NCBI RefSeq assembly: GCF_003918875.1
Contig: NW_025765359.1
Location: 682,001 to 746,000 of the forward strand
Reading direction: 5' to 3'
DNA: 64,000 nucleotides
Source of the DNA: Haliotis rubra
Lineage: Eukaryota
Part shown: positions 1 through 64,000 of the stretch, in pieces
Layout: each line of letters starts with the position of its first letter
How positions within the stretch are numbered: the first letter of the stretch is position 1
Translations under genes and position numbers: made by a program
The notes under the pieces: generated by a model
The model's input: only the letters and a program-made list of their open reading frames with translations
The model's database searches: none
Told to the model about the DNA's origin: nothing

Positions 1-386
1 AGTCCGCCTGGGGAGTGGAAGGTCGATCCCGACCGCGGAAGGTGTAGTGGTTAGGCGTTCGAGAGTGGAAGACCGTTTGATCGACCGCGCCATACCAAAA
101 GAGCGTTAAAATATGGTACTTGTTGGTCCCTGTCTGGCGCTCGGCATTAATGGGTACAATAAGGACTGGTCGGTTCGGAGTCAGTATAATGTGTCTGAGT
201 GGGGTATTCATGCTTCACTGCGGCATGGTATCTCAGTGGGCTAGCACTATAAAACCAGCTTCAGTCTTGGCTAGTACAAGCAGCCGCACACATACACATA
301 CACACGCATGCACGTCGTCATATGAGCGAAATATTCTCAAGCACGACGTAAAACCCAATTTCACCTCACCTCACCTCACCTCACCT
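1..386 (+). mobile_element. tRNA-derived SINE family C (V-SINE-like), 5' part scrambled
   Basis: Body near-identical to 15100-15456; (CACCT)n tail. Confidence 0.85.
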
Positions 387-794
387 CTTGTTCATATTTC
401 TTATGACACCCATAGAATAGGTACACATCAACCCATGCTTGTATGTGACAACTAGATAATCCACAAAAATATCGGTGTCCTTTTATATTTCAGGGAGTCT
501 CTCTCTCTCTGTCTTATAATGTCCACAGAGATGCAAGGTTAGAATTGGTCCCTAGCAACGTATGCTTGTTGAATAAGACAACCAAATGGACCAGGTTGTC
601 AGGTCAATGATTCGGTTGAATCTGTGTCATAGTACCCCATTGTCATTTGACTTTGTTCATAATATGAACCATCTGACCTTGACAAGCAAACAACAAATAA
701 TGAGCCCAATAAACAAGTCCTCCAAGGAGCTGTTCCTGTTGTCATGTACCCACATTCATAGGTCCGACTTCATTCCTGCTAATCTCACTTCCAG

Positions 795-899
795 CCAAAC
801 CATCAGTGCCAGGCGTGCCGTCCCCTGCTCATATCGGCAGAAGCTTCGTGGAGCTGAAATGGGACAAACCAAGATTGGACGGTGGCAGCAAGATCACAG
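795..899 (+). CDS. unc-22: twitchin exon, FnIII N-half
   Basis: ccag|...|gtagg; KPSVPGVPSPAHIGRSFVELKWDKPRLDGGSKIT. Confidence 0.92.
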
Positions 900-3800
900 G
901 TAGGGGCAAAATGTGTATACTGACCACTGTCATTCAAAACGAAATAATCAATACTTTACCACCCTCAATAATTATTTAGTCGCAGGATTCATCAGGCTTA
1001 TTATGCCAACATGAAGCAAAAGGGTGAAAGTAAAAATACGGCAAATCAAGGCCCACTTGCTTTATCTTCTTCAATGATATGCCAAAACAGAGTGGGCAAA
1101 GTTAAAAGGGTGAAGATTAACAGAGCAAGGCAAGGTCCAACAAGCATTATTTCCTTCAATGATTGGGCGGTGGGGTAGTCTAGTGGTTAAAGCGTTGGCT
1201 CGTCACGTCGAAGACCCGGGTTCGAATCCCCACATGGGTACAATGAGTGAAGCCCATTTCTGGTGTCCCCCGCCGTGATATTGCTGGAATATTGCTAAAA
1301 GCGGTGTAAAACCATACTGAGTCAGTCAGTCAGTCAGTCAGTCCTTCAATGATACACAAAATCAGAGAGTGCAAAGCAGAAATACTAGAAAGTTTGGTGG
1401 TGGGTTTTTTTGGTTTATGTAGTTATATATTTTTTTTTTTAGTTTCCTAAATGAACCAAAATGTGAACTGCAAATGGAATGATGTTTTCCAAAAGATACA
1501 ATGTGTGTAGAGATATTGAGTTTTTCTACTTTGCAAACTTTTGGAATAATTTTCTTTCAAGTCCTCCTGAAGAAGCGGCTTACAAAACTAGCCTAATCAT
1601 ATGGCTTGTATACTTGTGACTCCAACTACCTGTTCTAGACAATGCTTCTCAGAGGTAACGTTAACACAATTAGTCCAATGCTCTGCTTCAGAATCCATAT
1701 CCACACGTCACATATTTTGTATTTCCAGGTTACATTGTCGAGAAGCGTGAGAAGGGCTCCACCTACTGGACAAAGGCCACAGACTACCCATGTATCGACA
1801 ATGAATACACTGTAGCCAACCTACCCGAGAACGCTGAGTTTGAGTTCCGAGTTATTGCTGTCAACGCAGCCGGAAAGAGTGAGCCAAGTTTGGAGTGTGC
1901 TCCAATCAAAATCAAGGAGAAAATTGGTATGTAAAATACACCTTCACTGGCTGAATGGTTGCTATTTCATTTGTGACATTCAATTTAGTCTTTGTCAGTA
2001 TTCCGTTCATAAAAATTCTAATTTACGAAAAGTCAGTTCAATCATATTTTTGTCAAAATGAGAAAGAACAGATCTTTATATTATATAAATATCAAATTTA
2101 GTGAAATATTAGTGTGGTGCCAGACCAATGTCAAGGTCACACAAGAAGTTTCCATAAACCTATGTCCTTGACCTACATTATGATTACCTTGAACTTAAGT
2201 TTTTGCATACTTTTCCATTTAGTGACCATATTCTTGTATGAACCATTCTCTCCATTTCAGTTGGATCTGAGCCTGACTTTGTCAAGAAGCTACAGAATGT
2301 CAAGGCCGCTCTTGGTGGCGAGGCCGCCTTCAGTGTGGAATTCAAGGGTCAACCCAAACCTGAGATCTACTGGTGTGTAGATACATTCTTATTTCTAGTT
2401 TCTATATAAAGGCTTTGACTTGGTGTTTGTTAAATAAAAAAGCCAAAGACTTGGGTTCGATTCCCCACATGGATACAATGTGTGAAGACCATTTCAGGTG
2501 TCCCCAGCTGTGATATTGTTGGAATATTGCTACAAGCAGCGTAAACCCAACTCGCTCACTCATTCTAGGAAATCTTTTTGAATTACTCTTTTTAGTCCAT
2601 CTCCAATCAAAAAGTCTGTTTTTGAATTTTCCTTTAAATCGATTATATTTTGTTCAATAGGTTCAAGAATGGAATTGAAATGGGCTCATCAGGACGTAAC
2701 CGTATGCGAATGGATGGCGATGTGTGCACATTCACCATCGGTGAGGTGTACGACAAGGACGCTGGCGACATCTCCTGTGAGTTGGTGAACAGCCTGGGAC
2801 GTGTCTCCTGCTCCTGCAACCTTGCTGTGCTGTGTAAGTATATGCTACATGTCGAAGTCCATGTGAAAGTACTGGAGTTGCAATCACCTTCGCACTATGA
2901 TCTTGTTGTAGAATGGACCCTAGTACTATGCTCATTAACATTTTTTCTGTAAAACAATTTTATATCTGATCTCAGAGCAGTTACAAAGAAAGAAATTTGT
3001 AACAGTATTCTTATAATACTGATATGTTTCACAATGAAATTATATTAACAATAATGTCTAATTTATATTCTTATGGCTCAAGAGGTGGTGAGAGTTCAAT
3101 TCCCCACATGGGTACATTGTGTGAAGCCTAGTTCGGTTCCCCTGTCATGATATTGCAGGAATATTGCTAAAAAATGGCTTAAAATCACTCACTCACTTAT
3201 GTCCCTAGGATACTAAGTTTAAGCTGTTATAAACATGTTTAATCCAGCAAAGGGCGAGTCAAGTAGTTAATGTGTTGATATGTCTCACTAAAGAGATTTT
3301 GAGGGACAAACTATTTATCAATGTGAAGGCAATTCTTGGTGTCACCTGTCATATGTTGTATTTGCTAAATCAACATGAACCCTATCTCCCCCACTCACTC
3401 TATCTGTTCATCATCTCAGCACCTCCTCGTCTGGAGAAGGATATCCGCGACCAGAAGGTTGAGAAGGGCGAACAGTTCAAGATCAAGATCCCCTTCAGTG
3501 GAACCGGACCCTTCGACGTCAAGGTCAAGAGGGACAACAAGGAAGTTCCAGAGAGTGACCGGGTCAAGATCTCTGTGTTTGATGAGTACATGACACTCAC
3601 CCTCAAAGGTGATTATTAACTGTAAAAATGATATTTGCAAGTTTCTTTTTAATTCATTTATCACAGATAGGTGGTGGGGTAGACTGATGGTTAAAGTGTT
3701 CACTTGTCATGCTGAAGACTGGGTTTGATTCCCACATGGGTACAATGTGTGAAGTGTATTTCTGGTGTCCTCCACCATGATATTGCTGGAATATTGCTAG

Positions 3801-6800
3801 AAGTGGCGTAAAAATAAACTCACTCACTCACTCATTTTCAAAGAGTATGGTAGATTCATGAGGTGAGGAGTGCAATTTTCTGAAAGTCATATATAACTTT
3901 TGCAGTTGCCCAAACCTTTAGTTTTACACTGTGATATTCTTTGCTCCAGACACTGACATTGATGACACTGGCGCCTACAAGGTCGAGATTAGCAATGACA
4001 GCGGAACATGTACTGCTCCATTCAAGCTCAAAGTCGTCAGTAAGTAATTTTAGAATACTTATATAAGGATATCTTGCTGAAAGTTTTTTTACCAACGTTC
4101 TGAGACAGTGTTCATTGTCTATTCACAAGTACAGCATTATTATACTCAGTATCAGTAACACAGATGGAATACATATATTATACATTGCTGACTTAGTCGA
4201 CACATGTCATCGTATCCCAATTGCATATGACAATGCTCACGGTGTATATCACTGGATTGTCTGGTCCAGGCTTAATTATTATATTTACAGCCATGTAATT
4301 AGAATATTGCTGAGTAAATCTTTAAACAACAAACGCATCAAACCAAACTAAACCATTATACATTATCTGAGAGAAGTGATATGAATATATATTAAACAAA
4401 GAAAAAGAAAAATATTTTCAGTGGAACATTTTTACAAAAACATTCTTATGAACTAGTTATAATTTGAAGAGAATAACTATGGCATCTCTTGTCATAGGCC
4501 CACCATCTACACCAACTGGACCCCTCAACGTGTCCGACATCACCAAAAACACGTGCCGCCTGGCCTGGAAACCACCCAAGGAGGATGGTGGCGCCAAGGT
4601 GACGTCATACGTCGTGGAGAGACAGGAAGTGGGCAAGCCCTACTGGGTGACAGTCTCCTCACAGTGCAGGGTAAGACAGCTGCTATCTTCATGACAACTA
4701 CTATTACATGATTCAGTGTGCATCAGTCATGGTCTATACTGTGTTTAATTTTCTGTTGTCTCAGCAGCATTCTTTGCCTATTATTTTTGTTTATTGTCTT
4801 CAGACTAAACTCTCAATTACAGTTGGAAACAAACATTATCACTTAATCTAATCTGTACTATTCAATGTTTTAACCACAAAAAATGAAAATAAAAACAGTA
4901 CCAGGATTAAACTGTTTAAACTGAAATTTCACTTTGTGCTAAAATTTTAGCTAATATTTGTGTATTTAAATTCAAAATAAGATGTAAAATTTCAAGGGTG
5001 TTCCGTTGTTTAACTTCAAAACTTTAGGTGCATGTAAATACATCTCCGTAAATGAGAAGGTCCATTTTTTGTAAAGTAGGGAGAATTTATCCAAATTGCT
5101 CAAAACCAGATGTCAGTTTTATACATCAAGCTATAAACGGTGCCCCAGTTGAAATTTACTCCTGGAAATATGCTTATAATTTGATTTCATATTCTGTGAG
5201 AGGCCCATGCCAGTGATAGGGCAGAGCATGCTTATCGTTTCTATACTTTATGATGAACCAGCCTGATACATGGCTGGATCTTGTTGAGGTTACGTCAGTG
5301 GGCTTGACATGTTGTTGAAATGACTCAATATGTTGTGTGTTGTGTTTGTCAGGATACCTCCTTCGACGTGCAGGGTCTCTATGAGAACAGCCAGTACTTG
5401 TTCCGTGTCAGCGCCGTCAACGAGTTCGGACAGGGAGAACCACTCATTGCTGAGAGCCCCATTGTCGCCAAGATGCCATTCGGTAAGTGTCAGACAGACA
5501 GATGAGTAATATAGAGATGATTGACTCAAGTTTCCCTTCAAATAATAGAGTTTGTTTTAATTGCTGCCATCTTTGAATATATTATAAGACTGTAATAAAT
5601 TAAGTGTAGGATAGGAGCCCAATATCCCATACCTGCGATCGAGTTGTCACATAGTCTTACTTGTGTGGCCTTACAAATATGATATGATGGCTATTTATAA
5701 AGAGCCTGCTTCCCGAACTTGTGTGTGCTCAAGAACCCTGATAAGGCGCTATAAGGTTGTCATATGACTTTACCCTCCAGGTACCCATTCACTGCTGGGT
5801 GAACAGAGGCGATTTATTAACAAACTCATTTGCCTGAGATGAGACCTCATGTATCACGTTGCTTCATGTGGGGAAGGACTGAAGTCCTAGAAACTCTCAG
5901 GAGTCAAGCTGCCAAACACAGTCACCAATGTACTTGATGTGTCTTCAAACAGCACATCTTGGAGTAAAAAACTGACATTTTCACATCATATATCATTGAA
6001 ACTGATTTCAAAAGTCAGAGACAAAAGAGCAAATAATACAAATCCCTGTGTACACCTAAACTCTGTTTTCATCAAGTTGTTTCAATCAACAGATGCTCCT
6101 CAGTCCCCTGGAACTCCAGAGGTCACAGAGGTCGGAGGCGACTTCGTCAGCCTCACCTGGGATAAACCCAAGTCTGATGGCGGTGGCCGTATCAGTGGTT
6201 ACTGGATCGACAAGCGTGAACATGGCACTGACAACTGGTCCCGCATCAACATGTCGCCCTGCCTCACCAACATGATCAACATCCCCAACCTCATCGAGGA
6301 CCGCAAGTACGAATTCCGCGTGTTTGCCGAAAACGAGGCTGGCATGAGCAAACCGTCAATGGCCTCCACCAGCGTCAAGATCAAGGATCCTAAAGGTGAG
6401 AGTACTGTCCATGTAAGAAGACAGCCAAAGCTGATAAAATGTCATGGTTGGTTCAGTAATCTTGATAAAGTCTCTTGAGTCAGCGTTGTACCTGTGGTCG
6501 AATAAATGGGTTGTTGATGAGATAGTTGGTTCAGTAATGATGAAGCCTCAAGAGTCAATGTTGTAGCTGGTGTATTGATGGTTGTTGATGATGTTGCAGC
6601 TGCTGTTATTCCCGAGTTCAGCAGTGGTCTCCGCAAGGTCCAGGCAGTCCAGGGCAAGTCTGCCCGCTTCGAGTGTGAAGTGTCTGGAACACCAAAGCCA
6701 GATGTCCAATGGTCAGTATAACCTGTAAAACATCTTACTTGTTTCACTGTAATCTACTCCTGTATCCATCTTCATCCCAGTGATGTCTCCTTCATGCCTG

Positions 6801-9800
6801 ATAGTGCCAGTAGGGTAGCCTAATGGTTAAAGCACTTGCTTGTCACTCCAGAGACCCGGGTTTGATTCCCCTCATGAGTACAACATGTGAAGCCCGTTTC
6901 TGGTGTCTCCTGCAGTGATATTGATGGAATATTGCTAAAAATGTTGTAAAACTAAACTCACTCACTCCATGCCTGATAGTGGCAGTACGGTAGCCTAATG
7001 GTTAAAGCACTTGCTAATTGGTGCAGAATGCATGGGTTTGATTCCCTTCACGGTTCAATGTATGAAGATTTATGGAGTTCTCTACAGTGATATTGCTGGA
7101 ATACTGAAAGAATTAAAACAATGTAAAACAATACTTAATCACTCACTCACTCACTCCATGCCAGACACCTTTCTATGTTATTTCTCATCCCTTTCTGTAA
7201 TTTATGAAGATGTCTATTACCTTGACCTCAGATGTACAGATAAGCTGCGTATCTGCATAAATTACGCAAATATTTATGTGAAAACTCAATTCCTATTGAG
7301 TCTATTACGTACAAGTACGCTTGAATTTTTGTAAATTCTCAATAGATGTGATCTTACATGCGTACACTCAAAAAATGTCAAATCTTAGCTTGGGTACCGG
7401 TGGATAGATAAAATAACTGAGGCATACTGAGAGGTTCTGTTTCAGGACATAAACTTGGCAATTTGCAGTCTTTCTTATCGTTTCTCATATTACAGATTAA
7501 ATATAAATAACAAACACTAACATTTAAACTTTATTATATTTTTACAAGTAATGGAAAATGACAAAATACCCAATTGAGTTTGAGTGAGGTGGGTACAATT
7601 TATTTGGTTACTCAAAGGAAAATTAGGATACCCAATTGAGATGACCACAAGCGAGTTCATAACTCAATGACCCAAAAAGTTATCTGTAGCTCTGCTTGAT
7701 CTTTCCAGGTTCAAGGGTGTTCGTGAGATCTATGACAGTGACAAGTTTGAGATCTTCACTGAGGGAGACAAGCAGGTGCTTGTTGTCCATGATGTGTTTG
7801 GTGAAGATGCAGATGAGTACACCGTCCGTGCCACAAACAGGGGAGGATCACGTGCATCACGTGCTGAGCTCGAGATCAGATGTGAGTAATTGTTCAAGTC
7901 CATCTCCTGTTGCAGTTAAATGAGAAAACACCATCAATTGGCTTCCGAGGACTTGGCTATATGATACATACTGAGGAGCTAAAGAAAGTTTACATAGTTT
8001 TTGTGTAATTTAAAATTTTAAAAAATATTGTTAAGTCTTATATATTTTTTGTTTTTAATATTAACCATCACTGCAGCAAGCGTTTGTAAAAATATATATT
8101 GGTTCATTGATGACTGGGGTCAGATATGAACTTGTAACCATATGACCCCTGCCTCGTTTGAAATGTTGAAACTAAACATTCTGAGATTTGATGTTAAATT
8201 TATTTTTTTTCAATTTTCGAAAGTTTTAATTCAAAATAGATCTTAAATATAAAACCATTTAAACACATTTTTGGATGTTGACTAAGTGCCAGTTCAGTTA
8301 ATTTTTTTAGATAATATCTCTTAGATATATTGTGTTGAAAATAAAACATAGAATATAATCAAGAGAGGAAGATAATTCGGACTAATAGTATGATTTGATT
8401 TTGAAAGTTCAGTGATCATTTCATGTATTTCAGGCTGTGTGTGAAAATGTGAAAAGATTTAGTTCTCTTATTCCTTAATAAAAATGTATTTAGGAACTAT
8501 TGCATAAAGTCTTTTTTGTGTGTTTAATCAGCACCCCCCAAGATCAACGTACCTCCACGTTTCCGTGACATCTGCACATTCGAGAAGGGTGAGACATGTG
8601 TTCTGAAGATTCCATTCATGGGCAACCCCAAGCCTGACGTCAAGTGGATCCGTGATGGAGAGGAGCTGCGCGGAAGTCACTACAACATTGAGGTTACCGA
8701 CCGCCACGCCATCCTCACCATCAAGGACGCAACCAAGGATGACGACGGACCCTACAGGCTGCAGCTGGAGAACAGCCTTGGCCAGGACTCTGTAGTGCTG
8801 AAGCTCCAGGTTAATGGTGAGTCACCATGGTGATTGTAGAGATGGGAATATGCAGGCTCATCATGCAGCATTGTAGCACACAAATGATGATGATGATGAT
8901 GTGGACAACAACAATGGCACTTTATATATGCAGGCTCATCAAGTATCAGAATGAAGGTGATGAGGACGATGATGACAATGATGATGGTGATAGTGATGGC
9001 GATGATAATTATGATGATGTAGACAACAATGATGATTGTAATGTAAACACTACCACTGGAAGCTAATGACGCTGAAGGGGTCGTTGTCGGCACAGGTACT
9101 ACAGATATGTACCCCAGGTACGTTTCTGTATACAGTAATGTACCCTAAACAATGTCAAAATACAGAAACGTACCCGGCACCTTACACGGACAACGAGTCA
9201 ATATTTCGCAACCCAAAACTGAAACTGTATGTAGTTGTTCCCCTTCAACTGATTGCAAATGGTATTGTGCTCCGCGAAATATTCGTTACCGTGTATGGTC
9301 GTTTCTTATCGAACGCAATCAAATGCATCTAATTCAACTGTATGACAGTTCCAATCAAGAAAACAACACACTGCGGAATGGAATCGTCCAAGGGTACGTT
9401 TCTGTATTCCGATTTTGGCTAAGGTACTTTTCTGTATACAGAAACGTACCTGGGATACACATCTGTAGTACCCGTGCCGACAACGACCCCTTCGGTGATG
9501 ATGACAATGATGATGGTGATGGTGATGATAATTATGATGATTGTAATGTCAACATTTAAGCTGCATTAGAAGATGCAGAAATACTCATGAATGCCAGTTA
9601 TGATGTTGATTCAAATATCTCTACCCTATTTCAGATCACCCTGACTCGCCACGTTTCCCCAAAGTGGAGAACATCCGTGATGACTCTGTTGTGTTGTCAT
9701 GGAAACCACCACTGAATGATGGCGGCAGCTTCATCACAGCATATGTTGTGGAGAAGAGAGAGCTCCCATCCAACAAATGGATCAGATGTGCTTCCACTAG

Positions 9801-12800
9801 GTAAGCATACAGCGTCATCATAGCAAATGACGGCTATTAATTGTCAGTGAGAGTAACCTCCCCTTGCACTGTTCCCAACAAACAACTGAACATAGGAGTC
9901 TGTTGCTGAACTGAATACAGAGCTGTTGACCAAGAAAAAGCACCAGATTTTGTGTTGTTTACCAACTGCTCTCTGTCTTCCAGGTTTGAGTTCCATAACG
10001 TCTCAGGTCTGTCCCCAAACAAGGAGTACGAGTTCCGTGTCGTAGCTGAGAACTTCTATGGTCGCAGTGAAGCATGCGAGCCCACGACCACCATCAAGAC
10101 CGACGAGCCAGAGTCTGTCCGCAAGAAGAAACAAATGGAAGGTGAGTGTTCTGGCACACAGCTAGCTGAAATCTCCTTGAGGACAGTTGCTCTACAGGCT
10201 CTCACTCTAGTCGATGTCAAGAGCCCATTTAGATATCCAAATGTGCATATTCATGAAGATTAGTTTACTTCTGTGGTCATGGGTGGCTCAGTTGTATAAG
10301 GTGCCACTGTTTGCTGTGCAGAGTTGCTTCCCTTTGGCAATCCAGGAGCCTATAGTCATGGGTTTAAATCCCAGTTGGTGTGATTTTGCTCATCAGCACC
10401 ATTCATGTGTTCTTGGGTTTCAGCAAAATGGTGAAATCACATCTGAGACATTCAGTCTGTTAAATGATATGCAGTAAATAATAAGTAAGAAATAGATTCA
10501 ATATCATTGATCCTAAAATAATGAATTGTTTATCTTCATTTTTTTTGCAGATGAGTTTGGCAGAAAGGTCAGAGGCAAATACGATGGACCAAAGATCAAT
10601 GACTATGATAAGTTCTGTAAGTAAAGCTTTTCATCTACGTTACTTTCAAATTGTTAACTGTTATAGAGACTAAGAGCAAAGCTTGACGTGTAACTGTAGA
10701 ATACAATATATGTTCTGTACAATGCCTGTTCTATGTGCCACAGACGATGACATCTGGAAGAAGTTCGTGCCACAGCCTGTGACGGTGAAACAGGCCAGCG
10801 TGTACGACTACTACGACATCCTGGAGGAACTTGGAAGGTAGGAACACACAACTTACGAACATGAACAACTTAGGACATGAACTCTCAGCTCAGAGCAAGA
10901 TCCAGCACAGCTCGCCGGAAAAAGACATTATAATATATAATACACCCATATCTCCTCATTACAGCCATAGGTTATATCTGTTCCCACAATCACAATCCAG
11001 TTGGTAATCTCCTTTGGTATTCCTTCCGAAAGTGACTTGTCCTGGGTTTATATCCTGATTATGAGCCATAGTCATCTTCCATGCATCCATTCATTCAATA
11101 ACTATAATAGTCTTCATGTCATCTCTGAACTGTCAATTTACACATTTCGTATTATTATTCCAGTGGTGCTTTTGGTGTTGTCCATCGCTGTGTGGAGAAA
11201 GCAACAGGCCGCGTGTTTGTGGCCAAGTTCATCAACAGCCCCTACCCTCTGGACAAGGCCACTGTGAAGAACGAGATCAACATCATGAACCAGCTCCACC
11301 ATCCCAAGCTCATCAACATGCACGACGCCTTTGAGGATAAATACGAGATGGTTCTCATCCTGGAGTTGTAAGTAGCCCTTCCATGACGGCTGCTCCGAAT
11401 GTACCTTACAGAACTAAAATGTTGATACGAGCCAGTAGTCATGGTCAGCTTAGGTCAAGCTACCTTGTATTGCCTTGCACAAATTTATTCCAGTTTAGGT
11501 CAATTTCTATGTCTATTTGATGTAAAATTTTAGATAATGTTTTACATTGCTTTAGTATCACTCAGTGAAATGAGTGTCACATGCAGTGTCTCCTTGGGCC
11601 ACTGACATTGTTAGCAGTGGATGGGTACCAGGGAGAGTCAGATGATTTACATCATGGGCATTTTGGTTGTTGGGAATGAAAATAAAGTACTCTGATTCCT
11701 TGACCAGGCTGATATTGGGCTTTGAATATATATAATCAAGCGTTCAAGTAGCACTGTGCCAATGTTTTATGATCATTGTTATCATTATGATGATGACTGT
11801 TTGCATCCACAGCTTGGCTGGTGGTGAGTTGTTCGATCGTATCGCTGCTGAGGATTACAAAATGTCTGAGGCAGAGGTGATCAACTACATGAGACAAGTC
11901 TGTGAGGGTCTCAAACACATGCACGAAAACAGCATTGTCCACCTCGATATCAAGGTATGGTGAAGTTATATGGTCTGAAAATTTTATAATGTTTAACTAA
12001 CAATTCAGCAAGAAGAAAATCAATGTACATTTCATCTTCTTTGTGTATTAAAGGAGATAGGGTTACAGCATAGGTTTGTTGTGACTAAAGCTAAGGTAGA
12101 TTGCCAAATGCCAAGAACATGTGAAGACCATTCTTGGTGTAGCCTGCAGTGATATTTCCAGAAAACACCATGAAACTTACTTACAGCGGAATCCTTCTAA
12201 TACATGTGATCCAGTTTACTAAGGTTCAGTTTAAAATGTTAGAATCTTTACAATACATCATGTTGTGTTGTTTATTTGTTACAGCCGAGAATATTATGGT
12301 TGAAACCAAGAAAAGCACCAATGTCAAGATCATCGACTTCGGTCTTGCCACCAAGCTCAATCCTGATGAGATTGTCAAGGTTACCACAGCAACAGCGGAG
12401 TTTGCAGCCCCTGAGATTGTGGATCGTGAACCTGTTGGTTTCTACACTGACATGTGGGCAGTTGGTGTGCTCGCCTATGTTCTGTGAGTATCATGACATC
12501 TTAACACCTCTTTATATAAAGCCTTTTAGCTAAGAAAGAATATGATGTTTCTGAAGCTGTCGAGATGATATTTGTTTCATGCTACCTAAATTGCATTAAA
12601 AAGTTGTTTCATATTATTTGTGTGCTTCATTTCCCAGGTTGAGTGGATTGTCTCCCTTCGCCGGCGAAGATGACCTAGAGACTCTGCAGAATGTGAAGCG
12701 TTGTGACTGGGACTTTGACGAGGAAGCATTCAGCAATGTCTCCAAGGAGGCTAAGGAATTCATCAAGTCCCTCCTGGTCAAACAGGCGCCGTAAGTAGCC

Positions 12801-15800
12801 TTCATCGATTCCCTCATGCTCAAAAAGGCACTGGACATGCTATTTAAATGTTGGCAGCTTTTGTCATGAAGAGCATAGGTGGATCCAGGAATTTTCGTGT
12901 GTGTGTGTGTGTTCCAGGAGGTTCGCAAATGCAAAACATTAACTTCAATGTGGTCTTAGGTCATTTTCAAAAGGGGTTCGAAAACACACACAAACACACA
13001 CACACACACCACTGGATCCACACCAATGAAGAGGAATTTTCACTTTCTGAAGGCTGTTTGGAAATTTGGAAAGTGGAACGCAATTTTCTTTGTGAAATAT
13101 GACTTTGGAGAATATAATCTATGATGCCAGTATCAAGTAATTTTGTCATTATTGAGTTTTTGGCTTGAAGCATTTAGTGATTGTCCTTTCATCGAATTCA
13201 AACTGCAGTCATCCTGTATCTGGTTTTGTCATTACAGAAAGAGGATGAACGTCCATGATTCTCTGGAACACCCATGGCTCACTGTAAGTATACATGTACC
13301 TACACTGCCCTCCACATATTTGAGATGTCCAAAGAATTGGCAGGGCGGACTTAGTTTCTTTCAGTTATATACACTTCACTTACATGCAGAAAATGCTACT
13401 CTCAGTTGTTAAAACAAATAGAAGATTGTAGCCAAGTAGTTAATGCTCTCATTCATCAGCCTCCAGGGTTTAATTCCCAACAAGTATACAATGTGTGAAG
13501 CCTATTTCTACAGGGATTTGCTGGAATGGTTAGAAGCTCCCAAACTCAACGGTCACATGGTCCTGTGATCTGGTTTCAGATTTGGCCTCCCAGAACCCAC
13601 ACTTACTTTTGGAAGTGACTAAGGGTATCCGATGGTCATGGTTCATGCATGTCATCGTAACCCAATTATGTAGATCGATGCTCATGATATCAATCACTGG
13701 ATTGTCCGGTCCAGACTGAATATCACATATCTGGAATATAATAAGGTTAAACAACTAAAAACAAACAAACAAACATCACACGACTGTGATACAGCTACCA
13801 AAACTCATCCTCTTGTGTGCAGGGTGACCACAGCAACCTGACAACCAGGATCCCGTCCAGTCGCTACAACAAGATCAGACAGAGAATCAAGGAGAAATAC
13901 GTAAGTCAGCGACACAATGTCGACACAATGCACCTGGAAATGTCTGCAGCTTGTGTTCATGGCTGTTAGATCAGACAAATTTAGTTCTTGTCTTACATCT
14001 TTACAAGACCAATATACTTGGGAAATACATTATAAAAATACTTTTATGGTAACAGCATAATAAACAAAAAATGATTTCGAATTAATGTAAATATCTGTTT
14101 ATAGGAGTATATATTTTACTTTCCTTAAACATTGGAGTGATATCTTAGAGTGGGTTGAAACCGAAAAATTTAATTTGACCACATTGGGTTCTTTTTCTCA
14201 GTATGGGGTAAAAGTGAGTGAGTGAGTGAGTTTAGTTGTACGCCGCACTCAGCAATATTCCAGCTATATGGGCAGGGTGGGGTAAAAGTGATGAACAGAT
14301 GAGTAATGGAGGAACTGGAACAAATTGTCTGATCTGAGCCATCAATATAACATTGAAGAGTGTTTGTTCCCCTATACTGAAACACACTGACAATGCATAT
14401 TCAGCCTTTACTTGAAATGAATTGCAAAATAGTTATTTTGGCAGTACAATTTAAATGAGATTTGAACTCATATGACAACATTGTCATGTTGGTTCACTCT
14501 TGCTGAAATTCTGAAAACATTTTAATTATATTGTTTGGTCATATTAAAAATATTCAAACTGAATATGTGTTTTTAAGGTGTGTCTTTATGAAAGCATGAA
14601 TGTTCATTATCTAAGTTGGAATAATGGTAATTGAAAGCATGAAGGCCAAGCATGGATATTGGGACATATATTGATTTGGAACTGTGTATATAAATAATGA
14701 TATGCTGGGATAATTTGTGATTGCTGTGTTTAATACTAAAACTGTGAGGTCAGCTGATTGTTGTTAAAACTACAAGCGTCATTGTCTTGCATGTCTTGGT
14801 TTCACCAGATCTGATGGATCTGAAAAGCAAATAAACGTTCAGTACATTGGCCTCTCACTTCTCTCCAGTGCTGAATCTCTACAGATGCATTGCGTAGATC
14901 GATGCTCATGATGTTGATCACTGGATCTTCTGATCCAGGCTCGGTTATTCACAGACCGCCACCATATAGCTGGAATATTGCTGTGTGTGGCATTAAGCAA
15001 CAAACAAATGGTTACAGTGATTTCCCACATGAGTAAACTGTATGAGAACTGTTCTTTGTGTTCACCACTGTGCTCCCAGTATCGACCACTTGTCAGTCCG
15101 ACCGCCTCTGTGGTGTAGTGGTTAGAGCGTCCGCCTGAGAGCGGAAGGTCGTGGGTTCGATCCCCGACAGCGTCATACCAAAAGACGTTAAAATATGGTA
15201 CTTGTTGGTCCCTGCCTGGCACTCGGCATTAATGGGTACAACAAGGACTGGTCGGCTCGGAGTCAGTATAATGTGTCTGAGTGGGGTATTCATGCTTCAC
15301 TGCGGCATGGTATCTCAGTGGGCTAGCACTATAAAACCAGCTTAAGTCTTGGCTAGTACAAGCAGCCGCACATACACATACACACGCATGCACGTCGTCA
15401 TATTAGCGAAATATTCTCAAGTACGAATGTAAAACCCAATTTCACCTCACCTCACCTGTCAGTCCATGCACCATTAAGCAAATTGGTCCATCATGCAAGA
15501 ACATTCAGTGTAATACCTTAGAGTTATGTCTTAGGTAGGTATTAAGCAAACTGAAAATAAAAATAGTTCTCAAGCCATTTCATCACCAAAAAATCCCCAT
15601 ATGCATTTTGAATTAGTATGTTTATTTGATATCAATTTTTTCTCCTGAAAATGGCTATGCACACTCATGCTGGAAAGCACTGATATTTCAATACAAAATT
15701 CTATAGAACAAGTGTTGTTTGTATGTTTAACCTTGGATGTTTTGAATACAAGCATGGCGTTGTTTGATACACAGGAATGATGGTTGATGGATGCGTTATT

Positions 15801-18800
15801 ATTACTTTTACTACTAACCGTTTGTTACCTTGTCCTGGTTGTTTTAGCATGGTTTGTAGCACGAAGATGTCGCCCACAGTTACAGGTAAATACATCATAC
15901 CTGCTGAAATATTTGCATCTTCTAATTATGAAAATGAAGCAAACATTATATTGGACAAGACAAAAATTGAAATTTAGTGCTCATTCCAATGTTCGCATAT
16001 GTGCTTTTTTAAGTATTTTGTTATGATGATATTAAATTCATTCACATTTAAATATTACATTTCAGTATATTCTGAATATTTTTCTGTATCAGAAATGTCA
16101 ATTACGGAGGCCATAGCATGTTTTTGTTTGGTTAATATGTCATCAAATTTTTACAATTTAATCTTAATTTAATTTAAATAAAAACAGAATTTCTTTAATA
16201 CTGCCAACAGTAAAAATTGCTTTGACAGCAAATTGATAATGAGAATTTAGCTGTGACCAAGTTACTCTTGTGTTTAGGCTGACTGGCCCCAGCCCATGCC
16301 CGCCATTGGTCGGATCGCCAACTTCTCCTCACTCAGGAAACACCGACCCAAAGAGTACCAGATCTACGACAGCTACTTCGGTGAGAGACTGCAGATTCAC
16401 CACTTTCAAGAACAATTACATTCTTCCAATCCATATTTAAAAAGAAGACATTTTTGTGTTGAAAAATTCCATTCTTTTTCAAATGTTCATCATTGACATA
16501 CATCTTCCAATAAATACAAGAACATTCAGTTTCAATAGGATTTATATAAATATTAATTGATTTTCATTGTTATCTTACCTCAGATCGTAAGGAGGCTGTT
16601 CCAAGATTTGTGCGCCGCGCCCACGTAACGCTACAGTTCCTGAAGGACAGACTTGCAAGTTCGACTGCAAGATCATTGCAGCATCTCCACCAATCGTTAC
16701 TTGGTGAGACATTAATTTGTGTCATACTTCAATCTTCCAATCATTCATCTTCATGATTATATTATGATGAATAAATCGCATTTGTCTTTATCCATCAAGC
16801 TCCAATCCTAGCAAACTGCATCTATTAAATTAATGGAAAACGTTACGGTTATTGTTTATTCATTTAACTTTCTTCATGAACTAAACTAAGGGATGACGTG
16901 TTTGAGGTTAAAATATGCCTTTCTTTAGAGATATGACAAGGAGTTATCTCCCTTGAGGTTCTTTTGATTAGCCCAAAAGTATGGTCTTGTAACTTTAAAA
17001 TAAGGACGTGTTCAAGCATGGAGTCATCTCACAGAGTCATCTCACGTAGGTTGTGGAGTCATCATCCTTACCTTGTCAGCTTGCTGATAGGGTTCACTCT
17101 TTGGCTATGTGGATATTGTGTCCAACTTCAGACTTCGAATCAAAAGGACCTTGATTCGAATTCCATCAAGGGACTCAAAAAGTTTGTGGCTACTACACTG
17201 GCATTCAAATTGGGGCTCAAACCCAAGATCCTGAGATTGAGCTTATGCATCGCATCAATTTCTGGGTTGGATTGCCAGGCGCAATTCCATCCTTTACAAC
17301 CTTGCTCTGATGGAGTTGCAGTATTGCTATGTGTATAGTCCTTGTCTCGATGACACCCCAGGTACATGCTGACAAACATTATACTGTAGAAACTGTCTTC
17401 ACACCCTGACTTCCCATCTCCCCAGGTACAAGAACGACAGTCTGCTGACACAGAGCATCAAATACATGCAGAAATACATGGGCAACGAGTTCGAGCTGAA
17501 GATCTCCCGTGTCAAGATGGAGGATAAGGGAGAGATCCTTGTTCGGGCTGAGAACTCTTTTGGCAGGAAGGAAGAAAAGTGCAAACTTAACATTGAGCGT
17601 AAGATTCCTTACTATCCCAAAACAGTGATCAGGTTCTATGTGATTTTTAAACTTAACAGTTATGTCAGATACATTTGCTGATTAACAAATCTGTATCTGG
17701 GCATATGTTACAGCTGTATATGTCTTTAAATACATCCTAAACATGTAATTCTTTAATTTTGATTAATGACTTTTTTCCTTCAGCTGGACTGGATGCCTTC
17801 AGGCCTCCCAGCAGAGAGACAACTCCAATGCGAAGGTAAGACTTGGATTCATTTGCCTTATTTCTTTTTGGCAACAGTAAACTATAAATCATAAACCCTC
17901 ATTATGATATGTGCAAATATTCAACTGGTTTGAGAGCAATGGAGGAGCACAACGGTTATGCTGTGCCACCATAGAACTGAAGACAGGTTTAATTTCCTTT
18001 TCATGTCAAAAGTGTGCACTACAAGTTTACGAATTTGCTGAAAATGGTTAAAACATCGCAAACTCAATGATAAGATTTGTTTCCAAATCATTTTGACTTC
18101 ATAAAGTTTATCTTTGAATGTGAGGTAGCCCAGTGGTTATATTGTTTAGTCATTAAGCCAGAACATGGGTTTGATGCCGTACCTGGTTTACAATGTATGA
18201 CACCATTCCTTGTGTCTTCAACTATATTTGGATGCAGCCAAAACCTGCCTTCATAAATACTGATGATTTCTTAACTTCATGTTTCTATATGTATCTCTTG
18301 CCAGGAGGCGTGAATATGAGGACATCCAATTCGAGAAACCAAAGGAAGATGAACCACCAAACTTCAACTTTGACCTCCGACCTCGTACTATCCAGGCTGG
18401 TACAGAGTTCAAACTCATCTGCTGTGTCAAGGCTCATCCCCAACCAAAGGTGCATACCACGTTTCATCAGGATCAGATTTCTCTGACAGTGCAGTGCAAG
18501 TTTATGAAACAACACAAACATGCAAATTCATATAAGAATTAAAACAGTAAATTTTTCTAGATTCTGAGCCAACATGGTTTTGAAAGACAGTGTTTCAAAG
18601 ATTCAAGGTCAATTTCTATCAGAAGTTAATTTATGATCCTAATACTATTGATAATGGACATATATAATGTGCAAAATCAACTCCCTACATTTTTACACTG
18701 GTCAGTGGATAAGTGAACAACTGATTTTCATTCTCAACTTCCTAGGGAGTATACAACCCAAGCCCCCTTTGAGGAACTTGAACGTTAATGCTGAAATTAC

Positions 18801-21800
18801 TGTTTATTCCAACCGGATACCCTTTCCCTGCTGGTGGAACTGAGGCGTATTTTTAGTAAAGAAAATGCCTACAGAAACACAACATGTGCTACTTGTGCTT
18901 CACACAATGTTTCAAATTTGCCATATTAAAGTTGTAAAATAGTTGGAAGGTGTATTTCACATTTGATGGCAGTGTCTCATAGTTATTGTCCGATTAATTG
19001 AAATAATCAAAGATTGGTCACAGTGACTAAACGACCAAGCAATCGAACATGTTTTCTCATAATCGAACGCATCCAACCTTGGAACACTTGTTTGCATCAA
19101 CAATATTTTTCACAAGGTTGCTTTTGTCTGTGTCATTAAATTTACATGTCATAAGCACAACAAGCTCGTTCCAAGTCATGATTGAATTTATCTTAAAGAA
19201 TCCAGGAAATTTGTTTCCTAACATACTAATAATCCTTTAAATATGCAAAATTTGCAAATGGATTTTGTTTAAATTGCAAACACAACCCAAATTACTACAT
19301 GTTTTTTCTTTATTTTTTACAAAGACAACAGGAACATTTCATAAATGACGCTAACCAATTATTTTCGATGATTGATCGGTTGTAATGGACCAATCATCAA
19401 TTATGAGATTTTAACCAATTCCCAACACTAGTGTCTCAGTATGTTTGACAACACTTGTAGGTACAATGGTCGAAGGACGGCCGTGACCTGTCTGACGGTG
19501 ACCACTTCAACATTACCTACTCCCACGGCGTGTGTACTCTGGAGATCCAGAACGCCCGTGTCGAGGACACTGGCAGATACACATGTGTGGCCACCAACCC
19601 CCTGGGCGACCACGAGACCAACACCCGAGTCACAGTTGAAGGTGAGACAGAACCCAGTCTGATTGGTTGGTTTGTTGTTTAACGCTGCACTCAGCAATAT
19701 TCCAGCTATATGGCGGCGGTCTGTAAATAATCAAGTCTGGACCAGACAATCCACTGATCAACAACATGAGCATCAATCTACACAACTGGGATCACGATGA
19801 CGTGTGTTAACCAAGTCAGCGAGTCTGACCACCCGATCCCGTTAGTCGAGCATGGGTTACTGAAGACCAATTCTAAACCCACACCTACATGGGAAGAACC
19901 CAGTCTGATGATTGTCAAGCCTCTGACATTACTAGGCCTGTTCCACAAAGTGTTTGTAGTGCTACCTTGTCTTAATTATATTCTGATCTATCAGAGTTAT
20001 AATTGTCTCAGTGCTGCATTCACTTTGTGGAGGGGCGGTGAGGTAGCCTAGTGGTTAAAGCGTTCGCTCATCATGCTGAAGACCTGGGTTCAGTTCCTCA
20101 CATGGGTACAATGTCTGAAGCCAGTTGGTGTCCCCCGCCATGATATTGCTGAAATATCGGTAAAAGCAGCGTAAAACTAAACTCCTCATTGTGGAGGAGA
20201 TCCCTCTTCCATTCCTGAGCTGACCTAAGTGGAGGAGAAGCTTATGTTCACTTGCACCAGGTCATGTGTGTGATGCATATACGTACTTCAGTATAACATC
20301 CAGTAGACCAACAGTTTTGTCATGGAACTGCCAGTTATTACACTCACAAAAATCTCAGTTCAACTCTGACTTTCCAGACTTTGTACCAAAACCAAAACGT
20401 CAGCTCCATTTTGTGTATGGAAGAACCTTATTGTCTCACAGTAGTATCATCCACATGTGAATTGTACAGGAGTAATTATGTATCAAATCAGACACTCAGT
20501 ATGTTTGTACCTGTCCACAGACCGTGTCCATGCTGGGGTGAAGGACAGTGACAGCAGCTCCAAGAGAACTGTGTCCCGTATGGCTCGCCGGACCAAGTCG
20601 TGGCGTCAACATTGAGGAGTACGAAGAGTCCTCCTCCTTCTCCACATCTTCTTCCTCCTCGTCCTCCAAGACACGCCGCTTCCAGCGAGAGGAAGTCACA
20701 GAGTCCTCTTCTTCCTCCTCTTCCTCAAGGAGAAAAGAGGAAAAACGTAAGTTCCAAATTCGAATATTCAGAAAGTGATGGAATAAGATATTGATTTATC
20801 GTTTCTTCAAAAAGATAATGTAAAACATCCAAGCGATATCTCTTTGTATTTGAATGGATTGAATGCCTGAAGCCATTTCTTGTGTGCCATATTAATGTAC
20901 TATTGCTGAATGTTTGCTACACCACGCTCAATTACACCTTTTGTTTGTTAGAGAAGGAATCATATATGTAGGCAATGGTTAAGATGTACGAAATGACAGC
21001 CAGTAAAATTGTTCCTTGGAATTTACTCCAGTCTTTGAATCCAAGGCCAAACATTCAGAGCAATGTTTCATATCAGTGAATGTTGTTTCAGCTGTAGAGG
21101 TGGTGCCACAGTTTTCTGAAAACCTCTCCCCTGTGTCCTTGACCGAGGGAGAACGGCTAGCTCTACAGTGCACCGTGTCCGGCAAACCAGAACCCAATGT
21201 TGAGTGGTACTTTAACGGACAGGTGAGTTATCTCCTCTTAGATGATGTCAGAATCCATTCCATAGAGTATAAAGCCAGAACCCATCCCACAGAGTCTGAG
21301 GCCAGAATCTTTTCTATAGAATCTAAAGCCAGAATCCATCCCACAGAGTCTAAAGCCAGTACCTATTCCATAAGGTCTAAAATGAGTACCAGTTCTACAG
21401 ATTGATCTATTTGATGTCTATCCAAAAATATTCCTTGTCAACATGTTCTTGCTTGTTGAAGGCAACCACATATCAAGGTCTGGTTTACCAGCTCCAACTA
21501 GCTCCAAGCGAAGCTACATACAGCAAGCTCTCTGGTACTCAAGGTCACATATCCAATATTACATCAGTTTCATTTTTGTTGCAGATGATGAAATCGGACG
21601 ACGTAGTATCTCTAAGTTATAGCAATGGTGTGTGTAAATTAGTTATTTCGGACACAGTTATAGACGACGAAGGTACCTACGTATGTAAAGCTTCCAACCC
21701 TGCAGGTGTTGCATCCACCAGAACCAACGTTACCGTTAAAGGTAGGGGAGAGAACTCTTGTCGTGTATATGTGTCTATTACTGCAATTTAGCATGGAATG

Positions 21801-24800
21801 ACAGGCATATTGGGTGTCGAAATAATCATATGTATTAGTATATCTAATAGATTCTCAATTGACATAAGGATGTTACATATTCGTTTCCTTTTCATCATTT
21901 GGTCCTCGTGAACATTGTGATAAAAAGTTATAGTTTTGCCAGACCAGTTTATATAAATATCTGTTTAACATTCTTCATCAATGCTCAAAAAGACCAGTTT
22001 GACAAATACAAATCATGACCATTCAATGATTTGGGGAACACAGTTTTGAAATAAGATTTAAACTAAAATATAAAGAAGAATATATTTTAGATTTGAAACA
22101 AAATTAACATATTTCCTTATCAGTGGAAACTTTTGCAAAAGTTCAGTCATGCTGATGTGCAAAACAAGAAACTGTTTTGATTATATACAGTAAGGAATCA
22201 TGAATATTTGTGGTGATATTTCTATGAGTTTATCTTCTCTGCAAACATGGTATGGTTTTACATGACATCAGAAATTTTGAAACTCTTGTAATGACCCTCA
22301 CAGTGCCTGTCCTTCCTTCATGTATATGTACTGTAGATTGTGTTCTTGTATTAACATCATTATACAATGTACAATGTATAGTCTGTTTCACCATGTATAG
22401 TCACTTTTCACAAAGTATAGTCAGTTTCACAATGTATAGTTGTTTCATAGAACTAATCAGTAAGCATGCATGTTGTAAAACTAATTGTACAGTCGCTAAT
22501 TCATTGGAAAAAAGTGCACTTTTTCATGTAACATTTCACAATTTTCTACAAAAATAAATGCACTTTATTCCACCTGTTGTAGAGTAGAAATTATATTTAT
22601 ATTCTATGTTGTCAGTAGATATTAATTCTAAATTAGGGTAGCTTTATAACTCTTACTATTATGTAACAATGATTTTAGGAGCTATTTATTTATGCTCCCT
22701 GCAAAAGTGTATTCATCTAACCTTGACCTTTTGCTGACCTGGCCTTGACCCCATTGTGTTCCAGGCAAGGTCACTCCCAGCGCCCCCAAACCAGCGGCAG
22801 CTCCTGCTGAAACAGAAAGTAATGAACTTGCTTGAGTTGATTTTGCTTTTTGGATAAACTATTAAGATTATTTGTGTGACATGCTTGTTTGATTAGTAGG
22901 ATTTAGAAATATACAAATTCCTCTTTTTCAGATTCATCCATGTACATATTTTCATTATATTATTTACGTTGAATTGTACATATATTTTCCAATTTTATTT
23001 TTATGTAACATATAGATGTGTCTGTCTGTGATACTGTATGTGTTTTAACATTCCTTTGTAACCATGACAACAGTAAATAATCCTGAGTAGCCTAACTGAC
23101 CATTCATATATCGCTTTCAACGTCACCCTAATGACTATGTTTGCTACCAACCCTAACTGTACGATCAAGCCTTTTTGATGTTGTTGCCATGGCAACAGAA
23201 CCACAAAATATATAATAGTTTTGATTTACATTTTACTTTGCGCAACATAAACAAATCCTTTCTGAACATTGTGTATGACAGTGATAGTTTGGAATATAAA
23301 TTACAGCGGTATTTTGGTAATTGTTTCAGAACTGTTTTTGGATTTCTTTGTTTTCTTGTAATTTTGTTCCAGCTAATATCTGTGATTGATTAAAACTCTT
23401 TGGTGTCTTTGACAACTCATGTAACATCTGTGATGATTTATTTTTGGAGTTGTGTGAATGACAGAACTCAGAATGAAACTGAAATTCGATGTCATTAAAT
23501 TGAATGAAACCTTTTAAAGTCTTTTCTTGTGAACAAAATGCAATCTTGATGTTAATGTTTTGGACATTTGTGTGAATGGTGTGAACAAAATTGACATTTT
23601 TCATATTTTGATTGAATAATGAAATGATGATTGTGATGATGAAAAAAAATCATGTGGAAAATTGCAAGTTTGTGAATAAAATTGAAAACTTCATTTATCA
23701 TATTGTGATTGTGGTATGTGAGCTTACATGGCTCAGAATGAGGCCCTTCTAACATTCTCTGTTTTCTTACCCTTTTATGCTGAGTGACATTGACCTTGAC
23801 ATTGACCTTAAGGTTCAAGGACAACTGTCAGGAATGACATCAAACTGTGAAACTTCAACAGAATACAGTACTCATGGCCAAAATACAGGAAACATGAAAT
23901 TGTATAACCTTAATCCTGTTCTGATGCGGAACAAGATGGCTGTAGTGACAAAACTAAAATCAGTGTCATACACGATAATTGTCAAGAAGTTTAAAAAAAG
24001 ACACGATCATGGCATTTGGAAGTTTGATTATTCAAATTGGTACATTTGAAAATGTACAAGAAATTCAATTTTATTCATTTCAAAAACAAAATGGTTGTAC
24101 TACAAGTATGCTGACAACTGAACATTGCCTTTCGTCAGGCTTGTAGGAATGTACGGTTTAATGGTCTATAATCAGGATACTTAGAACCTGACGTCCTACT
24201 GATCACCAATATACAGGGAAGCTATGTTACCTTGATCTTCATCTACATATTTCATAAAACAGTAATTTGACATTAAAATAGGGCATTGCTCATATTGATC
24301 ACTGGATTGTCTGGTCCAGGCTTGATTAATAACAAGTCCTCATCATATATCTTGAATAAAGTGTAATGTTAAACAACTAAACAAACAAACAAGTCTAAAG
24401 TTCTTGGCCTTTTTGTGATCAACATGTGTCAATACTGAAAGGGGACAGTGTGGTAACCTACTGGTTTCTCGTTAGCTCCCTCCAAAGACCTGTGTTTGAT
24501 TCCCAATGTGTACAATACGTAACACCAATTTCTGGCATCCCTCATCTTGATACGGGGCAGTGGGGTAGCCTAGTGGTTAAAGCGTTGGCTCGTCACGGCG
24601 AAGGCCTGGGTTCGAATCCCCACATGGGTACAATGTGTGAAGCCCATTTCTGGTGTCCCCTGTCGTGATGTTGCTGGAATATTGCTAAAAGCGGCATAAA
24701 ACCAAAACTCAGTCAGTCAGTCATCTTGATACTGCTTGAACAGGCTAAATGCCCCAGTCTGAAGAAAACATCAACCAAGTGGACATATGAGAAGGTATTT

Positions 24801-27800
24801 TGCCTCAAATATAAAGTACAATAATTTGATCAGCTGAACAGCTAGCTATTCAGTGTCCGAAATATACACTAATAATGGTTTCTGAAATATGTTGATGGCT
24901 TAGTGACCATGAAATGAATTTAAGATGTCGTGCTGGTGTGTACCTGCTAGTATCAATGGTTACTCCAAAGATCTCAAGCTAACATGGCTTCTCTGTATCA
25001 ACTAATGCCACTCCAGTAGATAGTACTGCTAATATTGTGTTCTCTCCCCCAGGCCAGCCAGAGCCTGTAGAGCCCCTGCCACCAGCGGACACGCCCGCAC
25101 CTGAACCAGAAAGTAATAGCTATCACTAACATGTGTAGAACTGAACCAAAGTACTGTCCATCACTGTCAGTTAGATGTAATCAGAAAATGCATGAAGAAA
25201 AATTCCTGAAGTTATTTTTCAAAGAAAACTAATGAATAAGGGAAATTGCTCTACATTTTAGAATTTGTCAACTTCTGAAAATGATATAGCAGCACTTGTG
25301 ACTTTGTTAGTCCAGTAGATAGTGATTGAATCTTCCCTTAGGCCACCCCCAGAGGACACTCCCGCACCTGCTCCAGAAAGTAATAGCTATCACTAACATG
25401 TGTAGAACTTAAAGACTCATGTCAGTTAGATGAATCAGAAAATGCATGAAGAAAAATTCCTGAAGTTATTTTTCAAAGAAAACTAAAATGATATAGCCCT
25501 TCTATGATGAATCTTCTTAGGCTGGTTTTGCTATTGGAACTTATAGACTCTGTAATGAATAAGGGAAATTGCTTTACATTTTTAGAATTTGTCAACTTCT
25601 GAAGCATTTTAATTTGGCTGATTAACTGTAGAAAGATACAGCACTTGTGACTTTGTTAATCCAGTAGATAGTGATTCTGATCACATTCTTCCCTCAGGCC
25701 AGCCAGCCCCTGTCGAGTCCGTCCCCCCAGAGGACACTCCCGCACCTGCTCCAGAAAGTAATTAACATGTGTCTTTTGAAATACATCCATATGACCCCCT
25801 CAAACTTTCCTGTTCCAATCTTTTGATATGTAGTAAAACATAAAGTCTGTACTGATAATTGTTTCGTGAAAACTCAGGTCAACACAATTACTAAGCTTTG
25901 TATCCAAAGTTGATCACCTGTAGTACTTAAAACTAGTACTTGACTAACTATTCCAGTATTAACCAATCCCTGTTTTCCTTCCCAGCACCAGTTGCAGAAC
26001 CAGCGGTGCCTGAGACAGAACCAGAATCTCAGCCACAAAGTACTTAACACTGTTGTTCAAGATTTTCTTTTTTTCAACTCTCACTTGTCTTCTTCCTTTC
26101 CTCTGTTTTTCAAAGTACCAAATTCACTCAAACTTCTGAAAGAACTGTCTATTTTCATTTGATTTTCATGTTCTTATTAAATGACATAAAACAAGTGACC
26201 CATGCAAAATAGTTTCTCGTCTTCACTGACCAACATATTGAAGCCAGCCCATAGATACAGAAAAAGTCAATATTTACCTGTCTTTTTGATGGAACAATCA
26301 AAGCACTGTGAAGAAAAGATTTCAATTCTTTCAATCGCTTTGGCCAATATATTTTAATCTGCTCATAACATGAGCAATTTGCAAAATTTTAAATGCTTAC
26401 TCTGTTTGACTTGAAAATGAAATGCATTAGATCTTTTAGATCTTCAGAGACTGCTTTCCTGAAAACTATTTCACACCACTATGTTGAATTGTCACATCAA
26501 GCAGGGATGCTCAAAAAGAATTAAAGAGTATGAGTATCTATCGGTGATTCCTATGTAGTATGAAGACACTGACAACACTCTGTTTCCATCAGCTAATACC
26601 ATTCTGCTTCTGTCAGATCCACCGACAGAAGAATCTCCTAGTTCCCCTCCCGGAACCAGAGACTCCTGTACAATGTAAATATACTAACACTCTATCCTAA
26701 TCCATGGATAACTTTAACACTTACTTATACATAACTCTTAAGCTTACTAAACTCTAAAGTATATTTTTCACATTAACAATGATTAATATTGACATGAACA
26801 TATTGAATGTTTTCATTACATGATAATATTTGACATTATTAGAGGACACTGTAATTCAGTGACTGAGATACTGTGAAATTAAAATGTGACTTTGTTCATT
26901 CATTCTTGGACTAAATTTCGCGGAGAATGGTATATTGAGCTGTTCTGAATGGAAGCAATATACCATACCATAGGCTTTAGTCGACTCTAAAAATGTCAAA
27001 TATTGTGTGATCATTTTCAGAGATGTAAGATTTATTACAAATTAATAAAGATTTATGAACAAATTATATATTTCTGCAAAAAGTTGCAGACCTTAGAAGT
27101 GTAATAATGCTTTCCAATTTCCTGAATTGTCTCCTGTGTGTCAAGCAGTTGTCTCCCCTGTCTGGGAGTTGTCTCCCATGTGTCCAGCAGTTGTCCCCCC
27201 TGTGTCTGTGCTGGTATTCCTAGCTTATTCCTCCTCTTCCTCCCAGCTGAAGAGAGTGCACCTGCACCTGCACCTGCCCCCGCCCCAGAGGCTGAGGCTC
27301 CCGCCCCCACCCCAGAGGCCGAGGCCACACAACCTACAGGGGGAGAAGAAAGTAATGGACAGTGTTGATTGGCGTGTTTGGTTCACACTGTTTCTTTCAT
27401 TCTTCTTAGGAAGTTTTGTTTCTTTACCTCTCTCCACTTCTCCAGGCATATTTCACTTTGAATATTTTGGTTACCCAAAATATATGATTGAATAAGATCC
27501 TACACATTTCTCAAGAAGGTGATTATCCCAGAAATATGATAGGCTAAGCAGGGCTCCAGATAATTTTTCAACATCAGGAGCACGTACTCCTTATATTTTC
27601 AATGCAGGAGTACTGGAAAAACATAAGAGTACATTCAGAGTACTGAATGGAATTTAATGGCGTATCAGTAATCTTGTGTTTCATTTCATATACGCACCAC
27701 AACATTGCTACTCTTGTGTAAACAGGTCAATAAACAATAACACAGTACTTTTTCAGATAAATACGTCTGTAAATGATTCTAAGACCGTACACCATTGCAG

Positions 27801-30800
27801 TGGTGCGTATCTGCTACGTTTTCTAAATTATTTCCTACCGTATCGTGCATATTTTTTATCCGTACATACGCCGATACGGCCCTCATCTGGAGCCCTGCTA
27901 AGATCATGATCACGATGGAGACTCAAGAAGGTGTTGAATCCAATCCAATGAAATATGCCTGTGCTTCATCGTCTTCCTTCATGTCTGCCTCGTCTTTCAG
28001 TTTCTGGTGAATGACATTCTCAGATACCCTTGGTAGTAAAACTGTTACATTATTGTATTTCCCTCACAATTTACAAAAATACAGTCTGTGGTTGAGGTCA
28101 CTATAATGGGGATCTGATGACACAGTGATTGCTATGAAGGGATAGCCCACAGACTGGAAGCCATCAGGAACATCTGTTATTGGCTGTTTGTTGGTCATAG
28201 TACCAACAAAATGCATAGATCATGCACTCCATCCAACATGCATAGATCATGCACTCCATCCAACAGATCATGCACTCCATCCAACATGCATAGATCATGC
28301 ACTCCATCCAGCAGATCATGCACTCCATCCAACATGCATAGATCATGCACTCCATCCAACATGCATAGATCATGCTCTACGTCCAACATGCATAGATGTG
28401 AATCAAGCTGTCAAAATCATATCTGACCGTACTCACTACTTAAATTCGGAATACAACCTCCTCCCTTCAGGCCGCCGCTACAAAGTTCCAATTGTGAAAA
28501 CTAAGAGAGCCAGTACATCCTTTATTCCAAGTACCATATCTCTCTTAAACAAATGTGAAGATACCTAAATCAAAGAATTTATGTAAATATGTTTGGTATC
28601 TCTCTAATGTGTCAGTAGCTATGCTGATGTAACACAAATTCCTNNNNNNNNNNNNNNNNNNNNNNNNNNNNNNNNNNNNNNNNNNNNNNNNNNNNNNNNN
28701 NNNNNNNNNNNNNNNNNNNNNNNNNNNNNNNNNNNNNNNNNNNNNNNNNNNNNNNNNNNNNNNNNNNNNNNNNNGCATAGATCATGCTCTACATCCATCA
28801 TGCATAGATCATGCACTGTCCAACATGCATAGATCTTGCACTGTGTCCTACATGTCAAACTCTGACTCGCTCACTTAACCTGCCACGCCATGTTCAGGGT
28901 ATGCATGCAGCATTCATGCACATAGGCAGGTGTGCCATTGTATCTGTCGATGTAGCCTCATTATGTCAATCACTGGATTGTCTGGTCCAGACAGTTTTCA
29001 TGGAGTGGAAACATTTCTGAGCGTGCATTAAATGATAAACAGAAACAAACATAAGCAGGTGACACTTAAACAAAATTCTTTAAATTCTTGCATTCAGATT
29101 AAAACATACCCTGGGTGATGAGAATGACATCTTTTAAAATTCTGTTTCATCTTCTCCTTCTTCAAGTCTTATTTCTAGTTAGTTTTTATCTTGTTTTATC
29201 TTGTGTGAATTTCATCTTTTTTTCAGAGTTTGACATGTGTGAATTTTGCTGATCGTGCTGACCAATCTTTTAATGAATGCCACATTGTGTCTTTTTAGAT
29301 AGAAATAAGATGAGACTCTTTTTTTATCATGCCCACAATAGTTGCAGGTGTGTGACAATTTTAGTTTGCTTGACTAAAATGCACAACTTAGTTGGGTACA
29401 TTTGTCAATGCCATGTGTTTTGGTACTTTATAAACGTAATGTATGTACTCATTCATGTGTTCAGCAGTAAAACAGAACTAACATGAAAAAGTATAAAGAT
29501 ATCTAAGGCGATACTTTTTAAATATAAGTTATTTGGGATGTAAAAAGTACAAAGTGAAAAAATAACCATGGAATCTCCTTTTTTGTGCCAAAGATTTACA
29601 TAAGACCATTCAAAATGGTCAGACAGAGGTGGATCCAGGATTTTGGAGAAGGGGTGCACATAAATCATGAAGTACAAACGTTAGGGAGAAATGCTCCTCA
29701 GGGAAAGATTTTTCCAGGGTGTGTGGTGTGCGTGTGTGCTTACACACCCTCTCTGTTGTTTTGGCCTTTGATCCAAGCTCCTTACAGCATTAAGCCCATG
29801 TGCTCTCTATGCTGGGACAAAACAAAACAAAAGTGGCACGCACTGAATAGGAGCTTGTGGTTTTATCAAGTCAAGGGAGATTACTCTCATTCTTCACCTC
29901 CCGACTCACTGCATATGTTCAACCATATGACCATATGAAATTAACTTTTTTGAACGGAAGAAATAAAAAGTATCGCCAAACATAAAATCTGATGTAACTT
30001 TGATTGCTCAAAATAATGTTTCTTTGTTTTCAGCAGAGCAGACAGCCGAATCTTAAGTCAGCCCATTGTCCTTCTCTTCCTTAAGACCCCCCTCTCAATG
30101 AACACATATTATTTTTTTATTTGTTTTTTAGTCAAATTTGAGTTCCCATGAGGCTTCAATATAATCTTGTCATTCATGAGATTGTCAGGTTTACCATAAA
30201 ATTTGAAGTCTATTTACATGATAAGATCCAGCAACATACTCTAAGTAGCCTGAGAGAATTTATTGTTAGAACAAATATTTTTGTAATGTATACATGACTA
30301 GTTGTAGTGTAAATATTAGTTGCATGCCTAAGCATGAATAGAAAATATATTTATATTTATATTATATTTATAGAATCTATAACATACATATTTTGAAGTA
30401 TGTAAGTAAAAAATGATTTAAAAAGCGTAACAGATCCAAATATGAAATGGTCCAAAAAGTCTAAAGACATTAAAATATATTTTAAAAAGTAATGCAAGCC
30501 ACATTTAAATTGATTCAAAATTTATGGTAACATTGATCATCTGGATATCATTCATGACATTTTTATATTTGCGGTCATTGGTCATTTCATTGATATGATT
30601 TTTATGAAGTCAGTTTGTTCAAAATATATACACTCAAAATCAAACCCATAGATTAATTGTCCACCCACCCACCTCACAGACCACCCTCTGTATCCAAACA
30701 ACCCTACCCACCTTCACTAGTCTACCTTCACCCCGGTATAAAAACTTCCTGCACTCTCAACCCAATAACTTACACCAGGGGAGTGAATCACTGGCTGGAA

Positions 30801-33800
30801 GCCATTTTGTTTTCTCACCATGAGAAAGCGTCCTGATTGGCTGACACACAAGTCGTTGAGTTATCCCCCCTTGGGATTGACTGCATTGACCAGGGAACTT
30901 CTCTGAATGCAACACAAGACCCAGGAATATTGCAAGACTAATTATTCAATATGTTGAGAGTGCTTTGGGAGTCTCACTGCCGCCAGACTTACCATACAGG
31001 TACAATGGAGAAAATTTTATTTGCTTTTGAGTAAAATGAATATTTTCATCCTGTGTCACAAATATGATAGGGACAAAACATGTTTTTAATATAATTTTTT
31101 ATGATAAGATATATCAGTATGTTTTACAGATGTAGTTTTGAAGTTTTTTAAAATATTTTCAGCAGTTTGTCAGCTGACTTAACAGTAAATAGTACTGTAT
31201 TTGTGTATCGTAACGCATGTTGTCTAGTGTTCATGGCGTAGTAGCTTAGATAAGCATGAGCACAACGTGGCACAATTGATTGTGGATATACACACACTGA
31301 TGTCACACTTATATATCCTTGTATGACATAACTCAACATTTACTTTCAGCTACAATTGTCCACATACTAAGAAAAGAAATATATTTGTTATTTCTTTTAG
31401 TGGTCTCTAATGAGTGAAATATTTTTTAAACTTTCTTGGAAAACATCTGATCTTTATCCATGTTTCACTAGGTTATTTTGATTGTCCATGAAAAAAAAAT
31501 TATTACTTATCTCTGTGATGTCAGTGATGGTTGTTGGCTGGCAAATAGTATTTCTTTTGTTTTTGGTCTGTTCTCATGTTTACTGTATTTCGAGTATGTT
31601 GGTGACAAGAGATGAAGGACAAATATTCATATTCAGACGTATTTTTGGGATATATTCTCTTTCTAAATGTAGCTCCATTAAGTCAATACTGGTAGCATTA
31701 ATTCTATCCTGAAACTGTTCAAATAAAGAATCTACTCGAGTGGAAGCAGTTGTATTCAAAGGATTATACTCAATTAAGTGATTGCTACATTTTTTTTAAT
31801 AATTATAGTCATAACCTGTGCCAAATTCTTTTCTAATATTTATAAGAATTTAGAAGTCATGTTCAGTGTATCTACAATCCATATTTTAGAAGAACCCGTT
31901 GCCCCTGCTCCAGGGAAGAAATCTGACATTGAAGTCCCAAGTTTCCTAGACCAAGTTCAAGGTCAGATTGTTCTAGATGGAGACCAGGTGACCTTCCAGT
32001 GCAGGATATCAGGTAGATATACACTTTGATATGATGGATATAAACTTTGTATATACACTGTACATACACATGCAGGTATAGAGTTTATACCATGCTACCC
32101 TGACAATTATAAGGTTTATGCAATGTTACACTGACAGATATACACTTTGATATGATGGATATAAACTTTGTATATACATACACATGCAGGTACATAGGCG
32201 GATCCAGAGGGGGGGTGCAGGGTTGCGCACACCCACCCCCCTTGTGCTGAAAGTTTGTCATAAAAGACCATTGAAACTCGGGTGAAAATGAAGTGTGCAC
32301 CCCTCCTTTTCTCAATAGTGTGCACCCCCCCTTTCTCAAAAAGCTGTATCCGCCTCTGAGGTATAGAGTTTTTACCATGCTACTCTGACAATTATAAGGT
32401 TTATGCAATGTTACACTGACAGATATACAGTTTATACCTTGTAACACATACTGACTGACAGATGCAACATTTATATCATATTATCTGACCTGAAATCAAA
32501 TGCCTTAAGCTTCATGGACTTTATACTACAGAGTTCTGCCCAGATGAGTTGTCTGCTTGATTTACGGGTCATCTCCTTACATTTTAAGTAAAAGATTCAA
32601 CATATTAGCATACAAAGAAATATTGGGGTAAAACAATATTAAGAATTTATCACTTGTGCACGATACATTCATCTGTAAAGTACATTGTTCTGGCATTACT
32701 TGACAGTTTCATGTTAAAATATTCTTAAATGGTATTGCCCAAGTATTGTCTAACACTGGCAAAATATTGTCCAGTATTGTCCTAGCATTATTCTAGTACT
32801 GTACTTTCATTGGCCTTATGTTGTTGATTATTGTACAAATATTGTCCAAGTATTGTCCTAGCATTGTCCTGGTACTTTCTAGTATTGCCCAACATTGTCC
32901 TAATACTGGTCTAGTATTCACCAATACTGTCATAGTACTGGCCTAGTATTGTCCTTGTACTGACCTACCCTTGCCCACTATTGTCCTTGCATTGTCTTAG
33001 TACTGGTCTAGTATTGTCCAACATTGTCCTTGTAGTGGCCTAGTATTGTCCAATATTGTCCTAGTACTGGCAGGGTATTGACCAGTATTGTCCTAGCATT
33101 GTCTCAGTTTTGTCATCAGACAACAGACGATAACCCAACCCTTGTTTGACCAGGTAACCCTGAAGTCCAATGGTTACGGGAAGGCAAGACAATCAAGGAC
33201 TGTGGAGACTTCCAGTACGAGAAGTCTGGCGATAGCTACAAACTGGTAATGGCTGAGGTGTTTCCCGAAGACAGTGGTGTTTACGAGTGTGTCGCTACCA
33301 ACGCTGCTGGATCAATCTCAAGTGCTGCCTCGCTACTCGTACAAGTTCCCGATGAGAAACCAACCGGTCCTGTTTTCGTCACATTCCCCAAGTCCCAAAA
33401 CGCGGATGAGGGGAGTTCTGTCAAGTTGTCTTGCAGTGTAGAAAGCCAGTCTTCACCTACAGGTATGTCACAGTATGCTTTTATCACTTATTGAAGTCTG
33501 ACCAGTGAAGATCCGAGGTAGAATAGGTCTTCAGCAACCAAAGGTGACTATGCTTGTCGTAAGAGGCGACTAACGGGATCGGGTAGTCATGCTCGCTGAC
33601 TTGGTTGACACTTGCCATCGGTTCCAAATTGCTTGGATCGATGCTCATGCTGTTGATCACTGGATTGTCTGGTCCAGACTCGATTATTTACACACTGCCA
33701 CCATATAGCTAGAATATTGCTGAGTGTGGTGTAAAACTAAAATCACTCACTCACTTATAGAAGTCTTGTTTACCCCAAATCTCAGATTCTACCTTATCCT

Positions 33801-35305
33801 GTCTTTATGCTAATTGCTATCTCGTAATTGTCCATAAATTAGCCCTAAATTTAGAATATAAATATTATAAAATTGTTATTATGAAATCAAAATATTTAAA
33901 ATAATAAAAATATAGATAATAGGATGCCAAGGACAAGTATTGAATACAATTTCGACTTGCATGTTGGGCGGAACATGAGAGGGTGACTACTGGACTTTAA
34001 TGATGTGTTTGAGTGAAAGTTTTCTGTTGTTCAGGAACAACTGAATGCAAAAATATCAAACATTTTTAATGCAAACATGTCAAACGCATACGATTGTTTT
34101 AGTTTCCTGGAGCCGCGCCGGCCGAGAAATTGAGGATACTGGACGGTTCAAATTCACCCAAGATGGCAAGAACTTCACTTTCGAGATTCCCGCCGTGCTG
34201 TCCACTGATTCCGGAGCATACACAGTAAAGGTCAAGGATGACTCTGGCAGTGCGACATGGGCGTTTTCTTTACATGTTGCCATCGACGAATCCGCAGGGG
34301 GTGATGTGGACGTTCAGCAATTTCTCAAGTCTGTCGCAGTAAGTAGTCCGTCACTCAAGTGGAAAAGTGTCTTCATGTTTTATTAGGTTGTTGATTAAAG
34401 CTGCAATCAGCAATATTCCATCTACGTCATGGCCAAGTCCTGTTGTGTCAGTTTTTGTTTGTTTTGCCACACTCAGCAATATCCCAGCTAAATAACGAAG
34501 TCATGGCCATTGGTCTACACAGTCAGCATACAGTGACATGCATGAACCAAGTCAACAAGCCTGTCCACCATATCCCATTTCTCTTTCAAGAAGCATTGGT
34601 TCCTGGAGACCAATTCTATCCCAGATAGTTATGGGTATATTAAATCACGAAAATCATCTCATAGACAATTCCATATGGAGATGCAATGATTTGTTAACAC
34701 AAAATTGATAACATTACTTAATACTGAAATTAGGGACCGTTCATAATTTATGGCTTTGTGGGTGGTTGGGTGGGGGGTGGTGGTGTGTGTTTAAGGAGGA
34801 GGGTCACCCATTTTATTCTGGGGAGGTAGGGTTGTCATCAATTTTATACACATGTACTTGTAGGGGGGAGTCGTTGATTTTGTACATGTAGGGGGATGGT
34901 CATTTACTCTGTACATAATTTGTTTTGGGGATGGGGGTTTGGGTTTGGGTGGAGTGTCATTCACGTTGTAAATGCTTCTCTATAAAACCATAAATATCAT
35001 CATCACTCCCTCAAGCCATAAATTACGATACATTTTTTTGTATTTGTGAATACACACGAATAATGTGCTTATAAAAAAATCATAGTGGTTGTTGAGTTGT
35101 TGAGTTGGGTTTTACGTCACATCGGCATTATTGCAGCCATATAGTGACGAGAACAAGGTTGCATTAATAAACATTGTAAGTACATAATCGGAATGAGGTT
35201 TTTTTTAAAAGCATAGTAACCAGTGTATATTTTGTGATGTGTTTTAAGGAAAATAGTATCCAAAATGATTTCAGTCATCAGGAACTCTCCCTTGTATTTC
35301 AGTAA
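795..35305 (+). CDS. unc-22: Twitchin (giant Ig/FnIII muscle kinase), 3' part of a multi-exon gene; 5' part lies upstream of the window
   Basis: More than 30 GT-AG exons with consistent phases encode FnIII and I-set Ig domains and a kinase closely matching Aplysia twitchin kinase as recalled (YDILEELGSGAFGVVHRCVEKATGRVFVAKFI; HLDIK; DFGLATKLNPDEIVKVTTATAEFAAPE; IPSSRYNKIRQRIKEKY). Confidence 0.96.
1165..1341 (+). mobile_element. tRNA-derived SINE family A (~170 bp), representative of about 20 copies in the window
   Basis: A box TAGTCTAGTGG, B box GGTTCGAATCCC, tail GATATTGCTGGAATATTGCTAAAAGCGG plus (AGTC)n; TSD tccttcaatgat. Other copies near 2450, 3090, 3670, 6810, 6990, 20035, 37790, 40820, 43220, 48790, 54460, 56075, 58500. 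Confidence 0.9.
1729..1926 (+). CDS. unc-22: twitchin exon, FnIII C-half
   Basis: GYIVEKREKGSTYW...EFEFRVIAVNAAGKSEPS; canonical splice sites. Confidence 0.93.
2261..2372 (+). CDS. unc-22: twitchin exon, Ig N-half
   Basis: GSEPDFVKKLQNVKAALGGEAAFSVEFKGQPKPEIYW. Confidence 0.92.
2661..2833 (+). CDS. unc-22: twitchin exon, Ig C-half
   Basis: FKNGIEM...DAGDISCELVNSLGRVSCSCNLAVL; donor gtaagt. Confidence 0.92.
3420..3608 (+). CDS. unc-22: twitchin exon, Ig N-part
   Basis: PPRLEKDIRDQKVEKGEQFKIKIPFSG...YMTLTLK. Confidence 0.92.
3950..4039 (+). CDS. unc-22: twitchin exon, Ig C-part
   Basis: TDIDDTGAYKVEISNDSGTCTAPFKLKVV. Confidence 0.92.
4498..4670 (+). CDS. unc-22: twitchin exon, FnIII N-part
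   Basis: PPSTPTGPLNVSDITKNTCRLAWKPPKEDGGAKVTSYVVER. Confidence 0.93.
5353..5482 (+). CDS. unc-22: twitchin exon, FnIII C-part
   Basis: DTSFDVQGLYENSQYLFRVSAVNEFGQGEP...AKMPF. Confidence 0.93.
6093..6395 (+). CDS. unc-22: twitchin exon, complete FnIII
   Basis: APQSPGTPEVTEVGGDFVSLTWDKP...YEFRVFAENEAGMSKPS. Confidence 0.94.
6600..6711 (+). CDS. unc-22: twitchin exon, Ig N-half
   Basis: AVIPEFSSGLRKVQAVQGKSARFECEVSGTPKPDVQW. Confidence 0.92.
7229..7694. mobile_element. hAT-like MITE
   Basis: TIR cagatgtacagataa / ttatctgtagctctg; 8-bp TSD cttga(c/t)ct; second copy 51758-52225. Confidence 0.85.
7709..7881 (+). CDS. unc-22: twitchin exon, Ig C-half
   Basis: FKGVREIYDSDKF...DVFGEDADEYTVRATNRGGSRASRAELEIR. 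Confidence 0.93.
8532..8816 (+). CDS. unc-22: twitchin exon, complete Ig
   Basis: PPKINVPPRFRDICTFEKGE...DDGPYRLQLENSLGQDSVVLKLQVN. Confidence 0.93.
9072..9495. mobile_element. MITE with ~100-bp terminal inverted repeats
   Basis: gaaggggtcgttgtcggcac... / ...gtgccgacaacgaccccttc; sits in GAT-rich low-complexity DNA. Confidence 0.85.
9635..9800 (+). CDS. unc-22: twitchin exon, pre-kinase FnIII N-part
   Basis: HPDSPRFPKVENIRDDSVVLSWKPPLNDGGSFITAYVVEKRE. Confidence 0.93.
9984..10141 (+). CDS. unc-22: twitchin exon, pre-kinase FnIII C-part and linker
   Basis: FEFHNVSGLSPNKEYEFRVVAENFYGRSEAC. Confidence 0.93.
10551..10616 (+). CDS. unc-22: twitchin exon, N-terminal kinase linker
   Basis: EFGRKVRGKYDGPKINDYDKF. 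Confidence 0.92.
10744..10837 (+). CDS. unc-22: twitchin exon, kinase start
   Basis: DDIWKKFVPQPVTVKQASVYDYYDILEELG. Confidence 0.94.
11164..11367 (+). CDS. unc-22: twitchin exon, kinase N-lobe
   Basis: GAFGVVHRCVEKATGRVFVAKFINSPYPLDK...EMVLILE. Confidence 0.95.
11813..11954 (+). CDS. unc-22: twitchin exon, kinase to catalytic loop
   Basis: LAGGELFDRIAAEDYKMSE...SIVHLDIK. Confidence 0.95.
12285..12483 (+). CDS. unc-22: twitchin exon, kinase DFG/APE; one base short at its start
   Basis: (P)ENIMVETKKSTNVKIIDFGLATKL...FAAPEIV...DMWAVGVLAYV; 199 nt where phases need 200. Confidence 0.92.
12638..12790 (+). CDS. unc-22: twitchin exon, kinase C-lobe
   Basis: LSGLSPFAGEDDLETLQNVKRCDWDFDEEAF. Confidence 0.95.
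12874..13028. mobile_element. Small MITE (GGATCCAG type)
   Basis: TIR cataggtggatccag / ctggatccacaccaatg; 5-bp TSD aagag. Confidence 0.7.
13238..13283 (+). CDS. unc-22: twitchin exon, kinase end
   Basis: KRMNVHDSLEHPWLT. Confidence 0.93.
13823..13900 (+). CDS. unc-22: twitchin exon, autoinhibitory tail
   Basis: GDHSNLTTRIPSSRYNKIRQRIKEKY. Confidence 0.94.
15100..15456 (+). mobile_element. tRNA-derived SINE family C (V-SINE-like), full length
   Basis: A/B boxes; V-domain-like GTCATACCAAAAGACGTTAAAATATGGTAC (family assignment from memory); TSD tgtcagtcc. Confidence 0.9.
16278..16380 (+). CDS. unc-22: twitchin exon, autoinhibitory tail
   Basis: ADWPQPMPAIGRIANFSSLRKHRPKEYQIYDSYF. Confidence 0.94.
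16584..16703 (+). CDS. unc-22: twitchin exon, first post-kinase Ig N-half; apparent 2-nt insertion near 16611-16620
   Basis: RKEAVPRFVRR / PRNATVPEGQTCKFDCKIIAASPPIVTW lie in two frames; 120 nt where 118 restores phase. Confidence 0.88.
17426..17598 (+). CDS. unc-22: twitchin exon, first post-kinase Ig C-half
   Basis: YKNDSLLTQSIKYMQKY...EDKGEILVRAENSFGRKEEKCKLNIE. Confidence 0.93.
17784..17835 (+). CDS. unc-22: twitchin small linker exon
   Basis: GLDAFRPPSRETTPMR; strong acceptor and gtaag donor; phases 1 to 2 fit neighbours. Confidence 0.88.
18305..18449 (+). CDS. unc-22: twitchin exon, second post-kinase Ig N-half
   Basis: RREYEDIQFEKPKEDEPPNFNFDLRPRTIQAGTEFKLICCVKAHPQPK. Confidence 0.92.
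19461..19641 (+). CDS. unc-22: twitchin exon, second post-kinase Ig C-half
   Basis: VQWSKDGRDL...EDTGRYTCVATNPLGDHETNTRVTVE. Confidence 0.93.
20521..20746 (+). CDS. unc-22: twitchin Ser-rich linker exon with probable RRPS PKA site; apparent 1-nt insertion near 20590
   Basis: 226 nt where phases need 225; removing one G gives ...VSRMARRPSRGVNIEEYEESSS... Confidence 0.85.
21092..21222 (+). CDS. unc-22: twitchin exon, third post-kinase Ig N-half
   Basis: VEVVPQFSENLSPVSLTEGERLALQCTVSGKPEPNVEWYFNGQ. Confidence 0.92.
21248..21380. repeat. Degenerate 27-bp tandem repeat
   Basis: aaagccagaatccatcccacagagtct-like units, about 5 copies. Confidence 0.75.
21585..21741 (+). CDS. unc-22: twitchin exon, third post-kinase Ig C-half
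   Basis: MMKSDDVV...DDEGTYVCKASNPAGVASTRTNVTVK. Confidence 0.92.
22765..22818 (+). CDS. unc-22: twitchin Pro/Ala/Glu-rich cassette exon (54 nt, phase 1-1)
   Basis: ttccag|KVTPSAPKPAAAPAETE|gtaat. Confidence 0.78.
24554..24720 (+). mobile_element. SINE family A
   Basis: Full-length copy, TSD tcatcttgatac. Confidence 0.9.
25053..25112 (+). CDS. unc-22: twitchin Pro/Glu-rich cassette exon (60 nt, phase 1-1)
   Basis: ccccag|QPEPVEPLPPADTPAPEPE|gtaat. Confidence 0.78.
25342..25379 (+). other. Internally deleted duplicate cassette exon (38 nt; an in-frame 27-nt version is possible from the AG at 25351-25352)
   Basis: Copy of exon 25698-25757 lacking 22 nt; flanking intron sequence is also duplicated. 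Confidence 0.65.
25698..25757 (+). CDS. unc-22: twitchin Pro/Ala/Glu-rich cassette exon (60 nt, phase 1-1)
   Basis: cctcag|QPAPVESVPPEDTPAPAPE|gtaat; paralog of 25053-25112. Confidence 0.78.
25986..26039 (+). CDS. unc-22: twitchin Pro/Glu-rich cassette exon (54 nt, phase 1-1)
   Basis: Strong pyrimidine tract; PVAEPAVPETEPESQPQ; weak donor gtactt. Confidence 0.7.
26617..26674 (+). CDS. unc-22: Probable twitchin Pro/Glu/Ser-rich cassette exon (3' boundary uncertain)
   Basis: tgtcag|PPTEESPSSPP; in frame with the donor after 26667, or with the donor after 26674 if one C in a C-run is spurious (PPEPETPVQ). Confidence 0.55.
27247..27351 (+). CDS. unc-22: twitchin Ala/Pro/Glu-rich cassette exon (105 nt, phase 1-1)
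   Basis: EESAPAPAPAPAPEAEAPAPTPEAEATQPTGGEE; donor gtaat. Confidence 0.8.
27549..27897. mobile_element. MITE, CAGGGCTCCAGAT termini
   Basis: TIR cagggctccagat / atctggagccctg; 5-bp TSD ctaag. Confidence 0.8.
28400..28568 (+). mobile_element. LINE ORF2 3' fragment (Rex1/Babar or CR1-like)
   Basis: HYLNSEYNLLPSGRRYKVP...KTKRASTSFIPSTISLLN is typical of the RT C-terminus of these clades. Confidence 0.75.
28644..28774. other. Assembly gap
   Basis: 131 N. Confidence 1.
30034..30056 (+). CDS. unc-22: Candidate alternative terminal exon of twitchin (EQTAES-stop)
   Basis: Strong acceptor tttctttgttttcag; phase-1 reading ends at TAA 30054-30056; AU-rich tail with ATTAAA at 30469. Confidence 0.5.
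30661..30810 (+). promoter_or_regulatory. Candidate intragenic Pol II promoter
   Basis: CACCC cluster 30661-30712, TATAAAAA 30737-30744, YY1-like GCCATTTTG at 30801, in an island of higher GC. Confidence 0.35.
31890..32012 (+). CDS. unc-22: twitchin exon, fourth post-kinase Ig N-part
   Basis: EPVAPAPGKKSDIEVPSFLDQVQGQIVLDGDQVTFQCRIS. Confidence 0.9.
32193..32358. mobile_element. Small MITE (GGCGGATCCAG type) inside a ~122-bp tandem duplication
   Basis: TIR cataggcggatccag / ctgtatccgcctctg; 5-bp TSD aggta; empty site visible in the neighbouring repeat unit. Confidence 0.82.
32730..33105. repeat. Degenerate short-period repeat
   Basis: Iterated (a)gtattgtcc / tagtactggc motifs. Confidence 0.75.
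33154..33462 (+). CDS. unc-22: twitchin exon, fourth Ig C-part and fifth Ig N-part
   Basis: NPEVQWLREGK...EVFPEDSGVYECVATNAAG...PVFVTFPKSQNADEGSSVKLSC. Confidence 0.92.
33501..33752 (+). mobile_element. SINE-like family B (~245 bp, non-tRNA head)
   Basis: Head ...GTGAAGATCC...GCTTGTCGTAAGAGGCGACTAA; tail shared with family A; TSD cacttat(t/a)gaagtct. Partial copies near 520, 4190, 13610, 14885, 19660, 24290, 28930, 34390, 37070, 56690, 58340, 59885. Confidence 0.85.
34103..34338 (+). CDS. unc-22: twitchin exon, fifth Ig C-part and C-terminus
   Basis: SWSRAGREIEDTGRF...DSGAYTVKVKDDSG...QQFLKSVA; donor gtaagt. Confidence 0.9.
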
Positions 35306-37045
35306 TCCAGACCCTGCCCATAGCCTGCCCAGCTCCTCACGCCATCTCTATCGACCTGAGGCGTAGTGCATGACTGATTTACTGGACAGACTGATTTCAC
35401 TATCGTCAAACTGTGATCCATCATCTATAAATATGTATCACCAGCCGAACTCCACCCAAGACAAAAACTCAATAAAAATATGACCTGGTTTGGCCGAGTT
35501 TTCAACTCTTTCCACCAAAGCCTTGTCACACATTTGGAATATAATGTAAATTTATGCAGTGACCCGATTTTGAAGATTTGTATAGTGTGTTGTACTACTG
35601 GTCAATTGCAGAATTTGATTTCCTTTTCTATGGACTGTTAATATTATTGTGAAGATATTTAAATACAAATTTTAAGTTATTGGCAGAAATGCTAGATTAT
35701 AGAACATGACTTATGTTTTAAAGAAGAATGGTCAATCTTGATCTTTGTTCCTATATATGAATGAACCCCAAACAACTTTTTTAAAAGATTGTTAATGTCA
35801 TATTTTCACTAATTATTAACCACACATTTTTGTTAAATATTGTAAATTTTGTTTTGGAGTATTGAATGAATGAATGGCGAGTGTTTGAGGGTCCTGATGG
35901 GGCAGACCAGACGTCAAAAGTTGGTTTCTAGGTAAATTATTAAGATCAAGACGAATTGGTATCAGGATATAAATATAAAGATAGCTTTAAGCAAATGTTT
36001 TATTGTAATCATGCCTAAGTCTTTCACATGTAAACATTTAATTCCATTTGTTGTTTTGTTGTTAATGGGTTGTACCAAAAAATATCTATAGAAAATTTAT
36101 TTTTGGAAATATATTTGTGTAAATTTTAATTGTAAATCATGTAAAGCAAGAATATATCATTTTAGAGTAGAAAAAACAATATAGTTAACTTTTGACTGCT
36201 GATACCCCCTTCTGCCCCCTCTGAAAGAAAGTGTGTATTTTCACTTTACTATGTAGACGCTGCTTCACAAACCTCTCGGCAGGTCGTCCCCACAGGCTCG
36301 TTTGAAGCTGACAAAATATTGATACAGGAGACAATGCTAGAGTCACGTGTTTCAAATGATTAATCAAGAGATGGTTGGAAGGTAGAATAATACTTTCCCA
36401 ACAACTTGTATTCAGTGTCTGAAATTTACACTTCTTATGGTACATCTACATTGTAGAGGGTGATCATTACGACGTTTCTTATATTTAGTATCAGCTCACT
36501 AGATGTGGAGTGTTTTTTGTGTTCATAAAGATATCTTAAGTTTTCATCTTTAGTTTGAAGTAGTTGTTGAGATAATCTGAGAAACTGCCATGGATCATAC
36601 TGTATCATCAACACAAACTTGAGATGAAAACGGTCAAGGGGAGATAACCGAACTGCCGTTTCATTGTGAACACAATCTCAAACATTCATATCAATGGAGT
36701 CATAAAATGTGACCTTGTATTTGTTTTGATGTGGAATGTTAGTGTGAAATCCAAATATGAAATAATCGCGATCTTATGAATAATTATAGATGACAGCTTC
36801 AAATGAGCGTCTGCGGACATCTTGTAAGGCCTGGTACTGTTAAGTACTGTTGTCGACTGTTCTGTGTGTGGCCTGTCTCTCTGCGACGGTGTGTGCGAGT
36901 GTGTGGTGCGCACGTCGTGAGCGAGACACAGCCCTCTTCAAGCTGCTATGTTGGATTGAGTTTTGTTCAAGTTGGACAATGGTGCTGCTGCTCCCCTCCC
37001 GCCTGTACCAACCCAGAGTTCAATAAAACACGGAAAACAATACCA
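35303..37045 (+). other. unc-22: twitchin last exon: stop codon plus 3' UTR
   Basis: cccttgtatttcag|TAA in phase 0; AATAAA at 35471 and 37022, the latter followed by T/GT-rich sequence. Confidence 0.65.
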
Positions 37046-37200
37046 GTCTCCTGTCTCTTTTACTAGTTTGTTTATTTGTTGGTTGGTTGTTTAGCGCAGC
37101 ACTCAGCAATATTCCAAATATATGGCAGTGGCCTGTAAATAACTGTGTCTGGACCACAGGATTCAGTAATCAACATCATGAGCATCGATCTACACAATTG

Positions 37201-37558
37201 GTGAGGTGAGGTGAGGTGAAATTGGGTTTAACGTCGTACTTGAGAATATTTCACTCATATGACGACGTGTATGCGTGTGTATGTGTATGTGCGGCTGCTT
37301 GCACTAGCCCAGACTTAAGCTGGTTTTATAGTGCTAGCCCACTGAGATACCATGCCGCAGTGAAGCATGAATACCCCGCTCAGACACATTATACTGACTT
37401 CGAGCCGACCAGTCCTTGTTGTACCCATTAATGCCAAGCGCCAGGCAGGGACCACAAGTACCATATCTTAACGTCTTTTGGTATGACGCGGTCGGGGATC
37501 GAACCCGCGACCTTCCGTTCTCCGGGCGGACGTTCTAACCACCACCACGGAGGCGGTC
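37201..37558 (-). mobile_element. SINE family C nested in a family B copy
   Basis: Full reverse copy flanked by a ~33-bp imperfect duplication of the B element. Confidence 0.9.
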
Positions 37559-38029
37559 ATCAACATCATGAGCCTTGATTTACACAATTGGAATATGATG
37601 ACATGGCAACCAAGTCAGCGAGCCTGACCACCTGATCCTGTTGTCTCCTCTTGCTGAAGACTAATTCTGATCTTCACGGGTTTCTTTTACTGGTGAGGAA
37701 GTTGACAGTGGCCTCTTACAACAAACAATGGGTTGCTGACGACCTCTGTCCTGGATCTGCACAGGACTGAAAAGTCAGATGTCAATACTGGAGTGAGCGA
37801 GTTAGGTTTTACGTCGCTTTTAGCAACAGTACGGCAGGGCACACCAGAAATGGGATTCACACATTGTACCCATATGGGGAATTGAACCAGGGCCTTCAGC
37901 GTTACAAGTGGATGCTATAACCACTAGGCTACCCGACCACCCCATCAATACTGGAAGCTTTGTTGTTTTGCAAGATCTTTCAAAGCAATACAAAGCAGGT
38001 TGCATACCCACATTATCATGTTAACAGAC

Positions 38030-38196
38030 TGACTGACTGACTGAGTTTGGTTTTACGCCGCTTTAGCAATATTCCAGCCACATCACGGCGGGGGACACCA
38101 GAAATGGGCTTCACACATTGTACCCAGGTGGGATTCGAACCCGGGTCTATGGCGTGGCAAGCCAACGCTTTAACCACTAGGCTACCCAACCGCCCC
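38030..38196 (-). mobile_element. SINE family A
   Basis: Full-length reverse copy with A/B boxes and (AGTC)n tail. Confidence 0.88.
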
Positions 38197-38933
38197 TCAT
38201 GTTTACAGAGCTGTCAGCATTGTTGCAGTGTCGGTTGAATGTGAAAGGAAATACATTTATATGGACGTTTACCACTTTTGTGAATCTTCTGCTGACTAAA
38301 CAATCCTGATTAGGGTGAATCTTGTGTCAAAACGTGTAAAGAAGTCTTGCTCTTTGCCGCCTCTCTTTTTCAGCTTTTCATGGTAATCTGGGACTGTGAA
38401 TAATGATCATAGGATTCTGGCATGCTTAAGGGACACAACTCTGCACAGAAAATTGCTGTATCAGAGTGGGCCATCCAGATGGACATTGGACAGATTTCAG
38501 GTGTCGGGGACTGAACCAGCGGACACCCATTGTGGTTTTGAGGGACAAAATATTGTTTTTACACTTGTCCATAATGTCACAACTGTAACAGTTGCCTGTA
38601 CTATACAGATGGTAAAAAGTTAAGCTGCACCAATATATTTGATGTGTCAAATTATATACATTGAAAATTTAAATAAATTTTGTTTTTATGATCAAATACA
38701 GAAACACCAACAGACAAAAAAGGAGTTGTGGGGCTATCAGGGGCTATCCAGGGGCTATCCAGGGCAGTATCAAAAGGATTGCTTAAAATCAGTATTCATG
38801 TGCCATCACATTTGTGTGCATAGATTCATCATCTGTTAATGTACACTATCATTGAATTTTTAACCTTCGCACATTAGTTACTGTTTTCCAAGGAGTTTGG
38901 TGTTGCATTACTGTTCACCATCAGTATAGATAT

Positions 38934-39295
38934 GGTGAGTAAGGTGAGGTGAAATTGGGTTTAACGTCATGCTTGAGAATATTTCGCTCATATGACGACA
39001 TGCATGCGTGTGTATGTGTATATGCGGCTGCTTGTACTAGCCCAGACTTAAGCTGGTTTTATAGTGCTAGCCCACTGAGATACCATGCCGCAGTGAAGCA
39101 TGAATACCCCACTCAGACACATTATACTGACTCCGAGCCGACCAGTCCTTGTTTTACCCATTAAGGCCGAGTGCCAGGCAGGGAGCAACAAGTACCATAT
39201 TTAAACGTCTTTTGGTATGACGGGGTCGGGGTCGGGATCGAACCCGCGACCTTCCGCTCTCCGGGCGGACACTCTAACCACTACACCACGGAGAC
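38934..39295 (-). mobile_element. SINE family C
   Basis: Full reverse copy. Confidence 0.88.
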
Positions 39296-39367
39296 TAACC
39301 ATGAACACATGCCATTTAGAAAGTGGTCAAATGTAACGTTACACATATATAACAAATTCTCAGTAAA

Positions 39368-39805
39368 CCGTTGTGGCTGAGCGGTTTAGGCAGCTGACTG
39401 TGTGCTGGTGATAATGTGCCCGACTCTGAGAGTGCGAGTTCGAATCCCAGATGGGAGTCAAACCCAACACAAGTACTAGAATCTGTACTTTACTAATAGA
39501 CAGCCTCTGTCCTGTAGTGGTCAGAGCGTCCGCCCGGAGAGCGAAAGGTCGGAGTTCGATCCCGACATACCAAAAGGCGTTAAAAATGGTACTTGTTAGG
39601 TCCCGCCTGGTTCGATTCATGGGCCCGACGGTCTGCTCGAGTCATCTGAGTGGGGTATACCAAAAGTATCTCAGTTAAAATATGGTACTTGTTGGTACCC
39701 TGCCCATACACATACGCCGTCATATGGCGAAATATTTCAAGCACCTAAACCCAATTTCACCTCACCTCACCTTTACTAATAAAGTGTAATCCCAAATATA
39801 ACATA
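39368..39805 (+). mobile_element. tRNA-like SINE family D interrupted by a rearranged family C copy (39499-39770)
   Basis: TSD ctttactaata around the C copy; uninterrupted D copy at 46156-46310 (-). Confidence 0.75.
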
Positions 39806-41571
39806 AAAGACCAACCATTTGACAATCGGTTGAACAACCATCCAGACAACAGCAAGGTACACTAGGATGAACAACAAACACAGACTTCATATCACTGGTT
39901 TATTGGCTGAATGTTGTAGCCAGAGACGCAGACTCGCTACATCAACAGGTTGGCAGCCATCTTGGAAAGCTGGTCCTTCTAACAAAACATGTCATTGATT
40001 TCAACACAGTCACACACGCCTGAGGAAGCTAACAAAACAGTCTTCAATTTCATATAATTCGGACACAGAAACACTCTCTGTGAAACATTGTCCGAACAAA
40101 TTTAATTCTAGTTCCCATCTTCTGCCATTTTAAGCTGATAACTGAAAATTGCCTTGTAGGAAAGAAATACAAAGTCTTTGGATTAATTTTGAGTATTTTG
40201 TCATAGTAATCTTCACAAATTGAAATTACGCTGAACAAGTTCATGGTGAGTTTGTGGGTGGGTGACTTTACATTTATGCCACTTTTAGCAATATTCCAGC
40301 TATGTCAAGACAGGGGACACCTGAAATGAGGGAGTCTTTATTGAATGAACCTCAACTGATTCACTGCAACCTGTCGGCCATTTCAGACCGATTTCTTTTT
40401 CTCGGATAAAGAATAGTCTCAGACAAATAGTACGACCAAATACACAACAAACCCTTTGTATCTGACTGCATACGTATATAATATGCATCTTTCCATACAA
40501 GAATAAGTTATTCCATGTAACTCAAATACACTGATACAAAAATAAAATATCTGTCCCAGTGTCATATTAGTTGTGACCTCAATTAGAAAAGAGAACATTG
40601 TTCCATTTTTTCAGACTACTTTGATGTTAACTGAGGGCAGAGTAAACAATCTGTTTGAGAGCCTCAGCAAATATCCAAATTCTTATAAATGTGAAAAAAC
40701 TATGACTAAGACACCCAAGTTTCACTGTTTCAGCTTTTGAGAGGGGGTACAAGCCCCCCACAGATATTCCAGCAAGGGATTCAGCTACTGGTGTTAACAT
40801 ACGATTCAAAATGGGTCTGATTTAACACCACTTGTAGCAATATTCCAGCAATATCACGACTGGGGACTCCAGAAATGGGCTTCACACATTGAACCCATAT
40901 GGGGAATTGAACCCATGTCTTCAGCGTGACAAGTGGACACTATCACCACTAGGCTACCTACCCACCTATGCTCAAAATTCAAAATTGCATCTGACTACTA
41001 TGACCACCAGACCAAAGAATGCTTGCCTCTGATTGGTCAAAACAGGATGAATATCAGGTAACAAGTTGCATTCAATACTTTTAAGTTCCATATTCATCAC
41101 ATCTAGTATTAATTGCCTATTGTCTCTATCAGCTTCTATAAGAGGAGAAAAACCACATTCAATTTCCAAACTACAGTAATGGTTACCATGGTAACAGTCT
41201 TGCTTCACACATCCTATTTACCTATGCATCAACTAGTTCTTTTGTAGTCTTGCAAAAACATCTGCACCAAAACAATCCATATTAGGCTTAACATGAACAA
41301 CATTTCATAGAACACTGCCAATTCATGAAAATTATATGAACTGTGTAAAGAACCAGATTTCAGAGCATTAACAGGAGTACACACTCATATATGGTACACA
41401 GTTCCTATCAGAACAGTCAAGCTTGTATAATAACTGGACCCTCTAGATTTTCACTTGTCTCGGACTAACTGACAAGTGGACATCACTGCTTTAGGGGAGC
41501 TATTACAGTTATGAAACATTCATTCATACAAACATCTGCCACCACCATAACAAACTTAATACCAACCACCC

Positions 41572-42436
41572 TGACAAAGATGTCTAGTCTTACAGCATGA
41601 GTTGTGCATCCTTGATGGTCAAAGATGTCTAGTCTTACAGCATGAGTTGTGCATCCTTGACTGTCAAAGATGTCTAGTCTTACAGCATGAGTTGTGCATC
41701 CTTGACTGTCAAAGATGTCTAGTCTTACAGCATGAGTTGTGCATCCTTGACTGTCAAAGATGTCTAGTCTTACAGCATGAGTTGTGCATCCTTGACTGTC
41801 AAAGATGTCTAGTCTTACAGCATGAGTTGTGCATCCTTGACTGTCAAAGATGTCTAGTCTTACAGCACGAGTTGTGCATCCTTGACTGTCAAAGATGTCT
41901 AGTCTTACAGCATGAGTTGTGCATCCTTGACTGTCAAAGATGTCTAGTCTTACAGCACGAAGTTGTGCATCCTTTGATGGTCAAAGATGTCTAGTCCGAC
42001 AGCAACGAGTTGTGCATCCTTGACTGTCAAAGAGTTGTGCATGCAAAGATGTCCTTGACATCCGTTGTCAAAGATGTCTAGTCTTACAGCATGAGTTGTG
42101 CATCCTTGACTGTCAAAGATGTCTAGTCTTACAGCACGAGTTGTGCATCCTTGACTGTCAAAGATGTCTAGTCTTACAGCACGAGTTGTGCATCCTTGAC
42201 TGTCAAAGATGTCTAGTCTTACAGCACGAGTTGTGCATCCTTGACGGTCAAAGATGTCTAGTCTTACAGCACGAGTTGTGCATCCTTGACTGTCAAAGAT
42301 GTCTAGTCTTACAGCACGAGTTGTGCATCCTTGACTGTCAAAGATGTCTAGTCTTACAGCACGAGTTGTGCATCCTTGACTGTCAAAGATGTCTAGTCCT
42401 ACAGCACGAGTTGTGCATCCTTGACTGTCAAAGATA
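41572..42436. repeat. 45-bp minisatellite, about 19 units
   Basis: gactgtcaaagatgtctagtcttacagca(t/c)gagttgtgcatcctt. Confidence 0.95.
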
Positions 42437-44659
42437 TTATAATGCAATTCTATTATGATAACTATCACGGCCCCATTGGGATCTGAGCATTTCAGAAGGG
42501 ATGTCACTTTTCTCTGACTTTCTTACTTCTCACTACTGTCGTGAAAGCACTTCATTGGATGGCTGTTTATAGCATCATGCAACTGTAAACAGAACACAAT
42601 ATCCCTTGGTTGCTTAATGGAGGTTGGGTATGGATCAACTGTTTAACAAAATATCCTGAGTAACTCCATATATTTTTATCACACCAACCTGGTAACATGA
42701 ATTTGGAACATAACATTGTTATTATGTTGAAAATAGTATGTAATTCTCCAGCCATGTAAAATCTAAACCATGTTCTGTGATGCTGACAATTGTAATTGGT
42801 TCACACTGACGAACACTGTTTAAATAACATCCATTGTCCCTGAGCTCAGCATTTCAATTTCATCTTAAATTCATGAGTTCATAACTATCCACATGACACG
42901 GAGTACAGAAGTCATGAACAATGATGGAACATGTGGATAAATACAACACAAACCAATAACCAAAAACATCTTCTATTGCATTGCCATCGTCAAGAAACAT
43001 GGCAAACAGAATTTGATATCACTATTGACAGGTCATATTGTTTGAAGAAACAGGATTTAACTTGAAGGAACTCGATTTAAGTGCAAATTCAATTTAAGGG
43101 AATGGATTTCCAAAGATGTGTTTAAGCTAACTTATTAATTTTATATTGAAAAATGTATACATTACACATGGGAGAAACATGCATTCACAATCCAGAAACA
43201 AAATGCATCTGTCGACAACTGACTGACTGAGTTTGGTTTTACGCCCCCTGTTAGCAATATTCCAGCAACATCACAGCAGGGGACACCAGAAATGGGCTTC
43301 ACACATTGTGCCCATGTGGGGATTGGAACCTGGGTCTTCGGCGTGACGAGCCAACGCTTTAACCACCAGGCTACCCCTCACCCTCTTCAAAGTGAAGATA
43401 CAAAAAAACGTCTCATATAAAGTACTCGATATTGTCTCTTTTTCAAGGCCAGAGTGAGTGAGTATGATTTAACACCACTTATCAATGTTCCAGCACTATC
43501 ACATCGGGGAACACCAGAAATGGGATCTGTTGTAGCCTTATATGTTGAAAAGTCAAAAAAAATGTAGCTATATTTCTGTAAACATGGAAAATAACATGGA
43601 AAACTATCAGACAACTAACATAACATAAATAAAACAGAAGAAAACAAGTGGACAATCTTAAACAAATCTTAGTTGTAAGGGGAACATAACACAAAGAACA
43701 TCTGAAAAAGCTATCTTCTGACAGACATATTATGACGGACATCCATGCCTGAGATAAGGTTTTGTCTGCTGTATGTAGAGGCAGGTTAAGCTAACAAATA
43801 GATGTGTTTGTAGAATGTCTTCTTCCTTTCGTGAGTGAGTGAGTGAGTATGGTTATACGCCGCTTTTAGCAATATCACGATGGGGTACACCAGAAATGGG
43901 CTTCACACATTGTGCCCACTTCCTTTCAAGAAACGTGTATCTTTGGTCCCAGTGTGAAGAAAGGGTACCAATTTGGCAAATCTTGGATTCAAACCCAGTT
44001 AAAGCAGATGCTGATACAGTTAAGGGAAGCAACTCGGTTCATTAAGTTTAAAGCACCATTTCTGAGTCTCAGAGAAGCACTGTGCAGATGTATCAGTGTA
44101 TTAGTGCAGCAGATTTGCTTGTTGTAGTACACACAAAAAACAGATCCATGAAGATATACTCATTCAACAACCGATCTGGCTACAACTTACAGTCCACGTT
44201 CACTGTATGGCTAAGTAGTACGAAGCTTTCATCAGAGTCAAGGTGCAATAGCATGACAAATACATCACTTAGGACAAAATGTGCCGAAACAGAATTCCTT
44301 TACAATGTCTGGTAGAAAATATTTCCATTGAGATGACACTGCGTGAGCAAGGTTCTACTGTTTCAGACCTAGCTAAAATTCAGTTCTATCCCAGCAGCAT
44401 ACCAACCACTGGCAGAATGATGATCGCGCATATTCAGTCAGGGGAGACAACTCATTTATACCAAACTAGTCTACAATTCACTTCAGGCCGACGGTTTATT
44501 CAACATGACACAACTGGGGTAGAAAACTGGGCCTGAGAAATATAGGGGTGGGGTCAAACCGCAACGACAACAACCACGGTCTCATGGGCACTAAGTATTT
44601 CACTAAGGACATTGTGACCATCCAATATCCATTTAGCTCACAAGCATAACATTGTGCAC

Positions 44660-44940
44660 TAGGGGTGAAACGGTACGGTACATATTGCAGTACAAGACCT
44701 TCGGTTCGATCCGTTTTGTTATACGAGATATGATCATAATGCAGAAAATTGACGACAGCAGCCAAAATTTAAATTTGTTTAATAACATGGGAGAAAAAAA
44801 ACAATCTTTGTTATTTTGAAGGAACAAAACTTATTTAAAAAGGTTAAATGGCAGTACGAAAACACTGAATTTTTGGATGGCATTACGGTATAACGAAAGG
44901 CAAAATACTGCAGTTCTACTAATACAGCGTTTCACCCCTA
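44660..44940. mobile_element. hAT-like MITE in the FAM199X 3' region
   Basis: TIR taggggtgaaacg / cgtttcaccccta. Confidence 0.72.
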
Positions 44941-45088
44941 TTGTGGGTCTGCTATACAACCACACAGAGGAGCAGATCAATTTCAGAGACAAAACAGTAG
45001 GACAACAGCTTTCCCAAGACAGCAGCCAATAGATAATTCATGTAAATTTGCTGATAAATTAACCATATTTATCTAAACAAGCTCTGTA

Positions 45089-45262
45089 TCACATGAGGAT
45101 GTCCACGTCCTCTTCTGACGGCTCGGTGTGCGTAGACAAAGCTAACACTTCCTCCTTCACAAACAGACCACTCCGTTTTTCTTTCATCATTTGGCGGTAT
45201 TCTTTCTGCCGCCGCTGGCGGATTGCTTTCTGCTGGTTCCTACGATCTTGGCATTTTTGTTT
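45089..45262 (-). CDS. FAM199X: FAM199X last coding exon
   Basis: KQKCQDRRNQQKAIRQRRQKEYRQMMKEKRSGLFVKEEVL...DVDILM-TGA. Confidence 0.93.
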   Translation of the reverse strand, partial: KQKCQDRRNQQKAIRQRRQKEYRQMMKEKRSGLFVKEEVLALSTHTEPSEEDVDILM

Positions 45263-48200
45263 CTGTGGGAAAAAGGAAAATTATCAATGACATTGGCTTT
45301 TTGTGTGGAACTTAAGTTGTAATAAGATGTACGGGGATGAACCGCACCAGTGTAACAGAAGGGAGCTTTATCAGTGGAAACAGTATCATGACCTCCGCAG
45401 CGGGGGAGCGAGTTGAAGAGCATTTTACTAGCAAAACCACATGACAGCTTAATGTAGCAAGTGAATCTGGAGAGAAATCTGGATCAAATTCAGGGACATG
45501 GATTCTGTAACTGATGTCAAGGGCCTTGGAAATGCTGCAATCTTGTATCAAATTCAGGGCATCAGAAATCTGGGATCGAGTTTATAGCATTGATATTTGA
45601 GATTCAATTTAAATACCCAGAAACGAGTCAAATTCGGGGACTCGTATTCAAAGACCCATTTCTTCCTAAACAAGCTTAACAATCACAAATACACAGATGT
45701 GTTGAAACATACTATGTTGGCATAGTAATAAGTTGTCAGGTGAATACCAGTAAATGTCGACCAAGGTTTACCAATGTTGGTACATGAACCAGAATGGCAG
45801 TGACTTGTTCGTTTCTGTTGCACATTCATAAAATGTCAAACGCCAAACGGAACAGACGAGACATTACTTCAATGTGCAAAGTACACAATTCAAGGGAACA
45901 TTTAGTTACCAGAAAGAAAAGATTCATTAACTAATCAAATACAACAAAAAAACAATTTACTTGCAACTAGCTTTCATTATTTATAATTAAATGTTTGTTT
46001 AACCACCAAAAACTTCCTTTAGGCATATTAAAAAACATATGCAAACAAAATTCAACTAATGAAGTACCATTGCTCTAGACATTCCAGCTGTCAGTATCAA
46101 GATATCAACAAAACTGAAAAGATCAATCTTTAGAACAAGTGTGAACAATGTAACATGTTATATTTGGGATTACACACTTTCTTAGTAAAGTACAGATTCT
46201 AGTACTTTTGTTGGGCTGAGTCCCATCCGGGATTTGAACCCACACTCTCAGAGTCAGGCACCTAATCACCAGCACACACAGTCAGACATCTAACCCACTC
46301 AGCCACCACAAAATCAATTAACAGTACACTGCCATCAGTACAGTTGCAAGTATCAAGCTCTTTCTAAACAAGACTGGATATACTGTAAGGACAATCTTAA
46401 GACTGACTTGTTTTTTCCACCAAAACCAAATGCCTGTTGACCAAGGTTTACCATTGTAGGAGCATGACCCAGAATGGCAGTGACTTGTTCGATTCTCTTG
46501 CACATTCATAAAATGTCAAACGCCAAACTAAACAGACGAGACATTACTTCAAAGTGCAGACTGAGCAGAGCTCATTCCCCAACTGTCCGTACTTGAAGGA
46601 CTTAAACCACATTCTCAAGGTCACAATTGTTTCCAGAAAACAGAAGTGTGGTTCATACGTTTTATGAAAAGTTTGTAATGATTTATATTTGTATGACTTT
46701 CTATAATGTAACACTGGTAGTCTAAGTAAACTTAGGCTCAGTATTATTCGTCACACTGCTATACTGAGTCCTAGTAGAAGGTTGCGTCAGCTAACCTTTG
46801 AGCGACCTATGACCGTCCAATCAAACGCAAGACAGCCGAACTGATTTAATCAATCATACAATGACTGCTTGTTAGGGTTCGGCAGGACTTACAAAAAGGT
46901 TTTGGGATTTTCTTTTCCCTGGTCGCTGACACTGATCTATTAACAAACGAAATCCGCATAAAACACAGTAAATACACTTATGGGTTTCTAATGACATGGT
47001 TACTATTTGCTTATATTTCCGCAAGATGACATCCTTGAATATTGACAAAAATGCTATTTTCAGCGGCTGTTTACTCATTGCATGTATCACTCGGAAGTGA
47101 TCTTGCGGAAAATAGCAATCGGAATCGTTTGAGTTTTTTAGGTCAAGGTTCAAATGGTATGCACGAACGTTAACTTTCGCGATTTGGTAAGCTGTGTTCT
47201 GATTGGTCAGTCCAAAAGGTTAGCTGACGCAACCTTCTACTAGGTTTTGTTAGACTCGGTATAGCAGTGTAACGAATAATACTGAGCCTAAGTTTACTTA
47301 GACTGGTAACACTGGATATACAAAGGAATGTGAACAAATTCAAAAGATTTCTATCAGTACTTGCTCCAGCTATTGGCTGTTTACTTTTTACACATGTATA
47401 TATGCCATGGATCTTTAAACCTTCGGTCATACCCAGATGTACACAGGGCTCAAGATAACTTTTGGGGGTGCGAGTGTACTTACACATCATATTGCAAGTG
47501 GAGGTGTACTGAGAATTTTGAAGGAGTACTGACATGTTTCTGTGTGAGCGAGTTGGTGATGTGGTTTGTCTGGACGATTCATCGATCACTATTTCCAACC
47601 ATGTATTTGTATTTGAAGACGTATGAGAAATAACTGAGCGACCGTGTGATGCGCGAAATGTCAGGTCCGACTGGATATAAATAGGAACAGTGTAGTTTTT
47701 AGCCAATCGAAAAATAGTGACGCATATCGTTGCATGGCAACGCAAGGGATTCCTACCGCCGGGGTTTCCTCATGTGTCAAATCTGGTTTCGCAAAAGAAA
47801 CTTGACAAGTATTTATCCGAAATAGATTTCCATTTGCACGATACGCACGGAAATTAAATGTCAGACGTACAAAGGTATTTATGTGCGTACACGATATGCT
47901 TGAAATCTTATATTATGTCGTACTTAATTGATTTTGAGGCGTACATTACGCCTGTACGCCCCTTATCTGTAGCCCTGGTACACACAGACAACAAAGAAGG
48001 AGTTAACGAAGGATAAACCTTTTAAGGTTGCTGTATTTTGAAGAATGAAGCATTTACGTAGAACCCTTCAACTTCTGTGACCGTATTGAGCAGGGAGAAT
48101 GTTAAAAGGGGGTATTCTTACCTTTGTTGTTTTCTTCTGTGCTGAGTTTGGACATTCCGAACACAAATCTTGTGACGGACAGCTGACTGGAACATTGAGC

Positions 48201-51200
48201 TTAATGTAGTCCTGGATTTTTTGTAGTTTTGTGTCGTCTATTGTTTCCAAATCTGTCAAATAGAAAATCCTCATTAGTTACTAGCCATCCTAATAAATGC
48301 CATGGACCTATTTTCTATCTCAGCTTCAGAGACCATTTTAATGTCATGATGGTAAAATCAGATTAGTACCATGATCAAGAGAGGTTCTGTGTTGGGGAGC
48401 AGTATTCAGGATATTTGTTCTGAGAACCAAGGTCATAGATACTCCTATAATGTAACACAGGTGTGCGATTGTCGAAGCGCTAAGATCTCATTTGGGGAAA
48501 GGCACCTCTGAGAGTAACATGTCCAGTTATGTTGAACTACAAACTGAAAAGATTAAAACATGAATAACTCTACAATATCAGACACCAGCTTGTATATGAA
48601 CTGTCACTATGCTCCGTTCTACTGAATCTCAAATATACTCAGTTAAAAAAAAAATGCAACTCCCATAAAACTGTCATGAATGAAAAGGTTGATGTTTCCT
48701 TTTGAAAACATGCAAAGAAATAAACTTGAGTCATCAAAGTGAACGAGCAATTGAACTTAATTCAAAACCAGTTGTTTTTGTCATAATGTAAGTGATTGAG
48801 TTCAGTTTTACGTGGCTTTTAGCAATATTCCAGCAATATCATGGCAGGACGCCAGAAATGGGCTTCACACATTGTACCCATGTGGGGGATCGAACCCAGG
48901 TCTTCGGCGTGACGAGCAAATGCATTAACCACTAGGCTACCCCACTGCCCCTATAATGTAAGTAAGATATCAGATTGTGCCATAATGACTTTGCAAATAT
49001 GGCCTCCATTAGTAGCCACTTTGGTATCATCACACTGGAATTACAATGACTGAGCATCAAAGACACACTTCACCTTGATTTATGTTTCTATTTCATGGAA
49101 ATTCAAACATTTGCAATATTCGCATTTCTTCTCGATTTCATTAGTTCCAGTTGGTATTTTCTGTACAAAGTGATTCTGTCAGCATGGTTTAGATCCATTG
49201 ACCACAGCAGATCAGTGGGAGTTATGACATGCTGGGATATAATCTGGCATTCTGTATTCACCCCAAAGGTCATCGTGACACCGATGAAGCAAACTTAGAA
49301 TGCTGGGAGACTCATGAAGCGATCTAAACAAAACTTTAAAAATTCAAATGTTCCCATTAAAAGACAGATTTAATATTTATAACTGCAATATACAATGTGA
49401 CAGGTCATGTACCCAACACAGACCAGTCACCTTCCAGTTATGTGGGGAATCGAACCCAGGTCTTCGGTATGAGCAAATGCATTATCCAGTAAGCTACCCC
49501 ACTGCCCCTATAATGTAAGTAAGATATCAGATTGTGCCATAATGACTTTGCAAATATGGCCTCCATTAGTAGCCACTTTGGTATCATCACACTGGAATTA
49601 GAATGACTGAGCATCGAAGACACACTTCACCTTGATTTATGTTTCTATTTCATGGAAATTCAAACATTTGCAATATTCACATTTCTTCTCGATTTCATTA
49701 GTTTCCACTTGGTATTTTCTGTACAAAGTGATTCTGTCAGCATGGTTTAGATCCATTGACCACAGCAGATCAGTGGGAGTTATGACATGCTGGGATATAA
49801 TCTGGCATTCTGTATTCACCCCAAAGGTCATCGTGACACCAATGAAGCAAACTTAGAATGCTGGGAGACTCATGAAGCGATGTAAACAAAACTTAAAAAT
49901 TCAAATGTTCCCATTAAAAGACAGATTTAATATTTATAACTGCAATATACAATGTGACAGGTCATGTACCCAACACAGACCAGTCACCTTCCAGTTATGC
50001 TGTAGTTTGTGACACCTCCAAGTCCCAGGTACACCTCCCCAGGACTAGTTACCATGGTTACTGTACAGATCAATTTCATTACATTAGCAGTTTTGGCTTT
50101 CAGATTATAACATGAGACAAGCAGGATTTGTCAATGTGGCCTTGATTTAAAACATCACTGCCATATGTAATGAACTCTGAATCAAGTTAAATAACACCCA
50201 AAATTGAATGCCTGAGAATTGCACTACCACCAACCATGAAATATCAACTATGGCCATATGAAAATGTTTTATAACTTCTTTTCATAAGTATGTTTATCAA
50301 TGCAGACTATCCCCTTGTACTATATGTTGTTTATACTGTGGTGTCTGCCTAACATGTAGCAGATCATTTATAGTCCGTTTGACTTCATTTTGGACCGATG
50401 AATTGCTCACTAACACAAAATCTAATAATTGCAACAAAACCATCTTTTGCACAGTCACATGAAATCGACAGACCAACTCTAATGATGATCTCATAATTTT
50501 GGACACCCGAATAAAAATGTTTTAAGAAACGATCATTATTTTGTTGTCACTTTCGCTATTTTATACCAGGGAGAACCACTTGCTAGTAGAACAGCCAGGT
50601 GAGCGAGTTGTACCTGTGAAATTGAAATTGCACTGCACAACCTTGTTGATTACCTAGCTGTTCTACCAGCAAGTGGTCCTCCCCTCATAAGAAATAGCGA
50701 AACGCAACAACAAAATAATGAATGTTTGTTAAACAACATTTTTATTCAGGTGTCCAAAATTATGAGACAAATCATCAGAGTTGGTCTGTTGATTTCATGT
50801 GACTGTGCAAAAGGTGGTTTTGTTGCAATTATTAGATTTTGTGTCAGTGAGCAATATGGTCCAAAATGAAGTTAAACGGACTATAGGTGGTGACTTCAAC
50901 TGGGGATGGCAGTTTTTTCTCTTTCCACAGTTACATCTAAAACACACACGGACTGGCGTCTTTCCAAACATGGAGGGCATGCTTAGTGAACACTAGAATT
51001 CTAAAGCAGGGTTCGATTTAAGAGATGTTAACCTACTTGCACCAGGTGCAACCTAAGATAGAAAATCTAGTTGCACCAGCCAAATTCCAGTTGCACTGCT
51101 TTTATTGCAATAGTAAGAAATATTCTTAATATATTTAATGTAAGAAATATGAAATTATTTAGATGTTTTATTCAGTTTTTACCCACTCAAAAATCTAGTT

Positions 51201-54200
51201 GCACCTGGTGCAAGTTAGACAAATATCTAGGTTGCACTTTGTAATATTGGGTTGCACCAGTGCACGTAACAAAGCACTAAACCGCCCTGTAAAGGAAAAT
51301 GTAACATCTTGGCACACAGCAAAAGAAAAAGAAACGATCCCATCCATATCATAACTGACTCTCTACAGTACAATATGATTCAATGGACATTTGCAATCTG
51401 ATTGTACAGGCTGTCATTAGGCTGTCATTATGCTACACAAACTACAAAACTATCTCAATTAGTTTCCACTTGGTATTGGTTGTACAAAGTGATTCTGTCA
51501 GCATGGTTTAGATCCATTGACCACAGAAGATCAGTGGGAGTTATGACATGCTGGGATATAATCTGGCATTCTGTATTCACCCCAAAGGTCATTGTGACAC
51601 CGATGAAGCAAACTTAGAATGCTCTTCTTGCAAAATGGCGCCTAATGCTCATTTTCACAAACTCTCTTCTTCAAATAATGTCCTCCCGACAACTGACCAA
51701 TTAACAATCTGTATCTTTACAACACAGATGACTACCGGCTAGAAAAGTGCATGTATCCAGAGGTACAGAAAACCTGCGTATCTGCATAAATTACGCAAAT
51801 ATTTATGTGAAAACTCAATTCCTATTAAGTCTATTGCGTACAAGTACGCTTGAATTTTTGTACGTACTCAATAAATGCGATCTTGCATGCGTACACACAA
51901 AAATGTCAAATCTTAGCTTGGGTACCCGTGGATTAAGATAAACTAACTTTAATAGGTATATTGAGAGGTTGTATTTCAGGACACATGAACGTGACAACTT
52001 GCAGTCTTATCGTTTTTCATATTACAGATCAAATACAAATAACAAACACCAACATTTAAACTTTATTATATTTTAAAATTAATGGAAAATGGCAAAATAC
52101 CGAATTGAGTTTGAGTGAGATGAGTATAATTTATTTGGTTACTCAAATGAAAAGTAGGATACCCAATTGAGATGAACACCAGCGAGTACATAACTGAATG
52201 ACCCAAAACGTTATCTGTAGCTCTGTCTAACACAACCATTGTTTTCACTGCATACACCAGACAGTCATTTGCATATAAACAGATAATACCATGGCAACAG
52301 GAATGGAAAGTGAGCTATCATGTATGCGAGTCACAAAGCACTGTATGCCACTGAAAAATATTTTTAAAAAAACAACCCAGCTTCAATGACTCATCAAAAT
52401 GTTGGCCTTGACAGTAACCATAATATGGTGGAAACTTTTAAGATGCCGCAATGAACAACTTTAGGTGGAGTTTTAGGTTTCTAGAAGTAAGCATAACCCT
52501 ACTAAGAATTCACCTCAAATGAACTCAGTGTGTGGAAGAGTTGGACACTTGCCTTTGACATCTCTCTTTAGGGTGAAGGGTGGATTTTCCATGGGGTTAG
52601 GAGACTCTCACCTTATTATTATAGGATATTTATATAGCGCACATATCCACGCACCAGTGCATGCTCAAGGCTGGTATTTTTTTCCCTCGATCATTGGATG
52701 TCAATCTCAACAGCAAATCACATTATCAATCTCAACTCCCTGGGGAGTATACAACTCTTGCAGCCACTAGGCGCACCGAGTTATTGTGGCTTTCTCATCC
52801 TAACGAGGTTCCCATTCACAGCTGGGTGGACTGGGACACATAGTCACAGTACTTTGTCCATGTTCACTGCACGTTGCTGTACCCGCAACTAGGTGTTTGC
52901 ACGTATTCATGTGGCCACCATCTGGTCAAATACCAACGGATTCTTGGGTTCTTTTAAGTGCACTGTATGACAGGGTTGTGTACTGTATGACAAACTCAGT
53001 CTGGGGTGGGGGTAGGGGAGGAGTTCTGGGTGGGGGAGATGTCGGCACTCACCTATGACAAATTCTCTGTCTGTGGGGGACACATAGGCGTTGGGGTTGA
53101 TGATGCGGATGATGTCAAGCTGTTCCCTCATCCCCAACTCGCTGCTGATCACCTGACTCAGCTCTTCAACCACGGACATCTGCTCCGTACATGACAGCAT
53201 ACTCCTGGAAACAACACCTTCAGACTGTAGCAACATCACTATTGCATACTCCTAGAAACAACACCTTCAGACTGTAGCAACATCACTACTGGAACATCAC
53301 CACTTCACCACTTCACCACCTATTTCCTGTACATGACAGCATACTCCTAGAAACAACACCTTCAGACTGTAGCAACATCACTACTGTACGAACATCACCA
53401 CTTCACCCTATTTCCTGTACATGACAGCATACTCCTAGAAACAACACCTTCAGACTGTAGCAACATCACTACTGTAGCAACATCACCACTTCACCCTATT
53501 TCCTGTACATGACAGCATACTCCTAGAAACAACACCTTCAGACTGTAGCAACATCACTACTGTACGAACATCACCACTTCACCCTATTTCCTGTACATGA
53601 CAGCATACTCCTAGAAACAACACCTTCAGACTGTAGCAACATCACTACTGTACGAACATCACCACTTCACCCTATTTCCTGTACATGACAGCATACTCCT
53701 AGAAACAACACCTTCAGACTGTAGCAACATCACTTCACCCTATTTCCTGTACATGACAGCATACTCCTAGAAACAACACCTTCAGACAGCATCACTACTG
53801 TACGAACATCACCACTTCACCCCTATTTCCTGTACATGACAGCATACTACCTAGAAACAACACCTTCAGACTACTCCTAGAAACAACACCTTAGTAGCAA
53901 CATCACTACTGTAGGAACATCATCACTTCACCCTATTTCCTGTACATGACAGCATACTCCTAGAAACAACACCTTCAGACTGTAGCAACATCACTACTCA
54001 CTACTGTAACATCACCACTTCACCCTATTTCCTGTACATGACAGCATACTCCTAGAAACAACACCTTCAGACTGTAGCAACATCACTACTGTACGAACAT
54101 CACCACTTCACCCTATTTCCTGTACATGACAGCATACTCCTAGAAACAACACCTTCAGACTGTAGCAACATCACTACTGTACGAACATCACCACTTCACC

Positions 54201-57200
54201 CTATTTACTGTACATGACAGCATACTCCTAGAAACAACACCTTCAGACTGTAGCAACATCACTACTGTATGAACATCACCACTTCACCCTATTTACTGTA
54301 CATGACAGCATACTCCTAGAAACAACACCTTCAGACTGTAGCAACATCACCACTGTAGGATCACCACTTCACCCTATTTCCTGTAACACTCTAGCAAGTC
54401 TCATTAACTCATGCAAACAATAATTCTCAAATCTCCATAATAATTTTCCAAAATGAGTGAGAGCTAGCTTAGTTTTAGACCGCTGTTAGCAATATTCCAG
54501 CAATATCACGGCAGGGGGGACACCAGAAAGGGGCTTCACACATTGTACCCAGGTGCGTTATCGAACCTGGGCCTTCAGCGTGACGAGCGAACGTTTTAAC
54601 CACTAGACTACCCCTCTGCCCTTTTCCAAAATGAAAACTACTGCACTGTATAGAAGGTTGACCTGGACCATCAACCACTATCACAACATGCGTCCAGTGA
54701 CAGCATGTGTAGAGACAAAGTACTGACTGACTGAGTTTGGTTTTACGCCGCTTTTAGCAGTATTCCAGCAACATCACGGCGGGGGAGACCAGAAATGGGC
54801 TTCACACATTGTACCCATGTGGGGATTCGAACCCGGGTCTTCGGCGTGACGAGTCAACGCTTTAACCACAAGGCTACCCCACCGCCCCAGAGACAAAGTA
54901 ACAATCTGCCTACAAGCCGAGGATGTACAGTACATGCACTGAGAATATCATGTTGATATCAGCCGAATGGACAGCAGAAACCCAATGAAATTGAGCACAT
55001 TCCGGTTAAAGTCTGATTGCTAAACAAAGATCAATGTTGCATGATAAGAAAACACTCCAATTGTCAATTTCCTGATCAGTAAACAATACACTGATTGGTC
55101 CGATAAAGGTCGTTCTGACAGGTGACCTGTAATTGGATGTCCCCAGATCCTTGTTTAGTGGAAGAGTGAGTGAGTTCAGTTTTATGCTGCTTTTAGCAAT
55201 ATTCAAGCAAAATCACGGTGGGGGACACCAGATATGGCCTTCACACATCAGTTTATACATGGCTATCAAATTTTAGGGCGTTCCCATATTTTTTGTTTGA
55301 AGTATACATCTATTTAACTTATTAGGGATCACCTATCAAGTTCAGCCTTACAAAGTCTATTTATTAACATCATAACAAACTGTCTGCACAGAAACCTTAG
55401 ATCCACCTGGAATCGGTGAGTCTGTTACGTCTGTACAATTTCTCTCAGCACTGATACAACCGAACTGGATGAAACACCAGCTAGGCTACTTCAGTGCTTG
55501 TATGGCAAACAAATACTCAAAATTTTATCTTGGCCCCTGCTGTTGGTATCCTGCACCACCAGAAAGGACATCATTATCCGAGTAGAAAATAGTACACAAA
55601 ATGTACAAATGATCAGAAGCAGGTGTTTAATGTAACACTGCCACTACTTTCCCAATTTACAATTGGTATTTATTTATGATCACTACAGAGCTACTTATTT
55701 ATCGTTTGTGTGTATCTTACAACTTCAGCACATCTCACATATGAGAATAGTGTCACGATTTGACAGATGCAACACTATAAATAGACTCCATACCAATCAA
55801 CACACGAACGAATTTGTAGCACGCCTACGTTTTACTGGTCCATGTAGACCATGTGATCTAATTGCATACATTGGCACGATATCGTTAAGAATGAAGAAAA
55901 ACTGTATCCATATTCCAGCTGGAATTTGAAACAAATATGAAACATTTAAGCCCACTGATGGCTCCGAGATGATAAGAATAAGAACCACGTTCAGGACAAA
56001 GCAGTTCATGTACCCATTAAGAGATTGGGAAATAATCCTGAAAGCGATGATCCCAGTGGACAGGTGAAAAGAGTAGGTATTAATTTGACACCGCTTTCAG
56101 CAATATTCCAGCAATATCACAGCAAGGATGGCAGAAACGGGCTTCACATATTGTACCCATGAGGGGAATCGAACCCGGGTGTTTGATGTGACGAGGGAAT
56201 GCTTTAACCACAAAGCTACCCCACGGCCAGGTACTTACCATCTTTTACCATCTGTGCTCTGAGACTTGTGCCTCTTCTTTCCCATCTGAGGAGACGATTG
56301 TGCGTTGTCTACTTCACATTGGCTGTTTTTGTTGCAGCTCTTACTGCTTTTACTTTTAGGGCTGGGGGTTTTACTTGAGTTGTTCTTACTACTGCAGCTC
56401 CGGCCACTACTCGAGCTGGCCTGACTAGCGCTACAGCTCTGTTGACTACTCAGGCTGGACTGACTGCTGCTGCTGACGCTGCTGTACCCAGATGTCGTCG
56501 ACTGATTGTCTATGTCATGGGATCTACTCGACACGCCCCAGTCTGTGTCCGCTAAGTCTATGTTATCTATTGACAGGACATCTGAAACATGGATGAGGCA
56601 GTCTGAAACATCTGTGTTGAGACATCTGTCATTTCTGTCATCCAATGTTTCTTCTAAGTAATTCAAATGAGATTAAACTATCGTGAAGTGCTTGTTTGTT
56701 TGCAGTTTTACGCCGCACTCAGCAATATTCCAGCTATATGACGGCTGTCGGTAAATAATCCAGTCTTGACCAGACAATCCAGTGATCAACAGCATAAGAA
56801 TTGATCTATGAATTTGGGATACAATGACATGTGTCAACAAGCCTGACCACCCGATCCCGTTAGTCGTCTCTTATGACAAGCACGGGTTACCAAAGACCAA
56901 TCACTGTCATTTATGTTCATTATGATTGTTATCCAAGGCCATAATCCATTATTACTGATCCAATACTGATCATAAAGTATTTTTATATATCAAATATTTG
57001 ACAATTGTGAGGAAAGTGATACATGTCACAGAGCTCCAGATAAGATTTAGCTCATGTGGGTACTGTACCCACTGTATTTTTTTGGAGTGGGTATTATGAA
57101 TGTTGAGTGGGTAATTCAATTTCCGTTACCCACTGCTTTCAAATATGAGCATATTTCAGTCATTTTACTCACCTAAGTATTATGTCATTGAGTAAGTTTA

Positions 57201-59226
57201 CTAAGCAGGTATGTTCTGCCAACTTGATAGCAATCGATGTCATTTTCATTACGCAAGCGACTTTTATAAATATATTCCGTAGGCAATTATTTTTCAATGC
57301 GTAAATGGGAATTTTCTATGCGTATTTTACCCGGATACGCAGCTTATCTGGGCCTCTGCATGTCAGACATTTGAAGCCTTGAGGAAACAGTGACAAAAAC
57401 GATTCTGATAATGATCAGAGATAAAGTTTAACACACAATCAGCGGATTGTGGCACAACAAGGGGAGATCACTCTGCAAAGAAGGAAACAAGTTCAAAACA
57501 TCGACACCCCAGTACCTTCTTTTAACATGAAAATATTAATCTATCAGAGACTAACTGGCAAGACAACCAAGCATTCAGATGAAGCTACTAATATCTTCTA
57601 TAAGATCATCAAAAAAGATTAGATCATCACTCAACATGCTCAACAAAGTGTCTTAATGTCAAAAAAACAAACACTGATGAATGATTTCACAAGTGAACTA
57701 CATATTATAAAGTCTAAACAAAGGGTCTTACTTGAATTTGCGCCATCATCTAAGATGTTCAATATGGATGCTTGCAAATCACAGAACAAGGCTTCGTCCC
57801 CATCGATATCGACGTACAGATCGTCACTACATTCGGAGCTTGCAACACTAGCATCACATGACACGCTGTTCAAGAAGGAATACATATCCTGCTGCAGTTC
57901 TGGCTTCGGCTGTCTGTGAATTCTGTCGAAATGGAACAAGGTGATTCGTGACATACGTCAAACATGTAATTTTTTTAATAAAATTGATATTTTATACTTA
58001 TCCTGACTCATGCTCTTTTGTTTGTCTCACACAACCGTCCTCAAGGGCGAAGGAGGAGAGAGTGACCAGCTTGGCTGGTCAGGTGATCAATAAGGGCGCC
58101 AAAGGGCAAAGGGAGGCTACTCGTGGGGTGAGTGATTTTATGTCCGCTTTTTTAAGGGAGCTACAAAAGGGGATTCAAGTGTTCCACTATAGTTCGCAAG
58201 AGGAAGGAGACAAGCAAAAGAGCATGAGTCAGGATAAGGAAAAATATACAAAAAATACAACCTATTTCAAACACTTTAACAGTGTGAAGAACAAAATGTG
58301 TTTTTTAATTCTTTTGGATGTTTCTTTGCTGGTGTTTAATGCCGATTGCTGCAAATATTTCAGCTTAATGACAAAGGTCTGTAATCTCGTCTGGAAATGA
58401 CAATCCTGTGATTGATAGTGTGAGCATCAACCTATGCAAGTGGGATTCAATGTGTGTCTCTCAAGTCAGCGGGTCTGACAACCCCATCCCATTAAGAGTG
58501 AGTGAGTATGGTTTCATGCTGCTTTTACAATCATATAGGCTTCATACATTTAACTCATGTGGAGAATCGAACCCGGATCTTCAGCATGACGAGAGAACAC
58601 TTTAACCACAAGGCTACCCCACCGGCCCCATCCCATTAAGACATTAGGCACTTCTAAGTTCTTGGGACAGGTATTGGTTACTGAAGACTCATTCGAACCC
58701 CTATGTTCTGCTGAAAGTCAGTCTAGTTGTAATTCCTGTCAATCTTTCTTCCCAGTACATTCAAATATCTTGAAATCTTTCATACACTTTACTCTGTATA
58801 TTTATTTTTCCCTGTACAGTTACGCAAAAAGAGCATAAAACACGAAATAAAATAACCTAACAAAAATTCTACCCAATATTGTCTACATAGTTAAATAAGA
58901 AACACCAGCAAAGTTCATATAATTTCTACCTATAATTTATTTTAGATATTCCACTTTCAAATACAATTCTTCAGCAAGAAAAGGTAGAGCCACAAAACTC
59001 CCAGATTTACAAAGACAACACATCATGATCAGTGTAAAACGTTAAGACAGTGGAGACTGATCGTAATCCAAAATTTGGAAGTACTGATATTGTTTCAAGT
59101 TACTACTCACCTGGAAATTTCTGCCTCAAAAGCGTTGATATCAAGATCAAGGTCAAAGTTATCTATAGGTACTTCACCGGTGTCAGAGCTGTCCGAAAAC
59201 CATGGGCTGAAATGAATGCAGGACAT
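45089..59226 (-). CDS. FAM199X: FAM199X ortholog, six coding exons
   Basis: ELGMREQLDIIRIINPNAYVSPTDREFVIDLETIDDTKLQKIQDYIK, SCDASVASSECSDDL and C-terminal KEKRSGLFVKEEVL...DVDILM match FAM199X motifs as recalled; exon phases consistent. Confidence 0.92.
45752..45879 (-). ncRNA. Box H/ACA snoRNA, family 2 copy a (intronic in FAM199X)
   Basis: TGCACATT/AATGTGCA hairpin, H box ACAGAA, CGAACAAG/CTTGGTCG hairpin, ACA+3 nt; 128 nt. Confidence 0.78.
46156..46310 (-). mobile_element. tRNA-like SINE family D
   Basis: A box TGGCTGAGTGG, B box GGTTCAAATCCC; homologous to 39368-39805. Confidence 0.7.
46432..46559 (-). ncRNA. Box H/ACA snoRNA, family 2 copy b
   Basis: Paralog of 45752-45879; H box AGAGAA and ACA retained; homology confined to the RNA. 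Confidence 0.75.
46718..47305. mobile_element. Non-autonomous DNA transposon, AcademH-like
   Basis: ~75-bp TIRs starting TAGTCT; perfect 10-bp TSD gtaacactgg. Confidence 0.8.
47444..47977. mobile_element. MITE, CAGGGCT termini
   Basis: TIR cagggctcaagataa / ttatctgtagccctg; 5-bp TSD gtaca. Confidence 0.78.
48122..48252 (-). CDS. FAM199X: FAM199X exon
   Basis: LETIDDTKLQKIQDYIKLNVP...KKTTK; gacag|...|gtaag. Confidence 0.9.
49174..49304 (-). ncRNA. Box H/ACA snoRNA, family 1 copy a (predicted 28S and 18S guide)
   Basis: GCATTCT/AGAATGC hairpin, H box AGATTA, CAGCATG/CATGCTG hairpin, ACA+3 nt; 131 nt; both pockets complementary to rRNA at 14-nt spacing. Confidence 0.88.
49732..49862 (-). ncRNA. 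Box H/ACA snoRNA, family 1 copy b
   Basis: One substitution versus copy a; inside a ~560-bp tandem duplication. Confidence 0.82.
50369..50885. mobile_element. Foldback (almost fully palindromic) MITE
   Basis: ~235-bp inverted arms tatagtccgttt... / ...aaacggactata with short spacer. Confidence 0.88.
51007..51289. mobile_element. MITE with internal GTTGCACC repeats
   Basis: caggg...ccctg termini; 5-bp TSD taaag. Confidence 0.7.
51493..51623 (-). ncRNA. Box H/ACA snoRNA, family 1 copy c
   Basis: Two substitutions versus copy a, both apical; homology stops exactly at the RNA 5' end. Confidence 0.85.
51758..52225. mobile_element. hAT-like MITE, second copy of 7229-7694
   Basis: End-to-end similarity and the same TIRs. 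Confidence 0.85.
52613..52860 (-). mobile_element. Deu/Nin-domain SINE-like fragment (related pieces near 5690-5830 and 18740-18850)
   Basis: Reverse strand CCACCCAGCTGTGAATGGG...GTATACTCCCCAGGGAG, resembling Deu/Nin SINE cores as recalled. Confidence 0.55.
53053..53204 (-). CDS. FAM199X: FAM199X conserved-domain exon
   Basis: SMLSCTEQMSVVEELSQVISSELGMREQLDIIRIINPNAYVSPTDREFVI. Confidence 0.93.
53187..54385. repeat. 88-bp minisatellite containing a FAM199X 3' splice site and exon start, about 13 units
   Basis: acatgacagcatactcctagaaacaacaccttcagactgtagcaacatcactactgtacgaacatcaccacttcaccctatttcctgt. Confidence 0.95.
54723..54888 (-). mobile_element. SINE family A
   Basis: Full-length reverse copy, TSD agagacaaagta. 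Confidence 0.9.
55378..55499 (-). ncRNA. Box H/ACA snoRNA, family 3
   Basis: AGCACTGA/TCAGTGCT hairpin, H box AGAGAA, TGTACAGA/TCTGTGCA hairpin, ACA+3 nt; 122 nt. Confidence 0.82.
56239..56581 (-). CDS. FAM199X: FAM199X Ser-rich exon (in-frame upstream acceptor at 56653 possible)
   Basis: VLSIDNIDLADTDWGVSS...KKRHKSQSTDGKRW; donor gtaagt. Confidence 0.83.
57029..57358. mobile_element. MITE, CAGAGCTCCAGATAAG termini
   Basis: TIR cagagctccagataag / cttatctgggcctctg; 7-bp TSD catgtca. Confidence 0.78.
57732..57922 (-). CDS. FAM199X: FAM199X exon
   Basis: IHRQPKPELQQDMYSFLNSVSCDASVASSECSDDL; gacag|...|gtaag. Confidence 0.87.
59111..59226 (-). CDS. FAM199X: FAM199X first coding exon (in-frame ATG at 59280 is an alternative start)
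   Basis: aaaATG; MSCIHFSPWFSDSSD...EAEIS; donor gtgagt; phase 2 fits next exon. Confidence 0.7.
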
Positions 59227-60497
59227 TTTCAGCAAGATGTTGAAATTCAAAGTGTGAGAAAGCAATGGTGGTATTTTCATGGGTTTGGATAGGAGAGTAT
59301 AGTCTAATGCTTTTTTAAATTTGCGATGATACAAAGATAGAGTCTCCGGATTTATATTCAGGTGTGGAACTGTACCCACACCATTACTGTGACCAGTTTC
59401 TGCTTTAACCACTTGGCTACCCAACAACCCTTGAAAATATATCATAGTTCTTCCATACAATAGTGTCAGTTACCTCCCTTGAACGGATGCGAATGGCTTG
59501 CCAATAGATTTCAACAACCTTGTCCTGCTTTGATACTTTTTCGCCACATTACACATGGACAAAAATTGTCAAGAAAAAACACGTTTTAGCATTCCTTGAT
59601 TATTTGCAATTCTAGTTACTTATTGTTCAAAAGTAAACAAATATCCATAACATGTTACTATTTATGTCTTTATGTGACTTAACACTTCATTGGAGACTAA
59701 ATGATATTAAATGTTCAAAAACTGCCCGATTTTAATTCCTACACAAAGCAACTTGAAAAACTGTATAAATAATAGAAAGAAGTCTTACAGATTGATAGAA
59801 AGCACTTAATTTTGAACACTGATCTCTACTGTCATCATAATGACAACATTTAAACTCCACAAATAAGTCTCCATGCCATATTATTGGTAACGCCAAGCTC
59901 AACAATATTCCTGCTACATGGCAGCAATCTTGAATAATCAAGTCTGGACAGACCATACAGAGATCAACATGAGCATAGATATACGCAAATTGGAATACAA
60001 TGACATTTGTCAACCAGGTAAGCGTGCTTGATTAGATGATCCTGTTAATCGCCTCTTATCGCCTCTTGACAAGCATGGTTTGCTGCAGACCATTTATAAC
60101 CCGGATCTTCAATGATCTTGAAAACATTTCCTGTCACACTGCTGCACAATGCTAATAAGGAAAACTCAATAATCAGGTAATTTTCAATACTTTTCAATAC
60201 CTTCAACTGAATAAAACTATTTTCCTGTAAGGGTAGATGAAAGATGTATCTAGATAATGCCTCAGTGTTGTTATTATGGAGGTAAGTAACTATACCAGTG
60301 ACCGATATTAGGAGCCCGGATATATGTAGTATTGCTGCATAGGAATTTAAACCAAAACTGTGAATAATGATTGTAATTGAATTTTTACCCTGAAATTGTT
60401 TAACCCTTTCATAGTCAACAAACTATCCCTGAATGACTAATAATAATTAATATTGCAACAATTGGATTGTCCTGCATTGTCTGTGTGGGCAGAGGTA

Positions 60498-60805
60498 GGT
60501 GAAATTGGGTTTAACGTCATGCTTGAGAATATTTCGCTCATATGACGACGTGCATGCGTGTGTATGTGTGGCTGCTTGTACTAGCCCAGACTTAAGCTGG
60601 TTTTATAGTGCTAGCCCACTGAGATACCATGCTGCAGTGAAGCATGAATACCCCACTCAGACACATTATACTGACTCCGAGCCGACCAGTCCTTGTTGTA
60701 CCTATTAATGCCGAGCGTCATGCAGGGACCAACAAGTACCATATTTTAACGTCTTTTGGTATGACACCAAGCGGACGCTCTAAGCACTACACCACGGAGG
60801 CGGCG
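60498..60805 (-). mobile_element. SINE family C with internal deletion in the head
   Basis: Body matches other copies; TSD-like gggcaga(g/a)gta. Confidence 0.85.
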
Positions 60806-62093
60806 GCATGGGCAGAAGTAAAATAGGAGTGGAAAATTCTTTCACTAAAACCAAGACAACTCAGCTTCCAACCCATGAGTTGACACTTCAACCAATATCA
60901 ATGTCTAAAGGTTGGTTACTTTGTTGTTTAACACCACACTCGCTGACTCAGCAATCTTCATATGTTCATTTATGTAAAGATTGTTATCAAAATCCAGAAT
61001 CAATTACTACTGATCCAATATTGATGCCTGAAGGAATGAGCCGCGAAAAGGAATATCCACACTGTAGTATCACAGGACAATTTGTTAGTGTGAATTGTCT
61101 GTATCATTGCGAGCAGAGGATGGGACAATAAAGGAGCAAAATGAGGAAAATATTCCAAGAATTGAAGAATTCTGGAGGAGGGTCATGGAACTAAAATAAC
61201 TCCTCTGCACTACATTTAGATTTTATGAGCAATCTCCTCCCCAATTCCAATATATACTGGACAAAATATGTAAGGAATAAACTCCGAAGACTCGCCAATA
61301 TTCGCGCGGTTGGTTGAGTCCGAGGCCGTTAGGCCAAGGACCCACCCAGCAGCCAATATTGGCGAGTCTGAGGAGTTTATTGCGCTTAAACCTAAAATCA
61401 TACATATTGGCGTCCTAGTTTCGTAACTCTTGCGACCGAATACAGCAATATTACTATTGGCGTCCTACATCTGGGTAGCACGGCATGCACGATACACACG
61501 CTCTACTGTGCACGTGGCAGCGTATTGGAGGGGTACAAAACAAACGAAATATTTTACTGCATCCATTTCACCAGATGTTTTCAATCATGTCAGGCGAATG
61601 GGGTTCTTTATGCGATGTCTTTTTTCACTCAAAATTAATACATTTTCCGAAGCAATTGAATGGAAGTATTTCGAGTGTCAATTTTGATATCACTCTGCAA
61701 GGGGACAGAAATCATGTAGATACAGTTGGGAATAGTTCTTCGGATGAGGATTTGCTGCGTGAGTCGCAAAACCTAGAATGGGAATTTGACCAAATGAATA
61801 GTTCAGCAGATGATGAACTGATGCTTGCTTCTCAGCAGATACAAAAAGAAGTGAACAAACAACTACCAAACGTTTCGGCAACCCTCTCTCGGTTTCTGAA
61901 TATCAAAGCTTGGAAAATCTCTCAAAAAATAAAAATACAGAAAAGAAAATCAGTGGGCAGAGCGGGTTTTCGATTCCTGGCAACGTGAAAGGGATGGGCT
62001 TGAATCCCAGTTAGGCAGCAGATTATTAAGTATTTCTGATGAAGATCTGAATAGGACGCTGAGTCTGTTTGTCACAGCAGTAAGGAACCAAAG

Positions 62094-62337
62094 GAGTGAG
62101 TGAGTTTAGTTTAACGCCGCACTCAGCAATATTCCAGCTATATGGTGGCGGTCTGTAAATAATCGCGTCTGGACCTGACAATCCAGTGATCAGCAGCATG
62201 AGCATCGATCTGCGCAATTGGGAACCGATGATATGTGTCAACCAAGTCAGCGAGCCTGACCACCCGATCTCGTTAGTCGCCTCTTACAACAAGCATGGGT
62301 TACTGAAGGCCAATATTCTAACCCGGACCTTCACGGG
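62094..62337 (-). mobile_element. SINE-like family B, full length
   Basis: TSD taaggaaccaaa defines the 5' end at CCCGTGAAG; (ACTC)n tail. Confidence 0.9.
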
Positions 62338-62463
62338 TAAGGAACCAAAAGGGAGGTCAACAAGGGCAACATAGTTCACGAGATTCTTATTTCGATGAGA
62401 GATTCTTGCGTCAAAGTGGTCGAGATGTTAACCTAACCACCGACTTTGCTTTTAGGGGTTTAA

Positions 62464-62631
62464 GACTGACTGACTGAGTTTGGTTTTACGCCACTTTTAG
62501 CAATATTCCAGCAACATCACGGCGGGGGACACCAGATATGGGCTTCACACATTGTACCCATGTGGGGATTCGAACCTGGGTCTTCGGAGTGACGAGCCAA
62601 CGCTTTAACCACTAGGCTACCCCACCGCCCC
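62464..62631 (-). mobile_element. SINE family A inserted in the Crypton relic
   Basis: TSD aggggtttaa. Confidence 0.9.
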
Positions 62632-63674
62632 AGGGGTTTAAGAACCATTTTAGACGCTAAAATGTAATCACTGGCACAGACTGGTTTTGGCATGCGTAGA
62701 AGGCTAGGAAAGCTAGCGTCATCACACCACAGGAGGAGGATGCATTGTGGGAGTCGGGTTTGCTTGGGGAAGACACCCCGGAGAAAATTGCTTGAAACCG
62801 CTTTTTATTTGAATGGGCTGTTGTCTATATAGACTTGACCAAAAGTACATGTCATTGAGGTGAGTGAATAACATGGTGATTACTTAAAATCCTAAAATTT
62901 AAAAAAAAATGAAATTCATATCTTTTTAAAAAATAGTTTGTTTAAAAAAAACATGACGACGGCTACAGTGCAGCCTGTATGCAATGTAGGCCAGTGGGTT
63001 GTGATGACTGGGGCATCGAACCCGCGCCGCAAGCACTTTAACCACTAGGCTACCTCACCGCCCATAGACGTAATTAATAACTGAGGCAGCCTAGTGGTTA
63101 TAGTGCTTGCGGAGCGGGTTCAATTCCCCGCAAAGGCACAATGTGTACAGACTGTAAAGCCCATGCGTTGTGTCCCCACCGTTATACTGCTGCAATTCAA
63201 GTGCTAAAACTGTACACTTCGTTGTGGAACGTAATGGTGCTAAAATGACATTTGACAAGAAATAAATGGATGAAAACATTGAGTTTGTTTCTGTATTTCA
63301 GTAATGGGGGTATTACTGTTTGAATTCAGCGTTAGGCCCGGGTCAGTAATAGGGCGCCAGTATTTGAAAGTAGGGCGCCAATAATACACGCGATAAAGTC
63401 GCCAATATACGAAGCTAGGTCGCCAATAAACGAAAGATACGGGCCTCCCATTCCATCCTTATTGGAGGGATATGTTTTGTAATGGAGGCAATTTTAGGTT
63501 TAAGTTAGGGATATTGGTATTTTTATTATTGATATTTTATCAGTGTGTCAATGAATAAATAGATCATTATTCATAATTTCAAAATGTACATATATCCCTA
63601 CCTATTTTTGTCCAGTATAGAAAAGCATTACTCTCAGAATCAACACCAGATTATGATTTACTAAACTTCGCGGT

Positions 63675-63867
63675 AAGAGTTCCGTCCGTAACCCGCTTGA
63701 AATGTAATCTATTTATTATGATTATTTCTAGGGGTTGGGTTTAGATTTAGCATTATGTTACGTTTATGGTTAGGTTTAGGGTAAGGGTTTAAGTGAGCTT
63801 TCTATAAAATTCATCTATTCTTAGGCATTGATAAATAAAAAAACGGGTGTTACGGGCGGAACTCTTT
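63675..63867. mobile_element. Small non-autonomous element with GGTTAGG-like core
   Basis: TIR aagagttccgtccgtaac / gttacgggcggaactctt. Confidence 0.65.
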
Positions 63868-64000
63868 CCAAAAAGGACATGCATGTGATCAATGCAACAA
63901 GTGATAGCAGTTAGGCTGCATGACCGGTTGACGGAGAAACTACACTCTGGTTGTAATACAACACGTGTATCCCTTGCGCAATGTTCATTCAGCACGTGGG

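What the first reader, a model, noticed from the sequence alone, without database searches (positions are those of the whole stretch)
22765..27351. PEVK-like array of phase-1 cassette exons in the twitchin C-terminal region
Seen: six to seven short Pro/Ala/Glu-rich exons (54, 60, 38 or 27, 60, 54, 51-58 and 105 nt) between the third and fourth post-kinase Ig domains. They are phase 1-1 and mostly share the weak donor GAAA|GTAAT. Established: titin and insect projectin tune elasticity by splicing PEVK exons, but those regions lie N-terminal of the kinase. Inference: a combinatorially spliced elastic spacer of up to ~140 aa just downstream of the candidate PKA site, which could change tether length between muscle types.
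Basis: partly seen in the sequence, partly recalled or inferred. Interest (0 to 1): 0.72.

Follow-up and report, generated by a model that had tools for sequence, protein, structure and literature searches.

The report
Alternatively spliced proline-rich spacer in abalone twitchin
Between two domains near the tail of an abalone's giant muscle protein twitchin lies a row of tiny duplicated exons encoding a floppy, acidic Pro/Ala/Glu-rich spacer that database models of a sister species include in full, in part or not at all, so the spacer can vary from 0 to about 150 residues; what that length variation does is untested.

Summary
On the + strand, seven short Pro/Ala/Glu-rich exons lie between the third and fourth post-kinase Ig domains of a twitchin gene. 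All are phase 1-1. Five end in GAAA|GTAAT, a 9-mer that occurs nowhere else in the 64 kb. A blind scan finds such exons only here.

I obtained no RNA evidence: the three runs found were DNA. NCBI models of Haliotis cracherodii twitchin-like (X1-X10) carry the same linker. Five include every exon, one skips D, one keeps A+G, one keeps G only and one has none. The junction residues of those models match what the window's exon edges predict.

Listed isoforms from seven other mollusc groups show a short, invariant linker at this position. Where scanned, their Lys-rich PEVK-like segment is N-terminal. The array therefore looks like an abalone-lineage expansion, and it is still turning over:
- Exon C is an unequal-crossover hybrid of B and D.
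- Exon F is 58 nt against 57 nt in the congener, possibly an assembly indel.
- An eighth exon of the congener has decayed here.

AlphaFold2 predicts an unstructured linker between two confident Ig folds. Elasticity, tether length and tissue specificity remain inference. The composition is acidic and Lys-poor, so this is not classical PEVK. No paper in the searchable library describes it.

The parts
20520..20745 (+). Constitutive Ser-rich linker exon between post-kinase Ig2 and Ig3, holding the conserved RRTKS site (candidate PKA site D2). It gives context for the array.
   Evidence: 100% and 81% identity to H. cracherodii residues 3655-3731. RRTKS or a near variant is conserved in Littorina, Biomphalaria, Mytilus and Crassostrea. 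The window has one extra T at 20601.
21585..21741 (+). Second exon of post-kinase Ig3. It is the upstream constitutive exon and ends in phase 1 (AAAG|gtaggg).
   Evidence: 96% identity to the H. cracherodii protein; I-set.
22765..22818 (+). Mini-exon A, 54 nt, phase 1-1, peptide (G)KVTPSAPKPAAAPAETE, donor GAAA|GTAAT.
   Evidence: 82% identity to H. cracherodii exon A. Present in isoforms X1-X7 and skipped in X8 and X9.
25053..25112 (+). Mini-exon B, 60 nt, phase 1-1, peptide (S)QPEPVEPLPPADTPAPEPE, donor GAAA|GTAAT.
   Evidence: A related DNA sample carries an in-frame 6-nt deletion at 25072.
25113..25352 (+). Intron B-to-C, the first copy of a duplicated intron.
   Evidence: Colinear with 25380-25697, with long blocks identical or nearly so.
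25342..25379 (+). Mini-exon C, a hybrid copy. Its upstream flank is D's and its downstream flank is B's, with a 22-nt internal deletion. It is 38 nt from the ancestral acceptor (frame-breaking) or 27 nt from an internal CAG at 25350-25352 (in frame, (K)DTPAPAPE). Whether it is used is unknown.
   Evidence: No counterpart in the ten H. cracherodii models.
25380..25697 (+). Intron C-to-D, the second copy of the duplicated intron, with two insertions.
25698..25757 (+). Mini-exon D, 60 nt, phase 1-1, peptide (S)QPAPVESVPPEDTPAPAPE, donor GAAA|GTAAT. It is a paralogue of B.
   Evidence: Skipped alone in H. cracherodii X4.
25986..26039 (+). Mini-exon E, 54 nt, phase 1-1, peptide (T)PVAEPAVPETEPESQPQ, donor CAAA|GTACT.
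   Evidence: 82% identity to H. cracherodii exon E.
26215..26266 (+). Possible decayed remnant of the congener's eighth exon E2 (SQPIDTE against SQPTETE, followed by GAAAAAGTCAAT). It has no AG acceptor and two in-frame TGA. Low confidence.
26617..26674 (+). Mini-exon F, 58 nt. Its first half reads (N)PPTEESPSSPP and its second half EPETPVQ, in frames one base apart. It aligns without gaps to H. cracherodii F, NPPIVEAPGSVQEPLSPVQ (57 nt), at 11 of 19 positions. The extra base lies near 26650-26656, in a C-rich run.
   Evidence: As written, the 58-nt form puts TGA at the start of G. The in-frame alternatives are 33 nt (26642-26674) and 51 nt (26617-26667).
27247..27351 (+). Mini-exon G, 105 nt, phase 1-1, peptide (x)EESAPAPAPAPAPEAEAPAPTPEAEATQPTGGEE, donor GAAA|GTAAT. 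It contains an internal 27-nt direct repeat.
   Evidence: 91% identity to H. cracherodii G, with a 2-aa indel. It is the most often retained cassette: present in X1-X8 and skipped only in X9.
31890..32012 (+). First exon of post-kinase Ig4. It is the downstream constitutive exon and starts in phase 1.
   Evidence: (92.5% identity).

Best explanation
The array is a set of real, translated mini-exons of the abalone twitchin gene. Together they encode an intrinsically disordered, acidic Pro/Ala/Glu(Thr)-rich linker between the third and fourth Ig domains after the kinase.

Why they can act as cassettes:
- Every intact exon is symmetrical (phase 1-1), as are both flanking Ig exons.
- Every cassette donor is weak, with A or T at -1 and no G at +5.
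- The splicing machinery can therefore include or skip exons without breaking the frame.

In a congener this gives a linker of 0, 33, 51, 131 or 151 residues.

The array arose by serial duplication of a mini-exon together with its donor, and it is still being remodelled by unequal crossing-over, small in-frame indels and exon decay. It appears to be an expansion of the abalone lineage.

Inferred, not shown: the linker works as a variable-length flexible or polyproline-II-like spacer. On that reading it changes the reach or compliance between the Ig2-D2-Ig3 module and the terminal Ig4-Ig5 pair. In Mytilus that module binds actin and myosin in a phosphorylation-dependent way; that is my recollection of Funabara and colleagues, not read here.
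For: Gene identity:
- The kinase exon is 94% identical to the Aplysia twitchin kinase 1KOB.
- The exons are 81-100% identical to H. cracherodii twitchin-like.

Exon anatomy and non-randomness.

Translation and cassette use:
- Ten RefSeq models, XP_071104531-541, contain the orthologous peptides in the patterns all / minus D / A+G / G only / none.
- The codons split across junctions in those models (G, S, S, T, N, T, K; Ala for Ig3-to-G; Glu for Ig3-to-Ig4) are the ones the window's exon edges predict.

Coding constraint on frame but not on sequence:
- Linker exons are 74-91% identical between the two abalones, against 93-96% for the flanking Ig exon pieces (Ig3b, Ig4a, Ig4/5).
- The indels seen are in frame: 6 nt in B and 2 aa in G.

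Weak donors: 0 of 7 have +5G, against about 23 of 25 constitutive donors.

Disorder: in an AlphaFold2 model with an 11-sequence alignment, Ig3 and Ig4 have pLDDT about 90. The linker has pLDDT 43-57 and no secondary structure.

Lineage restriction:
- Each of the other groups examined has a single short linker sequence across all listed isoforms: 12 Littorina, 11 Biomphalaria, 15 Physella, 13 Mytilus, 18 oyster, 17 scallop and 11 Octopus sequences.
- Caenogastropods have 6-16 extra P/A/E/K residues at this position.

Duplication mechanism: B, C and D share their intron flanks, and the two introns around C are colinear copies.
Against: - No RNA of this species or of any abalone was examined here. 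The only runs found held the introns too, so they are DNA.
- The isoform evidence is NCBI's automated annotation of another species. I could not inspect the transcript support behind each model, their abundance or their tissue of origin.
- In this assembly F is 58 nt and C is 38 nt from its first AG. Both would break the frame if used as such.
- Sequence conservation of the linker is low, and exons are being gained and lost. That pattern also fits weak selection on the linker.
- Nothing tested here bears on elasticity or on binding partners.
Confidence: 0.72

Rival explanations
1. The linker is essentially constitutive. The full-length form is the only abundant product, and the shorter annotated isoforms reflect rare splicing noise at weak donors.
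For: Five of the nine H. cracherodii models that reach Ig4 carry all seven exons. Weak donors invite occasional skipping. No abundance or tissue data were available.
Against: Four distinct shorter patterns were annotated, including complete removal. All exons and both flanks are kept symmetrical. The weak donor has been kept through repeated duplication, although a single base change would strengthen it.
Confidence: 0.15
2. The segment is mainly a docking or regulatory platform rather than a mechanical spacer. It would offer proline-rich ligands for SH3 or WW domains, or Ser/Thr-Pro phosphorylation sites, and splicing would change which sites are present.
For: Five of the six exon peptides tabulated (A, B, C, D, G) hold one TP or SP motif. 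PxxP-like runs are abundant. The segment lies next to the phospho-regulated D2 region.
Against: No residue motif apart from DTPAP is conserved between paralogous exons. Sequence identity between two abalones is only 74-91%. There are no matches to any Pfam family. Exons are gained and lost quickly. This reading does not exclude the spacer reading.
Confidence: 0.15
3. The array is a nearly neutral by-product of exon duplication in a tolerant inter-domain linker. Its length varies because nothing depends on it.
For: Birth and death are visible in the window: hybrid exon C, a decayed E2 and a possibly frameshifted F. Sequence divergence is fast. Other molluscs manage with 0-16 extra residues.
Against: The frame, the composition and the splice signals of A, B, D, E and G are kept in two species. 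The indels seen are in frame. Exon G+C is 0.55-0.69 against 0.35 in the introns, which argues against decaying sequence.
Confidence: 0.12
4. The exons are not used at all in this species and are relics of an array that is active only in relatives.
For: The frame-breaking lengths of C (38 nt) and F (58 nt) in this assembly. No RNA from this genome was seen.
Against: A, B, D, E and G are intact, with open frames and splice sites. The same assembly has a +1 frameshift in a constitutive, conserved exon, so single-base indels here are likely errors.
Confidence: 0.03

Closest known systems
Titin PEVK segment (vertebrate I-band)
   Same: A disordered Pro-rich segment between Ig domains. It is encoded by many short symmetrical exons, and differential inclusion sets its length (as summarised in PMC3835035). 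It works like a length-adjustable linker.
   Different: - Titin's segment is N-terminal of the kinase, hundreds to over 2000 residues long, and built of about 28-residue PPAK repeats and poly-E blocks rich in Lys and Val.
- The abalone linker is C-terminal of the kinase and at most about 150 residues.
- It has K 2% and V 5%, is uniformly acidic, and matches no Pfam family, PPAK included.
Insect projectin PEVK region
   Same: It belongs to the same protein family (twitchin/projectin). It has short exons, a highly divergent primary sequence between species and alternative splicing, giving 34 to 624 residues (PMC3835035).
   Different: The projectin region lies between the N-terminal Ig tracts. 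The mosquito twitchin retrieved here has no insert between the homologous post-kinase Ig domains.
N-terminal PEVK-like domain of molluscan twitchin (the 'small PEVK-like domain' of Mytilus twitchin, Funabara 2003, as cited in PMC12040844)
   Same: Same protein, same phylum, and also low-complexity and Pro/Glu-rich.
   Different: In Mytilus, oysters, scallops, Littorina, Babylonia, Biomphalaria and Physella that domain is at residues about 440-960 and is Lys-rich (KPEEKK and PEPPKPE repeats). The abalone array is at the other end of the protein and lacks Lys. Whether abalone also has the N-terminal domain was not settled. The H. cracherodii models are about 700 residues shorter at the N-terminus and show no such window.
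Short P/A/E/K-rich Ig3-Ig4 linker of caenogastropod twitchin (Littorina, Babylonia, Nucella, Batillaria)
   Same: Same position and similar flavour, for example VAKKAAPAKEPEAVEAPKETPAEK. It is possibly the ancestral seed of the array.
   Different: It adds only 6-16 residues, contains Lys, and is identical in all 12 listed Littorina isoforms, so no cassette use is annotated there.
(Ala-Pro)n and Pro/Glu rods such as the N-terminal extension of vertebrate myosin essential light chain A1 or the TonB spacer (my own knowledge, not tested here)
   Same: Exon G (APAPAPAPAPEAEAPAP) resembles these semi-rigid polyproline-II spacers, which hold a binding element at a distance.
   Different: There is no homology. 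Those are fixed-length segments, not spliced cassettes.

Membership tests
Twitchin (UNC-22/projectin family giant kinase) | MLCK-like kinase domain closest to known twitchin kinases | tested here: met
   Window 11129-11368 is 94% identical over 70 aa to Aplysia twitchin kinase 1KOB, E 2.7e-40. C. elegans twitchin comes next. Pfam Pkinase is found in the H. cracherodii orthologue.
Twitchin (UNC-22/projectin family giant kinase) | Fn3/Ig modules before the kinase and five Ig domains after it, with a phosphorylatable linker (D2) between post-kinase Ig2 and Ig3 | tested here: met
   Fn3- and Ig-like open frames lie upstream. There are three plus two I-set domains after the kinase. RRTKS is conserved.
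Alternatively spliced cassette exons | Symmetrical phase, so that skipping keeps the frame | tested here: met
   A, B, D, E and G are multiples of 3 in phase 1-1, and both flanking exons are phase 1. C (38 nt) and F (58 nt) as written are exceptions.
Alternatively spliced cassette exons | Transcripts both with and without the exon | tested here: inconclusive
   Annotated RefSeq isoforms of H. cracherodii show five linker patterns. No RNA reads were seen here, and the runs found were DNA.
Alternatively spliced cassette exons | Splice sites weaker than those of constitutive exons in the same gene | tested here: met
   Cassette donors are AAA|GTAAT, AAA|GTACT and AAT|GTAAA, with 0 of 7 having G at -1 or +5. 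About 23 of 25 constitutive donors have G at +5.
Titin-type PEVK domain | Composition dominated by P, E, V and K (about 70% or more) | tested here: not met
   P+E+V+K is 58%. K is 1.8%, V 5.3% and A 21%.
Titin-type PEVK domain | PPAK repeats of about 28 residues or poly-E motifs | tested here: not met
   No Pfam family matches the 166-aa H. cracherodii linker, even at E up to 10.
Titin-type PEVK domain | Lies in the extensible region, N-terminal of the kinase | tested here: not met
   The array is after the kinase, between post-kinase Ig3 and Ig4.
Titin-type PEVK domain | Unstructured chain acting as an entropic spring | tested here: inconclusive
   AlphaFold2 gives pLDDT 43-57 and no secondary structure for the linker. 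Elasticity itself cannot be tested with these tools.
Projectin / molluscan twitchin N-terminal PEVK-like domain | Position between the N-terminal Ig tracts, near site D1 | tested here: not met
   Other molluscs have theirs at residues about 440-960. This array is at about 3828-3978 of 4200.

The most novel reading that the evidence does not exclude
Abalones have evolved a second spring at the C-terminal end of twitchin, by birth and death of mini-exons. It sits directly after the phospho-regulated Ig2-D2-Ig3 module that in mussels tethers thick to thin filaments. Muscle-type-specific splicing of it (0 to about 150 residues, roughly 0 to 45-55 nm of contour length) would set the reach and compliance of that tether. 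That would give a molecular handle on how a gastropod tunes long-lasting holding force in foot and shell muscle against fast muscles.
Probability: 0.22. Interest if true: 0.72.

Novelty: new variant of a known kind. Interest (0 to 1): 0.5.

Why it matters
Length-adjustable disordered segments are the accepted way in which titin and projectin set passive stiffness. In those proteins they lie in the extensible N-terminal part.

Here the same genetic design sits after the kinase of twitchin, one Ig domain downstream of the conserved D2 phosphorylation site linked to catch regulation. The design is symmetrical mini-exons, weak donors, and inclusion of all, some or none.

If the isoforms prove tissue-specific, the catch or holding tether becomes testable by comparing natural splice forms.

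The locus is also a clean small example of how such arrays grow. One exon is a fresh unequal-crossover hybrid whose two flanking introns are still colinear copies.

Tempering this:
- The exons and isoforms already exist in automated RefSeq annotation of a sister species.
- The functional claims are untested.

Tried and rejected
1. RNA evidence. The look-up of sequencing runs on 21000-27500 returned only three runs of one sample. Read laying showed that their contigs cover the introns, so they are DNA, about 2-4% different from the window. My 6.5-kb query was probably too intron-rich to bring up RNA holders, so the blank says nothing about expression.

2. The search of protein representatives with the Ig4/5 exon. 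Ranking by summed Ig-domain score filled the top 150 with obscurin, titin and hemicentin. No mollusc twitchin appeared. Its one use was to yield a mosquito twitchin (P0036) as a full-length carrier for the word search.

3. The look-up of encoding contigs for the H. cracherodii proteins found nothing on record. I therefore could not compare the congener's genomic exons, introns or donors.

4. A third word search for other abalone twitchins found only the H. cracherodii cluster.

5. Searching the window's own assembly for a second haplotype of the array found one copy only. The 58-nt length of F could not be checked.

6. Rbfox-type UGCAUG motifs: three on the + strand in or just upstream of the array (22467, 25189, 25443), which is not above background. 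The window total is 68 against 58 +/- 9 expected. Rejected as evidence of regulation.

7. Pfam scan of the linker gave nothing.

8. ARAGORN on the SINE-like insert gave no tRNA call.

9. The alternative 3' end of H. cracherodii X10 (…GGEETEQAVES) has no recognisable counterpart between 27352 and 31889.

Procedure notes:
Exons were searched one by one by reference.
- In one script I concatenated four exon peptides only to count their length.
- The N run at 28644-28774 was left untouched.

Full report
**What the window holds**

The + strand of the first ~34 kb carries the 3' part of a twitchin gene.
- An exon at 11129-11368 encodes a kinase segment 94% identical to the crystallised Aplysia twitchin kinase (1KOB, E 2.7e-40). 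C. elegans twitchin is the next best match.
- Open frames upstream read as Fn3 and Ig modules.
- Earlier notes of this scan call the genome an abalone. I confirmed this indirectly: the window's exons are 81-100% identical at protein level to 'twitchin-like' of Haliotis cracherodii. They are not identical to it, so the window comes from another Haliotis.
- The assembly has 1.378 Gb in 2855 contigs.

**The observation**

Reading the sequence gives the following.
- The second exon of post-kinase Ig3 ends at 21741 in phase 1.
- Seven short exons follow: A 22765-22818, B 25053-25112, C 25342/25353-25379, D 25698-25757, E 25986-26039, F 26617-26674 and G 27247-27351.
- The first exon of Ig4 starts at 31890, also in phase 1.
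- A, B, D, E and G are multiples of three and read in phase 1 as Pro/Ala/Glu-rich peptide.
- The 9-mer GAAAGTAAT occurs five times in the 64 kb, on one strand only, each time as the donor of A, B, C, D or G.
- A blind scan of both strands for phase 1-1, stop-free, Pro-rich AG...GT segments returned 19 + strand hits. All lie in 22765-27363 and collapse onto exactly these seven loci. Shuffled sequence gives 0.77 hits on average.
- Exon G+C is 0.55-0.69 and intron G+C is 0.35.

The description is accurate and far from chance.

**Are the exons used?**

I could not obtain RNA.
- Laid on 21500-27499, their contigs cover the introns. They are therefore DNA of another individual or a close relative, 2-4% divergent.
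- They still add three points. Exon B carries an in-frame 6-nt deletion there. Exon A has one synonymous change and one Thr-to-Pro change. A 179-bp SINE-like insert (24544-24722) is absent.

The protein databases were more useful.
- A full-length mosquito twitchin, and then a Littorina twitchin, served as length-compatible carriers for the word search.
- That led to the RefSeq cluster of H. cracherodii twitchin-like isoforms X1-X10, XP_071104531-541.

Between Ig3 and Ig4 these models read: G-KATPSAPKPVAAPAEPE, S-QPAPVEATTPADTPAPAPE, S-QPAPVESTPSADTPAPEPE, T-PASEPAVPETAPESQPQ, T-MTDPPTADEPESEPSQPTETE, N-PPIVEAPGSVQEPLSPVQ, T-EESAPAPAPAPEAEAPAPTPEAPATQPTGGEE, then K-EPIAPAP.... These are the orthologues of A, B, D, E, an extra exon E2, F and G.

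The isoforms differ exactly at exon edges.
- X1, X2, X3, X5 and X6 have all seven exons.
- X4 lacks D.
- X7 has A+G.
- X8 has G only.
- X9 joins Ig3 directly to Ig4.
- X10 ends shortly after G.

The residues created by codons split across junctions are the ones the window's nucleotides predict: Gly at Ig3|A, Ser at A|B, Thr at D|E, Asn before F, Lys at G|Ig4, Ala at Ig3|G in X8, Thr at A|G in X7 and Glu at Ig3|Ig4 in X9. This independently checks the exon boundaries.

To my knowledge, NCBI's pipeline predicts alternative isoforms only where transcript alignments support the distinguishing introns. I could not inspect that evidence, nor abundance or tissue.

**Splice signals**

tblastn of the congener protein against the window marks some 25 constitutive exon ends. 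About 23 of them have G at +5 (GTAAGT, GTGAGT, GTATGT and similar), and many have G at -1. None of the seven cassette donors has G at -1 or at +5. The acceptors have ordinary polypyrimidine tracts. Weak donors combined with symmetrical phase are the usual anatomy of regulated cassettes. UGCAUG motifs are not enriched.

**Nature of the peptide**

- Over the six exon peptides A, B, C (27-nt form), D, E and G, the composition is P 32%, A 21%, E 19%, T 8%, V 5% and K 2%.
- Each of these exons is neutral (A) or acidic, summing to about -23. Five of the six hold one TP or SP motif.
- No Pfam family matches, the titin PPAK motif included.
- An AlphaFold2 model of H. cracherodii Ig3-linker-Ig4, built with eleven aligned mollusc sequences, gives two confident Ig folds (pLDDT about 90). 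They are joined by about 160 residues with pLDDT 43-57 and no secondary structure.
- By textbook values (0.31-0.38 nm per residue), about 150 residues span up to roughly 45-55 nm, against about 4 nm for an Ig domain. That figure is an inference.

**Distribution**

- For seven other mollusc groups I extracted the Ig3-Ig4 interval from every listed isoform. These were 12 Littorina, 11 Biomphalaria, 15 Physella, 13 Mytilus, 18 oyster, 17 scallop and 11 Octopus sequences.
- Within each species the interval is a single sequence, and it is short.
- Bivalves, heterobranchs and Octopus have essentially no insert. Caenogastropods have 6-16 extra P/A/E/K residues.
- The alignment shows a single abalone-specific insertion of about 150 columns.
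- In representative isoforms of those groups the PEVK-like low-complexity region is N-terminal (residues about 440-960). Except in Octopus it is Lys-rich. This matches projectin (PMC3835035) and the 'small PEVK-like domain' reported for Mytilus twitchin (PMC12040844, citing Funabara 2003).
- Only up to 15 isoforms per cluster are listed, and no other vetigastropod could be examined.

**How the array evolves**

- B and D are paralogues, and both species have them.
- C is new. Its upstream flank is D's and its downstream flank is B's.
- The introns B-to-C and C-to-D are colinear copies with long identical blocks. That is what an unequal crossover between misaligned B and D produces.
- The crossover left a 22-nt deletion. 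C is therefore 38 nt from its ancestral acceptor (frame-breaking), or 27 nt from an internal CAG.
- E2 of the congener has only a stop-containing, acceptor-less remnant here, near 26215-26266 (low confidence).
- F aligns without gaps to the congener's F at 11 of 19 positions, but only if one base near 26650-26656 is ignored.
- The same assembly has an extra T at 20601, inside the conserved constitutive exon, right after RRTKS. A single-base assembly error is thus a realistic explanation for F as well. I could not decide this.

**Interpretation**

Shown:
- The gene is twitchin.
- The exons, their phases and their donors are as described.
- Annotated proteins of a congener include them in five patterns.
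- The linker is predicted to be unstructured.
- The expansion is lineage-restricted.
- The array grows by duplication.

Inferred:
- The segment acts as a variable-length spacer or spring.
- Splicing is regulated between muscles.
- The length matters for the neighbouring D2 module.

I searched papers on twitchin with splicing, PEVK and abalone and found no description of this array. It is, however, already present in automated RefSeq annotation.

**Verdict**

- This is a new variant of a known kind: a post-kinase, acidic, abalone-lineage analogue of the titin/projectin PEVK cassette array.
- Interest is moderate.

Noticed in passing
window 20586-20612: There is one extra T at 20601, directly after the conserved RRTKS (candidate PKA site D2) in a constitutive coding exon. 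The frame shifts relative to H. cracherodii (…RRTKS|GVNIEE…) and runs into a stop. This is most likely an assembly indel, and it warns that other single-base frame problems here (exon F) may be errors.
   Followed up: partly
window 24544-24722: A 179-bp SINE-like insert with a tRNA-like head lies in the A-B intron. It belongs to a family with enormous summed depth in the DNA runs and has several copies elsewhere in the window. It is precisely absent from the contigs of the related DNA sample (the record runs from 24543 straight to 24723). ARAGORN calls no tRNA.
   Followed up: partly
window 25342-25379 and 26617-26674: C from its first AG is 38 nt (2 mod 3) and F is 58 nt (1 mod 3). A transcript with both would return to frame in G, after reading D, E and half of F in a second, stop-free frame. 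This is probably coincidence.
   Followed up: no
window 25487-25530: Inside the C-to-D intron there is a short extra fragment resembling the end of the B-to-C intron plus an acceptor and exon start (…AAAATGATATAGC…GAATCTTCTTAG|GC). It hints at a further, mostly deleted duplication unit.
   Followed up: no
window 28121-28920: A minisatellite lies in the G-to-Ig4 intron (it reads HRSCTPSNM… in one frame). It includes the masked N run 28644-28774, which I left as it is.
   Followed up: no
H. cracherodii proteins P0311 (X10) and P0315 (X1): Isoform X10 ends seven residues after exon G (…GGEETEQAVES) and so lacks Ig4 and Ig5. I found no counterpart of that terminal exon between 27352 and 31889 of the window.
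   Followed up: partly
H. cracherodii isoforms, residues about 249-309, 533-547, 1026 and 1732-1739 of X1: Other alternative segments of the same gene are a substituted stretch of about 60 residues near 249-309 in X6, a 15-aa cassette TETGEIVTIKLNTEE, a 6-aa micro-exon MGPPGS and an 8-aa KILDGKGH.
   Followed up: no
window 41486-42522: A long tandem array is open in several frames on both strands (…DIFDSQGCTTRAVRL… repeated). It lies downstream of the twitchin gene and was not examined.
   Followed up: no
P0315 (H. cracherodii X1), whole length: The only Pro/Glu/Val/Lys/Ala-rich windows in the 4200-aa model are the C-terminal linker. The N-terminal PEVK-like domain seen in other molluscs is not in the model, which is about 700 residues shorter at its N-terminus. 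Whether abalone lacks that domain, or the model simply misses it, is open.
   Followed up: partly
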